Positions 1-64,000 of a stretch of DNA of 64,000 nucleotides are shown one piece after another. The position numbers were made by a program, and so were the translations under genes. The DNA is from Macrostomum lignano (Eukaryota): NCBI GenBank assembly GCA_002269645.1, contig NIVC01001159.1:423414-487413 (forward strand), read 5' to 3'. Within the stretch, counting starts at the first letter, position 1; every line of letters starts with the position of its first letter. The notes under the pieces were generated by a model. The model was not told where the DNA came from and made no database searches. It saw only the letters and a program-made list of their open reading frames with translations.

Positions 1-90
1 CGCCTTGGGGGGGGGGGGGTTGGCTCTCAAGGCCGTTAATTGCACGAGCAGAGCCAAGCCGAGATTCCAATTCAGCCCCAAATTAATGTG

Positions 91-159
91 ACCACTTAGA
101 ATCGAGCCTGGGTCGCTGGCACACCAGAGCAGCTGCGCTACCGCTGGGCTACGGCCCCC
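91..159 (-). mobile_element. tRNA-related SINE head or tRNA pseudogene
   Basis: Minus strand reads GGGGGCCGTAGCCCAGCGGTAG...GGCTCGATTC: A and B boxes at tRNA spacing, with the same GGGGGCYGTAGCC start as the 13582 element. Confidence 0.45.
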
Positions 160-794
160 TTTGCTTAAGTAGGTTACATTCTTCTCCTAATTCATCCTTG
201 GGTAAATTATGAAATATCTGACGGGTTTGGCGGTTGGACGGTCTTCTGCATAAAAAACTGGAAATGCAATAAAATATTTCAGATAATTTTGACGCTACCC
301 TGGCCCCTACGAACTAATTAGGATCAGGGCCACCACCATTATCCGATTAGATAATTCCAGCCGATAATAAAGTCTAAAACGAACAATAGAGAGCCAGGTA
401 TCGATATGGTGGATTGAAAAAACCAATACAACTTTTTTCCAGAATTATCAATACCCACTTGACAGACAGACAGCTGAGGGAACAGCTCTGCAGTCGGCAT
501 TGGGCACAAAAAAGCCGAGCTCATTTCAATTAAATTCACTGTCATTGCACAAATGAATGAATTCCCGCATGAATTCTGGTTGGACCAAAAACTGCATTTT
601 TACCTTAGCTATCTCATGTATACAAAAGTGTTATGTATAACTATTAGCATTCTTTGAGAGACAATAGAAACAGACAGGTTACGGCCATAGACAAGAACAG
701 GCCTCTCTCTCGCCTACCCGCCTTTAATAATTTAGCTAAGCCCATGGAATTGATTTGTGTGCTCACTGCGCCGCACAGTTGGTTGGGGAAAGAG

Positions 795-1510
795 GGTGAG
801 ACAGTGGAGTGAGATGAACTGGGAATAGGGGTGAGACAGTGGTGAGATGAACTGGGAATAGGGGTGAGACAGTGGAGTGAGATGAACTGGGAATAGGGGT
901 GAGACAGTGGTGAGATGAACTGGGAATAGGGGTGAGACAGTGGAGTGAGATGAACTGGGAATAGGGGTGAGACAGTGGTGAGATGAACTGGGAATAGGGG
1001 TGAGACAGTGGTGAGATGAACTGGGAATAGGGGTGAGACAGTGGAGTGAGATGAACTGGGAATAGGGGTGAGACAGTGGTGAGATGAACTGGGAATAGGG
1101 GTGAGACAGTGGGGGGAGATGAACTGGGAATAGGGGTGAGACAGTGGTGAGATGAACTGGGAATAGGGGTGAGACAGTGGTGAGATGAACTGGGAATAGG
1201 GGTGAGACAGTGGAGTGAGATGAACTGGGAATAGGGGTGAGACAGTGGTGAGATGAACTGGGAATAGGGGTGAGACAGTGGAGTGAGATGAACTGGGAAT
1301 AGGGGTGAGACAGTGGTGAGATGAACTGGGAATAGGGGTGAGACAGTGGTGAGATGAACTGGGAATAGGGGTGAGACAGTGGTGAGATGAACTGGGAATA
1401 GGGGTGAGACAGTGGTGAGATGAACTGGGAATAGGGGTGAGACAGTGGTGAGATGAACTGGGAATAGGGGTGAGACAGTGGTGAGATGAACTGGGAATAG
1501 GGGTGAGAGT
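795..1510. repeat. Minisatellite, 33/35-bp unit GAGATGAACTGGGAATAGGGGTGAGACAGTG(GA)GT, about 21 copies
   Basis: Direct inspection. Confidence 0.95.
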
Positions 1511-2169
1511 GGGGTGAGATAACTGTAAATATGGCTAAGAGATGAGCAGATGGTTAGAAGGAAATCCAGTAGAAACTGCCGATATGCATCGTAGAAGCCG
1601 TATCGAAGCAGTAAAATAGCGGAACAAAAAAGCCAGTCCCAATTATTCCAACAGTCGCCGGTGTCTCTGCTAAAGAATTAATTTTCCCTCCGTGTGGTTT
1701 TCGTTTTGCCAGCAGGCAGCTGGGAGGGGTGGTGGCAGCGGCACAATGCCTGCTAGACACAATTTGAGAGCTGAGCACACACACACGTATATATACATAT
1801 TGGAATCCAGGCTCTCACTACTCAATACTCAACTCAACAATGTCGCCTCGAGTAGGGCGCGAGTGGCACTTGAGTTCACGGGGAACCACCTGGGCGCAGT
1901 TTTGAGCACAGGAGTGAACTGGCTCAGACTCTGGAGAGCGGCATCAGAATAGCTAAGGAGGCCTGGGGTGAATATATTTATACAGAGCAGTGAGTCTGCT
2001 ACTACCGAAATCTGTTCTGCCTCAATATAAATCAATTTTTTCATAAATAGCCAATTGATTTTGCGTGGGTGCCGCGCAGTCGACTTTTTTATATTCCTGT
2101 TGCAGCGGCTTGCTTGATTAATTTCTGCCTTGCAGATTGGTTGCCATGGAAAACAGGACACCCAGTGGA

Positions 2170-2752
2170 GATCCCGACTGGATCGGGATCACGGGACTAA
2201 TGGGATTGGGACCTACAGACTTAGGGATTGAGATCAATGGACTAATGGGACTGGAACCTACAAACTTAGGGATTAGGATCACGGGACTAATGGGACTGGG
2301 ACCTACAGACTTAGGGATTGAGATCAATGGACTAATGGGACTGGAACCTACAAACTTAGGGATTAGGATCACGGGACTAATGGGATTGGGACCTACAGAC
2401 TTAGGGATTGGGATCACGGGACTAATGGGACTGGGACCTACAGACTTAGGGATTGAGATCAATGGACTAATGGGACTGGGATCTACAGACTTAGGGATTG
2501 AGATCAATGGACTAATGGGACTGGGACCTACAGAGTTAGGTATTGGGATCACGGGACTAATGGGACTGGGACCTACAGACTTAGGGATTAGGATCACGGG
2601 ACTAATGGACTAATGGGACTGGGATCCACAGACTTGGAGATTGGGATCACGGGACTAATGGGACTGGGACCTACAAACTTAGGGATTGGGATCACGGGAC
2701 TAATGGACTAATGGGACTGGGACCTACAGACTTGGAGATTGGGATCACGGGA
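2170..2752. repeat. Minisatellite, 45-bp unit GGGACTAATGGGACTGGGACCTACAGACTTAGGGATTGGGATCAC, about 12 copies
   Basis: Direct inspection; explains the repetitive ORFs at 2118-2613. Confidence 0.95.
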
Positions 2753-4415
2753 CTTGTGTCTCTCAGTCAGACAAAAAGAGTAAAACTAACACGTTAACAA
2801 AGAGTTGCATATAAAGTATTTTGTGTGAAAATGTGTCACATAACTGACGACCGATGACAATCAATCACTTTAATAGCAGAAAGAGAGAAGAGTTGACGCG
2901 AACAGTTAAGCAAGAGAAAACGGGGTCTGGCTTGTTAAGGCGGAGCTGATCTGTCTGTCTCGGATGCATCGTTAGCAACAGCAGAAAAAAAGACAGACTG
3001 AGACAGGGGGGGTTTAGTTTTTGAGTGCGAGGGAGTCGCGGCGAAGTTGAAGAAAAAGATGCTAACAACTATCAATAGCTACATTAGCAAACAGGTCAGT
3101 TGGGTGAACTGAAAGTCTCCAGTGCAGAATTTTATACGCATTGGTTAATTTAGCAGACTTGTAAGGGGATATTTATAGTTTAGGCAGTAAATATACAATA
3201 AACACTAACTAACTACTCGCGAAAGTAGCTTGAACGCAAATTAGTATTTAATTTATATATATAAATAATAAAAAATGTTCATCGAAACTCAGAATTGGTT
3301 TATAAATAAAACTGATTATGAATCTGTAGTCGAAGCAAAGAATTGGGGACAACAACAGCGAGACATGTGGGGATGCGGGGAGCCAAACCTGCCAATCTAC
3401 TGAATCAGGAACTTGAATAGAATCAAATTTGATTATTTAATATGTTGAAAAAGTCGATTAGAATGAGACACAACGGAGCGGCGACTCCAATCTGAATATA
3501 AGCGCATGCGAGCTGGTCTGGGTAATTAACAAAGCAATTAACTATGAACTATGATTCTAGTTAATAAGTTATTGAAAGTACAGGACAGGGAGAAGCGCGC
3601 GTTTAGGCCTTAAGTTTTTCATATTGATCTCGAATTTTGTTACATAAAATCAACAAGCAAAACTGGCAAAAATGTTGGGATAAATATTTCTCAGCGAAAC
3701 AGTTTTGATGCTGCAGTGGGATGGCAAAGAAAGCCGCCCCCCCCACAGGCAAAGCGAACCGGGTGCTGGCAGGAACTCGCAGTTATTGTGCTCAAATTCT
3801 CCCAAGCCCAGATCTGACAACAGCAACAACAAAAATAGTCTTTTGCTTTAACTACTACTGACAAAACGCTAGGAAAGTGAGTAGCAAGTTCAGCAAATTA
3901 GATGATAAGAATAGTGCAAGATGAGGAGCATAAGCATATCTTCACGGCATATGTTAAGTGTTTCTCAACACTGTAAGAGACCAACATCATCATAGAAATC
4001 TCAGAATAGAGATAAAAATAAATTCAATTAAAAATGTTTTCAGACAAACGGCATGTTTTGGAACAGAGCGACAGAGTTCAGGGGGGCGAAGAGCTGGTTT
4101 AAAAATAGAATTCATATATATGCATAAATATATATCAATAGCTATGAACAAACTGGTGAATATAACTTAGGAAACACTGCGCAGCCAAGACGGGCAGACA
4201 TCCAACTGATCTGGTCAGTCAATCAATCATTCTAATGGATTTCAATAGTAAAAACTGTGCACCCACTGACCCCCCAAACTCCATCTCTGCTATATCTCGC
4301 TACTCAATAAAATAATTAGAATGACAAAATAGAGAAATGGCGGCGACATCAAAGGCGGCGTTTATTGAAATAAGAATTCTTTTTTTCAGTCAGAAGCATC
4401 CTCTGGTGAAAGAAA

Positions 4416-6977
4416 TCACATGGTTGAAGTGCTGGTTGTTGACGATACTACTGTTGAATCGGCCGGACCAGTAGTATTGGCGGTGTTTGCTGTGCCCGAC
4501 TTTTCCAGCTCGGAGTCAGGCGGAGGCGAGGGCGAGTCCCGGCCGCTCTCCACGTCGAAGGCTTCGTCGCTTGGAGGAGGCGGAGGCGGCGGTGGAGGCG
4601 CGGGCGCCTGCTGCTGACTGACGCCTGCTGGAGGTCGGTAGTGCCGGGTAGAAGTCTGCTGCATCTGCTGCGGCTGCTGGGGCGGCGGAGTCGGCGGCTC
4701 CTCGGGCGATGTGGCCTCGTCTGAGTCTTGGTTCTGAAGCATGGGTTGAGTTGACTGGGTTAATGGGCTGGTGTTGATTGATTGACTGACTGGTGTTGAT
4801 TGATCTGATTGATTGATTGACTGACTGGTGTTGATTGATTTGATTGATTGATTGATTGACTGGTGTTGATTGATCTGATTGATTGACTGACTGGTGTTGA
4901 TTGATTTGATTGATTGATTGATTGACTGGTGTTGATTGATCTGATTGATTGACTGACTGGTGTTGATTGATTTGATTGATTGATTGATTGACTGGTGCTG
5001 ATTGATTTGATTGATTGATTGACTGGTGCTGATTGATTTGATTGATTGATTGATTGACTGGTATTGATTGATCTGATTGATTGACTGACTGGTGTTGATT
5101 GATCTGATTGACTGACTGGTGTTGATTGATTTGATTGACTGACTGGTGTTGATTGATTTGATTGACTGACTGGTGTTGATTGATTTGATTGACTGACTGG
5201 TGTTGATTGATTTGATTGACTGACTGGTGTTGATTGATTTGATTGACTGACTGGTGTTGATTGATCTGATTGATTGATTGACTGACTGGTGTTGATTGAT
5301 CTGATTGATTGACTGACTGGTGTTGATTGATTTGATTGATTGACTGACTGGTGTTGATTGATCTGATTGATTGATTGACTGACTGGTGTTGATTGGTCTG
5401 ATTGATTGACTGACTGGTGTTGATTGATCTGATTGATTGACTGACTGGTGTTGATTGATCTGATTGATTGATTGACTGACTGACTGGTGTTGATTGATTT
5501 GATTGATTGACTGACTGGTGTTGATTGATCTGATTGATTGATTGACTGACTGGTGTTGATTGATTTGATTGATTGACTGACTGGTGTTGATTGATCTGAT
5601 TGATTGATTGACTGACTGGTGTTGATTGATTTGATTGATTGACTGACTGGTGTTGATTGATCTGATTGATTGATTGATTGACTGGTGTTGATTGATTGAT
5701 TGACTGACTGGTGTTGATTGATTGATTGACTGACTGGTGTTGATTGATTGATTGACTGACTGGTGTTGATTGATTGATTGACTGACTGGTGTTGATTGGT
5801 CTGATTGATTGATTGACTGACTGGTGTTGATTGATTTGATTGATTGATTGACTGACTGGTGTTGATTGATTTGATTGATTGACTGACTGGTGTTGATTGA
5901 TTTGATTGATTGATTGACTGGTGTTGATTGGTAGACTTTGATTGATAAATTGACAACCTTGCTCGACAGATTGACAGATAGATATAAGATACAAATGGCC
6001 TGACCCTGGCCCTACTAATACGGTTGGCAACAATAAAACTCACAAATTTCAGCAGGAAATTATCCGCCCGCGTCAGAGTGCTCCTGGCCGAGTTGGTTCG
6101 CTCAATATAGTAGCCTGAGCTGGTCTCGTTGCTGGCCTGACAGACTGCGGCGGCAGCGGCTGCTGCAGCGGCGGCGGCTGTCGGGCTGCTGGTGGCAGCG
6201 GCGGCGGCAGCAGCCGTAGCGGTGTAATAAGACGGCGGGCGCCTGTCCAGTTCATCGTTGAGCCAGTCCACAGCCCGGCGGTACTGCTTCATCATGTTGT
6301 TATCGCTGCTGAGCAGCTCCTCGGCGGCTGAGCAGCGCTCGAGCAGGCGGGTGACCAGCTTGAAGCACTGGTAGCTTCGCTTCTGCTGGTGCGCCTTGCA
6401 GGTGTTGAAGGTGTCGAACAGGCCGTCGGAGTCGCGGTGGCCCAGCAGGGCGTTGTGAATCCGCTGCTTCTGCCAGCTGTCCTCAATGAGCAGGAATTCG
6501 AGCAGCAGATCTAGGAAAGGCCGCAGCTCATTGGAATAGGTGTAGTTGATGAACCAAATAATCTCAATGATGACCAGCTGGGAGAAGACGGAATTCTCCC
6601 AGGACAGAAACAGGATCAGCGACACAACATCTGGATTAGATGCGTTGCCGTCCTCCAGCATCTTTTTGATGATGCGGTTCTGCGGCGTCTTGTAGAGCAT
6701 GTTGGCCAAGTCTGCTGGCATGGCGCTGAGCGGCCGGCCGCCAAGGCGCTCGTCCAGGTAGGGGTTGGGCTCGGCCGGCCGGCGCTGGTCGATGGTCTGG
6801 CACTGCGGCAGAGTGTCGTAGCAGCGGATGAGGATGGACACCACGGAGAACAGCTTGCCGAATTCGGCGTACTGATACTTCACCGGCGGGCAGATGCCGC
6901 CCTCCTCCGTGACGAGCAGCAGGAAGAAGTAGGGCACGCGCAGGTTCAGCAGGAGGCGGCGTTCGGACACGCCCGGC

Positions 6978-7022
<45 letters not shown>

Positions 7023-10000
7023 ATTGACTCACCGCCGCGCAAGTAGCAGTGGAACAGGTAGAAATACTGCGGCAAATGGCGGCCGTGCTCGCTGACCTCC
7101 CGCCTGAGCAGTTGCAGCACCGACCAGAGCAGCAGCTCGGCACAGGGGCGCGGAGTCGGGTCCTGGTACAGGTTGCGGACCGCCCAGTCTGGGCAGGGCC
7201 CATCCTCCGCGCTCAGGTGGGCGGTGCAAACTATGAGGCGGGCAAAGAAGCCTCGAACATCCGAGGCCGGGCATTCGAGCAGGTATTCGCTAATCCGATT
7301 GGGATGATCAAAGAACGCCTCCTTAGCGAAGTAGTTGCGCACCTTGGCTGAGACGCGCAGGTGAGCAGCGATGATCTCGAGCCAGTCGCTGGGCTGGCCG
7401 CGCAAAATCTTCTTGGCCCGGAGGCCGACCGAGAACAGGAAGCGGACGGCGAGGTTCAGACAGCAGATTGACATCTCCTCGGCCAGGTGGCCGTCCATCT
7501 GCTGCTGCTGGTCGGCAGGGCGGGGCGCATTCTCCCTGATGAGGGTCTTGATGAAGCTGAAGTACTCCTGAGAGAACTGGGCCTTATTGTGCATGAACAT
7601 GAGGTTCTGTCGGCGGACCATCCGATCGATGGAGCTGGGCAGGCGGGTGGTTGACGGCTCGGTGAGGCTGAGGTCGCTGAAGGATTTGGTGAGGGTGACC
7701 ACCGCTTCGGAGGTGGCAAAGTCCAGCCTCTCGTAGAACAGAATGTAGGCATTCCACCAGCGGTTCTGCTTGCGCATCTGCATCTTGCGGATCATGTGAT
7801 CGTACACCTCGCCAACGTACAGTCCGCCGAAGCACTGCGACTTCAGTTCCTCGTCGTCTTCGAGCTTGTATTCGGACACGTCATTATCGTCGAATTTGTA
7901 CCACTTCTCGGCGCCGTCGCGGCCGCGGTGCAGGATGTAGGCGTAATAGTGGCCGCCGGTGGCCTGGCCGCTGTGCACCACCACGCCAACCAGGCGGTAC
8001 TTCGTTGAGGCTTCAACATTGGCGCCGCCTTCGCCAGCATTGGCGGTTGACGCCTCGGCGGAGCTCGACGAGGCATCGTCGGCGTCGTCTTCGATGGTTT
8101 CGCCTTCAATTTTGGCGAGGCCGCGCACAGTGTACGGCTCCATGTCCACCTGGCGGGGAAACTCGAAATGGTCGTTGAACTTCACGGCAACGTCCTTCTC
8201 CCAGTCGTAGTCGAATCGCTTCAGCTGGATGGCCAGAATAGAGGGCAGCTTCTTGATGCAGAGCCGCTTCACCGTGTCAACCTTCTTGTTGCACTTTTCG
8301 CACAGGTAGGCATTGTCACCCTCGAGTAGGTCGCCTTTCACGTATTGCTCAAGCGATTCGAACAGGTTGGTGTGATTGCGAATGTCGATGTTGAGAGTTG
8401 TGAACGGTTCCTCGCGCGAGTAGCGGTGCGGACAGTCATTGCAGATTTTCTGGTCCGCGAAGGTGCCACCGAGAACCTGACAATGGGCGGTGTTGGTTGT
8501 AAGTGAGCAGACCTTCTGTGGTGCCTGGGCAGTGACTGTCTACCTGGCAGTGAGTCTGTCTACTGACAGTGAGTCTGTCTACCTGGTAGTGAGTCTGTCT
8601 ACCTGGCAGTGAGTCTGTCTACCTGACAGTGAGTCTGTCTACTGACAGTGAGTCTGTCTACCTGGCAGTGAGTCTGTCTACTGACAGTGAGTCTGTCTAC
8701 CTGGTAGTGAGTCTGTCTACCTGGCAGTGAGTCTGTCTACCTGACAGTGAGTCTGTCTACCTGGCAGTGAGTCTGTCTACCTGACGGTGAGTCTGTCTAC
8801 CTGGAAGTGAGTCTGTCTACCTGGCAGTGACTGTCTACCTGGCAGTGAGTCTGTCTACCTGGCAGTGAGTCTGTCTACCTGGCAGTGAGTCTGTCTACCT
8901 GGCAGTGAGTCTATCTACCTGGAAGTGAGTCTGTCTACCTGGCAGTGAGTCTGTCTACCCCATGCTCACCTTCTCAATAATTTTTGGCTGTCCGAGCGTC
9001 TTCATAGCCTCATCAAGGCTGTCCACCAGACAGTTGAAGAACTCCAAAGCGTCGTGCTGCTCGCGCAGGTTCACCGGTTCGCCCCACAGCCGGAAGTGGC
9101 TCCAGAAGCTCCGAGGCGTGTAGAACTGCAGCTTGGAGCAGGCCAGCTGGCCAAACAGCGCCTGTATGTGCTGCAGCAGAGTGACATTGTAGTCCGCCTG
9201 CTGCGGCTTCTGTTGCTGCTGCTGCTGTTGCTGTTGAAACAACAACGGCGGATGCTGCTGTTGCTGTTCGTCCTCTTCCAAGAAGAGGTAGTCGCATCCG
9301 GTATCCACAGACAGGATGGCATTCCGTATGGGATGAATCATGTACAGCTGCTGGATGACCGAGTTCATGTAGCAGGTGGCGCCGGCATTCTTCAAACCGA
9401 CGAAGCCCTCGGGCGGCCGGGCATTCACCGGGGGCAGGTATTCCCATTCGCAAGGCGGCATGGCGGCAGAGTCAGAATAGTACATGCGCACTAGCCGGTC
9501 AGTCAGGCACTGCAGATTCTCCAGACAGTCGGTGCAGAGAGCCACGATCAGGTCGAATGCACCCTGGCATGCAGCCTGAGACTGGCACAGCGGCACAGTT
9601 GACTGTTCCAGAGACTGGTCCAGGATGAACTTGGAGGCTGGGAACAGGAAGTCCTCGATTAGGTCCACGATCAGCTGGGGTCCGCCCGGCTCGCTGCCCA
9701 GGTAGCGTCGGCGAGATCGCGCGAACCGGACCAGCTCCTTGCAGACTCGAAGGTGGCCCTGGTGACAGCGGGGCGGCTGGATACTGTAGCTGCATACCAC
9801 TAGTACTGTCTTGAATGTGTCTTTAACCTGAGCCACCTCATATGCTCTCGTTGCTAAACGGCTATCTGGCACTGTAATATGAACACATGACTACCTTACT
9901 GAACACCTGACTACCTTACTGAACACCTGACTGCCTCATTAACCACCTGACTACCTCATTAACCACCTGACTGCGTCATTGACCACCTGACTGCGTCATT

Positions 10001-13000
10001 GACCACCTGACTGCGTCATTGACCACCTGACTGCGTCATTGACCACCTGACTGCGTCATTAACCACCTGACTGCGTCATTGACCACATGACTGCCTCATT
10101 AATCACCTGACTGCGTCATTAACCACCTGACTGCGTCATTAACCACCTGACTACCTCATTAACCACCTGACTACCTCATTGAATTCTCACCTGCAGCAGA
10201 TTTTCATCGCACGGTGCCTGGGCCTCTTTAACAGCTTTAAGCCAGGCAATCTCATTGGTCAGAAGTTTCTCCGCGTTGCCCAGTTGACAGCCGCGCTCGT
10301 GATAATTCGATAGCAGCGTTTCCAATAGTAGAAAATATTCCAGACTCTGCCGCTCGTGCTGTTTCACCAAGTTATTAAGCTGAGTGAACAGCAAAGTGGT
10401 AAAGAATAGCAGAGGCCGGGTCTCCAGGGAGCAGCGGGTGGCAATGATGGCGAACTGTTCGCGAGCGCTGTCGCGAACCTCGGGCAGGGGACAAAGGATC
10501 AGAGCGTCGGTGATGAACAACTGCCAGTAGCGCTCCCGGCATAGCGACTCAACCGCGGACGAATTCACCTGCGGAGAGTAATTGGAATCGGTTGAATTAA
10601 ATATCCTTGCTGTGGTACTTATAGTAAACGAAATAGATTTTTGGAAATTTCAACATATCTGCTATTTCCGATATGTATCGAAAACTAATAAATGAAGTGA
10701 CATTTTTAATGAAAATTCTGAAAAAGATAATTAAAATGTTCAAAAAATCGTTTTTTACTGATGCTAGCCGATATGTATCGAAAGCTACTTGATAAAGCGC
10801 ATTTTTCAAAGTATGATATATATTAGTGAACAAATAGCTAGCCACTTACAGACAGGTACAGCGACAACAGCTCAAGACTGAGCACAGCCAATTCCCTATC
10901 GGGCAATGATTGCAAGCTGGCTAAATCCGGTTCCGATGCGGCCAGTCTCTCCATAGCCGCGTGCACCTCCTCGTAGGGCCTGTAGGCCAGCTCGACAGCG
11001 TGAGCGGCGCTAGCCCAAGCCAGCCTGGCAACCGCGGCCACAGCCTCTGTGGAGGCCAGAGCCGGCAGGTCCTGGCGCAGCAGGCGGGACTCGCACAGGC
11101 TTCGAACAGAGTCGCGAGCCACCCGGGAGCAGTGCTGTTTCAACAGGTAGTCGCGCAGATGATGCGGAGTGTGCTGGATGCTGCTGATGAGGACTCTGGC
11201 GCTGTCAGCCAGTTGACTGGGCAGCAGCTGAGGGTCGCCGCTCTGTTGAGCGTAGAGCAGGGCGAAGGCTACGCCAGTGAGCAGCAGTTTGGCCAGGCGG
11301 ACAAGCCACAGGTGGATGAGCTTTCGAGTTGGCAGGTCGGCCCTGGTCAGGTAGTCCGTGCTGGTGAACGCGGCTAGAATGACGCCAACACCGCCGCGTT
11401 CAACAAACTTCACAAGCAGCAGCTGGCTGTCCGGACAGACGGACTCGCTGGCCGGGAACAGCAGGCTGTACAGCACCTGGGCATTGTAAAGCAGCTCACT
11501 CGGGCCGGCTTTGTCAAACAGAGCGTCTCGGAGTTGACCGGGCGCTGCTGACGCGTCGGCTGTTGAATCTCCGCAGCAGAGCGAGCGGAGCAGCTGCACC
11601 TGGCGATGGTGCGGCGGCATGAGGTCCAGCAGGTCGCGTACACCCTGCCTGAGGCTGGGCAAGTCCAGCTCGGAGCCCAGGTCGGCCAGGCAGAATAGAA
11701 AATTGGCCAGGTCGGGGTGCAGCTCGCCGGACATGATGACGCCAGGCAGGCAGGCCTCTGAAGCGGCCGGGACAGCGTCCAGCAGCTGCTGCTGCTGCTG
11801 CAGGAGAGGCGGCTGCTGGCCAGGCAGATGCGGCTGCTGATGCTGCACCTGCGCCTGCTGCTGCTGCTGCCTCGGCGAGCCGCCATCAACGGAGCTGCCC
11901 GAGCTGCTATCGGGTGAGCTGGCCAGGTTGTTAGGTATCGGCTGGGCGGCGGCAGCTGGCAGCAGTTTGCCAGTGAGGATGGCCAGGTTGCCGATGCCCA
12001 GCTCAACCAGAAGGCGTCTGTCAGTCTCGGCGGGTTCCAGGCATTCGTTATTGAAGTAGAGCTCAAGGCGGCAGGGAAATGGCGCCGCCTGGTGGCTGGC
12101 GATCTCTCTGAGCACGCTGCGCCGGTAATAGCCCAGGGTCTCGTTGGAGTGGGCCCAGTACTCGTGATCGGCTTTGCTGAGCTGCTGCTGGCCTGCCAGT
12201 CTCGGGTGCTGCGAGTGCGGCGGCTGCGGCGACACGTACGTCTGGGGCTGGCCCGGCCCGCCCGCCTGCGGCAGTTCGGGGGGCAACCAGTCATTACCAA
12301 CTGACAGATTCTGCAACCAGTCATTACCAACTGACAGATTCTGCAACCAGTCATTACCAACTGACAGATTCTGCAACCAGTCATTACCAACTGACAGATA
12401 CTGCAACCAGTCATTACCAACTGACAGATTCTGCAACCAGTCATTACCAACTGACAGATACTGCAACCAGTCATTACCAACTGACAGATTCTGCAACCAG
12501 TCATTACCAACTGACAGATACTGCAACCAGTCATTACCAACTGACAGATTCTGCAACCAGTCATTACCAACTGACAGATACTGCAACCAGTCATTACCAA
12601 CTGACAGATTCTGCAACCAGTCATTACCAACTGACAGATACTGCAACCAGTCATTACCAACTGACAGATTCTGCAACCAGTCATTACCAACTGACAGATA
12701 CTGCAACCAGTCATTACCAACTGACAGATTCTACAACCAGTCATTACCAACTGACAGATTCTGCAACCAGTCATTACCCAGCATCATCAACTTTACAAGC
12801 AGAGCTCGGATGCAAACAGCCCAGCATTACCAACTCTACAAGCAGAGCTCAGATGCAAACAGCCCAGCATTACCAACTCTACAAGCAGAGCTCAGGTGCA
12901 AACAGCCCAGCATTACCAAAGCCCAGCCAGCCCTCACCTGTCCAGTCTGCAGCCGCAGTATGACTTTGAAGCTGTGGCCACGCCAGGCGTGCATCAGCCG

Positions 13001-16000
13001 CGGTTGCTGTCGCTCTTCGCCGAAGCGATCGTCAGTCTCGCTGAGGAACTCGCGGAAGACGTGCAGCACGCGGACCATTTTGCCGCACTCTTCGGCCACT
13101 TTGGCAGCCGCCGCCGGGTCGCCTTTGACGCAGCTGACGGTGTCGAATCCGGCTCGAAGCCGGTCCAGGCAGCTCTGAATGAAGTCCTCGTGAATGACCG
13201 CGAGCTTGGAGGTGAGCTTCGGTCCCAGATGGGTGTACATCTCTTTGAGCAGGTTTGTAGCCTTGTCGGCGACTAAATCGGAGCCTTCAATAGCCAGGCG
13301 CCACAGGTAGTCGCCGCCGATCATGTTGATGTCGTCCATGTAGGCGCTGTGGTGCCGCACTAGCAGCTTCTCCGCTCGAAGATTTGTTGACCGAAAGAAA
13401 TTCTGAAAGCAGTTGATGCCGGCCTCCGTGACTAGGCGAGGGTCCAGCTGGAGGATGTGATTCTCGAAGAACTGCTGCATGATTTCCGGGTTCAGGTCCG
13501 GCTCGTCGCCCATCAACTGCGGTGGAACAAAGGTGCGGCAGTGTGGCAGGTATATTATCTTATATACAGTTTTCATCTGAGGGGGGCTGTAGCCTAGTGG
13601 TCAGAGCGTCGGACTCACGATTGAAAGGTCGGGGGTTCGATTCTTGACTCACCCGGAACAATTTGTGTCCCTGGGCAAGACACTTAACTCTGAACTGCTT
13701 CAGTTCACCCAGCTGTCATTTTACGATAGTATTGGCCTCACGGAAACAGAGACCACAAACAACTCACCTTAGTGAACCACTTGAAGCAGGTCTCCCTGTC
13801 AGTGGGGTACACAGGGCTGACCGCTAGGCAGTTCCAGATCTGCACAGCCTGCTCCTCTCCAAGCCACAGCATGCCGTCTTTGAGCAGGAATCTCAGGAAT
13901 TTCAGCCGCTCGGACACGTGGGTCACGTGATTATAGCGATCGTCCGGCAGCACGTCCAGTTGAGTGTGCTCAGGGTGCTCTGCGAATACGTGCAATTTAA
14001 TGGCGTTTCACCAAATATATTACTGTACTTCAGCAGCAATATCGTAGTATATTAATGTTTAACGATCCCATCATTTACCTGGCATCCCATATCATACATA
14101 ATCCCATCATTTACCTGGCATTCCATATCATACATAATCCCATCATTTACCTGGCATTCCATATCATACATAATCCCATCATTTACCTGGCATTCCATAT
14201 CATACACAATCCCATCATTTACCTGGCATTCCATATCATACACAATCCCATCATTTACCTGGCATTCCATATCATACACAATCCCATCATTTACCTGGCA
14301 TCCCATATCATACACAATCCCATCATTTACCTGGCATCCCATATCATACACAATCCCATCATTTACCTGGCATTCCATATCATACATAATCCCATCATTT
14401 ACCTGGCATCCCATATCATACATAATCCCATCATTTACCTGGCATTCCATATCATACACAATCCCATCATTTACCTGGCATTCCATATCATACACAATCC
14501 CATCATTTACCTGGCATTCCATATCATACACAATCCCATCATTTACCTGGCATCCCATATCATACACAATCCCATCATTTACCTGGCATCCCATATCATA
14601 CACAATCCCATCATTTACCTGGCATCCCATATCATACATAATCCCATCATTTACCTGGCATTCCATATCATACATAATCCCATCATTTACCTGGCATTCC
14701 ATATCATACATAATCCCATCATTTACCTGGCATTCCATATCATACACAATCCCATCATTTACCTGGCATTCCATATCATACACAATCCCATCATTTACCT
14801 GGCATTCCATATCATACACAATCCCATCATTTACCTGGCATCCCATATCATACACAATCCCATCATTTACCTGGCATCCCATATCATACACAATCCCATC
14901 ATTTACCTGGCATTCCATATCATACATAATCCCATCATTTACCTGGCATCCCATATCATACATAATCCCATCATTTACCTGGCATTCCATATCATACACA
15001 ATCCCATCATTTACCTGGCATTCCATATCATACACAATCCCATCATTTACCTGGCATTCCATATCATACACAATCCCATCATTTACCTGGCATCCCATAT
15101 CATACACAATCCCATCATTTACCTGGCATCCCATATCATACACAATCCCATCATTTACCTGGCATCCCATATCATACACAATCCCATCATTTACCTGGCA
15201 TTCCATATCATACACAATCCCATCATTTACCTGGCATTCCATATCATACATAATCCCATCATTTACCTGGCATCCCATATCATACACAATCCCATCATTT
15301 ACTTGGCATCCCATATCATACATAATCCCATCATTTACCTTGGCATCCCATTTCATACATAATCCCATCATTTACCTGGCATCCCATATCATACATAATC
15401 CTGGCATCCCATATCATACATAATCCCATCATTTACCTGGCATCCCATATCATACACAATCCCATCATTTACCTGGCATCCCATATCATACACAATACCA
15501 TCATTTACCTGGCATTCCATATCATACATAATCCCATCATTTACCTGGCATCCCATATCATACACAATCCCATCATTTACTTGGCATCCCATATCATACA
15601 TAATCCCATCATTTACCTTGGCATCCCATTTCATACATAATCCCATCATTTACCTGGCATCCCATATCATACATAATCCTGGCATCCCATATCATACATA
15701 ATCCCATCATTTACCTGGCATCCCATATCATACATAATCCTGGCATCCCATATCATACATAATCCCATCATTTACCTGGCATCCCATATCATACATAATC
15801 CCATAAATTTACCTGGCATTCCATATCATACACAATCCCATCAATTTACATAGCATCCAATATTATAAAAACTACAAATACTTTATCACAGCATTCCCAT
15901 GCGAGACCCAATCAAAACGCACCTTTAGCAAATTTAGACGCCTTCTCCGTGTACTGCACCAGATTTGTAGCCACTCTGGTCAAAATATTGTGCGTGTTGT

Positions 16001-19000
16001 TAAGCTTGTTGATGACGTCATTTCTATAGCCTTGCGATTGATTCTTAGGATATTGCTGGTGCGGCGGCTGCAAATGGGGCAAAGCAGCATGCGGAGTTTT
16101 AATAAAAACACTATTGAAAAGTACACATGTACTTTAAGATGTAAAACTGTATCCAAAATACACTGACCTCATGAAATAAGCAGCAGATGTCTCTAATATG
16201 CTTAAGCGCCGGCAAAATCCATTTGTCGCCCTTGTCCATCTCAGCAACTGTCCTATCGATCCACTGCAGCTTCTGTTGCTCCCGATCCTGTCATTAAATG
16301 CGGCATATGGTTTAGTTAGTAAAATTATAAATTCAATGACGTCATCATTTATTCAATCTACTATAAAATTGTGGGAAAACACTAATAACTCTACTTAATA
16401 CAAGTAGTATCATTCAGAATAACACGAAAGCCGATCTTTTTACCTGCGAACAGCTGTAGTCCAATATCTTAATATGCGCGCTCAATGCCTGATCCATGAT
16501 GTCGATGGGGCAGTCGGGACTGTGAGCCAGCTGCCATAGAAGCTCAAGAACCTTCTGCGCCATCACACCCTCTTTATCATCCTCAGCTAGTCGGCGAATC
16601 AGTTCAAGCAGCTTCTCGCGCTCCTTTTTCTCGGCGTTGCGCCAGGAATTTTGAAAGCACACGAACAGATGATCCAGCTGATCCGCAGAGAAATCCCAGG
16701 CCAGTTTGGCCAGCAGATCGTGGACATTCTTAACAATGGCCTCGTGTTTGCCGCGCTGAGCGTCCCAGATTTTGTCCAGTTCGCTTGCCGGCAGCTGCTT
16801 CTCCTTGATCATAAATCTGATTAGCTTCTCCAGCTTTTCAACGTATTGCGGCTGGTGAAGATTCTCTTTGAGCACAATAGAAAGCACTTGGTTGCGCTGG
16901 ATCCATTCCGCAATTTTCTCCGGGGTCAGGAAGCCTTCGGGGTCGCGGTGCCTGCGGCGGGAATGCAACAGATTCTCTGAATATCTAAGGACACAAATCT
17001 CGAGAAACTGCGGACACAACTCCGAGCAATCTGAGGACACAGTATGAGAAACTGCAGACATAAATTATGAGAATCTGCAGACACAAATCATGAGGATCTA
17101 CAGACACAAATCATGAGAATCCGTAAATACAAATCATGAGGATCTGAAAACAAATCATGAACATTTGCAGACACAAATCATGAGGGTCTGCAGACACAAA
17201 TCATGAAAATTTGCAGACACAAATCATGAGGATCTGCAGACAAATCATGAGGATCTGCAGACACAAATCATGAGGGTCTGCAGACAAATCATGAGGATCT
17301 GCAGACAAATCATGAGGGTCTGCGGACACAAATCATGAGGATCTGCAGACACAAATCATGAGGATCTGCAGACACAAATTATGAGGGTCTGCAGACACAA
17401 ATCATGAGGATCTGCAGACACAAATCATGAGGATCTGCAGACACAAATCACGAGGATCTGCAGACACAAATCATGAGGATCTGCAGACAAATCATGAGGA
17501 TCTGCGGACACAAATCATGAGGGTCTGCAGACACAAATCATGAAAATTTGCAGACACAAATCATGAGGATCTGCAGACAAATCATGAGGATCTGCAGACA
17601 CAAATCATGAGGATCTGCAGACACAAATCACGAGGATCTGCAGACACAAATCATGAGGATCTGCAGACAAATCATGAGGATCTGCAGACACAAATCATGA
17701 GGATCTGCAGACACAAATCATGAGGATCTGCAGACACAAATTATGAGGGTCTGCAGACACAAATCATGAGGATCTGCAGACACAAATCATGAGGATCTGC
17801 AGACACAAATCATGAGGGTCTGCAGACACAAATCATGAGGATCTGCAGACAAATCATGAGGATCTGCGGACACAAATCATGAGGATCTGCAGACACAAAT
17901 CATGAGGATCTGCAGACACAAATCATGAGGATCTGCAGACACAAATCATGAGGATCTGCAGACACAAATCATGAGGATCTGCAGACACAAATCATGAGGG
18001 TCTGCAGACACAAATCATGAGGATCTGCAGACAAATCATGAGGATCTGCAGACACAAATCATGAGGATCTGCAGACACAAATCACGAGGATCTGCAGACA
18101 CAAATCATGAGGGTCTGCAGACACAAATCATGAGGATCTGCAGACACAAATCATGAGGATCTGCAGACACAAATCATGAGGGTCTGCAGACACAAATCAT
18201 GAGGATCTGCAGACAAATCATGAGGATCTGCAGACACAAATCATGAGGATCTGCAGACACAAATCATGAGGATCTGCAGACACAAATCATGAGGATCTGC
18301 AGACACAAATAATGAGGATCTGCGAGGATGAGCAAAATGAGAGTCATAACGTACCTGTGCTGATAATAGCTAACAGAGGTTATAGCTTTGTTCAATTCGT
18401 TAAGCGCCTTCATTTTGCCATTAAACGAAGACAATTGCAGTACGCGCAGAATCATTTTGAGCCTCAGCTCCTCCAGATTTCTGGTGGTCTCCTCCTGGTC
18501 CGGCAGGCGAATTAGCAGGCACTGAAGGCAGCGCACGATGCCACTAAGACAGTCGTGCTTGTCAGATTTGCTCTCCCGTTTGAGATCGGCGTCGCTCAGC
18601 CGATTGAGGAAGCCCTGCACTACTGGCAGTAGAGGCACGAAATAGGTGCTCACGGTGGACGGCGCCAGGACTTCGGCGCTGGCGCCAAAAGGGCGCAACA
18701 AACTGGCGATGATTGTCACGTTGAGAGTGTCACGTTGCTCAAATCGGCGAGCCAGCGCCTGCGGCAGAGTACAACAAGTCGGTGAGTACATTGTAAGTGT
18801 AGAAGCTGGGCGATTTGGTGAAGGATCGGGGGTAAGGAATCGGGGAGGGGATGACGTATGATGAGGGGATGAAGGATGGGGGAGGGGATGAAGGATCAGG
18901 AAGGTGATGAAGTATGGGGGAGGGGATGAAGGATGGGGGAGGGGATGAAGTATGGGGGAGGGGATGAAGGATGGGGGAGGGGATGAAGGATGGGGGAGGG

Positions 19001-20391
19001 GATGAAGGATGGGTGAGGGGGTGAAGAATGGGGGAGGGGATGAAGGATGATGAGGGGATGAAGGATCGGGGAGGGGATGAAGGATGGGGGAGGGGATGAA
19101 GGATGGGGAGGGGATGAAGTATGGGGGAGGGGATGAAGGATGGGGGAGGGGATGAAGGATGGGGGAGGGGATGAAGGATGGGTGAGGGGGTGAAGAATGG
19201 GGGAGGGGATGAAGGATGGGGGAGGGGATGAAGGATGATGAGGGGATGAAGGATCGGGGAGGGGATGAAGGATCGGGGAGGGGATAAAGGATCGGGGAGG
19301 GGATGAAGGATCGGGGAAGGGATAAAGGATCAGGGAGGGGATGAAGGATCGGGGAGGGGATAAAGGATCAGGGAGGGGATGAAGGATCGGGAGGGGATGA
19401 AGGACGGGGAACAGACATAGAACAATAGGCAAGCCAGTACCTGAAAGCCCCCAATCTGCCGAAGCAGTTGACCAGATCCACCAGCCAGTGCATTGGACTC
19501 TTATTCTCCCTGGGGACGGCAAACACAGGAGGCGGACCGCCAGCAGAGGCGGCTGCGGTGGCTGCCGCGATGGTGGCGGCGGCAGAGGGCGACACGGCTG
19601 CTGCAGGCTGCGGCAGCAACGGCGATCGCTGGCCGTTGAAAATATGAAACTTCGTCTCCGGGTTGAGCACCAGAAACAGCAATTCGAGAAGGTAGGGATT
19701 GTCTCTGTCCAGTCTCAGCACAATCATCTGCAGTAGAAGCTTAGCAGAGTCCAGAATGTACTTTTGTATCTCGAATTTCCAAGAATTGACAGCCTCGTCG
19801 GTGAAGATCTTATTGAAAGAGAGAACCAAGCCGTCGCGGATGAAGCGCTGACAGGAGGGCGATTGTTCGTCCAAGTCAAAGCGCATCAGGTTGATGGAGG
19901 CCAGCAGAAGGTGCTCGAGTTCGGCGTCCGGCAGCACCGGCACCACCAGCGGTTGCGACCGATCATCTCCTCCAGGCGGGCCAGCTCCTCGGCTGGGAAC
20001 TTCGGGTCGCCGTTATCAACTAGCAGCGATTCGCGAGTCACCACCACTGAGGCCGCCGACGCCGCAGCCGACGTGCCGGCTTCGGCGGGACTTGTCGTCG
20101 CTGTCATCGTCGCTGCGGTGTCGGTGGTAGTCGATGGGGCAACACCGGTGGAGTCTGGATCCGCGCCGCCGCCTCCTCCGCCACAGTCTCCAGCATCGCC
20201 GTCGGCGGCTTCTGTCGGCGAGGCAACTTCGCCTAGATTGAGCGGATCGACAATAGTGGGCAGTATTTGAATTTAATGTAATTTGTGTTACCGACATGCA
20301 TCAAAAAGCAACATATACCGATTTTAAAAAAAAATTCAATAGACAGACACAGACAAGCAGACAGACAGGCAGGGCAGACAGACAGAGAGGC

Positions 20392-20430
<39 letters not shown>

Positions 20431-20449
20431 GGCAGACAGACAGGCATGC

Positions 20450-20504
<55 letters not shown>

Positions 20505-20519
20505 GGCAGACAGACAGGC

Positions 20520-20558
<39 letters not shown>

Positions 20559-20916
20559 GGCAGACAGACAGACAGGCATGCAAACAGACAGACAGACATA
20601 CAGACAGTCAGACAGACACAGACAGGCTACAGACAGACAAATAGACACAAACAGACAGGCAGACAGACAGACAGACACAGACAGACAGAAGACTGTAATC
20701 ACCAGTTATAACAGTGATGGCCTCGGGTCCAATAGGGGGCGCTTGCGGCTGCTGCTGTGGCGGCACAGACGACGATGTTGAAGGCTGGCTGCTGCTATCA
20801 GCATCTTCAGCCGACTGTTGTTGTTGCTGTTGCTGCTGATCTGGATGCTGCGTCCGCTGCTGCTGCTGCTGCTGATTGTCGGAAGCATCATCCGATTTTG
20901 CGTACTTAATTGTCAT
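4416..20916 (-). CDS. USP9X: Ubiquitin C-terminal hydrolase FAF/USP9X orthologue, 13 exons: 20916-20703, 20232-19441, 18758-18355, 16984-16444, 16287-16168, 16067-15923, 13979-13768, 13516-12938, 12265-10850, 10568-10191, 9758-8970, 8476-6044, 4733-4416 (about 2780 aa after correcting two 1-bp deletions)
   Basis: Cys box [18 protein letters not shown], His box [15 protein letters not shown] and WYKFDD are present. Exon peptides are collinear with USP9X as I remember it ([47 protein letters not shown]). All 12 introns are GT-AG, with matching phases once the two deletions are corrected. Exon sum 8341+2 nt = 2781 codons. AATAAA on the minus strand at 4366-4361. Confidence 0.93.
4745..5930. repeat. 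(TGAT)n-based compound array with a CTGACTGGTGT spacer, USP9X intron 12
   Basis: Direct inspection. Confidence 0.95.
8525..8955. repeat. 20-bp minisatellite GTGAGTCTGTCTACCTGGCA, USP9X intron 11, about 21 copies
   Basis: Direct inspection. Confidence 0.95.
9885..10180. repeat. 20-bp minisatellite ACCACCTGACTGCGTCATTG, USP9X intron 10, about 15 copies
   Basis: Direct inspection. Confidence 0.95.
12284..12780. repeat. 30-bp minisatellite TTCTGCAACCAGTCATTACCAACTGACAGA, USP9X intron 8, about 16 copies
   Basis: Direct inspection. Confidence 0.95.
13582..13716 (+). mobile_element. tRNA-derived SINE (3'-truncated) in USP9X intron 7, antisense to the gene
   Basis: A box TAGCCTAGTGG and B box GGTTCGATTC, followed by TGTGTCCCTGGGCAAGACACTTAAC..CAGTTCACCCAGCTGT, which resembles the conserved central domain of CORE-type metazoan SINEs. 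The acceptor stem does not pair, so it is not a functional tRNA. Confidence 0.7.
14060..15845. repeat. 36-bp minisatellite ATCCCATCATTTACCTGGCATTCCATATCATACACA, USP9X intron 6, about 50 copies
   Basis: Direct inspection. Confidence 0.95.
17060..18320. repeat. 23/21-bp minisatellite ACAAATCATGAGGATCTGCAGAC, USP9X intron 3, about 55 copies
   Basis: Direct inspection. Confidence 0.95.
18825..19410. repeat. About 20-bp purine-rich minisatellite GGATGAAGGATGGGGGAGGG, USP9X intron 2
   Basis: Direct inspection. Confidence 0.95.
20341..20690. repeat. (GACA)n microsatellite, USP9X intron 1
   Basis: Direct inspection. Confidence 0.95.
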
Positions 20917-21399
20917 AGAGATGCAGCTCAATGCACTTAATAGATTACATGAATAAATGATGATAGTAATATGACATGATTATTTAACAATGCTTGACTC
21001 AACCCAGCATTTGATTGGATTTTTAATTCTTAATTTGACTGCAGTTGCTTTTAAAATTAACTAAAGTGTAGGTTTCAAAAAAAGAAAACATTTTTATATA
21101 ATTTGATCATTTTCTTACTTATATATTAATCTATTCTTAATTCCATGCAAATGGGCTCTAGAAAAAAGCTAGTGCTTAACTTTTGTTTTACTTCATACTA
21201 ATTTTTTCTACCTTCAAGGACATTTAATAAGCAGATATAGAAGTTAAAAATAAGATCAATATTGGGATCCTATCTTAACCTCTACTAGCTAGTTGTCTAT
21301 TACAGGAGTTAGCAAACTCTAGCTCTATCTAGCCATTGGGTCCCTTGAAACTTCACAATAGCCATCTGGCCTCTCTACAGTTTGTGGCTCTTCTTGGCT

Positions 21400-21605
21400 C
21401 TTAGCCTTCTCTCCTCTCTTCTTTCCTCTCCCACTTTTTCCTTGCTACTCTCTCTTCTCCCTCTCTCCTTTCTCACCTCTTCTCTCCTCTCCCTTCTACT
21501 CTCCTCTTCCTTCTTGTTCTTTTCCCTCCCTTCTCCCCTCTCCCTTCTTTTGCACATTCTACCATTTCTCCTCTCTTCTCTTCTCTATTCACCTCTTTTT
21601 TCCTT
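21400..21605. repeat. CT-rich low-complexity tract upstream of USP9X
   Basis: Direct inspection. Confidence 0.8.
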
Positions 21606-22274
21606 TTAGCTCATAGTCATGTGCTAGATTCTCCATTTTGCCCTTGAGATAAATTTGATAGTTTTGCAAACATTTCTAAACAAGTAAAAACAAAAACTAA
21701 TAAAAAATTAGTATAAAATGTCTAAATAGTTAAATATAAATATATAATTTTAAATTATTTGCATACTTAACCTAGGTGTAGACTATATAATCAGGAATAT
21801 TATTAAGATTGCTAATTGATTATTTTTTGTATAAGGCCTAATGAATAGGTATAAGTAACAAATGTTAGAGATTACTTAAAGGAATAGTAATGTTTAAAAT
21901 TTTATCAATTGATATTAATAGAAGAAAGATAAAATAAATATAATATAATAAAATGATAAATTGCTAATATATTCTGCAATATAATTTAACTAATTAGGTT
22001 TGCATAAAATTTTATTTGTAATTATAGGCTACCTAATATAGCTTATTAAATGTACTTTAAAGGTCATTTTAGCAAAAAGTTAGCTCGTATTCTGATAAAA
22101 AATGTTTTGGTAAAAAGCTTTTAGCAAATACTAGCAATCTTCGCCCCCACATTGGGGGACATCTGGATAGAATCTCTGTTCTCTACAAGTAACAAAAAGA
22201 CAGCCAAATAAAGCCTTCGCAAAGACAACAGACAAACTGCTCAAATAAAGTGCAATGCAAAAAGAAATCATCCC

Positions 22275-22590
22275 AAGACAGCAAGCATCCCCCAGATAGC
22301 AAGCATCCCCCAGATTGCAAGCATCCCTCAGATAGCAAGCATCCCCCAGATAGCAAGCATCCCCCAGATAGCAAGCATCCCCCAGATAGAAAGCATCCCC
22401 TAGATAGCAAGCATCCCCCAGATAGCAAGCATCCCCCAAATAGCAAGCATCCCCCAGATAGCAAGCATCCCCCAAAAAGCAAGCACCCCCAGATAGCAAG
22501 CATCCCCTAGATAGCAAGCATCCCCCAGAAAGCAAGCATCCCCCAAAAAGCAAGCATCCCCCAGATAGCAAGCATCCCCAAATAGTAAGC
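22275..22590. repeat. 18-bp minisatellite GATAGCAAGCATCCCCCA
   Basis: Direct inspection. Confidence 0.95.
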
Positions 22591-22699
22591 ATCCACCAGA
22601 CAATAAGTAGCTAGTGCAACAATTTCCTTAGCTCTATAGTGGCTTCTATAAAATTGGCATGACGCTTACTTTTACGTTTGAAATTGTGTATCTTTTATG

Positions 22700-25600
22700 T
22701 TTGACATGGTGGCCCTTTTATGTTCTACATGGTGGCTCTTTAATGTTTGACATGGTGGCTCTTTTATGTTCTACATGGTGGCTCTTTTACGTTTGGCATG
22801 GTGGCTCTTTTATGTTCGACAGGGTAGCTCTTTTATGTTTGGCATGGTGGCTCTTTTATGTTTGACATGGTGGCTCTTTAATGTTCGACATGGTGGCTCT
22901 ATTATGTTTGGCATGGTGGCTCTTTTATGTTCGACATGGTGGCTCTTCTACGTTTGGCATGGTGGCTCTTTAATGTTCGACATGGTGGCTCTTTTATGTT
23001 TGGCATGGTGGCTCTTTAATTTTCGACATGGTGGCTCTTTAATGTTTGACATTGTGGCTCTTTAATGCTTGACATGGTGGCTCTTTTATGTTCGATATGG
23101 TGGTTCTTTTATGTTGGACATTGTGGCTCTATTATGTTCTACATGGTGGCTCTTTTATGCTTGATTTGGTTTTTTTTTATGTTCGACATGGTGTCTCATT
23201 AATGTTCAACATGGTGGCTCTTTAATGTTTGACATGGTGGCTCTTTAATGTTTGACACGGTGGCTCTTTAATGTTCGACATAGTGGCTCTTTTATGTTTG
23301 ATTCGGGGTTTTTTAATGTCTCACATGGTGTCTCTTTAATGTCCGGCATGGTGGCTCTTTAATGTTTGACATGGTGGCTCTTTAATGTTCAACATGGTGG
23401 CTCTTTAATGTTCAACATGTTCGACATAGTGGCTCTTTTATGTTTGATTCGGGGTTTTTTAATGTCTCACATGGTGTCTCTTTAATGTCCGACATGGTGG
23501 CTCTTTAATGTTTGACATGGTGGCTCTTTAATGTTCAACATGGTGGCTCTTTAATGTTTGACATGGTGGCTCTTTAATGTTTGAAATGGTGGCTCTTTTA
23601 TGTTTGAAATGGTGGCTCTTTTATGTTTGACATGGTGGCTCTTTAATGTTTGACACGGTGTCTCTTTAATGTTCAACATAGTGGCTCTTTTATGTTTGAT
23701 TCGGGGTTTTTTAATGTCTCACATGGTGTCTCTTTAATGTCCGACATGGTGGCTCTTTAATGTTTGACATGGTGGCTCTTTAATGTTTGACATGGTGGCT
23801 CTTTAATGTTTGACATGGTGGCTCTTTAATGTTCGACATGGTGGCTCTTTAATGTTCGACATAGTGGCTCTTTAATGTTTGACATTGTGGCTCTTTAATG
23901 TTGGACATGGTGGCTCTTTTATGTTGACATTGTCGCTCTTTTATGTTCTACATGGTGGCACTTTTATGTTTGATTCGGGGTTTTTTTAATGTTCGACGTA
24001 GTGGCTCTTTAATGTTTGACATTGTGGCTCTTTATTGTTTGACATGGTGGTTCTTTACTGTTTGACATGGAGTCACATATATGTTTGACTTGGTGGCTCT
24101 TTAATGTTTGACATAGTGGCTCTTTAATTTTCGACATGGTGGCTCTTTAATGTTCGACACGGTGGCTCTTTTATGTTTGATTCGGGGTTTTTTTAATGTC
24201 TAACATGGTGTCTCTTTATTGTTCGACATAGTGGCTCTTTAATGTTTGACATGGTAGCTCTTTTATGTTTGATATGGTGGTTCTTTTATGTTTGACACGG
24301 TGGCTCTTTTACGTTGACATTGTGGCTCTTTTATGTTCTACATAGTGGCTCTTTTATGTTTTATTCGGGGTTTTTTTAATGTTTGACATAGTGGCTCCTT
24401 AATGTTTGACATTGTGGCTCTTTATTGTTTGACATGGTGGTTCTTTACTGTTTGACATAGAGTCACATATATGTTTGACTTGGTGGCTCTTTTATGTTTA
24501 ACATGGTGGCTCTTTAATGTTTGACATGGTGGCTCTTTAATGTTTGACATAGTGTCTCTTTAATGTTTGACATTGTGGCTCTTTAATGTTGGACATGGTG
24601 GCTCTTTTATGTTGACATTGTCGCTCTTTTATGTTCTACATGGTGGCACTTTTATGTTTGATTCGGGGTTTTTTTAATGTTCGACGTAGTGGCTCTTTAA
24701 TGTTTGACATTGTGGCTCTTTATTGTTTGACATGGTGGTTCTTTACTGTTTGACATGGAGTCACATATATGTTTGACTTGGTGGCTCTTTAATGTTTGAC
24801 ATAGTGGCTCTTTAATTTTCGACATGGTGGCTCTTTAATGTTCGACACGGTGGCTCTTTAATGTTTGACATAATGGCTCTTTTATGTTTGATTTGGGGTT
24901 TTTTAATGTCTGACATGGTGTCTCTTTAATGTTCGACATAGTGGCTCTTTAATGTTTGACATGGTAGCTCTTTTATGTTCGATATGGTGGTTCTTTTATG
25001 TTTGACATGGTGGCTCTTTTATGTTGACATTGTGGCTCTTTTATGTTCTACATAGTGGCTCTTTTATGTTTTATTCGGGGTTTTTTAATGTTCGACATAG
25101 TGGCTCCTTAATGTTTGACATTGTGGCTCTTTATTGTTTGACATGGTGGTTCTTTACTGTTTGACATGGAGTCACATATATGTTTGACTTGGTGGCTCTT
25201 TTATGTTTAACATGGTGGCTCTTTAATGTTGGACATGGTGGCTCTTTAATGTTTGACATGGTGGCTCCTTAATTTTTGATATGGTGGCTCTTTTATGTTC
25301 AACATGGTGGCTCTTTTATGCTTGACATGGTGGCTCTTTACTGTTTGACATGGAGTCACATATATGTTTGACATGGTGGCTCTTTTATTTTGACATGGTG
25401 GCTCCTTTATGTTTGACATGGTGGCTCTTTAATTTTCGAAATGGTGGCTCTTTTAGGTTTTTAATGGTGGCTCTTTAATATTTGACATGGTGGCTTTTTA
25501 ATGTTAGACATGGTGGATCTTTAATGTTAGACATGGTGGCTCTTCAATGTTCGAAATGGTGGCTCTTTTAGTTTTGAAATGGTGGCTCTTTAATATTTGA

Positions 25601-25700
25601 TGTGGTGGCTTTTTAATGTTAGACATGGTGGCTCTTTAATGTTAGACATGGAGTTACATATATGTTTAACATGGTAGCTCTTTAATGTTTGAAATTGTGC
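22700..25700. repeat. 3-kb satellite, 23-bp unit ACATGGTGGCTCTTTAATGTTTG, with higher-order blocks
   Basis: Direct inspection; recurring variant monomers GATTCGGGGTTTTTT and CATGGAGTCACATATATG. Confidence 0.95.
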
Positions 25701-25761
25701 TTTTTGTGTTTAGCATTTTGTGTTTTTAAGGTTTTTGAATAAAAAAATCTTTTTGCACTAC

Positions 25762-25820
25762 TAAGATTCGAACCCAGGTCGCTACATTAGGAGTCCAGTC
25801 TGTTCACATCTAGGCTATCT
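25762..25820 (-). mobile_element. Degenerate tRNA-related SINE head
   Basis: Minus strand TAGCCTAGATG...GGTTCGAATC (degenerate A box, good B box). Confidence 0.35.
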
Positions 25821-26169
25821 TTTTTCAATTGGAGAACATGAACTGTTGCCCTTATAATTCAATTCTTACAGCAAATTGGTTAGAGTAAAAAGTTATAACA
25901 TAATCAATTTCTCAGTCAGCCAGTATCAGTGTCAATTCAAGTTAGCAATATTGTTACGCAATTTAAATCAAGTTTTGTGTGCATTTCTTCGGCACTGGTT
26001 GTGATGTAATCTTTGTCACAATTGGAATTCAATCAGTCAGTTTTGTCTCTAGAATTTTTACAATGCATTTCAGGTCGAAAGAGCTGCTTGACCTTTGCAA
26101 AAAGCATGTTTTTCAAATATTTAATCCCTTAAATTTCTTTCTTAGCAAAGATGCATGTACCGTCCTAGG

Positions 26170-26290
26170 AAAATTTCTGATCGAATGGTGCAAGTTTGAA
26201 GAAAATCGTTTGAGCCAATTTTTCTAAAATCTATTGCATATATACCTACCTACCGACAGACAGACAACTCATTTTTAGTATATAGGATTT
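26170..26290 (+). mobile_element. Possible Helentron/DINE-like non-autonomous remnant
   Basis: CAAGTTTGAAGAAAATCG...ACAGACAGAC...TTTTTAGTATATAGG resembles the layout of invertebrate HINE/DINE 3' ends. Pattern recognition only. Confidence 0.3.
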
Positions 26291-27904
26291 ATCAATGATC
26301 CCTATTATAGCCAAGGTCTAAACTATGCTTGATATCCCTCTTTTCTAATACCAGACTGTAGTAGCATCCCAAACCACACTTGCACTGCTAGGGGCAAATT
26401 TGTACCAGATGCTATCACAATAATGTTCATTGGTTATAATATGATTGATGATTTTGTTATGATCTTTTAATATTTAATTGTGGCAAAAAAGTGATTTCAA
26501 TGTATATTTTAGTATATGCTTATCTATGACTTCAAATTAATCAGTGTTCCCTCCTTCACTCTTAGAAAAAATGTATATTGCTGTGTTAGCCTGCCTATAT
26601 ATACATTGCTTTAACTTTCAACTTAGCTACAAATATAAGTGCACACAGTTGGTGGCTTAGAGTAGAGTCAAATTTTTGCTTTCTTTGTGTGTCTTAAAGT
26701 TTGCAACTCACAAATGATTCAACAAATTCTCTATATAAACTTTTAGCTTTATAAAATTTTAGTGATATTTAAGTCAAAAAGAAAATTATATATAAGCAAA
26801 GATATTACATAGGATAATAGTAATTCATTTGATAAATAAATAGTGAATTTAGTGAGCATTATGACTATGCTATGCAATACCTAGAACAGTTCACTTATCA
26901 TTATATATTGTATATTAGTATATTAGTACACTATTCATATATATGCTTTGCACATTTCATTTCTTCAATCAAATAATAGTCCAAGCTTAAATTCAAACTT
27001 GCTATCCAACTTTACTATTAACCTATTCCCTCTTCCTATATACCTATGTCTATATACTTATATTCTTATATATCTATATGCCTATAGCTATTGCATTTGT
27101 TCTATAAATCTACTTTACTTTTCTATATAAAACTGTATCATCCCACTTTGATTATTTTGCCTATCTTAAGTAGGCCTAATATGAAACCTAAGAGTTTAAA
27201 GGTTTATTACAATGGTAAAGTAGTATTTTATTTTATTTTGTTTATATTACTTGTATACACATATATGTATCAATCTTTAAACAAAATTTTGAAATATAAA
27301 ATATAAGTTTTAACAAAAGAACTATAAAAATATAATATATAGGCCTTAATAATATATTATCAGGCATCTCCTATTACCAAAATGACTAACTTACCAAATT
27401 TTCTATTTTCACCTAAGGTAAAGTGTGTTTTTACCTTTTATTATACTAATGATTATATTATAATATATCATTTGTTGAATCTATGACTATGCTATATAAT
27501 TTATACACTGATATATAGTTTCTTATATAGTATACTTTAATGCGAAAATTCTCTTACTTAATTTCTTTTTTACAATATATTATATCTACTGAAGCTAAAT
27601 AGACCAAATAAGGTATTTAATAATTATTTCTTTTTAAATAGCTAGCAACTCAAAATGCAAGACTTATAGGCCTATATATATCAATATAGAATTTTCTTAT
27701 ACAATAAAAAGACTTACATATACTATCTATTATATAGTATCAATAAACAAAAAATTATAATTGCTAATAGATGATAGCCATAATATTTAAAATCTATTAT
27801 CAAAATGATTATTGTCAAAATTGACAATTGCAAAAGTTAGACTAGATTTTAGGCTTAGGCCTTATTGCCAAGCCTTAATTTTTATAAGCCTAGGCTAGGA
27901 GGTA

Positions 27905-29385
27905 ACAGTCCACTTCAATAATAGCCATTTTGGTAATAGCCACTTTGATAATAAAAAATGACCATGTTGGTAACAGCCACTTTGGTAATAGCCACTGGTT
28001 ACAAGTGAGAATAATAGTATATATTATTTTATATGCTTTAAAAGAATATGCAAACAAGCTTTAAAGAAAGAATGACAAAACATATACATACCTACATGTT
28101 TTTAACTTGTTTAAGAGTGTTTTAACTAATCTATTTTAATTTCTAGATAGGCAGTGACTATCATCTAGTATTGGATAAATAATGTAACTATTATTTGTCT
28201 AGTACTGGATAAATAAGTGAAGTCATTTGTCTGGTACTAGATAAATAACAGTGAAATTATTTGTCCAGCACAGTACAGATATGGATATATAATAAAAACT
28301 TGTAAAGTATAGGGAATACTCAAAAAAGTAGTAATATAGTTCACTTTTTGGCTAGAAGCAGAAAATATTTGTTCTGATTAGATAGTGCTGATGTAAGCTT
28401 AAACTTATTTAATTAATCAACTATATTAAGTAGCAAGCTGTAATATTGCTTTGCCACATTGGCACCTAACTAATTTTAATTAAAGCATCACAGCAACACA
28501 TGGTTTATAGATCATAGTTTGTGAAACCCCTTGAAGGCTGAAGGTAAAATACCAAAAGTTTTGTATAATTTTTACTTTTATTATATTTCATTCTATACAC
28601 ATTGGTATGTTTTGGTTTCACAGTAAATAGTAGTTATAGTACAGTCAAAATTAATAACAACATTTGCTATTATATAATACAAATGCCAAAGTAAGGACTT
28701 AGAGTTATTACAATAACACTTGGAGTTGTTACAATAAAAAATGAATGAAGTCATCACTACAGATTCAAACTCAGTACTGACTGATCATCAGGAAGATACT
28801 CTAACATCACGCTAGTATACCTTGCTAGAAAAGATGCACAGAGTGGCATATAAATTCATGCAGCTCAGCTGGTACTGGACAAATAACTTTACTATTATTT
28901 ATCTGGTACTGGTAGTAGATAAATAGTCACTGCCTTCTAGATAAGTCAGTTAGTTAGATACATGCACCAAGACATCCTATAATTAACCAAATATTATATA
29001 TCATGTACATTGGAATCTTTGATCTAGATAGCAAAAAGCAACTTAAAATGATATAATTTACTTTTTTTCTTTATTAATTATTTCAATTATTTAAAAAATT
29101 ATGCTATGCTTTGCTTAATTTTTTTGCCTTTAAATTTTTCACAATTGATATGCAAGTTTAAAGGAATTATAATATACTTTAACTAAAAAATTTAACCATA
29201 TATGGCAATCAGATATTTGAGATATTAATTATAAAACTAATTATTGCTAAACTTAAATACTAGGCCTATAAAAATAAAATGTTGATAATTGTAAATCTGC
29301 TTTGTTATTGAAGTGGCTGTTACCTAAATGGCTATTGCCAAAATGGTCATTTTTTGTTACCAAAGTGGCTATTATTGCAGTGGAT
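27905..29385. mobile_element. About 1.5-kb foldback-like element with inverted ends built from GGTAATAGCCACTTT-type subrepeats
   Basis: 27905-27995 is collinear with the reverse complement of 29305-29385 (AATAATAGCCA.TTTGGTAA, AAAAAATGACCAT). Boundaries are fuzzy and no TSD was found. Confidence 0.45.
28150..28934. mobile_element. Non-autonomous Mutator-like (MULE) element, 785 bp, nested in the element above
   Basis: TIR begins GGCAGTGACTAT at both ends. 9-bp TSD TTCTAGATA at 28141-28149 and 28935-28943. Confidence 0.7.
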
Positions 29386-29411
29386 TGCATTTGGCTAAGG
29401 TCTATCCACAC

Positions 29412-29709
29412 CCTGATTGCAGCGCAGGGGCATTTTGGCGGACGGCGTCTGGCGCGGATCAGCCTGCGCGGCGCAGCATTGGTGGTGGACCAGGGATAAG
29501 TCGCAAAAATGCCACCCCATAGAATACGGGCGTAGTACTAATTAGATACTGAGGCATTTAGGCTTGATAAGACAATCATAATTACTCCTGCCGTTTACCC
29601 AAAACTGCGTTAATTTTGCTTTAGGGTTTCTTTCACAGGTAAGTCATTTCACAGCGTGGTGCAGGTTGTGTAGGCGTCTGGCATACTTAAGCCATGCGCT
29701 GCAATAGGG
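29412..29709. mobile_element. 298-bp MITE with 8-bp TSD (hAT/P-like)
   Basis: Imperfect 15-bp TIR CC(TG/CT)ATTGCAGCGCA. TSD ATCCACAC at 29404-29411 and 29710-29717. The internal core is shared with 52833-53131. Confidence 0.75.
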
Positions 29710-31300
29710 ATCCACACTCAGGAAAGTGTACATTATGGTGGAAAATTCTGGCGGATATCAACAAAAAATATGCGCAGTGGCATACACGGTGCACAACAAA
29801 GGCTTAGCAGAAGTTTTTAGCACATAGTGGCACATAGCAAAACTGGATCAGAAAAATTTAGCTCACAATGAGTTACCTAAATGTATAATCTGCATATGCA
29901 GTACATAAAATATGCTTTAAGATTACGTTTTTCTAAGCATATCAATAAAAATTGTTTCTTGGTACAAGTGAAACGAATAATAAAATTCAAAATGGGATTT
30001 TACCATAGAGTTAAAGCTATTTCTTTTGACAATTTTTTACATCAGCTAAAATAAAGGAAAAGTTTTGAGTTGAAAAAAAGCCTACATAAGGTATGAAAAT
30101 TTATCTGTTTTTTGTTTTGTTTTAATTGGACTTTTACAGAGTTTTAAGTGCTACGGTGCATTAGTACTCTAGCTATATATTTGTCAATAAATGAATATAG
30201 ACCTCAGTGCACAAATTTATATTTTAGCTTTGCACATAGCACACACTCCAAAAATATGCTGAAATATATTCCCATGCACACGTGACACCTTCCTTTGTGT
30301 GGGGGTCTATGGCCATGGGTCTAAAGATTAAAGGTTTTATTTCTAGGCTTAATATTATATTATAATAAAGGCTTACTAAAATATCTAAGCTAGCCAGGAT
30401 GAACTTTATCTCAAAAACGAATAATGCATTTTGTGTAGAAAAAAAAATTAAATGTGCATGCATACAATTTGTATTACAAAATTAAATTATTTTTTCTTTG
30501 GCTCTGAATCAGCTTTAGTTAGAATGTTAAGAGTAGGCCTAGGCCTAGTCAATAAATAAATAGGCTTTGCACTAAGGGGCCAACTTTACTTTAGCTCTAT
30601 CTAGATATATAAAGACAAGACCAGGTAAATAAATAGACTAAACAAATAACTAAAGAGTGTGACAAAAAGTCAAAATTGCACTTATGCCTATTATATAGTA
30701 TAAATTTTGAAAATAAGCACCTAGCCTATCCTTAGGCCTACACAGAAAACATTACACAGGTTTAGGCCTAATAGTAATACTAAAAGTAAAAAGCACGAAG
30801 ATGATCAAGTATAACTTAGTTCCTTAGTCCTTACTACCTTAGTAAAGTAAGGCCCCTTAATTAAAAGTCAAGGTAGTAGTAGGCCTAGTCCTTGAACATT
30901 GTCCAAAAATTCTAAACAAAAGGATATTGTAGGCTAGGCCTATCCACTAATTAATTTATTGTGAGTGTCCAACCAAAATTGAAACGAGCATTACAAATAG
31001 GGGCCTATTAAGGCTAAATGATGTAAAGAAGGAACAAACTCGAGATATAAAATATAAAACGAACGAATTCACGGGATTTGACACGGAGATTTATATTTCT
31101 AATAAATAAAGACGACAATAGTTAAGTTTGGAAAGCCGAACAAAACTTTTGTATTGTGCTTACTTAGCGACAAGCTAGCCACTTTGTGCACTATTACACT
31201 GCTGTGTACGTTTATTGTCAAAATTTTATTATACTTGCCCAAACTAAAAGAGCGGAGTCCACAAGTGACAAGCAGACAAGTGTGTATGCAATAAATTAAA

Positions 31301-31695
31301 CGAAGAGCTTGCGTGCACGGCAGCCGTTCACGTAAGCTCAGAATTGCGTGCACGGCGGCTATCTACCTAGTGCTATATTTGCATGTATGCAGCCGTCCAC
31401 CTAGTGTTGTAATTGCGTGCACGGCAGCCGGCAATTGGCCGGGACTGGGGCCCTTAAATCCACGCATTGGCATTGGCAAACCTAATTAAAAAATATTTTT
31501 ACTATATTGTTTTATAATGTTTTATCCCCCGTACACCATGGACTGCAAATGTAATCTTAATTCATTGTTTTTTTGTTAACTTGAATATTCATTCGAATAG
31601 TATATGACTTACTGTATTAAGCCTATAAGATATAGCTCTGCCGTGCACGCAATTCTGAGCTTACGTGAACGGCGGCCGTGCACGCAAGCTCTTCG
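31301..31695. mobile_element. 395-bp Mutator-like MITE
   Basis: About 55-bp near-perfect TIR CGAAGAGCTTGCGTGCACGG...; 9-bp TSD TAAATTAAA at 31292-31300 and 31696-31704. Confidence 0.8.
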
Positions 31696-34240
31696 TAAAT
31701 TAAAGGCTTCACCACATCAGAAACAAAACGAAATTATGTATAGTAAAATGCGTTTAAAAACCTTATTAAACTATTAGAATTATGTATTTTAACTTAATTT
31801 TCGCACTTTATTTCATTTAAAAGCCTGTCGAAGTATTTATTATTTTTTGTAGTTAAAAAATGTACTGCAGTTAATATTACGTTTAATTGTATAATTTCCT
31901 AAGAAACATTAGAAATTTTTCCATTTGAAATTCATTTGAATGATTGCTGAATGCTAGATATTTGTATGCATTTTTGCATTTCGCATTTAATCTTTTAAAT
32001 TATTTATTTTTTCTTCGGCTGCTAGGCCTAATTTTGTTTATGGATTGTGATCTTAGGTCTAGCCTGTCAATTTTTTTATATGATCCTTCATCCAATATTA
32101 TTTATAATTGTCTTTAAATTTGTCAAGCAAAAAATATTCAACATCAAAGCTACTATTTTTTGTTTTGTTTTTGATTAGTGACTATATCCATGGCCATGAT
32201 AGGTTACATATAATATTATAAACTATAATATATGTGACTGTGATTGGTTAAGGTTATCATAGACGATAGTTCTTTTTTGTTTTTTGTTTTGTTTTTTACA
32301 TTCCACTATGCTATCATTATACAAATAACCTTAAAACGAATTTGTATAATTGTATACTGATAGTTAAGATAGGCCTAGTATAGTGGAGCTTTGAAAAAAG
32401 AACATCATAATGAGTATTTTATTTAGCAAAACACAAGAAACAAAGTTAAAAATTAAACATAATAAGAAATTATATTATTACCAATATTAGGCTAAAAACT
32501 TATTCTCAATATGATTCTAAGTGCCAAGTCCCAAGATAAAAAATTGAGACAAGACAAGAAAAGCTGCAAGCATAAGTAATGAAAACATATACATTTTTTA
32601 CCTTTAACTATCTATGTTAGAATTTATGATCATTCTTAAATTTAAAGTTTTACTCTAGCTGCACTCACAAAACTATTATATGGTTTTCTTTAAAAATGAC
32701 CCCCTATTGGCCTACGCCATAAAATCTAATTTATGCCAAAAAACAAATTTCCTCATGATATATATATAAGACATTATTAAAAATATACCAATAGCTATGC
32801 CATATGCTAGCTCTATAGTGCAATTTTCTAGTAGATTGTTCCATATGCTGGATACTTTATGTCAACCATTTTTTCAAGTCTATTGTATACTAGAATTTTC
32901 TAGCATATATATAAGATTTAGGAGTAGGAAACTCTAGTAGGACTTCTAAAATAGCCATTAACCATTATAGGATAGGATACTTTATTTTCAAAACAGAATA
33001 ATAATAACAATAGTAATAAGATATTGGTATTTATTCTTTGAAATATTAGAGTAAAATATTATCTACAGATTAGAAATTCTATTTATAATTAAAGCTTCAT
33101 CCCTTTTAAATGTTTATTTTTAGAAAACAAAGAAAATGAATTTTGTAGCACATGTATGTTATATCTTTATAGTTTATGATAGCCTTAAATAGGATAGGTC
33201 CCAGCATAGCTAAGTATATGAATAGGCAGAATAGCTGGTTCTACTAAGTATAGAAGTCAAGCAAATATTCCTGAAATAAGAGATGGTGTAGTATGCCATA
33301 GCTGAAATATAAGCTATCTATGCATCCTGGCTAATTACCATACAAAGGGATTTGCTTTAGGGATATGCTAGTATATGCTAAATAGAGAAAATCACAATGT
33401 AAAAATATCTTTTGGGGGGTTCTAAGTATATTATAGAGTAGAGATGTTCCAAAAGTGTATTTTATATCTAAATCAAAATCAAAATGTACACTTGAAGATT
33501 CTAAAATTTGGGAAATTAAAATCAAAATCAAAATTTCAAAACACCTTTACTATAAAGGAAACAGGGATTCTAGGGATGCTATAAAGGGAACATATATTCT
33601 AGGGATACCATAAAAGGAACAGGGATACTAGCAGTGCTATAGAGGGAACAGGGATTTCAAGGGTTGATTTTAAGGGAATAGGGATTCTAGGAGTGCTATA
33701 GAGAACAGAGATTCCAAGGGTGCTATAGAGGGAACAGGGATTCCAGGATTCCAGTTGTCAATACAACCAGGACTGACACTGTAGCTGCAGATTTACGAAG
33801 GTCATTAACAGACAAAGTAATAACTCATCAGACCAACCCCAGTTTTCTATTTTGAGTTTATGGTTTATGAGTCTCTATAGACAGACTCCAACTTCAATGC
33901 TGGTTTCTTTATCTTTCTTAACGAAGTTATTCTGAATTTTGAAAGCTGCATAATTTTCAGACCCTGGATCTGGTAAGACGGCAAGAGATAAAAGTCACAG
34001 AACTAGTTCAAACTGGTTTGTAATGTCTAAAGCAAAGTATGGGAATAAACAAGCTTAACACCACTCTGTATTTACCGTAGCATTGACTGAAATAAAGGTC
34101 AGCCGGTCTTTGACCTCAGATCGCCAGAATTCTGGCCTTATCTTAGCTTATTTAGTAAGTCCACTTGCAGTGGGCGCCCCTTGTTACTTTTGTCATTTTA
34201 ACATTTAAAAGTTTCCAGAAGCACAGCTATAGTTAGAAAA

Positions 34241-34270
34241 AGCTTGTCAGCTGTTGAACAAAATGGCGGC
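34241..34270 (+). promoter_or_regulatory. TTGTCAG acceptor 12 nt upstream of the GPT-like ATG; the ATG lies within a YY1-type motif CAAAATGGCGGC
   Basis: Motifs seen directly; function inferred. Confidence 0.3.
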
Positions 34271-36332
34271 ATCAGTTGAGTCTGCCAGTTTGGCTGGCCA
34301 GAGTCAACAGGCAGATAAGGGCGAGTCAAAGCCGCTGACTTATCTGAGACAGGTCCTGGCCCTGATGCTGGACCCGGGCTTGCTGGCCAGGTCGGGCGCT
34401 GGTTGCTACCCGGCCGATGTTGTCGCTATGGCCAAACGCCTGCTAGCTGAGTTCCCCGGCGCCAGCCTGGGCTCCTACACGCACACTGGCGGCCAGTTCG
34501 CCGTCAGGCAGCTGTGCGCCGATTTTCTCGCTAGGCGCGACGGCGGCGCCAGCCAAGTCGATGACGTCATGGTGACCTGCGGCTCCGCCGAAGCCGTCCG
34601 CCTGCTACTCGAAGGCTTCGGTCGCAGACAATTGAAACCGGCGGCGGCGCTGATTCCGGCGCCAGGCCGGCCAATGTACGCCGCCTTCGCCCATCAGGTC
34701 GGCGTCCTGCCGGTACCGTACAGGCTGACCGCGCCACTGACTGCTGGCTGGCAGCTGGCCGAGACCGAGCTAGAGGCCGCCTATCGGGTCAGTCGTGTTC
34801 GTCCCTGTCACCGTCTGGCATCCCTGTGTAGTCCCTGTCACCTGGCATCCCTGTAGTCCCTGTCACCTGGCATCCCTGTGTAGTCCCTGTCACCTGGCAT
34901 CCCTGTAGTCCCTGTCACCTGGCATCCCTGTGTAGTCCCTGTCACCTGGCATCCCTGTAGTCGGTCACTCTTTCGCACCCGTGGAGCCCCTGGCGCCCCT
35001 GTCACCGTCTGTTACTAAGGGATCTCTGCGCCACTTTAAGGCTTTAACTACTCAGTAAGTAGTATTGTGTTGTACAAATCACTTCCGCATCCGTATTCGC
35101 TTTCAGTCGGCTGTGGAGGCAGGCGGTGAGCCGCGCATTCTGGTGCTGCTGAACCCCGGCCGCCCCACCGGCCAGCTGCTGACGGCTGCCTCCCTGCAGC
35201 TCGCCGCCGATTTTGCTCGCCGTCGCCGACTGTTTGTGATCTCCGACGAGACTCTGCAGTTCGCCCAGTTCGACAACGAGCAACAGTTCGTCAAATTTCG
35301 CCGATTGGTCCTTGAGCAGCAGGCGGCGCGGCCCGACCTGCCGCCGCTTGAAGTCGCCTCGGTGACCTCGCTTAGCGAAGGTACAAGCGATTAAGGTAGC
35401 GGACAGGCGGATGAGGGTAGCGGACAGGCAGATGAGGGTAGCGGACAGGCAGATGGGGGTAGCGGACAGGCAGATGAGGGTAGCGGACAGGCAGTTGAGG
35501 GTGATGGACAGGCAGATGAGAATAGCGGACAGGCGGATGAGGGTAGCGGACAGGCAGATGAGGGTAGCGGACAGGCAGATGGGGGTAGCGGACAGGCAGT
35601 TGAGGGTGATGGACAGGCAGATGAGAATAGCGGACAGGCGGATGAGGGTAGCGGACAGGCAGTTGAGGGTGATGGACAGGCAGATGAGAATAGCGGACAG
35701 GCGGATGAGGGTAGCGGACAGGCAGTTGAGGGTGATGGACAGGCAGATGAGGGTAGCGGACAGGCGGCTTAGAACTTGAAACCTGCGCGCCACCGTCAGG
35801 TCTGTGCGGTGGCGGCGATCCCGGACTTCGCGCTGGTTTCTGCGAGCTGCTAAATTTGCACCCGACTGCCAAGGCGGCGCTGCTGGCTGTGCTGTCCTGC
35901 ACCTCCTGTCCGCCTGTGCTCGGCCAGGCCGCCCTAGCCATGTCCGTGTCGGCCCCGCCCGGTCCGGACAGTCCGTCGCACGCTGGCTTTGTTGTCGAGT
36001 TGGCAGCCGCCGCTGGTTCGCTTCGACGAAAAGCCGCCCTGACTGGGCGCGCCCTGCTCGAATCTGGCGCGGCAATTTTGGCGCCGATGCCCAGCGCAGG
36101 CGGTCGAATCTGCCCGATGATGGCCGGACCGCCAGCTGGCTGGCTGAGAAGTGTCTCCGCCGCCGAGCCTGCCGATGCCGCCTATTGCCGGGCTGCTCTG
36201 CAAGTTGTTGCCGATAAAGACTGCCACAACTGGCTGCTTCCCGGGAGCCACTTTGGCCTCGAGCCGCGCCTTGCGGACGGAGGCTTCTTTGTTAGGTTTG
36301 CGATTTTATCTGCGTGCCAGCGATGCCAATGA
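34263..36332 (+). CDS. GPT: Alanine aminotransferase (GPT/ALT, class I PLP fold) homologue, probably catalytically inactive; exons 34263-34787, 35107-35380, 35800-36332 (possible extra last exon 36696-36741)
   Basis: KPLTYLRQVLAL, SLGSYT, ARRDGG, LLNPGRPTGQ, ISDE, GLRAGFCELLN, CPPVLGQ, PGSHFG and VRFAIL are collinear with ALT. Junctions CGG|GTCAGT..TTTCAG (phase 0) and GAAG|GTACAA..GTCAG (phase 1). Confidence 0.85.
34800..34960. repeat. 25/27-bp minisatellite GTCCCTGTCACCTGGCATCCCTGT(GT)A, GPT-like intron 1
   Basis: Direct inspection. Confidence 0.9.
35395..35768. repeat. 21-bp minisatellite GAGGGTAGCGGACAGGCAGAT, GPT-like intron 2
   Basis: Direct inspection. Confidence 0.95.
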
Positions 36333-36356
36333 CGGCCATGAGTAGCTGAAGAGACT

Positions 36357-36685
36357 GGGTAGCGGAGTAGAGGGCGGAGGGGGTAGCGGAGTAGAGGGCG
36401 GGGAGAGGGTAGCGGAGTAGAGGGCGGAGAGGATAGCAGAGTAGAGGGCGGAGAGGGTAGCGGAGTAGAGGGCGGAGGGGTAGCGGAGTAGAGGGCGGAG
36501 GGGGTAGCGGAGTAGAGGGCGGAGGGGTAGCGGAGTAGAGGGCGGAGAGGGTAGCGGAGTAGAGGGCGGAGAGGGTAGCGGAGTAGAGGGCGGAGAGGAT
36601 AGCACAGTAGAGGGCGGAGGGGGTAGCGGAGGAGAGGGCGGAGGGGGTAGCGGAGTAGAAGGCGGATGGGGTAGCGTCGGGGTAG
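36357..36685. repeat. 23/24-bp minisatellite GGGTAGCGGAGTAGAGGGCGGAG at the 3' end of the GPT-like gene
   Basis: Direct inspection. Confidence 0.95.
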
Positions 36686-36929
36686 TTGGCCACAGCATCT
36701 TGAAAGACTTTTTGAAGGGTTTTAAAGGCCAATGGTCGTGAATGCTAATCCTGTGCTAATCCGTGCCACCCCAACAACCGCCTGCAGCATCAGCATCAAA
36801 TGCTCGGAACGAGTTCTACTCGAACGATTGAATCGTCTGATTGCCTTTCATCGGAGCTTGCTGGAACGATACGCAGAATAAATTACTTTTACATAGTAGC
36901 ATCGTGTGATTTTTTGCTTCAAAATTCGT

Positions 36930-37321
36930 GTTTTGTCAGCCTAACTGAGAGTGGGGCCATCCAAAGTGAGAATCCTGCCTACGCTGACTGCGAAGGGCCT
37001 GGCTGCGTCCAGCCTAGTCTATGAGCCATATGAGTCTAGGATTTTAACTCTTTACTTTACTGTACTGTATCATCCAGTGTGTTCCTGTTTCCGTTATTCC
37101 GTTCAAGCTATTGGCTAGTCATATGGCTCAGAAGGTATAAAAATAAAGGAATACGACGCATAGACCAATCGATTCTCACATTGGATGGCTTTTTATCACT
37201 TTGCTTGTCCTTTATTGTCTATGGCCCATAGACTAAGGCTGCACGCAGCCGGGCCCTTCGCAGTCAGTGTAGGCGGGATTCTCACTTTGGATGGCTTTAT
37301 TCTCAGTTAGGCTGACAAAAC
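36930..37321. mobile_element. About 390-bp MITE-like element with about 95-bp TIRs, between the GPT-like and TRMT10C genes
   Basis: GTTTTGTCAGCCTAACTGAGA..GCCATCCAAAGTGAGAATCC.GCCTAC.CTGACTGCGAAGGGCC is mirrored at 37225-37321. No clear TSD. Confidence 0.7.
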
Positions 37322-37524
37322 TAATACTTATAAGCACTATGTTAGTGCATTTTTACATAAATAAATCGCATATAGCTGATTATAAGTTTACACACGCTCT
37401 TGCTGACTTCCTTGCTTATCTTACCACTGTCTTACTAATTCCAAGTTTCATAATGTGAAGACGTTAAACTGATGTTCAAGTCAGTTCTGTTAATCATTTT
37501 AAAGTTGCTTAAAGCGACCCTTAT

Positions 37525-37790
37525 CACTTGAATCAGCGCCCCTTAGCACCTGAATCAGCACTCCATAGCACCTGAATCAGCACTCCATAGCACCTGAATC
37601 AGCACTCCATAGCACCTGAATCAGCGCCCCTTAGCACCTGAATCAGCGCCCCTTATCACCTGAATCAGCGCCCCTTAGCACCTGAATCAGCGACCCTTAT
37701 CACCTGAATCAGCGACCCTTATCACCTGAATCAGCGACCCTCAGCACCTGAATCAGCGACCCTCAGCACCTGAATCAGCATTCCCTAGCA
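37525..37790. repeat. 22-bp minisatellite CACCTGAATCAGCGCCCCTTAG upstream of TRMT10C
   Basis: Direct inspection. Confidence 0.95.
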
Positions 37791-37908
37791 CCAAACTCGG
37801 CGACCCATATCAAAGGATTTGCCCTGGATAGAAAGATTAAATTGCTTTTTCCTACTCTAAATCTGATCAAGGAGAAACAAAAATTCAGTTACATATTTTC
37901 AGTTTCAG

Positions 37909-39088
37909 CGCTTGTCAGCAAAGGCGCCACTACTCGGGCGGCAGTGGAACTGTTGTTGTCAAGTCTGGCGCCGTCAGTGGCAGAGCAGCCGGGACAAAGC
38001 CAACGCCAATGCCCGGCTGCGGATGCTGCGAATTCTGTCGCCGCTGCTCGACTGCGTCTGCCCCGCCGCCCTGGACATGAGCCGGCCGGAGGCGGAGCGC
38101 CGACAGGCATTGATTAGCAGCGTGCTGGCAATACAGGTGAAATTTAAAGTCAGAATTCATTGTTTATTTAAGGTCAGGGTTTGGGGTTTATTAGAGGTCA
38201 GGGTTCGGGGTTTATTTAAGGTTAGGATTCAGTATTTATTTAAGGTCGGGTTTCAGGGTTCATTTAAGGTCAGGTTTCAAGGTTCATTTAAGGTTAGGAT
38301 TCAGCGTTTATTTAAGGTCAGGTTTCAGGGTTTATTTAAGATCAGGTTTCAGGGTTCATTTAAGGTCAGGTTTCAAGGTTTATTTAAGGTCAGGTTTCAG
38401 GGTTTATTTAAGGTCAGATTTCAGGGTTTATTAAGGTCAGGTTTCAGGGTTCATTTAAGGTCACGTTTCAAGGTTCATATAAGGTCCCGTTTCAGGATTT
38501 AGAGTTCAGGATTCAGAAGGTCAGGATTCAGAGTTCAAGTCAAGGTCAGGATTCAGGTCAAGGTCAGGGTTCAGGTCAAGGTCAGGATTCAGAGTTCAGG
38601 TCAAGGTCAGGATTCAGGGTTCAGTAAGGTCAGGGTTCAGGTCAAGGTCAAGATTCAATTCCAGCAGAGCTCGTGTCCGCAAAGTTCGTGATAAAACGCT
38701 ATCACTTCGCAGGCGCAGGCCATGATCTGCAACTCGCCGCCGCTGCAAGAGGTCGCCCCCGATCTCAACCGGTTCGACGAGGACGCCTGGCACGAGGCGC
38801 TATCGGCTACGGACTGTCTGGAGCTGCTGAACAATCTGCGATCGATTCGCCGGAGCCACGACGAGGACGACGCCGATGCGGCGGTCGGCGAAGAGGCCGA
38901 GTCGCCCAGCTTGGAGACCCCCAAGGACTGGCAGGAGCGCCCGCCGCTGCTGTTGGACGCAACCTGGGAGGAGCAGCTCAGCTATGCGGATGTCTTCAGC
39001 GTGAGTAGCATGAGTCTGTCTGCCTGTCTGTCTGTCTGTCTGCCTGTCTGTCTGTCTGCCTGCCTGTCTGTCTGTCTGTCTGCCTGTG

Positions 39089-39161
<73 letters not shown>

Positions 39162-39228
39162 GCGTGTCTGTCTGTCTGCCTGCCTGTCTGTCTGCCTGTC
39201 TTTCTGTCTGTCTGTTTGTCTGTCTGCC

Positions 39229-39269
<41 letters not shown>

Positions 39270-39284
39270 GCCTGTCTGTCTGCC

Positions 39285-39317
<33 letters not shown>

Positions 39318-39368
39318 GCCTGTCTGTCTGTCTGCCTGCCTGTCTGCCTGTCTGTCTGTCTGTCTGCC

Positions 39369-39405
<37 letters not shown>

Positions 39406-40026
39406 GGCTGCCTGTCTGTCTGACTTCTTTCCTTCCACTTGCCAGCACTCCCAGAAGCATCTGCCAATCAGTTATCGAGTCTTCCCGGCCATCCTCACCA
39501 CCCCCGCTCCCAGGTCGGCACGCAGCTCCGCCGCCTCCTCCGCTGCAACCGCCGGCACGGCCTGCCGTTCCTCCCGACCCTCTGCGGCCTGTCGCCTCAC
39601 GGCCGACTCCAGCGCCGTCTCGACGGTGCGCTGCAGTCGCCGCCGCCGCCAGCCACAGAATTTGTTCGAACATCGCGTCCTTGGCGCGAGATGGCCCCGC
39701 CTGGCCGCGCTCTGATTTTCATCTCCCCGGACGCGATGAAGCTACTGACCTGCTGGAGGCCCGACGCTGTCTACGTGCTGCCCTGCGCTGTCAATCGGAC
39801 CAGCGGTCTGAACCGGACCTTGGCCCGCCAGGCCGTCCGCTCCGGCGCCCTCTGCGTTCGCCTGCCGCTTGACGCCTTGCCCAAAACGGTGCGGCCCGAC
39901 CTGGAGGTCCTCGCCAGAGTTCTGCTAGCCATGCGCATCTCCCATGGTGCGCAGCAGGATTGGCGAATCATCTTGAACCGGCTGACAACCAGGCGTGACC
40001 CAAACTTCGATGCCGGCTTGGTCTGA
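37909..40026 (+). CDS. TRMT10C: TRM10-family SPOUT tRNA m1R9 methyltransferase, most like mitochondrial TRMT10C/MRPP1; exons 37909-38136, 38713-39000, 39514-40026; no ATG at the 5' end
   Basis: PPLLLDATWE, GTQLRRLLRCNRRHGLPF..LCGL, LIFISPDA, VYVL..V and VRLPLD match TRM10 motifs in order. Phase-0 GT-AG introns (CAG|GTGAAA, AGC|GTGAGT). Arg-rich, acid-poor N-terminus. Paralogue assignment (C rather than A/B) is inferred. Confidence 0.7.
38160..38650. repeat. 24-bp (TTTATTTAAGGTCAGGTTTCAGGG) then about 18-bp (GGTCAAGGTCAGGATTCA) arrays, TRMT10C intron 1
   Basis: Direct inspection. Confidence 0.9.
39012..39421. repeat. (CTGT)n microsatellite, TRMT10C intron 2
   Basis: Direct inspection. Confidence 0.95.
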
Positions 40027-40059
40027 GTGCTCTTTATGCACTGCTGCGCCCATTGCCCA

Positions 40060-40415
40060 GTGTGCACCCAGCCTCTCCCCGCCACCACCCCAGCCCAATG
40101 TACACTCAGCCTCTCCCCACCTCCACCGCAGCCCAGTGTACACTCAGCCTCTCCCCACCTCCACCCCAGCCCAGTGTACACTCAGCCTCTCCCCACCTCC
40201 ACCGCAGCCCAGTGTACACTCAGCCTCTCCCCGCCGCCACCACCCCAGCCCAGTGTACACTCAGCCTCTCCCCGCCACCACCCCAGCCCAGTGTACACTC
40301 AACCTCTCCCCGCCACCACCCCAGCCCAGTGTACACTCAACCTCTCCCCGCCGCCACCACCCCAGCCCAGTGTACACTCAACCTCTCCCAGCCACCAACC
40401 CCAGCCCAGTGTACA
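40060..40415. repeat. About 38-bp minisatellite CCCAGCCCAGTGTACACTCAGCCTCTCCCCGCCACCAC just after the TRMT10C stop
   Basis: Direct inspection. Confidence 0.95.
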
Positions 40416-40759
40416 CCATCCCAGTCTAATCTATCTAATACAGCATTTTTATTATTAAAGAATCGCGTTCTATTCGGGATTTGTGTACTTTTCATCAACA
40501 AGTGAAGTGTTCGCCTTTGGTTTGACTGATTAACTGTTGAAAATAAATGGCGCTATTTTCATTTGCGAATGCTAGTTTTAGAGTGCATAATTTTTAACAT
40601 ATTTGAAAAATTTTTGCCTTTTTTACATAATTTTACTTGTATTTAGATTATCTTTTAGCTTAATAAAATGCTAGAAAATGTTTATGCATTTCCGATATTG
40701 ATCAAAAATACTGTAACTTTACTGGGCTAGAATTATTTTCCGATTAGAAATATAATGAA

Positions 40760-43700
40760 TCTACTAGTACGTCCCTCCGATATGTATCGAATGTATAAAA
40801 AGTCTACTAGTACGTCCCTCCGATATGTATCGAATGTATAAAAAATCTACTAGTATTTCCCTCCGATATGTATCGAATGTATAAAAAATCTACTAGTACG
40901 TCCCTCCGATATGTATCGAAAGTATAAAAAATCTACAAGTATTTCCTTCCGATATGTATCGAAAGTATAAAAAATCTACTAGTATTTCCCTTCGATATGT
41001 ATCGAAAGTATAAAAAATCTACTAGTATTTCCCTCCGATATGTATCGAATGTATAAAAAATCTACTAGTATTTCCCTCCGATATGTATCGAATGTATAAA
41101 AAATCTACTAGTACGTCCCTCCGATATGTATCGAATGTATAAAAAATCTACTAGTATTTCCCTCCGATATGTATCGAATGTATAAAAAATCTACTAGTAT
41201 TTCCCTCCGATATGTATCGAATGTATAAAAAATCTACTAGTATTTCCCTCCGATATGTATCGAAAGTATAAAAAATCTACTAGTACGTCCCTCCGATATG
41301 TATCGAAAGTATAAAAAATCTACTAGTATTTCCCTCCGATATGTATCGAATGTATAAAAAATCTACTAGTACGTCCCTCCGATATGTATCGAAAGTGTAA
41401 AAAATCTACTAGTATTTCCCTCCGATATGTATCGAATGTATAAAAAATCTACTAGTATTTCCCTCCGATATGTATCGAATGTATAAAAAATCTAGTTTTT
41501 CCCTCCGATATGTATCGAATGTATAAAAAATCTACTAGTACGTCCCTCCGATATGTATCGAAAGTATAAAAAATCTACTAGTATTTCCCTCCGATATGTA
41601 TCGAAAGTATAAAAAATCTACTAGTATTTCCCTCTGATATGTATCGAATGTATAAAAAATCTACTAGTACGTCCCTCCGATATGTATCGAAAGTATAAAA
41701 AATCTACTAGTATTTCCCTCCGATATGTATCAAATGTATAAAAAATCTACTAGTATTTCCCTCCGATATGTATCGAATGTATAAAAAATCTACTAGTATT
41801 TCCCTCCGATATGTATCGAAAGTATAAAAAATCTACTAGTACGTCCCTCCGATATGTATCGAATGTATAAAAAATCTACTAGTATTTCCCTCCGATATGT
41901 ATCGAATGTATAAAAAGTCTACTAGTACGTCCCTCCGATATGTATCGAATGTATAAAAAATCTACTAGTATTTCCCTCCGATATGTATCGAATGTATAAA
42001 AAATCTACTAGTATTTCCCTCCGATATGTATCGAAAGTATAAAAAATCTACTAGTACGTCCCTCCGATATGTATCGAAAGTATAAAAAGTCTACTAGTAC
42101 GTCCCTCCGATATGTATCGAAAGTATAAAAAATCTACTAGTATTTCCCTCCGATATGTATCGAAAGTATAAAAAATCTACTAGTATTTCCCTCCGATATG
42201 TATCGAATGTATAAAAAATCTACTAGTATTTCCCTCCGATATGTATCTAATGTATAAAAAATCTACTAGTATTTCCCTCCGATATGTATCGAATGTATAA
42301 AAAATCTACTAGTATTTCTCTCCGATATGTATCGAATGTATAAAAAATCTACTAGTATTTCTCTCCGATATGTATCGAATGTATAAAAAATCTACTAGTA
42401 TTTCCCTCCGATATGTATCGAATGTATAAAAAATCTACTAGTATTTCCCTCCGATATGTATCGAATGTATAAAAAATCTACTAGTATTTCCCTCCGATAT
42501 GTATCGAATGTATAAAAAATCTACTAGTACGTCCCTTCGATATGTATCGAAAGTATAAAAAATCTACTAGTATTTCCCTCCGATATGTATCGAAAGTATA
42601 AAAAATCTACTAGTATTTCCCTCCGATATGTATCGAAAGTATAAAAAATCTACTAGTATTTCCCTCCGATATGTATCGAATGTATAAAAAATCTACTAGT
42701 ATTTCCCTCCGATATGTATCGAAAGTATAAAAAATCTACTAGTATTTCCCTCCGATATGTATCGAATGTATAAAAAATCTAGTTTTTCCCTCTGATATGT
42801 ATCGAATGTATAAAAAATCTACTAGTACGTCCCTCCGATATGTCTCGAAAGTATAAAAAATCTACTAGTACGTCCCTCCGATATGTATCGAATGTATAAA
42901 AAATCTACTAGTATTTCCCTCCGATATGTATCGAAAGTCTAAAAAATCTACTAGTACTTCTTTTCCGATATGTATCGAAAGTATAAAAAATCTACTAGTA
43001 TTTCCCTCCGATATGTATCGAATGTATAAAAAAATCTACTAGTACGTCCCTCCGATATGTATCGAAAGTATAAAAAGTCTACTAGTACGTCCCTCCGATA
43101 TGTATCGAATGTATAAAAAATCTACTAGTATTTCCCTCCGATATGTATCGAATGTATAAAAAATCTACTAGTATTTCCCTCCGATATGTATCGAATGTAT
43201 AAAAAATCTACTAGTACGTCCCTCCGATATGTATCGAAAGTATAAAAAATCTACTAGTACGTCCCTCCGATATGTATCGAATGTATAAAAAATCTACTAG
43301 TATTTCCCTCCGATATGTATCGAATGTATAAAAAATCTACTAGTACGTCCCTCCGATATGTATCGAAAGTATAAAAAGTCTACTAGTACGTCCCTCCGAT
43401 ATGTATCGAATGTATAAAAAATCTACTAGTATTTCCCTCCGATATGTATCGAATGTATAAAAAATCTACTAGTATTTCCCTCCGATATGTATCGAATGTA
43501 TAAAAAGTCTACTAGTATTTCCCTCCGATATGTATCGAAAGTATAAAAAATCTACTAGTACTTCCCTCCGATATGTATCGAAAGTATAAAAAATCTACTA
43601 GTACGTCCCTCCGATATGTATCGAATGTATAAAAAGTCTACTAGTACGTCCCTCCGATATGTATCGAATGTATAAAAAATCTACTAGTACGTCCCTCCGA

Positions 43701-44637
43701 TATGTCTCGAAAGTATAAAAAATCTACTAGTACGTCCCTCCGATATGTATCGAATGTATAAAAAATCTACTAGTATTTCCCTCCGATATGTATCGAAAGT
43801 CTAAAAAATCTACTAGTACTTCTTTTCCGATATGTATCGAAAGTATAAAAAATCTACTAGTATTTCCCTCCGATATGTATCGAAAGTATAAAAAATCTAC
43901 TAGTATTTCCCTCCGATATGTATCGAAAGTATAAAAAATCTACTAGTATTTCCCTTCGATATGTATCGAATGTATAAAAAATCTACTAGTACGTCCCTCC
44001 GATATGTATCGAAAGTATAAAAAATCTACTAGTACGTCCCTCCGATATGTATCGAATGTATAAAAAGTCTACTAGTACGTCCCTCCGATATGTATCGAAT
44101 GTATAAAAAATCTACTAGTATTTCCCTCCGATATGTATCGAAAGTCTAAAAAATCTACTAGTACTTCTTTTCCGATATGTATCGAATGTATAAAAAATCT
44201 ACTAGTATTTCCCTCCGATATGTATCGAATGTATAAAAAGTCTACTAGTACGTCCCTCCGATATGTATCGAATGTATAAAAAATCTACTAGTATTTCCCT
44301 CCGATATGTATCGAATGTATAAAAAATCTACTAGTACGTCCCTCCGATATGTATCGAATGTATAAAAAATCTACTAGTATTTCCCTCCGATATGTATCGA
44401 ATGTATAAAAAATCTGCTAGTATTTCCCTCCGATATGTATCGAAAGTATAAAAAATCTACTAGTACGTCCCTCTGATATGTATCGAAAGTATAAAAAATC
44501 TACTAGTATTTCCCTCCGATATGTATCGAATGTATAAAAAGTCTACTAGTATTTCCCTCCGATATGTATCGAAAGTATAAAAAATCTACTAGTACTTCCC
44601 TCCGATATGTATCGAAAGTATAAAAAATCTACTAGTA
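40760..44637. repeat. 3.9-kb homogeneous satellite, 43-bp unit CCCTCCGATATGTATCGAATGTATAAAAAATCTACTAGTATTT, about 90 copies
   Basis: Period measured between 40773 and 40816; ends 30 bp before the TMEM242 acceptor. Confidence 0.97.
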
Positions 44638-44667
44638 ATTCGCTTTCTCTCGCAATTCGAACTTCAG

Positions 44668-45081
44668 TCGGACCCGCTTGACAACGACGAGCGCCGGCCG
44701 GGAGTTGCGCCCGCCCTGCTGCTCGTCGGCACGGCGCTCACCTCAGCCGGCGCCGGTTTCGGCGCCACGGTCGCTTTGTCCCGGCGCAGGGAAGCCGCCG
44801 CTAGCGGCAGCGCCGGTGCCAGCCTTCGACACGGCGCCGACGGTACTCGCCTGGCGCTGCGCGCCCTCGGCTGGGGCAGCGCCGCCGCATTTGTTGGCGT
44901 CTCGGTCGTCACTGCCGCCTCCCTTGCCCTGGCTGGAGTTCGCAGCCTCACCGATCTGCGCGTTCCAGCGTCGCCCGCTTCGCCGAGCGGCGGTCGACGG
45001 GACTTCAAAACTGTTCGAGAGCTGGTGGACTTCCTGCTGAGCGAGGATGCCAGGATGGGCGGACTCGGGACAGATAGCTGA
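44668..45081 (+). CDS. TMEM242: TMEM242 (DUF1358) mitochondrial membrane protein; single coding block starting at a 3' splice site, with no upstream in-frame ATG
   Basis: LALRALGWGS motif as in TMEM242, preceded by the hydrophobic segment ALLLVGTALTSAGAGFGATVALSRRR and followed by a second TM segment. Acceptor CTTCAG at 44662-44667. 137 codons plus stop. Confidence 0.85.
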   Translation, partial: SDPLDNDERRPGVAPALLLVGTALTSAGAGFGATVALSRRREAAASGSAGASLRHGADGTRLALRALGWGSAAAFVGVSVVTAASLALAGVRSLTDLRVPASPASPSGGRRDFKTVRELVDFLLSEDARMGGLGTDS

Positions 45082-45109
45082 ATCACTGCCACATCTGCGA
45101 CTTTGGGTG

Positions 45110-45930
45110 CTTCACATGTGTGTGTTTCACCTGTGTGTGTTTCACCTGTGTGTGTTTCACCTGTGTGTGTTTCACCTGTGTGTGTTTCACCTGTGTGTGT
45201 GTTTCACCTGTGTGTGTTTCACATGTGTGTTTCACCTGTGTGTGTTTCACCTGTGTGTGCTTCACCTGTGTGTGTTTCACCTGTGTGCGTTTCACCTGTG
45301 TGTGTTTCACCTGTGTGTGTTTCACCTGTGTGTGTTTCACCTGTGTGTGTTTCACATGTGTGTGTTTCACCTGTGTGTGTTTCACCTGTGTGTGTTTCAC
45401 CTGTGTGTGTTTCACCTGTGTGTGTTTCACCTGTGTGTGTTTCACCTGTGTGTGTTTCACCTGTGTGTGTTTCACATGTGTGTTTCACCTGTGTGTGTTT
45501 CACCTGTGTGTGCTTCACCTGTGTGTGTTTCACATGTGTGTGTTTCACCTGTGTGTGTTTCACCTGTGTGTGTTTCACCTGTGTGTGTTTCACCTGTGTG
45601 TGTTTTACCTGTGTGTGTTTCACCTGTGTGTGTTTCACCTGTATGTGTTTCACATGTGTGTGTTTCACCTGTGTGTGTTTCACCTGTGTGTGTTTCACCT
45701 GTGTGTGTTTTACCTGTGTGTGTTTCACCTGTGTGTGTTTTACCTGTGTGTGTTTTACCTGTGTGTGTTTCACCTGTGTGTGTTTCACATGTGTGTGTTT
45801 CACCTGTGTGTGTTTCACCTGTGTGTGTTTTACCTGTGTGTGTTTCACCTGTGTGTGTTTTACCTGTGTGTGTTTCACCTGTGTGTGTTTCACCTGTGTG
45901 TGTTTCACCTGTATGTTTCACCTGTATGTT
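45110..45930. repeat. 15-bp minisatellite TGTGTGTGTTTCACC just after the TMEM242 stop
   Basis: Direct inspection. Confidence 0.95.
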
Positions 45931-46035
45931 TAACAGTCTTTTCAGCTGTCCCTTCATGCCTGTTTGTTTGTTATACTGTTTTACTGTCATTCAGGCTTTT
46001 ATAAACCAGCTTGCATAAAGATTATTTTCGTGTAA

Positions 46036-46226
46036 AATAAAACAATGAATACTGAATATTGAAGCAGCATTTATTATCACACAAAATATGTACGAAGTGG
46101 CACATTTTTATTGTTTCTGGGAGTTTCAATTAATTTGTTATACTTTTTAAAAGAATTCAATGATCTGAATAAAATAGCTTCTACGGACTACTTGCAGTAG
46201 ATAATGCGAATATCGTGCTGTTTCAG
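46036..46226 (+). promoter_or_regulatory. Candidate intercistronic module: AATAAA (46036, 46168) followed by a TGTTTCAG acceptor (46225-46226) 17 nt before the SDR ATG
   Basis: The motifs are seen directly; their role as poly(A) signal plus trans-splice site is inferred. Confidence 0.4.
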
Positions 46227-46243
46227 TTCCAAACGTTTCGAAA

Positions 46244-49200
46244 ATGCTCGCAATCTTAACTGAAGTGGTCTGCCTGCTCTGCCAGATTGTGGCTGACATC
46301 GCCAAGAGCGCCTACAACAATTTCACCCCAGCCTCCTGGCGCAGCAAAAACATCTCCGGCCAGACAGCCGTGGTTACTGGCGCTGGTAAGCGGCGGGTTT
46401 TACAAAGGAGTTACAAAGTGATTTTCTCGTACTTTTCAATCTGACTAACTGCCTACTCATAGTAGCTCCTTTCAATTTAGCCTGTGCCGGCTTTAAAATT
46501 AAGCGGCTATACTTAAAAGTTTATTGTTATTGTTCTAATCTACCGGTATTTTCTTTCAGATATGTATCGAAAGTAAAATATATCTACAATAAAGTATTTC
46601 CTGCCGATATGTATCGAGAGTATAATAAATCTACTAGTGTTTTCTTCCGATATGTAAATTTTGTAATTTTATATGTAAATTTTTACATGTAAATTTCAAA
46701 ACGGATATTCCAACTCGCAAAAGACCATAGCATCTGAGTTCACTACTCTGTCAGCTGGTCGATTTTTTATGTAACTATCAGTTTGTAATATTTTTGCATA
46801 TCGTTATATTGCTACTCTTAAGTAGGCGATTAAATATCACACATAAAACACAACATCTCTGGAACCGTCATCAGCCAGCGGCCTCGGCCGTCTGCTGGCC
46901 ATCCGGCTGTCCGGCCTCGGCTGCCGCCTCGTCCTCATCGACATCTCGACCGGCGTTGACGACGTGGCCGCCGAGTGCCGCTCGGCCGGCTCGCCAAAAG
47001 TGCAGGCGTACCAATGCGACCTGAGCTCGCGCGAGGTCATCTACGCCACCTGCGAGCGCCTGCTTGCCGACTTCGGCCAGCGCGTCGACATTCTCGTCAA
47101 CAACGCCGGCGTCGTCACTGGCCGGCCGTTTCTGGACTGTCCGGACGCCATGATTCGGCGAACCATGGCGGTGAACATCGAGGCTCATTTCTGGCTTTGC
47201 AAAGCTCTGCTGCCCGGCATGATCGAGCGGAACTGCGGCCACGTTGTCACCGTGGCCTCGGGCGCCGGCCAGGTGAGACCAGCATTGCTCAGCCCCCCCC
47301 CGATCCTTCAGTGACTGCAACCGCCACCTCAGCCCCCCCCTGATCCTTCAGTGGCTGCCACCGCCACCTCAGCCCCCCCCCTGATCCTTCAGTGGCTGCC
47401 ACCGCCACCTCAGCCCCCCCCCCTGATCCTTCAGTGACTGCCACTGCCACCTCAGCCCCCCCCCCGATCCTTCAGTGGCTGCCACCGCCACTTCAGCCCC
47501 CCCCCTGATCCTTCAGTAGCTGCCACCGCCACCTCATCCCCTCTGATCCTTCAGTAGCTGCCACCGCCACCTCAGCCCCCCCCCTGATCCTTCAGTGGCT
47601 GCTACCGCCACCTCAGCCCCCCCCCTGATCCTTCAGTAGCTGCCACCGCCACCTCATCCCCCCTGATCCTTCAGTAGCTGCCACCGCCACCTCAGCCCCC
47701 TCCCCCTGATCCTTCAGTGGCTGCCACCGCCACCTCAGCCCCCCCCCGATCTTTCAGTGGCTGCCACTGCCACCTCAGCCCCCCCCTGATCCTTCAGTGG
47801 CTGCCACTGCCACCTCAGCCCCCCCCCTGATCCTTCAGTGGCTGCCACCGCCACCTCAGCCCCCCATCCTTCAGTGGCCACCCCGATCCCTCAGTCCCTG
47901 ACCAGCGCTGACCAATGCTCGCCAACCATGCTCACTCCACAGCTCGGGGTGCCCAGCCTCTCTGACTACTGTGCCAGCAAGTTCGCCGCGGTTGGCTTCG
48001 ACGAATCATTGAAATTCGAGCTGGCCTCCCGCGGCAACGGCGGGGTGCGCACCACCTGCGTGTGCCCCTACTACATTAACACCGGCATGTTCGATGGCGT
48101 GGTCAGCCGCTTCCCCCGGCTGCTGCCCGTGATGAATCCCGACTATGTGATTGACAAGATGGTGCAAGCAATCCTCACCAACCAGGAGCTACTGGTGCTG
48201 CCGCGGCTGCTCTATTATACCAATATCATTCACAAGTGAGTCCAGGGTCTGCTTAGATCACAGTGGGCTCTCTGATTGTATCGTCTGGATGGGAAACCTC
48301 CCAGATCCTCAGTTGCTGGGCCAGCCTCCCAGATCCTCAGTTGCTGGGCCAGCCTCCCAGATCCTCAGTTGCTGGGCCAGCCTCCCAGATCCTCAGTTGC
48401 TGGTCGAGCCTCCCAGATCCTCAGTTTCTGGGCCAGCCTTCCAGATCCTCAGTTGCTGGGCCAGCCTCCCAGATCCTCAGTTGCTGGGCCAGCCTCCCAG
48501 ATCCTCAGTTGCTGGGCCAGGCACCCAGAGTGTCAGTTGCTGGGTCAGCCTTCCAGATCCTCAGTTGCTGGTCGAGCCTCCCAGATCCTCAGTTGCTGGG
48601 CCAGCCTCTCAGATCCTCAGTTGCTAGGCCAGCCTCCCAGAGCCTCAGTTGCTGGGCCAGCCTCCCAGATCCTCAGTTTCTGGGCCAGCCTTCCAGATCC
48701 TCAGTTGCTGGGCCAGCCTCCCAGAGTGTCAGTTGCTGGGCCAGCCTCCCAGAGTGTCAGTTGCTGGGTCAGCCTTCCAGATCCTCAGTTGCTGGTCGAG
48801 CCTCCCAGATCCTCAGTTGCTGGGCCAGCCTCTCAGATCCTCAGTTGCTAGGCCAGCCTCCCAGAGTGTCAGTTTCTGGGCCAGCCTCCCAGATCCTCAG
48901 TTTCTGGGCCAGCCTTCCAGATCCTCAGTTGCTGGGCCAGCCTCCCAGATCCTCAGTTGCTGGGCCAGCCTTCCAGATCCTCAGTTGCTAGGCCAGCCTC
49001 CCAGAGTGTCAGTTGCTGGGCCAGCCTCCCAGATCCTCAGTTGCTGAGACGCCACCTACCGATGCCCCAGCTCGTCGGCCTCAAGTAGAGTTGTAGTCGT
49101 CGCAGTTATTTAGCTTTCAGAGGGCTTTAGGCCCTGCTGCGAACCAATGCTCGGAGGCAGGCAATCCTGCCCATATCGCTGACTCCAGAGCAGGCACTCA

Positions 49201-49374
49201 TACAGAGTGCACAGCTGACTGTCGCACCGCCTGGCACCGCAAATTCCGCTGCCGCCCCCTTTCAGGATGGTGCCAGTTAGCGTCTCTTACAAGCTGCTGA
49301 ACTTCTTCGGCGTCTTCGACTCCATGGCCGGATTCCGCGGTCGCCAAGGCGGCGCCGACGCCAAGAAAGATTAA
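46244..49374 (+). CDS. SDR16C5: Short-chain dehydrogenase/reductase of the SDR16C type (retinol dehydrogenase / 17beta-HSD11-like), 313 aa; exons 46244-46385, 46875-47272, 47943-48235, 49266-49374
   Basis: VVTGAASGLG Rossmann motif across intron 1, ILVNNAGV, HVVTVAS, catalytic YCASK, CPYYINTGMF and an N-terminal hydrophobic anchor. Exon phases 1/0/2 are consistent; 942 nt in total. The symbol is a family-level assignment. Confidence 0.88.
47285..47880. repeat. About 40-bp minisatellite [43 protein letters not shown] intron 2
   Basis: Direct inspection. Confidence 0.95.
48290..49047. repeat. 28-bp minisatellite CCTCCCAGATCCTCAGTTGCTGGGCCAG, SDR intron 3
   Basis: Direct inspection. Confidence 0.95.
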
Positions 49375-51183
49375 TATCAATTTGGGTAATCACGGATGAC
49401 GCTTTAAAGAGCAGATGCTGCGGTCTGACTTTTATGCTAGCCCAGTGATTTTTTCAATGATTTTTTTCAACTGATTTCACACTGAATCAAACTTATTGAA
49501 AAACTAGGGACAGCAGGTGACTCAACTGCTTGCTAGCATGTTGTATGGCTGTATTTCTGTTGCATATTATGCACTCGCTATTTGGCTTTTTTTCAGTTCG
49601 AGGCTCGTGCGATTTTAGCTCTAGTTAAAATTCTAAATTTATAACTATAATTCTTGTTTCTTTATTAAGAGTATTGCAGAGTTTGTGTTGTTGTTTTTAG
49701 TAGAAATAGAAAATAAAATTGCTTCATAAATACTGCCGATTTAGTGTGATTTTCTACACTTAGAAACACTTTAACGCTTAATCAAAATATTTGTGTTAGT
49801 TTTTTTGCATGACATTGTTTTCAAATACAATTCTTACGCAGCAGTATATGTTGAGACGGAAAAACTAAGAGTACATGTAGATGTGTTTATTGTTTATGTG
49901 GCCTGTCGAGAATCCCCAACTCAGGAGGGCTGTTGTTGATTTTGGATCTAGCTCATTATTGTTCTCAAAACTAGAGACGGGTCATCTGGTGGCAGAGCTT
50001 AGATGAAGAAGCGTTAGCCTGATCAAATTGGGCTATCGTTTACATGTACGTTTTTGCTTTTTAGTTTCCCAAATTTGTTGTATATTTTTAGTATATAGGA
50101 TATAATCTACATACATGCATATATTTCAGCATTGCATAGGCATACAGTATGTTAAAGCATTTTAGGTTGTAACTTGTCAGGCAATAATAATGCTACTTGT
50201 TATTTAATTGCTAATAAAAACAACTTCACTTAAACTAAACTAACCATTATTCGATTAAACTTCAAACGTATAGTAGCAAATCTAGCAAACCCCGATGATT
50301 TCACGAGACTGAACCGATAAAGATGATAAGATATTTTTTGTCGGTTTTAGGCAAATTTTACACATATATGACGCTTCAAAATAGTAAAACAAGCATTAGA
50401 GCAATTTATTACTTATAATAATTTTAATTTTAATTTGTCAATATAACAATACAAAACTAAAGTATTTAGTAACATATAACATTACTTGATAATTTTTTTT
50501 CAGGTTTCATAACCTGGATTTTAAGTATATTTTCTGCGATGAATATCAGAAAATGTGGAACAAACTCAGCAAGCACCCGGACACTTTAATTTTGAAACAA
50601 GAAGACAGAGTTTTCATTTTTTGGTAAATTTTAATCGATTAAGCGATGGCTCTATCTTGAGAAAAATCTACTTGTATTCGCTGTTTTTTGTGCAATATAT
50701 TTCCTGACTCTTAAATTGGCAACCCTAAAATTAAATCCAGGATGCAAATTTGCATTCCTTATATTTTAAAAAATATAGTATTGATGTGCGTTAAAGTAAA
50801 ACATGTAGGCCCTATCTTTTTATTAAGTTTCAATCTAGATCTAGCGCCTTTCTTCCATTGCAGATCTATGTATGAGTATGACTAGGGTCTATGGCTAGGG
50901 TCTGGCTTCTATTCTAGCCATTTGATCCAAACAACTAATTGATAAGAAAGAAAATGCAAATGTAATATGAATTTTATATTTTATAAACTGTTAGCAGTGT
51001 TATCTTTACTTAAGAATTCACAACCTTGAATTATATTTTGGGATACACTTCTGCAATTTATATAAAGAAAGCCTTAAAAAGGCTTTATAAAATTTATAAG
51101 CCTAAGGCTAGGCCTATGCTTCTTTTGAAAAAGACTATGAATAAAATGCCTTTGATAGGAAAATTCTCGTATATATATATAGG

Positions 51184-51722
51184 CCATAGTCCGGATCATG
51201 CTGGGTGCACGCCCGAACAAAAATTGAATAATTACAAATGCACGCCGAAAAAAACTTAGTGCACGCCCATTCTAAAAAATATGCCGGTGTTGCGACAATA
51301 AATGACCTTTTTTACGTTGTGACAATAAAAGACCTTTTTTAAAATTGCGTAATAGACCCTTAATATTAAATAATTTTGTTGCTTTTAAAGCTATCTTGGT
51401 GATACTATTCACAGCGGAAAGTTTATACACGCAAAAATTTGTTTATATTGTACTTTATGAGCTAGAAAAACCCGGAAAGCTTGAAATTTGCGCTTAAAAA
51501 TGAACTTTTTTTTATCTTTTTTCTTACGTACTTTACAATAACTCTTACGCGTGATTCTATAAAGTGCACGCCAGGTGTGCACGCATACTATTTTCTCACG
51601 AGTGATGCACGCCAACTTTTAGTGCGTGTGCCATTGCACGCCAACTATGCACGCCAACTTTGGCATGCAAAGCAAATGCACGCCCGAATTTTCGGGCGTA
51701 TACTACATGATCCGGACTATGG
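51184..51722. mobile_element. 539-bp hAT-like MITE
   Basis: Perfect 17-bp TIR CCATAGTCCGGATCATG; 8-bp TSD TATATAGG at 51176-51183 and 51723-51730; many internal TGCACGCC subrepeats. Confidence 0.82.
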
Positions 51723-52339
51723 TATATAGGGCCTAACTTTATAGGGGGTAAGCCTTTTTGGCAACATTCAAGAATTGTTTGCTAAACTGGCAAATTGGCA
51801 AAAGTTTCGCAAATCTTGGGATTCATAGGATCAGGATATCCTGGACTTTGAAAACCCTGAGATTCTTTGGATTGAGATATCTTGGACTTTGCCAATCCCA
51901 GGATCCAGGGATTGAAAAGGTTTCTAATTTTTCTTAGTACAATTTTGGTTTATGAAGCTATCTAATATATTTTAAAAGGCATTTAATCATAAAAGTATAA
52001 TAGAATAAAAGATTTTGCAATTTGCAATATTAGAAACTGACAGTGAGCTTTGAATTAGAGTGTGATATATAGGCGGGCATAATAGACATGCTTTTTCACA
52101 TGCCAGTATTAGGTTAGGAAAATCACTTAAGATATAACTTGGGGAATGATAGCTTATCATCAGCTATAGCCTGATATACTGATACCAGGTTAGAAAGGGA
52201 TCAAACCTCACCCTCCTAAGGGCATCTGCCCTAGATAGAGAATTAGTAGCTTTGGTTGTTATCTAATAGCAAGGTCTCAACTCCCACTGTTCTAATCCTA
52301 TCTATGGCTTAGGAGTTTTAAAAGTAGGAACTAAAAGTA

Positions 52340-53201
52340 GGTGTCCCATAAGTAACTTTACAACTTGTTTCGTGAATAACTTTGTGATTAATGCTTGGAT
52401 CCCCTCCAGATTTTAGCATAGGAAAATATATAGAAAAGGGATTTTTTTGACACCAAAAGCATGTTCATACGTTGATATTTTATTATTCAAATGGTAATTT
52501 AAAAAAATACCAGATCCCATCAGATTTCTCCTGACCTAACGCCCTTGGATTACTGGTTGTAGGGCGATCTGAAGCAGAGAGTCTATGCAATGCAGCCGCA
52601 CACAATCGATGAGCTCCGACAGAGGATCTCAGACGAAGTGGCCCAGATTTCGCCTGAGATGCTTACCAAAGCCCTGCTGGACTTTCCGCGGCGGCTGGAG
52701 GCCTGCCTTACAAACGGTGGTGGCCACATCGAAGGACCCTGAATGGACTGTATTTTTTAATGTATGAACATGCTTTTGGTGTCAAAAAATCCCTTTTCTA
52801 TATATTTTCTTATGCTAAAATCTGGTGGGGATCATACATGCGCAACAGTCGGCCGAGTCGGCCAATCCGGCCGACTGATTTGGCGGCCAACCAAGGAAGT
52901 CGCAAAAAAGCCCACCCAAAAAAATACTAAAGTAGTAGTACTAAGTAGCTGACGAGGCATTTTGCCTTAATAAAACAGTCATAGTTACTCCTGCCGTTTA
53001 CCCAAAGTTGCGTTAATTTTGCGTTTGGGTTTTTTTTACATGTAAGTCGCATTTTTGGCCAAAAACTACGTCGCATTTTTGTTAAAACTAAGTCGCATGG
53101 CCGACCGAATTTTGAAGGTTGCGCATGTATGGTGGGGATCCAAGCATTAATCACAAAGTTATTCATGAAACAAGTTGTAAAGTTACTTATGGGACACCCT
53201 G
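52340..53201 (+). mobile_element. Internally deleted Tc1/mariner element with a transposase C-terminal remnant (about 52528-52735); right TIR interrupted by a MITE
   Basis: About 130-bp TIRs; the right end reads TA|CAGGGTGTCCC on the reverse strand. The remnant translates SPDLTPLDYWL*GDLKQRVYAMQPHTIDELRQRI...RRLEACL/NGGGHIE (one stop, one frameshift). Confidence 0.85.
52833..53131. mobile_element. 299-bp MITE with 8-bp TSD (hAT/P-like) inserted in the mariner TIR
   Basis: Perfect 14-bp TIR CATACATGCGCAAC; TSD GTGGGGAT at 52825-52832 and 53132-53139. Confidence 0.85.
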
Positions 53202-55478
53202 TAGTTCTGCCACCAACCCTATTCTGGATATCTAAAGGGCTATGTCCTGACAATGTTAAAAGTAAGGTCTTCTGCATAGGGGGCTTCTTATCTGTGCAAG
53301 TTTAAGACCACCTGATTTTAGCTAGGTTTGAGATACAGAGGGAAAGTTCAAATGAACCATGATTTGACTCTTGTCTAGCAAGTACCAGCACTATGATTAG
53401 AAACAATGAGAAATAGGCTTTTATTGCTTTAGGCTCTATGCACAGGTTTTTCAATTAATTACATTAGTCTGTAAGTAACATATGCATACAGCTACATGTA
53501 TATTGTTATACCTAAAATCTCCTTACAATCTACCAACAGCTTTAGTTTTGTATCCCTACAGTCCTAGCCTTCTTACTAGCCTGCATGTCTAAAAGATTAA
53601 TAAATCAAAGCAAGACAAAGGGGTGATGATTTTCACCTGACAGTAGCTCAGCTGCAGATACTACTGTTTGAGAATGAATGATTGAGTTATTGCAAACTGG
53701 GATCAGGATCTCAATGGTCAATCCTAGGATTTTTGAATCCTAGACAAGTGTGATCCTAGGATTTAGGCCTAATCAAAATCCCAGGATTCTAAATCCTATG
53801 ATTTGGGCCTAATCTTGGGATTTTGGGATCCTAGGATCCTAGGATTGTATTCCCTATGCATGACAATGGAAAATTTTTGCTTAGATCTGTGGCATACCTG
53901 TGTACATATTAGGATCAAATAAAGTGACTTTATGTAAGATATGCTATATCCATGCAACACTGTCAACATGGATTCACAGAAAAAGGAATAATGAAAAACA
54001 AATTTAAATTTTGTGCTCTAAAAACATTTTTTATTAATTTTCAGCAAAAGAGTATTCAAAATACTTCTTTTATAATTGTCTTTTCTCAGTGCACATTTCA
54101 ATAGTGCATAATTTTTTAGTTTATTATTCTGCATGAAAATTAAATTCAAGAATAAAAACTGTTATATAAAGTTGAAAAAAATATTTTTTGTCTTGGTATA
54201 CAAATATGGTCTTGTAATTTTTCCCCTATTGGACCTGATGTACACTAATATACCAACTGAACTATGTCCCATTGATATCGTTTCTATGTCTACTGCCAGA
54301 TTTTGGTACAAATTTTGCACAAATTTGAGTTTAGTGCATGATTCTTGAATATTGCTACTTTTTTAGGCCAATATCTTGGTGGCATATATGGAAATGGCCT
54401 AGTGTACAATGCGATAGTGCAAGACAATGGCATAGCATAGGGTTTTTATAAATACTTAAGTGTACCATTATAAAAATTATGAGAGCATATATTTTAATTT
54501 AAGTATATTTTGCTATATAAACTCTATAGTCAGAAAGGTGGCCTTTGCCATGGAAATTCTAGTATACAATCATAGTATACACAAGGGATATATGATGTTC
54601 TCAATACATAATCATAATGCATGCAAGGGGTCCCTAATGCACTTAGTGCATAATTATGGCAGAGATTAAGATCTCTAATGCATATGGTGCACAACTTTTT
54701 TGACAAAAATTTTGTAAAACAACTATTAGTTAATCTAATCTAATTTGTACTTTAAAAATTATGTATAATATTGTTGTTAATGAATTGGTATGCTAGTTGA
54801 TCAATGGAACAAATTGATAGACTTATGCTGCATTTGCAATTCTTAGAATAAAGCCACCCTTTTATTTGGTATCCCACTTATATGACAGTTGCATTGAATA
54901 TATAGTGAAAAAGTAAGGACAACATATATTGATATAAATTCTATAAAATTCCTTTCAAGTAGCCTGACTAGAAATGAATTGACAAACTAGGCCTGTATAG
55001 AAAGTATTCCCTATGTCATTAACAAATAATCTATTGAGAATATCATAGAACAAAAGTTAGTTAAGACTGATTGGATTTATTGCAATATGGGTAGATAAAG
55101 TCGACATAGGTCAAAGAAACTTTACATTAAGGCAAATAATTGGTTTATGGTATAAATTTGTGCCAGATCTATTAACTGCTTTAATACTATAAGTGCTCAT
55201 TCCCACTGCCATTAAATAAAACCAAACTTAATGTGCTGTCTTGTATGTAAGCTGTACTGCTAAAAATAATTGCTTGTGGAGTGTAAATGAAGAAAGAATG
55301 TGCAGTGCACATCATATTAATTGGCCGCATTATAAATTGCTTGCATTGCTTTATGGCTTCCTCCTGTCAGCAGTAGTTCGTCAAGTGGGATTGCAAGATT
55401 GGCAGAGCGCCAGAGAGTCTCAGTTCCAGTGCAGCCACCCATCAGCGCAGATCTAGAGTAGGCCCTTCAAATCATCGG

Positions 55479-58400
55479 ATGACGATGGCCAGCCGCTTGG
55501 ACTCCGGCCTGGACGAGCGCCTGGTCGAGGAGGTGGAGGGCGGCGAAGAAGACGAGGACGGCGATTTCGCGTCAGGCGCCGAGGTAGCCGCAGATCAGGA
55601 CGTCGACGCGTTCGACGACAATGAGCAATTCAGGGAGCAGCACGCCGTCAAAGTGATCCAGCGCTATTATCGGGGCTACAAATTGCGCAAAGATTTCGAT
55701 CAGATGCGCGACGATAAGCGCTGCTCTAGGCGCCTGGATCTTGGCGCTATTGGCGCCAATAGTGCGCTAGACATGTCCGATAGCGCCGTGGACGTCACTG
55801 CTTTGAGCATTGAGCAGAAGCAGCAACAGCAACACTCCAGCAGCAAATCTAAGAAGCAGCAACAGCAGCGCCACCAGCATCATCCAAGGCATCAGCATCG
55901 GCACAATTCCCTTGACGACATCCTTGTTGGCAATGACGAAGCCTTCCTGGCCTGGCAGCGCAGTCTGCAGCCTTTGGGAGTCGGCGGCGGCAATGGAAAC
56001 ACCGGAGGCGAAGGCGGCGGCATCAGCGGAGGCGACGCAACGGACGGCGATTCGCCCGGCCAGGACAGCGGGGTGCACAGCAGCGAGCAGCTGGTAGCTG
56101 CTGCGGCCTCCGCGTCCACCACCGTCGCTTCGTCGACGCCGTCGCGACCTTCGTCACATTCGCAGCAGTTTCACCATCAGCAGCCGCAGCGCCCGCCGCT
56201 TGTCAAGCGCTGCCACTCCTGCTCAGCCGCTGCCGCCGCCGCTGCCGCCGCTGGCGGAGCATCTTCAACTGGAACGCCTCCGTCTGCTGATTTCCTGTCT
56301 TCTGCTTTGCCGCAAAAGCAGCAAACTCAGAAAGCGCAGACTGCTCATAGTCAGCATCATCATCATCATCAGCAGGCTCAGATGCCGCCATCGGCATCCG
56401 TCCCAGCCATGGTCTCGGGCGCCGTTGGCAACGGGAGCTCCCCAGCTGTTGCCACGTGTCCCCGGCACCAGCAGCAGCAGCAGCCGGCCTCCTACGCCTC
56501 TCACTACAGTCACAACGATCGAGTTCGAAAGAGAACCTATCGGATCGGTTTGAACTTTTTTAATAGGTGCGATTTTTAATTGCTTTTTTTAAGCTCGTTG
56601 AAAATGGGGCCCTGGTTTTGAAACAGCGATGCCAGCTAGAGGGGGGGCGAAGTTCAGTAATTTCTGCACCATGTGTGTTTACCAGATTGTTCGGTCTATA
56701 AAGGTATCTCCGCTAAGTAAACATTGCCCACAGCCACTTGGTAACTGCTGCCAATTATAATTGGACTTCGCGCCTTGCTGTTAGTTTATATAGAACTTCC
56801 TCTTCTGAAACTTGAGGTTCAGTTTTAAACGCGGTCCAGTCCAATTCAATTCCAGGCTGTGCTGTGCTGTTAATTGTGAATATTATTTCACGTGAATTCA
56901 TTGAAAAGAGCTTGTCAAGATGAGATTTTAGTGCTGAAAATGAGCATTAGCTGTTTATAAAGTGGAGAGTAAAAGTATATAGGTAGATATAGAGAGTTAG
57001 ATGGGTTAAGTGTACAGATATAGATATGTTACTGTAGAAAAGTAGAGGGGAGTAGGGGTGAGAAGTAGAGGGGTAGGATGGAAAAGTAGAGGGGAGTAGG
57101 GGTGAGAAGTAGAGGGGTAGGATGGAAAAGTAGAGGGGAGTAGGGGTGAGAAGTAGAGGGGTAGGATGCAAAAGTAGAGGGGAGTAGGGGTGAGAAGTAG
57201 AGGGGTAGGATGCAAAAGTAGAGGGGAGTAGGGGTGAGAAGTAGAGGGGTAGGATGCAAAAGTAGAGGGGAGTAGGGGTGAGAAGTAGAGAGGTAGGATG
57301 CAAAAGTAGAGGGGAGTAGGGGTGAGAAGTAGAGGGGTAGGATGCAAAAGTAGAGGGGAGTAGGGGTGAGAAGTAGAGAGGTATGATGAAGAAGTAGAGG
57401 GAAGATGGAGAAGTAGAGTGATACGATTCTGGAGTAGAGGGATAGGATGGAGAAGTAGGCCTAGATAGTAGAAGAGGTGAGTAGAGAGAGGATAGAGAAG
57501 TAGGTACAGATAAATGCGTTTGGCCAAGTAAAGTTGCTGCTGGGCCTTGGCACAGTTTATAGTTATATTTAGTTAGTACCTGTCACCATGGCTCTGAATC
57601 GGTTGCGCAACACACCCAATGCCCGCTAATTCCAGGAAACCGGACAAGGGCATCCAGTTCCTGATTGGGCACCACTTCATCCAGAACAGCCCCTCAGCCG
57701 TGGCCAGATTCCTGCTGCACCGCAAAGGCCTCTGCAAGCAGGTGATCTCCAATTACCTCGGCCAGTGCCACGCCTCCGCCTTTGTAAACAGGGTGTGCGA
57801 CCATTTTTTAAACGACTTCGACTTTGCCAGCAAGCCTTTGGACATTGCGCTGAGGGAATTTCTACAGTTTATCGAGATTAAGGTATGCCACTGGTCTGTT
57901 GACTCCCTTTAACTAATCGGCCTCAGGCTCCCTTCCGCTGTCTGCCGCTCCCTTCCCCTTGTCTGCCGCTCCCTTTCCCCTGTCTGCCGCTCCCTTCCCC
58001 CTGTCTGCCGCTCCCTTTCCGCTGTCTGCCGCTCCCTTCCCCCTGTCTGCCGCTCCCTTCCCCCTGTCTGCCGCTCCCTTCCCCCTGTCTGCCGCTCCCT
58101 TACCCCTGTCTGCCGCTATCTTACCCCTGTCTGCCGCTATCTTACCCCTGTCTGCCGCTATCTTACCCCTGTCTGCCGCTCCCTTACCCCTGTCTGCCGC
58201 TATCTTACCCCTGTCTGCCACTCCCTTCCCGCTGTCTGCCGCTCCCTTCCCCCTGTCTGCCGCTCCATTCCCTTCCCCCTGTCTGCCGCTCCTTTCCCTT
58301 CCCCCTGTCTGCCGCTCCTTTCCCTTCCCCCTGTCTGCCGCTCCCTTCCCGCACAGCGCAGCCATGGCTAGGTAGTTCATCCCATTTCAGCGCTGGTGCA

Positions 58401-61400
58401 GCCGCGCTCGCCAGAAGTATTATCGTGCGCAGCTGGCGTGTACCGGGTGGGTGCAGGGAGGGGGTTGGTGTTGAGTTAGTTTTGCCCATAAAGCCCTAGC
58501 AGAGCCGTAAGCGCAACTGATGAAGCTCTGTTGCTAAGAGCCTATGAGCAGCTCTGCTGCCGCCTCCTGGACACGCAGATATTAATCATTCATTTTGGGC
58601 TGCTCGATGCGCGCAGGCTTAAGCACGTTTTGAAGTGGGTTAGCGAAGTTTTATGGGAGGGGTAGGCGGTCTTGGCTGCTGCCGCGGCTCGATGCTTCAG
58701 CTGTTTTTCAGGGAGAGGAATTGAGTGGGACTGGGGGGGGGGCAGGACAGCAAAATAGTAATCTACTAGTAGAGAGAACATTTCTCCGTAAGCAAATGCT
58801 CTACTCCAGCCCTTGCGCTGGCTGCGTACTTTTTATCATATATTTAAGGGAAAATTATCCTACTCAATTTCCAAGAATCATCAGAAAAAAGTTCTCAAAC
58901 TTCCATATTGAATATGGTTGACCTTGTTAAAGAAATTTATATATGCTGTTCTGCTGCTTAGCCGAAGCGAAGCAGAAGTGCAGGCGGGCTTAAGTCTACC
59001 CCACCCCCATTCCCTCTCTCACTCTCGTCTCCTGCCTATGTGGAGCCTCATCTGGCGCAATGATTGCAGCCCAATGATTAGATTCTGTTTGAGCTGTCCT
59101 TTACACTCCTCAACTCCCCTCTCTCTCTATCTCTCTCGGACTCTAAATGATAGCCGAGAAATCGTTATTATCTTGCATAAAGCTGCCTTATATTACAATA
59201 TATTATTTTATATTACTACTGCGTCAGTCCCGAGTATTCTCTCTTTCTCTTTCTCCCTGCATTAAAGAGAATAGAAGACGGGCGCGCGCTTGCGTTTCTT
59301 TGCCTTTTTGTTTCATCATATCATAAAACATCGTATCGTATCATTGCACTGATGCTTCTGTTCGCTGATCCCTTCCGTTATGAGGAGTTTTATGCCGATT
59401 TTTACTTGCTTGGCAATTAACACTGTTGAACGTGGTCTTCGATATGCACACCTCAAAATCCTCTCCATCCCCGATGTACGCAGCCCTTATCAATCCACCC
59501 ATCCCCAATGTACACAGCTCTTATCCCATCCCTAATGTCCGCAGCCCTTATCAATCCACCCCATCCCCAATGTACGCAGCCCTTATTAATCCACCCCATC
59601 CCTAATGTACGCAGTCCTTATCAATCCACCCCATCCCCAATGTACGCAGCCCTTATCAATCCACCCCATCCTCAATGTACGCAGCCCTTATCAATCCACC
59701 CCATCCCCAATGTACGCAGCCCTTATCAATCCACCCCATCCCCAATGTACGCAGCCCTTATCAATCCACCCATCTCCAATGTACGCAGCCCTTATCAATC
59801 CACCCCATCCCCAATGTACGCAGCCCTTATCAATCCACCCATCTCCAATGTACGCAGCCCTTTTCAATCTACCCATCCCCAATGTACACAGCCCAATGTA
59901 CATATATAATGCACGCGGGTAACACGGTGAGCCCCCATCCGCCACCCAGGGCGAGGCCCAGGTGGTCAGCCGCATCCTGGAGAAATTCGCCAATCGCTAC
60001 ATCACCTGCAACGCCAGTTGGATAGCGGAGAAATTCCAAGACAGCGACGTCATCCACCTGTTAGTGTTCGCCGTGATGATGCTGAACACTGATCTGCACA
60101 ATATGAACAATAAGAAGAAGATTTCTCTGCGCGAGTTTGTGCACAATTTGCGCGGCTGCGACTCCGGCTCTGACCTGGCCGACACGCAGATGCTGGCGGA
60201 TCTGTACGAGCGAATCCGGGCCGAGCCGCTCCGAGCTGGCAGCGACCACGTGACTCAGGTGCGAATTTTTGCCAACGCCTGGGGTCCGGGATGAAGAGGG
60301 TGTGAAAAACTGGGATGATGGGGAAGAGGGTGTGGGGAACTGGGATGATGGGAAGAAGGTGTGGGAAACTGGGATGATGGGAAGGTGTGTGGAACTGGGA
60401 TGATGGGGAAGAATGTGTGGGGAACTGGGATGATGGGGAAGAATGTGTGGGGAACTGGGATGATGGGGAAGAGGGTGTTGGATGCTGGAATGGCTGGGAT
60501 TTCGTCATGGGTACTTATGTGAAGCTGGGCTGAAGATGTATACCAAGAGTCCCTAATCCGCTGATTCCCCACCCGCAGGTGCTGAAGATGGAGGCGCAGC
60601 TGTATGGCCGGCACCCGCCGCTGGCGGAGCCGCACAGGCGGCTTGTCTGCTTCTGCAAGCTGTCGCTGGTGAAGGACTGGAAAGGCCAGACTAAGCCGCG
60701 CCAATCGGAACGGGCGGTGTTCCTGTTCAATGATATGCTGATCGTCACCAAGTGTCTGGAGCGGAAGCGGCGGGTGTTCTATCAGTACAGAGGCTCGCTG
60801 GGGCTGCACAGGATGCAGGCAAGTTGTGCGGCTTGTTGGGGCTGCGGTTGTTTGGGATAATTGGGGCTGCGGTTGTTTGGGATAATTGGGGCTGCGGTTG
60901 TTTGGGATAATTGGGGCTGCGGTTGTTTGGGATAATTGGGGCTGCGGTTGTTTGGGATAATTGGGGCTGCGGTTGTTTGGGATAATTGGGGCTGCGGTTG
61001 TTTGGGATAATTGGGGCTGTGGTTGTTTGGGATAATTGGGGCTGCGGTTGTTTGGGATAATTGGGGCTGCGGTTGTTTGGGATAATTGGGGCTGCGGTTA
61101 TTTGGGATAATTGGGGCTGTGGTTGTTTGGGATAATTGGGGCTGCGGTTGTTTGGGATAATTGGGGCTGCGGTTGTTTGGGATAATTGGGGCTGCGGTGT
61201 ATTTGGGATAATTGGGGCTGTGATGTATTTGGGATAATTGGAAATGTGGTGTATTTGGGATTATTGGGGCTGTCGTGTATTTGGGATTATTGGGGATGTG
61301 GTGTATTTGGGATTATTGGGGATGTGGTGTATTTGGGATAATTGGTGCTGTGGTGTATTTGGGATAATTGGTGCTGTGGTGTATTTGGGATTATTTGGGC

Positions 61401-61949
61401 TGTGCTGTATTTGGGATTATTGGAGCTGTGCTGTATTTGGGGCTATTTGGGGTTTGGGATTCTGTATTTTCGATAATAGATAAGAAGCTCCTATCCCTAA
61501 TGCTCCCTAAGTTGGATAACTTCCAGCTCAGATTCGAACCCACGACCTCCCCCTTTGAACTCGTGCAGGTGTCGTTCAGCGTGCCGGACCGGCTGCAGCT
61601 GAGCTACCCGATCCACATCGTGGCGGATCCAGACGGCTGCGACCTGGACTCCGGCGGCGGCTGCCACCACGACATGGTATTCGCCGCCAGGAATTTTCAC
61701 GACAGGTCGCGATTCTGCGACGACCTGGTCGAATCGATTCACGAAGTCGGCGACATGCGGCGATTTGAGCGGTCGCTGTTTGCCGAGCCAGCGGTGTCCC
61801 AGCATCTGCAGCAACAGCAGGTGCTGCTTCATCACTCCCAGGTGCAGCAGCAGCATCCGCCCACTTGTCATCATCCGCCTCAAACTCGAAGAAGCCGAGC
61901 TTCCAGTGGCGGCGGCGGCAATTCCACGGCGACTACTAAAACTAATTGA
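55479..61949 (+). CDS. IQSEC1: IQ motif and Sec7 domain Arf-GEF (IQSEC/BRAG, schizo-like), 754 aa; exons 55479-56566, 57636-57882, 59950-60258, 60579-60818, 61569-61949
   Basis: IQ motif AVKVIQRYYRGYKLRK; RKRTYRIGLNFFN-R-KPDKG; Sec7 glutamic finger KGEAQ; AVMMLNTDLH; PH domain HRRLVCFCKL..RAVFLFNDML..DDLVESI. Exon sum 2265 nt is in frame. The start codon is less certain. Confidence 0.9.
57030..57400. repeat. 44-bp purine-rich minisatellite, IQSEC intron 1
   Basis: AAAAGTAGAGGGGAGTAGGGGTGAGAAGTAGAGGGGTAGGATGS; period measured between 57081 and 57125. Confidence 0.95.
57935..58345. repeat. 21-bp minisatellite CTGTCTGCCGCTCCCTTCCCC, IQSEC intron 2 (5' part)
   Basis: Direct inspection. Confidence 0.95.
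59465..59890. repeat. 35-bp minisatellite AATGTACGCAGCCCTTATCAATCCACCCCATCCCC, IQSEC intron 2 (3' part)
   Basis: Direct inspection. Confidence 0.95.
60285..60495. repeat. About 30-bp G-rich minisatellite GGAACTGGGATGATGGGGAAGAGGGTGTGG, IQSEC intron 3
   Basis: Direct inspection. Confidence 0.9.
60838..61440. repeat. 25-bp minisatellite GGGGCTGCGGTTGTTTGGGATAATT, degenerating towards its 3' end, IQSEC intron 4
   Basis: Direct inspection. Confidence 0.95.
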
Positions 61950-62460
61950 TAGGTGTGCTCACGGGGGTCAGTTGATTGATAGGTGTGCTCACGGGGGTCA
62001 GTTGATTGATAGGTGTGCTCATTGGGGTCAGTTGATTGATAGGTGTGCTCACGGGGGTCAGTTGATTGATAGGTGTGCTCATTGGGGTCAGTTGATTGAT
62101 AGGTGTGCTCACGGGGGTCAGTTGATTGATAGGTGTGCTCACGGGGGTCAGTTGATTGATAGGTGTGCTCATTGGTGTCAGTTGATTGACAGGTGTGCTC
62201 ATTGGGGTCAGTTGATTGATAGGTGTGCTCATTGGAGTCAGTTGATTGATAGGTGTACTCACGGGGGTCAGTTGATTGACAGGTGTGCTCACGGGGGTCA
62301 GTTGATTGACAGGTGTGCTCACTGGTGCCTCTTGATGAACAGGTGTGCTCACACAGGTCAATTGATTGACAGGTGTGCTCATTGGGGTCAGTTGATTGAC
62401 AGGTGTGCTCATTGGGGTCAGTTGATTGACAGGTGTGCTCATTGGGGTCAGTCGATTGAC
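61943..62460. repeat. 30-bp minisatellite TTGATTGATAGGTGTGCTCACGGGGGTCAG starting at the IQSEC stop codon
   Basis: Direct inspection. Confidence 0.95.
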
Positions 62461-63029
62461 AGCTATGATTATGTAAGCCAGTTGCTTGATAGCTTAGATG
62501 TGGTTTTTTAGGCTTTGACAGGCTTTGAGGTGTGAAACAATTGAAGCACGAGTGTCAGTGAGTACTATAATAGTCTAATACTGCCTATTAACTTATTTAG
62601 TCAGACAATTTTGCTGTTTTTGTCGAGTCTTCGCACACCCGGCTGTCCTACTAAATTAGTAGTGTGTAGCGAATATCACCAGTCAGTGATTTTCACTCGG
62701 TTTCCTGTTTCAGTATTGCCCCCGCAAAATGCCTTGGCTATTGATATAGCAACTCAGTTTAGCGTTCAAGTCATTTTTACTTGGATCTGCTTTTCGTAAT
62801 TTTTCATTCATTCTCTGAACTTGGCAATCCAGCGCGTTGTTAAGCGGTCGCTTTTTGATTCGGTGCGTGCTTGCAGAACTGTACAGACAGCCCGCTTTTT
62901 CATTTATTCACTCCAGATTTTGTTTGAGCACTTTTTTCTCCTTAATCCACCTATCCTGCCGGCTAACAGACTAACCTAAGTTCCTATTTTTAGGGTACGT
63001 TACGACTGTAAACATTCGTTCCCCAACAC

Positions 63030-63365
63030 TCCCACCCAATCCGTCAATGTACATTCGTTCCCTGATCCACCCACCCCATCCCTCAATGTACATTCGTTCC
63101 CTGATCCACCCACCCCATCCCTCAATGTACACTCGTTCTCCGATCCACCCACCCCATCCCTCACTGTACACTCGTTCTCTGATCCACCCACCCCATCCCT
63201 CAATGTACATTCGTTCCCCGATCCACCCACCCCATCCCTCAATGTACACTCGTTCCCAGATCCACCCACCCCATCCCTCAATGTACACTCGTTCCCAGAT
63301 CCACCCACCCCATCCCTCAATGTACACTCGTTCCTCGACACACCCACCCCATCAATGTACATTCA
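63030..63365. repeat. 36-bp minisatellite AATGTACATTCGTTCCCTGATCCACCCACCCCATCCCTC-type
   Basis: Direct inspection. Confidence 0.93.
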
Positions 63366-64000
63366 GTTCCATAAAACCGCACCACCCCCTCCCAATGCCG
63401 ATTAATTCAGATTATGTAATATCAGCATTTAACTTCTGTTGCGCACTTCACGCGATGCATCGAATGTTGATATTTGAGTTTTGCGTGTAAATTTTCGCTA
63501 TTCTGCCTGTCAATCAACTTTTTCTATTATTACTAAAAAGGTCTGCATGCTCGTTGAGCACTACTGCTCAATGCGAGTAGTTGTTGGGTCAGTAATATGC
63601 AAAGGTGAGGTTTTTCTTCCCATTCGCACCTGCCCAGACGCCCTTTTGAGAGCTTATTTATAGATTAAGGTGGCGGTTTCTCTAACCCTGTACAGTCCTC
63701 TATAGTCTAATTTGGCTTTTAGTGTACATGAGTACACTCCCAATCTGGAATCTAAATTATCTCTAGTGGCGTAAGAGCCTTTTTACTTAGGCTGAGGCGC
63801 CGGAAGTACTTATCATAGTCATAGTCATAGTTTCTCTGCCACTGAGTAGCATGTATTGCTTATTGTTAACGATTTTTGTAAAGCCGGAACTCTTTTTGTC
63901 TGTCTTCTTCTACTCACCGCCTGATAAATACATGAAATGCTCGCAACCTGTCAATTGTTTTTTGTTTACTCAAAATTATCAATGTACTTACTAACCCCAG

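What the first reader, a model, noticed from the sequence alone, without database searches (positions are those of the whole stretch)
34241..49374. Candidate four-gene trans-spliced operon, inflated by satellites, with mitochondrial members
Seen: GPT-like, TRMT10C, TMEM242 and SDR are co-oriented. Each coding start is immediately preceded by a 3' splice site (34250, 37902/37908, 44667, 46226). The spacers are mostly tandem repeat or MITE and shrink to a few hundred bp without them. AATAAA lies 52 and 185 nt before the SDR acceptor. Established: SL trans-splicing resolves operons in nematodes, tunicates and flatworms; TRMT10C acts in mitochondrial RNase P and TMEM242 in ATP synthase c-ring assembly. 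Inference: one polycistronic unit transcribed divergently from USP9X.
Basis: partly seen in the sequence, partly recalled or inferred. Interest (0 to 1): 0.7.

Follow-up and report, generated by a model that had tools for sequence, protein, structure and literature searches.

The report
Flatworm trans-spliced four-gene operon
This stretch of the flatworm Macrostomum lignano genome carries four same-strand genes that look like one spliced-leader operon whose spacers are swollen by satellite DNA, an arrangement already described genome-wide for this species, so it is a sound but ordinary finding.

Summary
The window is Macrostomum lignano, identical to GenBank NIVC01001159.1. Window 34241-49374 carries four + strand genes:
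- an ALT/GPT-like gene
- a TRMT10C-like gene
- TMEM242 (DUF1358)
- an HSD17B11/13-like SDR

Each first exon starts at a 3' splice site (34250, 37902/37908, 44667, 46226).

Two genes have no usable genomic ATG. TMEM242 is open from its acceptor, and its first in-frame ATG is codon 130. The TRMT10C-like frame is open from both of its acceptors. The M. lignano spliced leader ends in ATG, and that ATG is in frame with both genes.

Stop-to-acceptor spacers are 1021, 4641 and 1145 nt. They shrink to about 365, 388 and 322 nt without satellites and one MITE. Two paralogous loci give about the same residue, although their arrays differ up to 12-fold in length.

GenBank locus tags derived from the published annotation put ALT and TRM10 under one transcriptional-unit prefix at this locus. 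At a paralogous locus, ALT, TMEM242 and SDR share a prefix.

Repeat-inflated operons were published for this species in 2021 (PMC8629364). I did not see SL reads, precursor RNA or a promoter directly. USP9X lies 13 kb away, so a shared divergent promoter is not shown.

The parts
34245..34250 (+). Candidate 3' splice acceptor (TGTCAG) 12 nt before the g1 ATG
   Evidence: Read. It is in frame with the SL ATG and would add MLLNK. It does not fit the published [T/C]TNCAG motif, so trans-splicing of g1 is unproven.
34263..36881 (+). g1: ALT/GPT-like gene of 462 aa. Exons are 34263-34787, 35107-35380, 35800-36295 and 36788-36881. The stop codon lies inside AATAAA 36877-36882.
   Evidence: Model. Pfam Aminotran_1_2 and ALT2 PDB E=7e-48. 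The paralog is PAA61052.1. At this locus GenBank holds PAA71537.1 (Mlig004283g1), an exon-3-skipping model.
36932..37321 (.). MITE-like insertion in spacer 1
   Evidence: Its 101-nt arms are 85% complementary. Both paralogs, L001 and L002, show the empty site.
37513..37779 (.). 22-bp satellite in spacer 1
   Evidence: It spans 267 bp here and 980 bp in L001.
37897..37908 (+). Two tandem acceptors (TTTCAG|TTTCAG|) ending at 37902 and 37908, both in frame with the g2 ORF
   Evidence: The GenBank 5'-partial CDS (PAA71538.1) starts FQRLS, exactly at 37903. In L001 the first AG is mutated to TG while the second is kept.
37903..40026 (+). g2: TRMT10C-like gene of 344-345 aa. Exons are 37903-38136, 38713-39000 and 39514-40026. 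The first genomic in-frame ATG is at codon 41.
40542..40667 (+). Two AATAAA hexamers (40542 and 40662), the likely g2 poly(A) signals, lying upstream of the large satellite
40751..44641 (.). 43-bp satellite of 90 copies that fills spacer 2 between the g2 poly(A) signals and the g3 acceptor
   Evidence: The same array spans only 315 bp in L001 and 436 bp in L002.
44662..44667 (+). g3 acceptor (CTTCAG)
   Evidence: The last 34-38 nt are 100% identical in all three loci.
44668..45081 (+). g3: TMEM242/DUF1358, a single exon. The ORF is open from the first base after the acceptor and has no in-frame ATG before codon 130. It is not annotated in GenBank at this locus.
   Evidence: The paralog is PAA61050.1, Mlig033698g3.
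45107..45929 (.). 15-bp satellite in spacer 3, within the g3 3' UTR
46036..46173 (+). Two AATAAA hexamers (46036 and 46168), 185 and 53 nt before the g4 acceptor
46221..46226 (+). g4 acceptor (TTTCAG), 17 nt before the g4 ATG
   Evidence: The GenBank 5'-partial CDSs start 2-8 nt after it in the three loci.
46227..49374 (+). g4: HSD17B11/13-like SDR of 313 aa with its ATG at 46244. Exons are 46227-46385, 46875-47272, 47943-48235 and 49266-49374. AATAAA follows at 49712.
   Evidence: GenBank entry PAA71539.1, Mlig009287g1.

Best explanation
The region is a spliced-leader operon of Macrostomum lignano. RNA polymerase II starts somewhere upstream of 34250 and transcribes g1 (ALT-like), g2 (TRMT10C-like), g3 (TMEM242) and g4 (SDR) as one precursor.

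Each upstream cistron is cleaved and polyadenylated at its AATAAA. Each downstream cistron receives the 35-nt SL at the acceptor that directly precedes its ORF.

Because the SL ends in AUG, it supplies the initiator methionine of TMEM242 and most likely of the TRMT10C-like protein. g1 and g4 use their own AUGs.

Satellite arrays and one MITE have expanded the intercistronic regions (and nearly every intron) without disturbing the short functional parts.

What is shown: the gene models, the acceptors, the reading frames, the repeat content and the comparison with the paralogs. What is inferred: SL addition at these sites, co-transcription, and a single promoter.
For: - **Organism and exact locus.**; L003 is identical to the window.
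- **SL sequence.** The SL ends in ATG (PMC8629364). A 3'-terminal AUG that can provide an alternative start codon is reported for all flatworm SLs described so far (Cheng et al. 2006, as cited in PMC12582326).
- **g3 start codon.** The nearest upstream in-frame stop is at 44590. There is no in-frame ATG until codon 130. The DUF1358 match starts at residue 7, and the conserved first transmembrane helix is at residues 17-35.
- **g2 start codon.** The ORF is open from both acceptors, and the GenBank CDS is 5'-partial, starting at 37903.
- **Acceptor motif.** g2, g3 and g4 fit the published [T/C]TNCAG motif.
- **Spacers.** Repeat-adjusted lengths are about 365, 388 and 322 nt here, 359/372/331 in L001 and 371/354 in L002, against the 1-kb criterion.
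- **Transcriptional-unit prefixes.** At this locus g1 is Mlig004283g1 and g2 is Mlig004283g2. At L001, ALT, TMEM242 and SDR are Mlig033698g5, g3 and g4. Prefixes are given to RNA-seq transcriptional units clustered at 95% identity (PMC5730564). I infer that unrelated genes share a prefix only if an assembled transcript spans them.
- **Gene order.** The same order is kept in the paralogous loci.
Against: - No SL-bearing read, long read or TSS data could be examined here.
- At this locus the published annotation splits the region into at least two units (Mlig004283 and Mlig009287) and has no TMEM242 gene. This could mean that transcription does not cross the 3.9-kb satellite.
- The g1 acceptor does not fit the SL motif.
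- The three loci are 95-98% identical in exons, so short reads and annotation may have been transferred between copies.
- The non-repeat spacer remnants (about 100-365 nt) could hold internal promoters.
- The L001 TMEM242 CDS starts 18 nt after the acceptor rather than at it.
Confidence: 0.68

Rival explanations
1. The region is split into two shorter polycistronic units, g1+g2 and g3+g4. The 3.9-kb satellite acts as a boundary, or an internal promoter feeds g3 and g4.
For: GenBank prefixes at this locus differ (Mlig004283 for g1 and g2, Mlig009287 for g4), and g3 is unannotated. The satellite unit contains a TATAAAA-like string.
Against: PMC8629364 states that RNA-seq units tend to split in repeat-rich intergenic regions for technical reasons. 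At L001, where the array is only 315 bp, ALT, TMEM242 and SDR share one prefix. g3 still needs an SL ATG.
Confidence: 0.14
2. The four genes are independent. Each has its own promoter in the spacer and each is SL trans-spliced as a monocistronic transcript.
For: About 60% of SL trans-spliced M. lignano genes are not assigned to operons. The spacers keep 100-365 nt of unique sequence. No promoter data are available.
Against: Spacer remnants diverge between paralogs like introns and UTRs (84-97% identity against 95-99% for exons), with no conserved block apart from the acceptors. The poly(A)-to-acceptor spacing fits the operon mode of the published distance distribution. Unrelated neighbouring genes share transcriptional-unit prefixes.
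Confidence: 0.14
3. The genes are conventional cis-spliced genes. Unrecognised 5' exons upstream supply the ATGs of g2 and g3, and the AGs are ordinary intron acceptors.
For: A sequence alone cannot tell a cis acceptor from a trans acceptor. Sharing of acceptors between cis- and trans-splicing is reported in parasitic flatworms (PMC12582326).
Against: RNA-seq-based GenBank models are 5'-partial and stop at or within 18 nt of the acceptors, with no upstream exon. The sequence upstream of g3 is 3.9 kb of satellite followed by the g2 3' UTR. The SL ATG is in frame for both ATG-less genes.
Confidence: 0.04

Closest known systems
Macrostomum lignano SL operons with repeat-inflated intergenic regions (Ustyantsev & Berezikov 2021, PMC8629364)
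   Same: Same species and the same 35-nt SL. The genes are co-oriented, the acceptors fit [T/C]TNCAG, and the intergenic distances collapse to a few hundred nt once tandem repeats and a transposon are subtracted. Four-gene operons are reported there.
   Different: Nothing differs in kind. This operon is not individually described (no paper mentions its gene identifiers). Its 3.9-kb satellite spacer is a large example. The GenBank annotation at this copy omits TMEM242.
Flatworm SL 3'-terminal AUG used as initiator methionine (Cheng et al. 2006 J Biol Chem, cited in PMC12582326)
   Same: TMEM242, and probably the TRMT10C-like gene, have no genomic AUG. Both are in frame with the SL AUG at their acceptors.
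   Different: As far as I know, the experiments were done in parasitic flatworms and a polyclad. Here the use of the SL AUG is inferred from the reading frame only.
Caenorhabditis elegans SL2 operons
   Same: Polycistronic precursors are resolved by 3' end formation plus SL trans-splicing. The functional intercistronic distance is about 100 nt.
   Different: M. lignano has a single SL type with no SL2-like specialisation (PMC12582326). Its spacers tolerate kilobases of satellite, whereas C. elegans spacers are compact.

Membership tests
M. lignano SL operon (criteria of PMC8629364) | Adjacent genes on the same strand, not interrupted by opposite-strand genes | tested here: met
   Four + strand genes with no called gene between them.
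M. lignano SL operon (criteria of PMC8629364) | Repeat-adjusted intergenic distance below 1 kb | tested here: met
   About 365, 388 and 322 nt from stop to acceptor. Similar values were found in two paralogous loci.
M. lignano SL operon (criteria of PMC8629364) | Downstream genes carry the SL (SL-containing reads at the first-exon acceptor) | not testable with these tools
   The evidence is indirect only. g2 and g3 are ATG-less ORFs in frame with the SL ATG. The GenBank CDSs are 5'-partial and start at or within 18 nt of the acceptors. The look-up for an SL-initiated TMEM242 product found nothing on record.
M. lignano SL operon (criteria of PMC8629364) | Acceptor motif [T/C]TNCAG at the outron/exon junction | tested here: met
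   g2 has TTTCAG twice, g3 has CTTCAG and g4 has TTTCAG. g1 has TGTCAG, which does not fit.
M. lignano SL operon (criteria of PMC8629364) | One precursor transcript from one promoter | tested here: inconclusive
   Shared transcriptional-unit prefixes (Mlig004283 g1/g2; Mlig033698 g3/g4/g5) imply spanning assembled transcripts. No promoter or long-read data were available.
SL-AUG-initiated flatworm mRNA | No genomic AUG for the conserved N-terminus; the acceptor is in frame with the SL's terminal AUG | tested here: met
   For g3, the first in-frame ATG is codon 130 and conserved helix 1 is at residues 17-35. For g2, the frame is open from both acceptors and the first ATG is codon 41.
TMEM242 / DUF1358 | Pfam PF07096 match above the gathering score, with two hydrophobic helices | tested here: met
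   49.8 bits against 23.4, covering profile positions 12-106 of 115. The alignment shows invariant helix residues.
TRMT10C (MRPP1) | TRM10-type SPOUT domain closest to TRMT10C | tested here: met
   The six best PDB hits are all TRMT10C, at E from 2.7e-6 to 1.1e-5. Fungal Trm10 scores E=0.0045. The match is weak: there is no Pfam-A hit, and the precomputed PF27710 hit is marked weak.
TRMT10C (MRPP1) | Conserved catalytic aspartate of the Trm10 family | tested here: not met
   Human FVDKS aligns with AVNRT, so Asp is replaced by Asn at codon 39793-39795. The catalytic role of this Asp is stated from my own knowledge. Methyltransferase activity is therefore doubtful.
Alanine aminotransferase (GPT/GPT2) | Fold-type I aminotransferase closest to ALT | tested here: met
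   ALT2 (3ihj) at E=6.7e-48 over residues 22-461.
Alanine aminotransferase (GPT/GPT2) | PLP Schiff-base lysine (S-x-S-K) | tested here: not met
   STSKG in ALT2 aligns with SLSEG, so Lys is replaced by Glu, also in paralog L001. The protein is likely not an active transaminase.
SDR16C-type short-chain dehydrogenase (HSD17B11/13-like) | adh_short domain with the TGxxxGxG and YxxxK motifs; closest to HSD17B11/13 | tested here: met
   PF00106 at E=2.4e-48. HSD17B13 at E=1.5e-59. TGAASGLG and YCASK are present in the model.

The most novel reading that the evidence does not exclude
The most novel reading still open concerns the satellite between g2 and g3. Its length varies about 12-fold between copies (3.9 kb here against 0.3-0.4 kb in the two paralogs). 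That length could act as a copy-specific throttle on downstream cistrons. On this reading, the operon copy with the 3.9-kb array has effectively lost TMEM242 and SDR co-expression, which would fit TMEM242 being unannotated only here. Tandem-repeat expansion would then be a way that polycistronic units are broken up or sub-functionalised after genome duplication. A second strand of the same reading: the operon couples an ALT-like protein lacking its PLP lysine, and a TRMT10C-like protein lacking its catalytic aspartate, with mitochondrial biogenesis genes.
Probability: 0.1. Interest if true: 0.45.

Novelty: already known. Interest (0 to 1): 0.15.

Why it matters
The finding shows that a reader working from sequence alone recovered a real feature of flatworm genome organisation. 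That feature is SL-resolved operons whose functional spacers of about 100-400 nt are hidden under kilobases of satellite.

For annotation it has two practical consequences.
- An intact TMEM242 gene at 44668-45081 is missing from the GenBank record at this locus.
- Two genes in the cluster can only be translated after trans-splicing, because the SL supplies their start codon. Gene finders that require an ATG will miss or truncate them.

It does not open a new question. The phenomenon, the motif, the distance criterion and the role of repeats were published for this species in 2021.

Tried and rejected
- **Rfam scan of the whole window.** It found no SL RNA or other RNA family. The 35-nt SL sequence is not in the window, even allowing 3 mismatches. 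The SL RNA gene is therefore elsewhere, as expected.
- **Direct evidence for SL-initiated products.** Looking up M+TMEM242 in the public assemblies found nothing on record. The protein clusters hold only NCBI and UniRef entries, with no RNA-seq contigs of M. lignano.
- **Other DUF1358 hits.** A Logan run and a TARA metagenome gave hits at only 44-46% identity, from unrelated samples. They say nothing about SL use.
- **My first g1 model.** It ended at 36332 with the 24-bp satellite in the 3' UTR. I rejected it after the paralog's 462-aa CDS revealed a fourth exon with the ALT-typical C-terminus.
- **Literature search for the four gene identifiers.** No paper mentions them. PMC8629364 has no supplementary files held as text.
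- **Conserved operons of parasitic flatworms.** In PMC12582326 I found no mention of these gene families.
- **L002 apparently lacking g1 exons 1-2.** This is explained by an LTR-retrotransposon-like insertion in intron 2 that fills the fetched flank, not by a proven truncation.
- **The sigma-70 promoter/terminator scanner.** I did not use it, because it does not apply to an animal genome.

Full report
**What the sequence is**

The window is eukaryotic. It has GC-rich exons, AT-rich intergenic DNA and many satellites. The product of the second gene is 98% identical to a Macrostomum lignano protein. A cluster member, PAA71538.1, is identical to the window's product. The 22-kb stretch fetched around that gene from GenBank NIVC01001159.1 (assembly GCA_002269645.1, Mlig_3_7) is base-for-base identical to window 27903-50026. 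The organism and locus are therefore settled.

**Gene models**

All four genes have canonical GT-AG introns and uninterrupted frames.

- **g1** is 462 aa. Its exons are 34263-34787, 35107-35380, 35800-36295 and 36788-36881. It is ALT/GPT-like, matching Pfam Aminotran_1_2 and human ALT2 at E=7e-48 over the full length. My first model missed the last exon. The 462-aa CDS of the paralog showed that the 24-bp satellite at 36357-36676 is intronic. It also showed that the stop codon sits inside the AATAAA at 36877-36882.
- **g2** has exons 37903/37909-38136, 38713-39000 and 39514-40026. It has a TRM10-type SPOUT domain. Its six best PDB matches are all human TRMT10C, at E from 2.7e-6 to 1.1e-5, against 0.0045 for fungal Trm10. 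The match is weak, and Pfam-A gave nothing.
- **g3** is a single exon at 44668-45081. It is TMEM242, matching DUF1358 at 49.8 bits against a cut-off of 23.4.
- **g4** is 313 aa, with its ATG at 46244 and its stop at 49374. It is an HSD17B11/13-like SDR.

Three qualifications apply:
- The SDR is not of a mitochondrial type.
- The ALT-like protein has Glu in place of the PLP-binding Lys.
- The TRM10 domain has Asn in place of the conserved Asp.

**Acceptors and reading frames**

AG dinucleotides end at 34250, 37902, 37908, 44667 and 46226. The published M. lignano SL is CGGTCTCTTACTGCGAAGACTCAATTTATTGCATG, and the published SL-acceptor motif is [T/C]TNCAG (PMC8629364). The acceptors of g2, g3 and g4 fit that motif, but g1 (TGTCAG) does not. 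The motif occurs 3.1 times per kb on this strand.

The strongest evidence in the sequence concerns start codons.

- **g3.** The ORF is bounded by a stop at 44590. It runs through the acceptor and has no in-frame ATG until codon 130 of 137. The DUF1358 match begins at residue 7, and the invariant first-helix residues lie at positions 17-35. The protein cannot start at a genomic AUG. The SL's terminal AUG, joined at 44667|44668, is in frame and would give MSDPLDND....
- **g2.** The frame is open from both tandem acceptors, which are 6 nt apart and both in frame. The first genomic ATG is codon 41. The GenBank CDS is flagged partial and begins FQRLS, exactly at 37903.
- **g1 and g4.** Both have their own ATGs, 12 and 17 nt after the acceptor. 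In g4 the SL AUG opens an 11-codon upstream ORF.

A 3'-terminal ATG that can provide an alternative start codon is reported for all flatworm SLs described so far (Cheng et al. 2006, cited in PMC12582326).

**Spacers**

The table gives stop-to-acceptor lengths and their content at this locus.

| Spacer | Total (nt) | Tandem repeat (nt) | Other insertion | Unique residue (nt) |
|---|---|---|---|---|
| g1-g2 | 1021 | 267 | MITE-like, about 390 bp | about 365 |
| g2-g3 | 4641 | 4253 | none | 388 |
| g3-g4 | 1145 | 823 | none | 322 |

The MITE-like element lies at 36932-37321 and has 101-nt inverted arms. Both paralogs show the empty site.

Two paralogous loci carry the same genes in the same order. 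They are L001 (NIVC01002077.1) and L002 (NIVC01000546.1). Their exons are 95-98.6% identical to the window's. Their arrays differ greatly in length. The 43-bp satellite spans 3891 bp here, against 315 bp in L001 and 436 bp in L002. The unique residues are nearly constant, at 359/372/331 nt in L001 and 371/354 nt in L002.

Measured from the likely poly(A) signals, the non-repeat distance to the next acceptor is:
- about 365 nt for g1 to g2;
- about 110 nt for g2 to g3, because the AATAAA hexamers at 40542 and 40662 lie before the satellite;
- 185 or 53 nt for g3 to g4.

These values fit the published picture. In PMC8629364, repeat-adjusted distances between trans-spliced genes peak near 100 bp, and 1 kb is the operon threshold.

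Tandem repeats make up 56% of 34241-49374, and coding sequence makes up 25%. Satellites also sit in nearly every intron. The inflation is therefore a property of the genome, not of the operon.

**Evidence for co-transcription**

I could not examine reads. Indirect evidence comes from the GenBank locus tags, which derive from the Mlig_3_7 annotation.

In that annotation, RNA-seq-assembled "transcriptional units" were clustered at 95% identity and given a common prefix. They were then cut into genes at SL and poly(A) peaks (PMC5730564).

- At this locus, g1 is Mlig004283g1 and g2 is Mlig004283g2.
- At L001, ALT is Mlig033698g5, TMEM242 is Mlig033698g3 and SDR is Mlig033698g4.

I infer that unrelated genes can share a prefix only if some assembled unit spans them. 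If so, a precursor-like transcript covering ALT through SDR was assembled for at least one copy.

At this copy the SDR carries another prefix (Mlig009287g1), and TMEM242 is not annotated at all. PMC8629364 notes that such units tend to break in repeat-rich intergenic regions. A real break at the 3.9-kb satellite cannot be excluded.

**What is not supported**

USP9X (UCH plus DUF3517) is on the minus strand. Its first coding exon ends near 20931. That is 13.3 kb from the g1 acceptor, across AT-rich DNA and a 3-kb 23-bp satellite. The orientation is divergent, but nothing indicates a shared promoter.

Whether g1 itself is trans-spliced is open. The spacer remnants diverge between paralogs like introns and UTRs, at 84-97% identity. 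No conserved promoter-like block stands out, but the copies are too recent for this to be decisive.

**Comparison with what is known, and verdict**

This is an instance of the M. lignano SL operons described by Ustyantsev and Berezikov (2021). That paper explicitly reports that repeats inflate operon spacers, and it shows a four-gene example.

- **Criteria met:** same-strand adjacency, repeat-adjusted distance and acceptor motif.
- **Criteria supported only indirectly:** SL reads and a single precursor.

I rate a single four-gene operon at about 0.68. The rivals are a split into two units (0.14), independent promoters with monocistronic trans-splicing (0.14) and hidden cis 5' exons (0.04).

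Interest is low (0.15). The useful by-products are an unannotated TMEM242 copy, two obligately SL-initiated ORFs, and two probable pseudoenzymes in the cluster.

Noticed in passing
window 35371-35380 / 35800 (g1 exon 2/3 junction): The ALT-like protein has Glu where ALT2 has the PLP Schiff-base Lys (SLSEG against STSKG). The paralog L001 shows the same change. It is probably a catalytically dead or re-purposed aminotransferase.
   Followed up: partly
window 39793-39795 (g2 exon 3): The TRM10 domain has Asn (AVNRT) where human TRMT10C has the conserved Asp (FVDKS). All three paralogs carry the Asn. Methyltransferase activity may be lost while a structural role in mitochondrial RNase P remains.
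   Followed up: partly
window 44668-45081: An intact TMEM242 ORF has no CDS in GenBank NIVC01001159.1. The accessions PAA71538 and PAA71539 flank it consecutively. The ORF is annotated only in the paralog NIVC01002077.1. It is also intact but uncalled in L002 at 13164-13583.
   Followed up: yes
window 34263-36881: The GenBank model at this locus (PAA71537.1, 280 aa) joins exon 2 directly to exon 4 out of frame, skipping exon 3. This is either a mis-model or an exon-skipping isoform.
   Followed up: partly
window 36932-37321: A MITE-like element of about 390 bp has 101-nt terminal inverted arms. It is inserted about 50 nt after the g1 poly(A) signal. Both paralogs show the empty site.
   Followed up: yes
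window 40751-44641 and 46550-46650: The 43-bp satellite (90 copies) has degenerate relatives inside g4 intron 1. In L001 and L002 some units contain AATAAA, which could act as cryptic poly(A) signals inside the spacer.
   Followed up: partly
L001 9990-10006 (equivalent to window 37895-37908): In paralog L001 the first of the two tandem g2 acceptors is mutated (CAG to CTG) and the second is kept. The GenBank CDS there nevertheless starts at the first position, which suggests annotation transfer between copies.
   Followed up: partly
L002 74-5304: A long gag-pol-like ORF (1489 aa) plus an integrase-like ORF, both retrotransposon-like by eye with no family search run, lie just upstream of where homology to g1 intron 2 begins. 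g1 exons 1-2 fall outside the fetched flank.
   Followed up: partly
window 4400-20931 (- strand): A USP9X-like gene (UCH plus DUF3517) has large intronic satellites. A 3-kb 23-bp satellite lies at 22669-25711, between it and g1.
   Followed up: partly
window 55479-62000 (+ strand): A co-oriented IQ plus Sec7 (IQSEC/BRAG-like) gene starts 5.7 kb after the SDR poly(A) signal. A possible acceptor (CCTGTCAG) lies near 55370. I did not test whether it belongs to the same unit. Homology to L001 and L002 stops at 51024.
   Followed up: no
window 34241-49374: Nearly every intron carries its own private satellite, with unit lengths of 27, 21, 24, 24, 4, 41 and 28 bp. Tandem repeats make up 56% of the locus and coding sequence 25%.
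   Followed up: yes

Follow-up and report, generated by a model that had tools for sequence, protein, structure and literature searches.

A TMEM242 exon of Macrostomum lignano without a start codon of its own, and its probable supply of an AUG by the spliced leader

Results

The TMEM242 locus

Within the 64,000 nucleotides analyzed here (the whole stretch is referred to as the window), we found a cluster of four genes, all of them on the plus strand, in which TMEM242 (DUF1358) is present as a single coding exon (Table 1). An aminotransferase with its own ATG (position 2132 of L001, the related locus described below) lies two genes upstream of TMEM242, and a short-chain dehydrogenase (adh_short) follows downstream. 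The gene directly upstream of TMEM242 has a weak TRM10-like Pfam match. The C-terminal 114 residues of this gene (L001 8420-8767) gave no protein match in a word-indexed search, though the gene is called on the NCBI contig. Elsewhere in the window, a large ubiquitin carboxyl-terminal hydrolase gene of the USP type is encoded on the minus strand.

Three consecutive genes of the cluster hold or adjoin six tandem arrays, which occupy introns, 3' UTRs, and spacers. One of these arrays is the 43-bp satellite upstream of TMEM242, which a sequence-only reading of this DNA had already described. Copy number differs between the window and L001 in the arrays that were compared; the 43-mer, for example, is present in about 90 copies in the window versus about 7 in L001. 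Units related to the 43-bp repeat (...CCGATATGTATCGA.AGTATAA.AAATCTACTAGT...) were also seen in intron 1 of adh_short (46555-46660; L001 11340-11656), and the repeat family is therefore dispersed rather than confined to the TMEM242 spacer.

Table 1. Features of the TMEM242 locus and other parts of the window. A slash marks a splice site.
Feature	Position	Strand	Details
Ubiquitin carboxyl-terminal hydrolase gene, USP type	4760-13000	−	Several long ORFs; Pfam UCH, UCH_UBL1, DUF3517
Upstream gene, weak TRM10-like Pfam match	37909-40026	+	Exon 1 after tttcag/ (37908); stop 40024-40026
24-mer tandem array	38142-38658		
(GTCT)n array	39014-39422		102 copies
38-bp satellite	40055-40416		Between the upstream stop and the unique spacer
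Unique spacer, 334 nt	40417-40750	+	Between the 38-bp and 43-bp satellites; ATTAAA 40454, AATAAA 40542-40547
Candidate cis exon	40547-40582	+	ATGGCGCTATTTTCATTTGCGAATGCTAGTTTTAGA/GTGCAT; peptide MALFSFANASFR, 12 codons; donor AGA/GTGCAT
43-bp satellite	40751-44641	+	90.5 copies, 94% match; fills most of the putative outron or intercistronic spacer
Acceptor region	44641-44667	+	Pyrimidine rich, ~26-27 nt unique, ending in CTTCAG/; predicted SL trans-splice acceptor, phase 0
TMEM242 (DUF1358), single coding exon	44668-45081	+	137 codons plus TGA (45079-45081)
TMEM242 3' UTR and short spacer to next acceptor	45082-46226	+	15-bp satellite; AATAAA 46036 and 46168
15-bp satellite	45107-45929		55 copies, in the TMEM242 3' UTR; ~20 copies in L001
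Short-chain dehydrogenase (adh_short), exon 1	46227-46388	+	Own ATG 46244, 17 nt after the acceptor
41-mer tandem array	47288-47865		

The TMEM242 exon

The first codon of the TMEM242 exon, TCG, stands in phase 0 straight after the acceptor CTTCAG/ (AG at 44666-44667), whose sequence context is cgctttctctcgcaattcgaacttcag. Reading upstream in the frame of the exon, we encountered an in-frame TAG at 44590-44592, 26 codons 5' of the exon, and no in-frame ATG between that stop and the exon. The first and only in-frame ATG within the exon is codon 130 of 137 (45055-45057). The TMEM242 exon is without a usable start codon of its own. The sequence-only reading had claimed an intact ORF in phase 0 after the acceptor at 44667, an upstream stop at 44590, and a first ATG at codon 130; all of these positions were borne out when the sequence was read again.

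The identity of the ORF is clear from its match to Pfam PF07096 (DUF1358, equivalent to TMEM242), which scored 49.7 bits (E = 4.2e-13) against a gathering cutoff of 23.4 and placed protein residues 7-99 on positions 13-106 of the 115-position profile. A profile search returned numerous mollusc and arthropod proteins that bear the name "transmembrane protein 242." Identity between the window protein and the named homologues is only about 30 to 40%. The G-T-R-L-A-L-R-A-L-G-W-G block, which holds the LALRALGWG core, is invariant in our alignment, and the acidic/basic C-terminal tail ELVDFLLSED is common to the homologues. TMEM242 is a small mitochondrial membrane protein. The window's own copy has no protein entry in the public collection, and a metagenome scan with the TMEM242 family alignment gave no match.

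The spliced leader and the acceptor

The single published spliced leader (SL) of M. lignano, CGGTCTCTTACTGCGAAGACTCAATTTATTGCATG, ends in ATG, its 3' end reading ...ATTTATTGCATG (PMC8629364, PMC5173321, PMC10468722). This terminal ATG is probably a translation start codon, and the leader is conserved in M. cliftonense and M. hystrix (PMC10468722). Roughly 30 to 39% of M. lignano genes are trans-spliced (PMC8629364, PMC5730564), with [T/C]TNCAG as the top motif at trans acceptors and GT[G/A]AG at cis donors, although about a third of the cis donor regions analyzed do not fit the latter (PMC8629364). The TMEM242 acceptor, CTTCAG, fits the trans-acceptor motif. Citing Cheng et al. 2006 (J Biol Chem 281:733), PMC9851317 and PMC12582326 state that every reported flatworm SL ends in ATG and that the SL AUG is established as an initiator in Schistosoma mansoni; PMC9851317 further cites the SL AUG as being in frame in 28% of trans-spliced S. 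mansoni mRNAs and as required by more than 40 cDNAs. The statement of the sequence-only reading that the flatworm leader ends in AUG holds for M. lignano, and its statement that this AUG can initiate agrees with the S. mansoni work as cited.

When we joined the SL to the TMEM242 exon in silico, the only ATG of the leader was in frame and opened a protein of 138 aa, MSDPLDNDERRPG..., as the sequence-only reading had calculated. Homologues range from 125 to 190 aa. The predicted protein has 14 residues before its first helix, compared with 5 to 50, usually 20 to 40, among 48 representative homologues. By the rules of initiator Met removal, the N-terminal peptide of such a protein is more likely (Ac-)SDPLDNDER than MSDPLDNDER.

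Searching the 64-kb window with the 3' 16 nt of the SL, at up to 2 mismatches, we found no SL RNA gene, as expected if the SL is made elsewhere in the genome. Homology searches of protein and contig collections returned no SL-extended or transcript-derived TMEM242 protein.

A paralogous copy under selection

The best database match of the window ORF was P0001, at 89% identity (BOX15_Mlig033698g3, "hypothetical protein, partial," from Macrostomum lignano), which is encoded on NIVC01002077.1 at the locus that we call L001. Positions 2-16032 of L001 are collinear with positions 32380-51024 of the window at roughly 82 to 93% nucleotide identity. Judging by this alignment, the window is either a duplicated or homeologous copy of the L001 locus in M. 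lignano, which is known as a hidden polyploid (PMC10468722), or a copy from a very closely related species. Neither Mlig033698 nor TMEM242 is listed in the supplements searched from PMC5730564, PMC5816591, PMC7336406, and PMC5173321.

The two copies share the architecture described above. The 70 nt compared directly upstream of the exon are identical, including the acceptor (AG at 9981-9982 in L001), with the acceptor region of Table 1 corresponding to L001 9956-9982. An in-frame TAG likewise lies 26 codons upstream in L001, and its TMEM242 exon has no in-frame ATG anywhere, because a 1-nt indel alters the last 8 residues. This indel lies 8 codons before the stop (45040-45081 versus L001 10364-10402) and gives tails of ...DARMGGLGTDS in the window and ...DARAGRTGDR in L001.

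Nine substitutions, three of them non-synonymous and six synonymous, separate the two copies within the first ~124 codons, together with an in-frame 9-nt indel that adds EAS to a loop of the protein in L001. Identity between the copies is 97.6% in the exon, compared with 92 to 95% in the adjoining unique non-coding DNA. The excess of synonymous changes, the in-frame indel, and the higher identity of exon than flank show that the ORF is no product of chance and that both TMEM242 copies are under purifying selection as coding sequence, though neither is self-starting. We also considered a pseudogene or decaying copy, which was rejected on the substitution pattern between the window and L001.

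In the RNA-seq-based annotation, the CDS of Mlig033698g3 consists of one exon, is 5' partial, and has no further coding exon upstream. The start of this CDS does not coincide with the acceptor but lies 18 nt into the exon; the annotation therefore does not mark the exact 5' end or SL site. The deposited CDS starts of three consecutive genes on L001 (5819, 10001, and 11050) are all non-ATG and lie −6, +18, and +8 nt, respectively, from consensus acceptors. Annotated 5' ends on this contig approximate splice sites without coinciding with them, and the resolution of the boundary-calling pipeline may be the cause.

Distant relatives

A search of 5.8 billion proteins gave just two further close relatives, P0002 (Logan assembly, DRR639838) and P0003 (TARA metagenome, SAMEA6034818). 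Each has about 48% amino acid identity to the window protein and is encoded on a short genomic contig (L002 and L003, respectively). On both contigs, a T-rich tract and TTGCAG/ directly precede the Ser codon TCT, which is the counterpart of Ser-1 of the window exon in the alignment. In L003, an in-frame stop lies 15 codons upstream, there is no ATG in the 163 nt upstream, and the "M" of the P0003 database entry is a GTG picked by a prokaryotic gene caller. L002 does have an in-frame ATG, 33 codons upstream; it lies in DNA of 35 to 40% GC, versus 67 to 71% in the exon, and the ...SSFFPSCLQ with which the N terminus of P0002 ends is a translation of the acceptor. That both contigs begin the exon as TTGCAG/TCT with no ATG indicates that the ATG-less, phase-0 architecture of the TMEM242 exon is older than M. 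lignano.

A rival explanation is that translation does not depend on an SL AUG. An untrimmed mRNA could be read from a near-cognate start codon, or the copy could be untranslated or decaying. The codons ATA, ATC, and ATT do occur in this frame downstream of the TAG at 44590 and before the exon, and the C-terminal 8 residues differ between the copies through the 1-nt indel. However, the near-cognate codons belong to satellite DNA, the distant relatives conserve both the acceptor and the phase-0 Ser codon, and the pattern of substitutions, indel, and identity between the window and L001 is that of a translated and selected gene in both copies. We therefore regard this explanation as very improbable.

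A candidate cis-spliced 5' exon

The sequence-only reading had named one competing model, in which a small cis-spliced exon, at 40547-40582 or another like it, supplies the ATG and the 43-bp satellite becomes a 4.1-kb intron. The exon exists as that reading described it, joins the TMEM242 exon in phase 0, and is intact in ORF and donor in both copies (35 of 36 nt identical). The longer N-terminal tails of most TMEM242 homologues would leave room for a small upstream coding exon, and M. lignano introns average about 1.1 kb (PMC5730564), with repeat-rich introns present in the TMEM242 locus itself.

Several properties of this candidate speak against it. Only 3 of its 12 codons have G or C at the third position, versus 102 of 137 in the TMEM242 exon (binomial P of ~5e-4). 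Its ATG shares its A with the AATAAA of the unique spacer. Conservation is just as high in the preceding 130 nt as in the candidate exon, a pattern like that of a 3' UTR end, with no exon-specific conservation, and the sole difference within it between the window and L001 is non-synonymous. Its donor, called weak in the sequence-only reading, does depart from GT[G/A]AG and matches 2 of 6 consensus positions, although with about a third of M. lignano cis donors off this motif, the motif alone is weak ground against a donor at 40583. The RNA-seq-guided annotation of Mlig033698g3 includes no cis exon, whereas an exon with an in-frame ATG would have made that CDS complete, and L003 lacks any ATG over the 163 nt that precede its acceptor.

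We looked for other exons of this kind as well. There is no GT[G/A]AG donor between the upstream stop and the TMEM242 acceptor in either copy. A scan of the 4.6 kb upstream for exons running from an ATG to a GT in phase 0 gave 294 candidates, nearly all of them in the satellite; none matched more than 3 of 6 consensus positions and none had GT[G/A]AG. Taken together, we find a cis-spliced source of the ATG, at 40547-40582 or in another small exon, unlikely.

The operon-like setting

The unique spacer that contains the candidate cis exon is 94.9% identical to L001 9326-9641, and with its ATTAAA and AATAAA signals it is probably the 3' end of the upstream gene. The AATAAA at 40542 (L001 9449) and the acceptor at 44667 are 4120 nt apart, of which the 3891-nt satellite takes up all but about 230 nt; the corresponding remainder in L001 is about 210 nt (a poly(A) site at this signal is assumed in these distances). 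In M. lignano, operons have been defined by a repeat-adjusted distance of less than 1 kb, and repeats inflate operon spacers (PMC8629364). TMEM242 and the gene upstream of it lie on the same strand and within this repeat-adjusted distance. At the other end of TMEM242, the AATAAA at 46168 is about 50 nt from the next acceptor, tgctgtttcag/ (AG at 46225-46226), an operon-like arrangement.

Gene names of the form MligNNNNNN.gK in the Mlig_3_7 annotation denote the Kth gene cut from a transcriptional unit by means of SL and poly(A) signals (PMC5730564). The "g3" of Mlig033698g3 fits TMEM242 as the third gene of the cluster, and by this numbering it would belong to the same unit. As the aminotransferase has its own ATG, the numbering g1, g2, and g3 fits.

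In exon 1 of the TRM10-like gene (37896-38140; L001 5810-6055), an open stretch of 39 codons, MRLSAKAPLLGRQW...RLRMLRIL, precedes the first internal ATG, and the SL AUG would share its frame. This stretch differs from L001 by two synonymous changes and one non-synonymous change, and the annotated CDS of the gene has a non-ATG start 6 nt before the acceptor. The TRM10-like gene may likewise be a user of the SL AUG. If adh_short is trans-spliced (46216-46260), the SL AUG would be out of frame there and would open an 11-codon upstream ORF, MFQTFRKCSQS followed by a stop, that overlaps the real start.

A same-strand neighbor upstream also raises the possibility that the TMEM242 acceptor mostly serves cis-splicing with a donor in the TRM10-like gene, through read-through or chimeric splicing that would make TMEM242 part of a fusion or start it from that gene's start codon. 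In parasitic flatworms, many acceptors are common to cis- and trans-splicing (PMC12582326), and the TRM10-like gene and TMEM242 are probably co-transcribed. Against this, the annotation keeps the two as separate genes, the TRM10-like gene ends in a stop, a 3' UTR, and poly(A) signals of its own ahead of the spacer, and TMEM242 is a stand-alone protein of about 140 to 190 aa in all named homologues. We give such cis use of the acceptor hardly any weight.

Discussion

Taken together, an SL that ends in AUG, an acceptor in phase 0 that fits the trans-splicing motif, a selected paralogue without an ATG, and a 5'-partial annotation support a model in which the SL donates the start codon of TMEM242. 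We consider it likely that the gene receives its AUG in this manner, probably within an operon-like cluster. The sequence-only reading had stated that translation of this gene requires trans-splicing. The sequence and the published leader agree with that statement, and we hold the requirement itself to be well supported by inference rather than demonstrated.

In the mechanism that we infer, which involves trans-splicing at the acceptor at 44667, initiation at the leader AUG, and transcription of the cluster as one unit, the TMEM242 pre-mRNA would be transcribed as the third cistron of the same-strand cluster (aminotransferase, TRM10-like gene, TMEM242, and short-chain dehydrogenase) or, alternatively, from a separate promoter within the spacer. 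The outron of this pre-mRNA would be made mostly of the 43-bp satellite. The spliceosome would join the 35-nt SL (...AUUUAUUGCAUG) to the acceptor CUUCAG/, and the last three bases of the leader would become codon 1, in frame with UCG GAC CCG.... The product would be a two-helix membrane protein of 138 aa beginning MSDPLDNDERRPG. Such splicing predicts the junction string ATTTATTGCATG+TCGGACCCGCTTGAC for the window copy and TCGGACCCGCTTGGC for the paralogue. Splicing from the candidate cis exon predicts GCTAGTTTTAGA+TCGGACCCGC, and the corresponding unspliced form is GAACTTCAG+TCGGACCCGC.

With regard to the origin of this arrangement, we tentatively propose, at somewhat below even chances, that the start codon was lost in an ancestor common to M. 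lignano and the two marine relatives. TMEM242 would have depended on the SL AUG ever since, with the acceptor-Ser2 junction long under selection and, in M. lignano, with splicing across a transcribed satellite of 3.9 kb and 90 copies. If this is true, the TMEM242 locus would be a natural test case for the limits of operon spacer expansion.

If start codon donation to TMEM242 is confirmed, translation of a conserved housekeeping gene would be wholly dependent on trans-splicing in a genetically tractable flatworm. It would bear on the design of M. lignano transgenes and on the understanding of what the conserved SL AUG does. There is a consequence for annotation too, since genes that use an SL AUG are now deposited as "partial" or missed altogether. 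To our knowledge, TMEM242 is not among the reported SL-AUG cases. AUG donation by the SL is already known in flatworms (Cheng et al. 2006), and this locus is a clean example of it rather than a new mechanism.

Compared with the SL-AUG mRNAs of S. mansoni, the TMEM242 locus is alike in having an SL that ends in AUG, an acceptor in phase 0 directly before codon 2, and a recipient exon in which no AUG precedes the conserved domain. It differs in that M. lignano is a free-living macrostomid and in that the case made here is genomic and comparative, whereas that of S. mansoni has cDNAs and translation assays. With the published operons of M. lignano (Wudarski 2017, PMC5730564; Ustyantsev and Berezikov 2021, PMC8629364), it shares the acceptor motif, the same-strand cluster, and the repeat-inflated spacing. 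The raw spacer here is 4.1 kb with 90 satellite copies, in contrast to a typical mode of 100 bp, and AUG donation is not discussed in those papers. Finally, relative to TMEM242 (DUF1358) of other animals, the M. lignano protein has a shorter N-terminal tail and is encoded by a single coding exon without a start codon, but it shares with them a domain match above the cutoff, the LALRALGWG core, a similar length, and its C-terminal tail.
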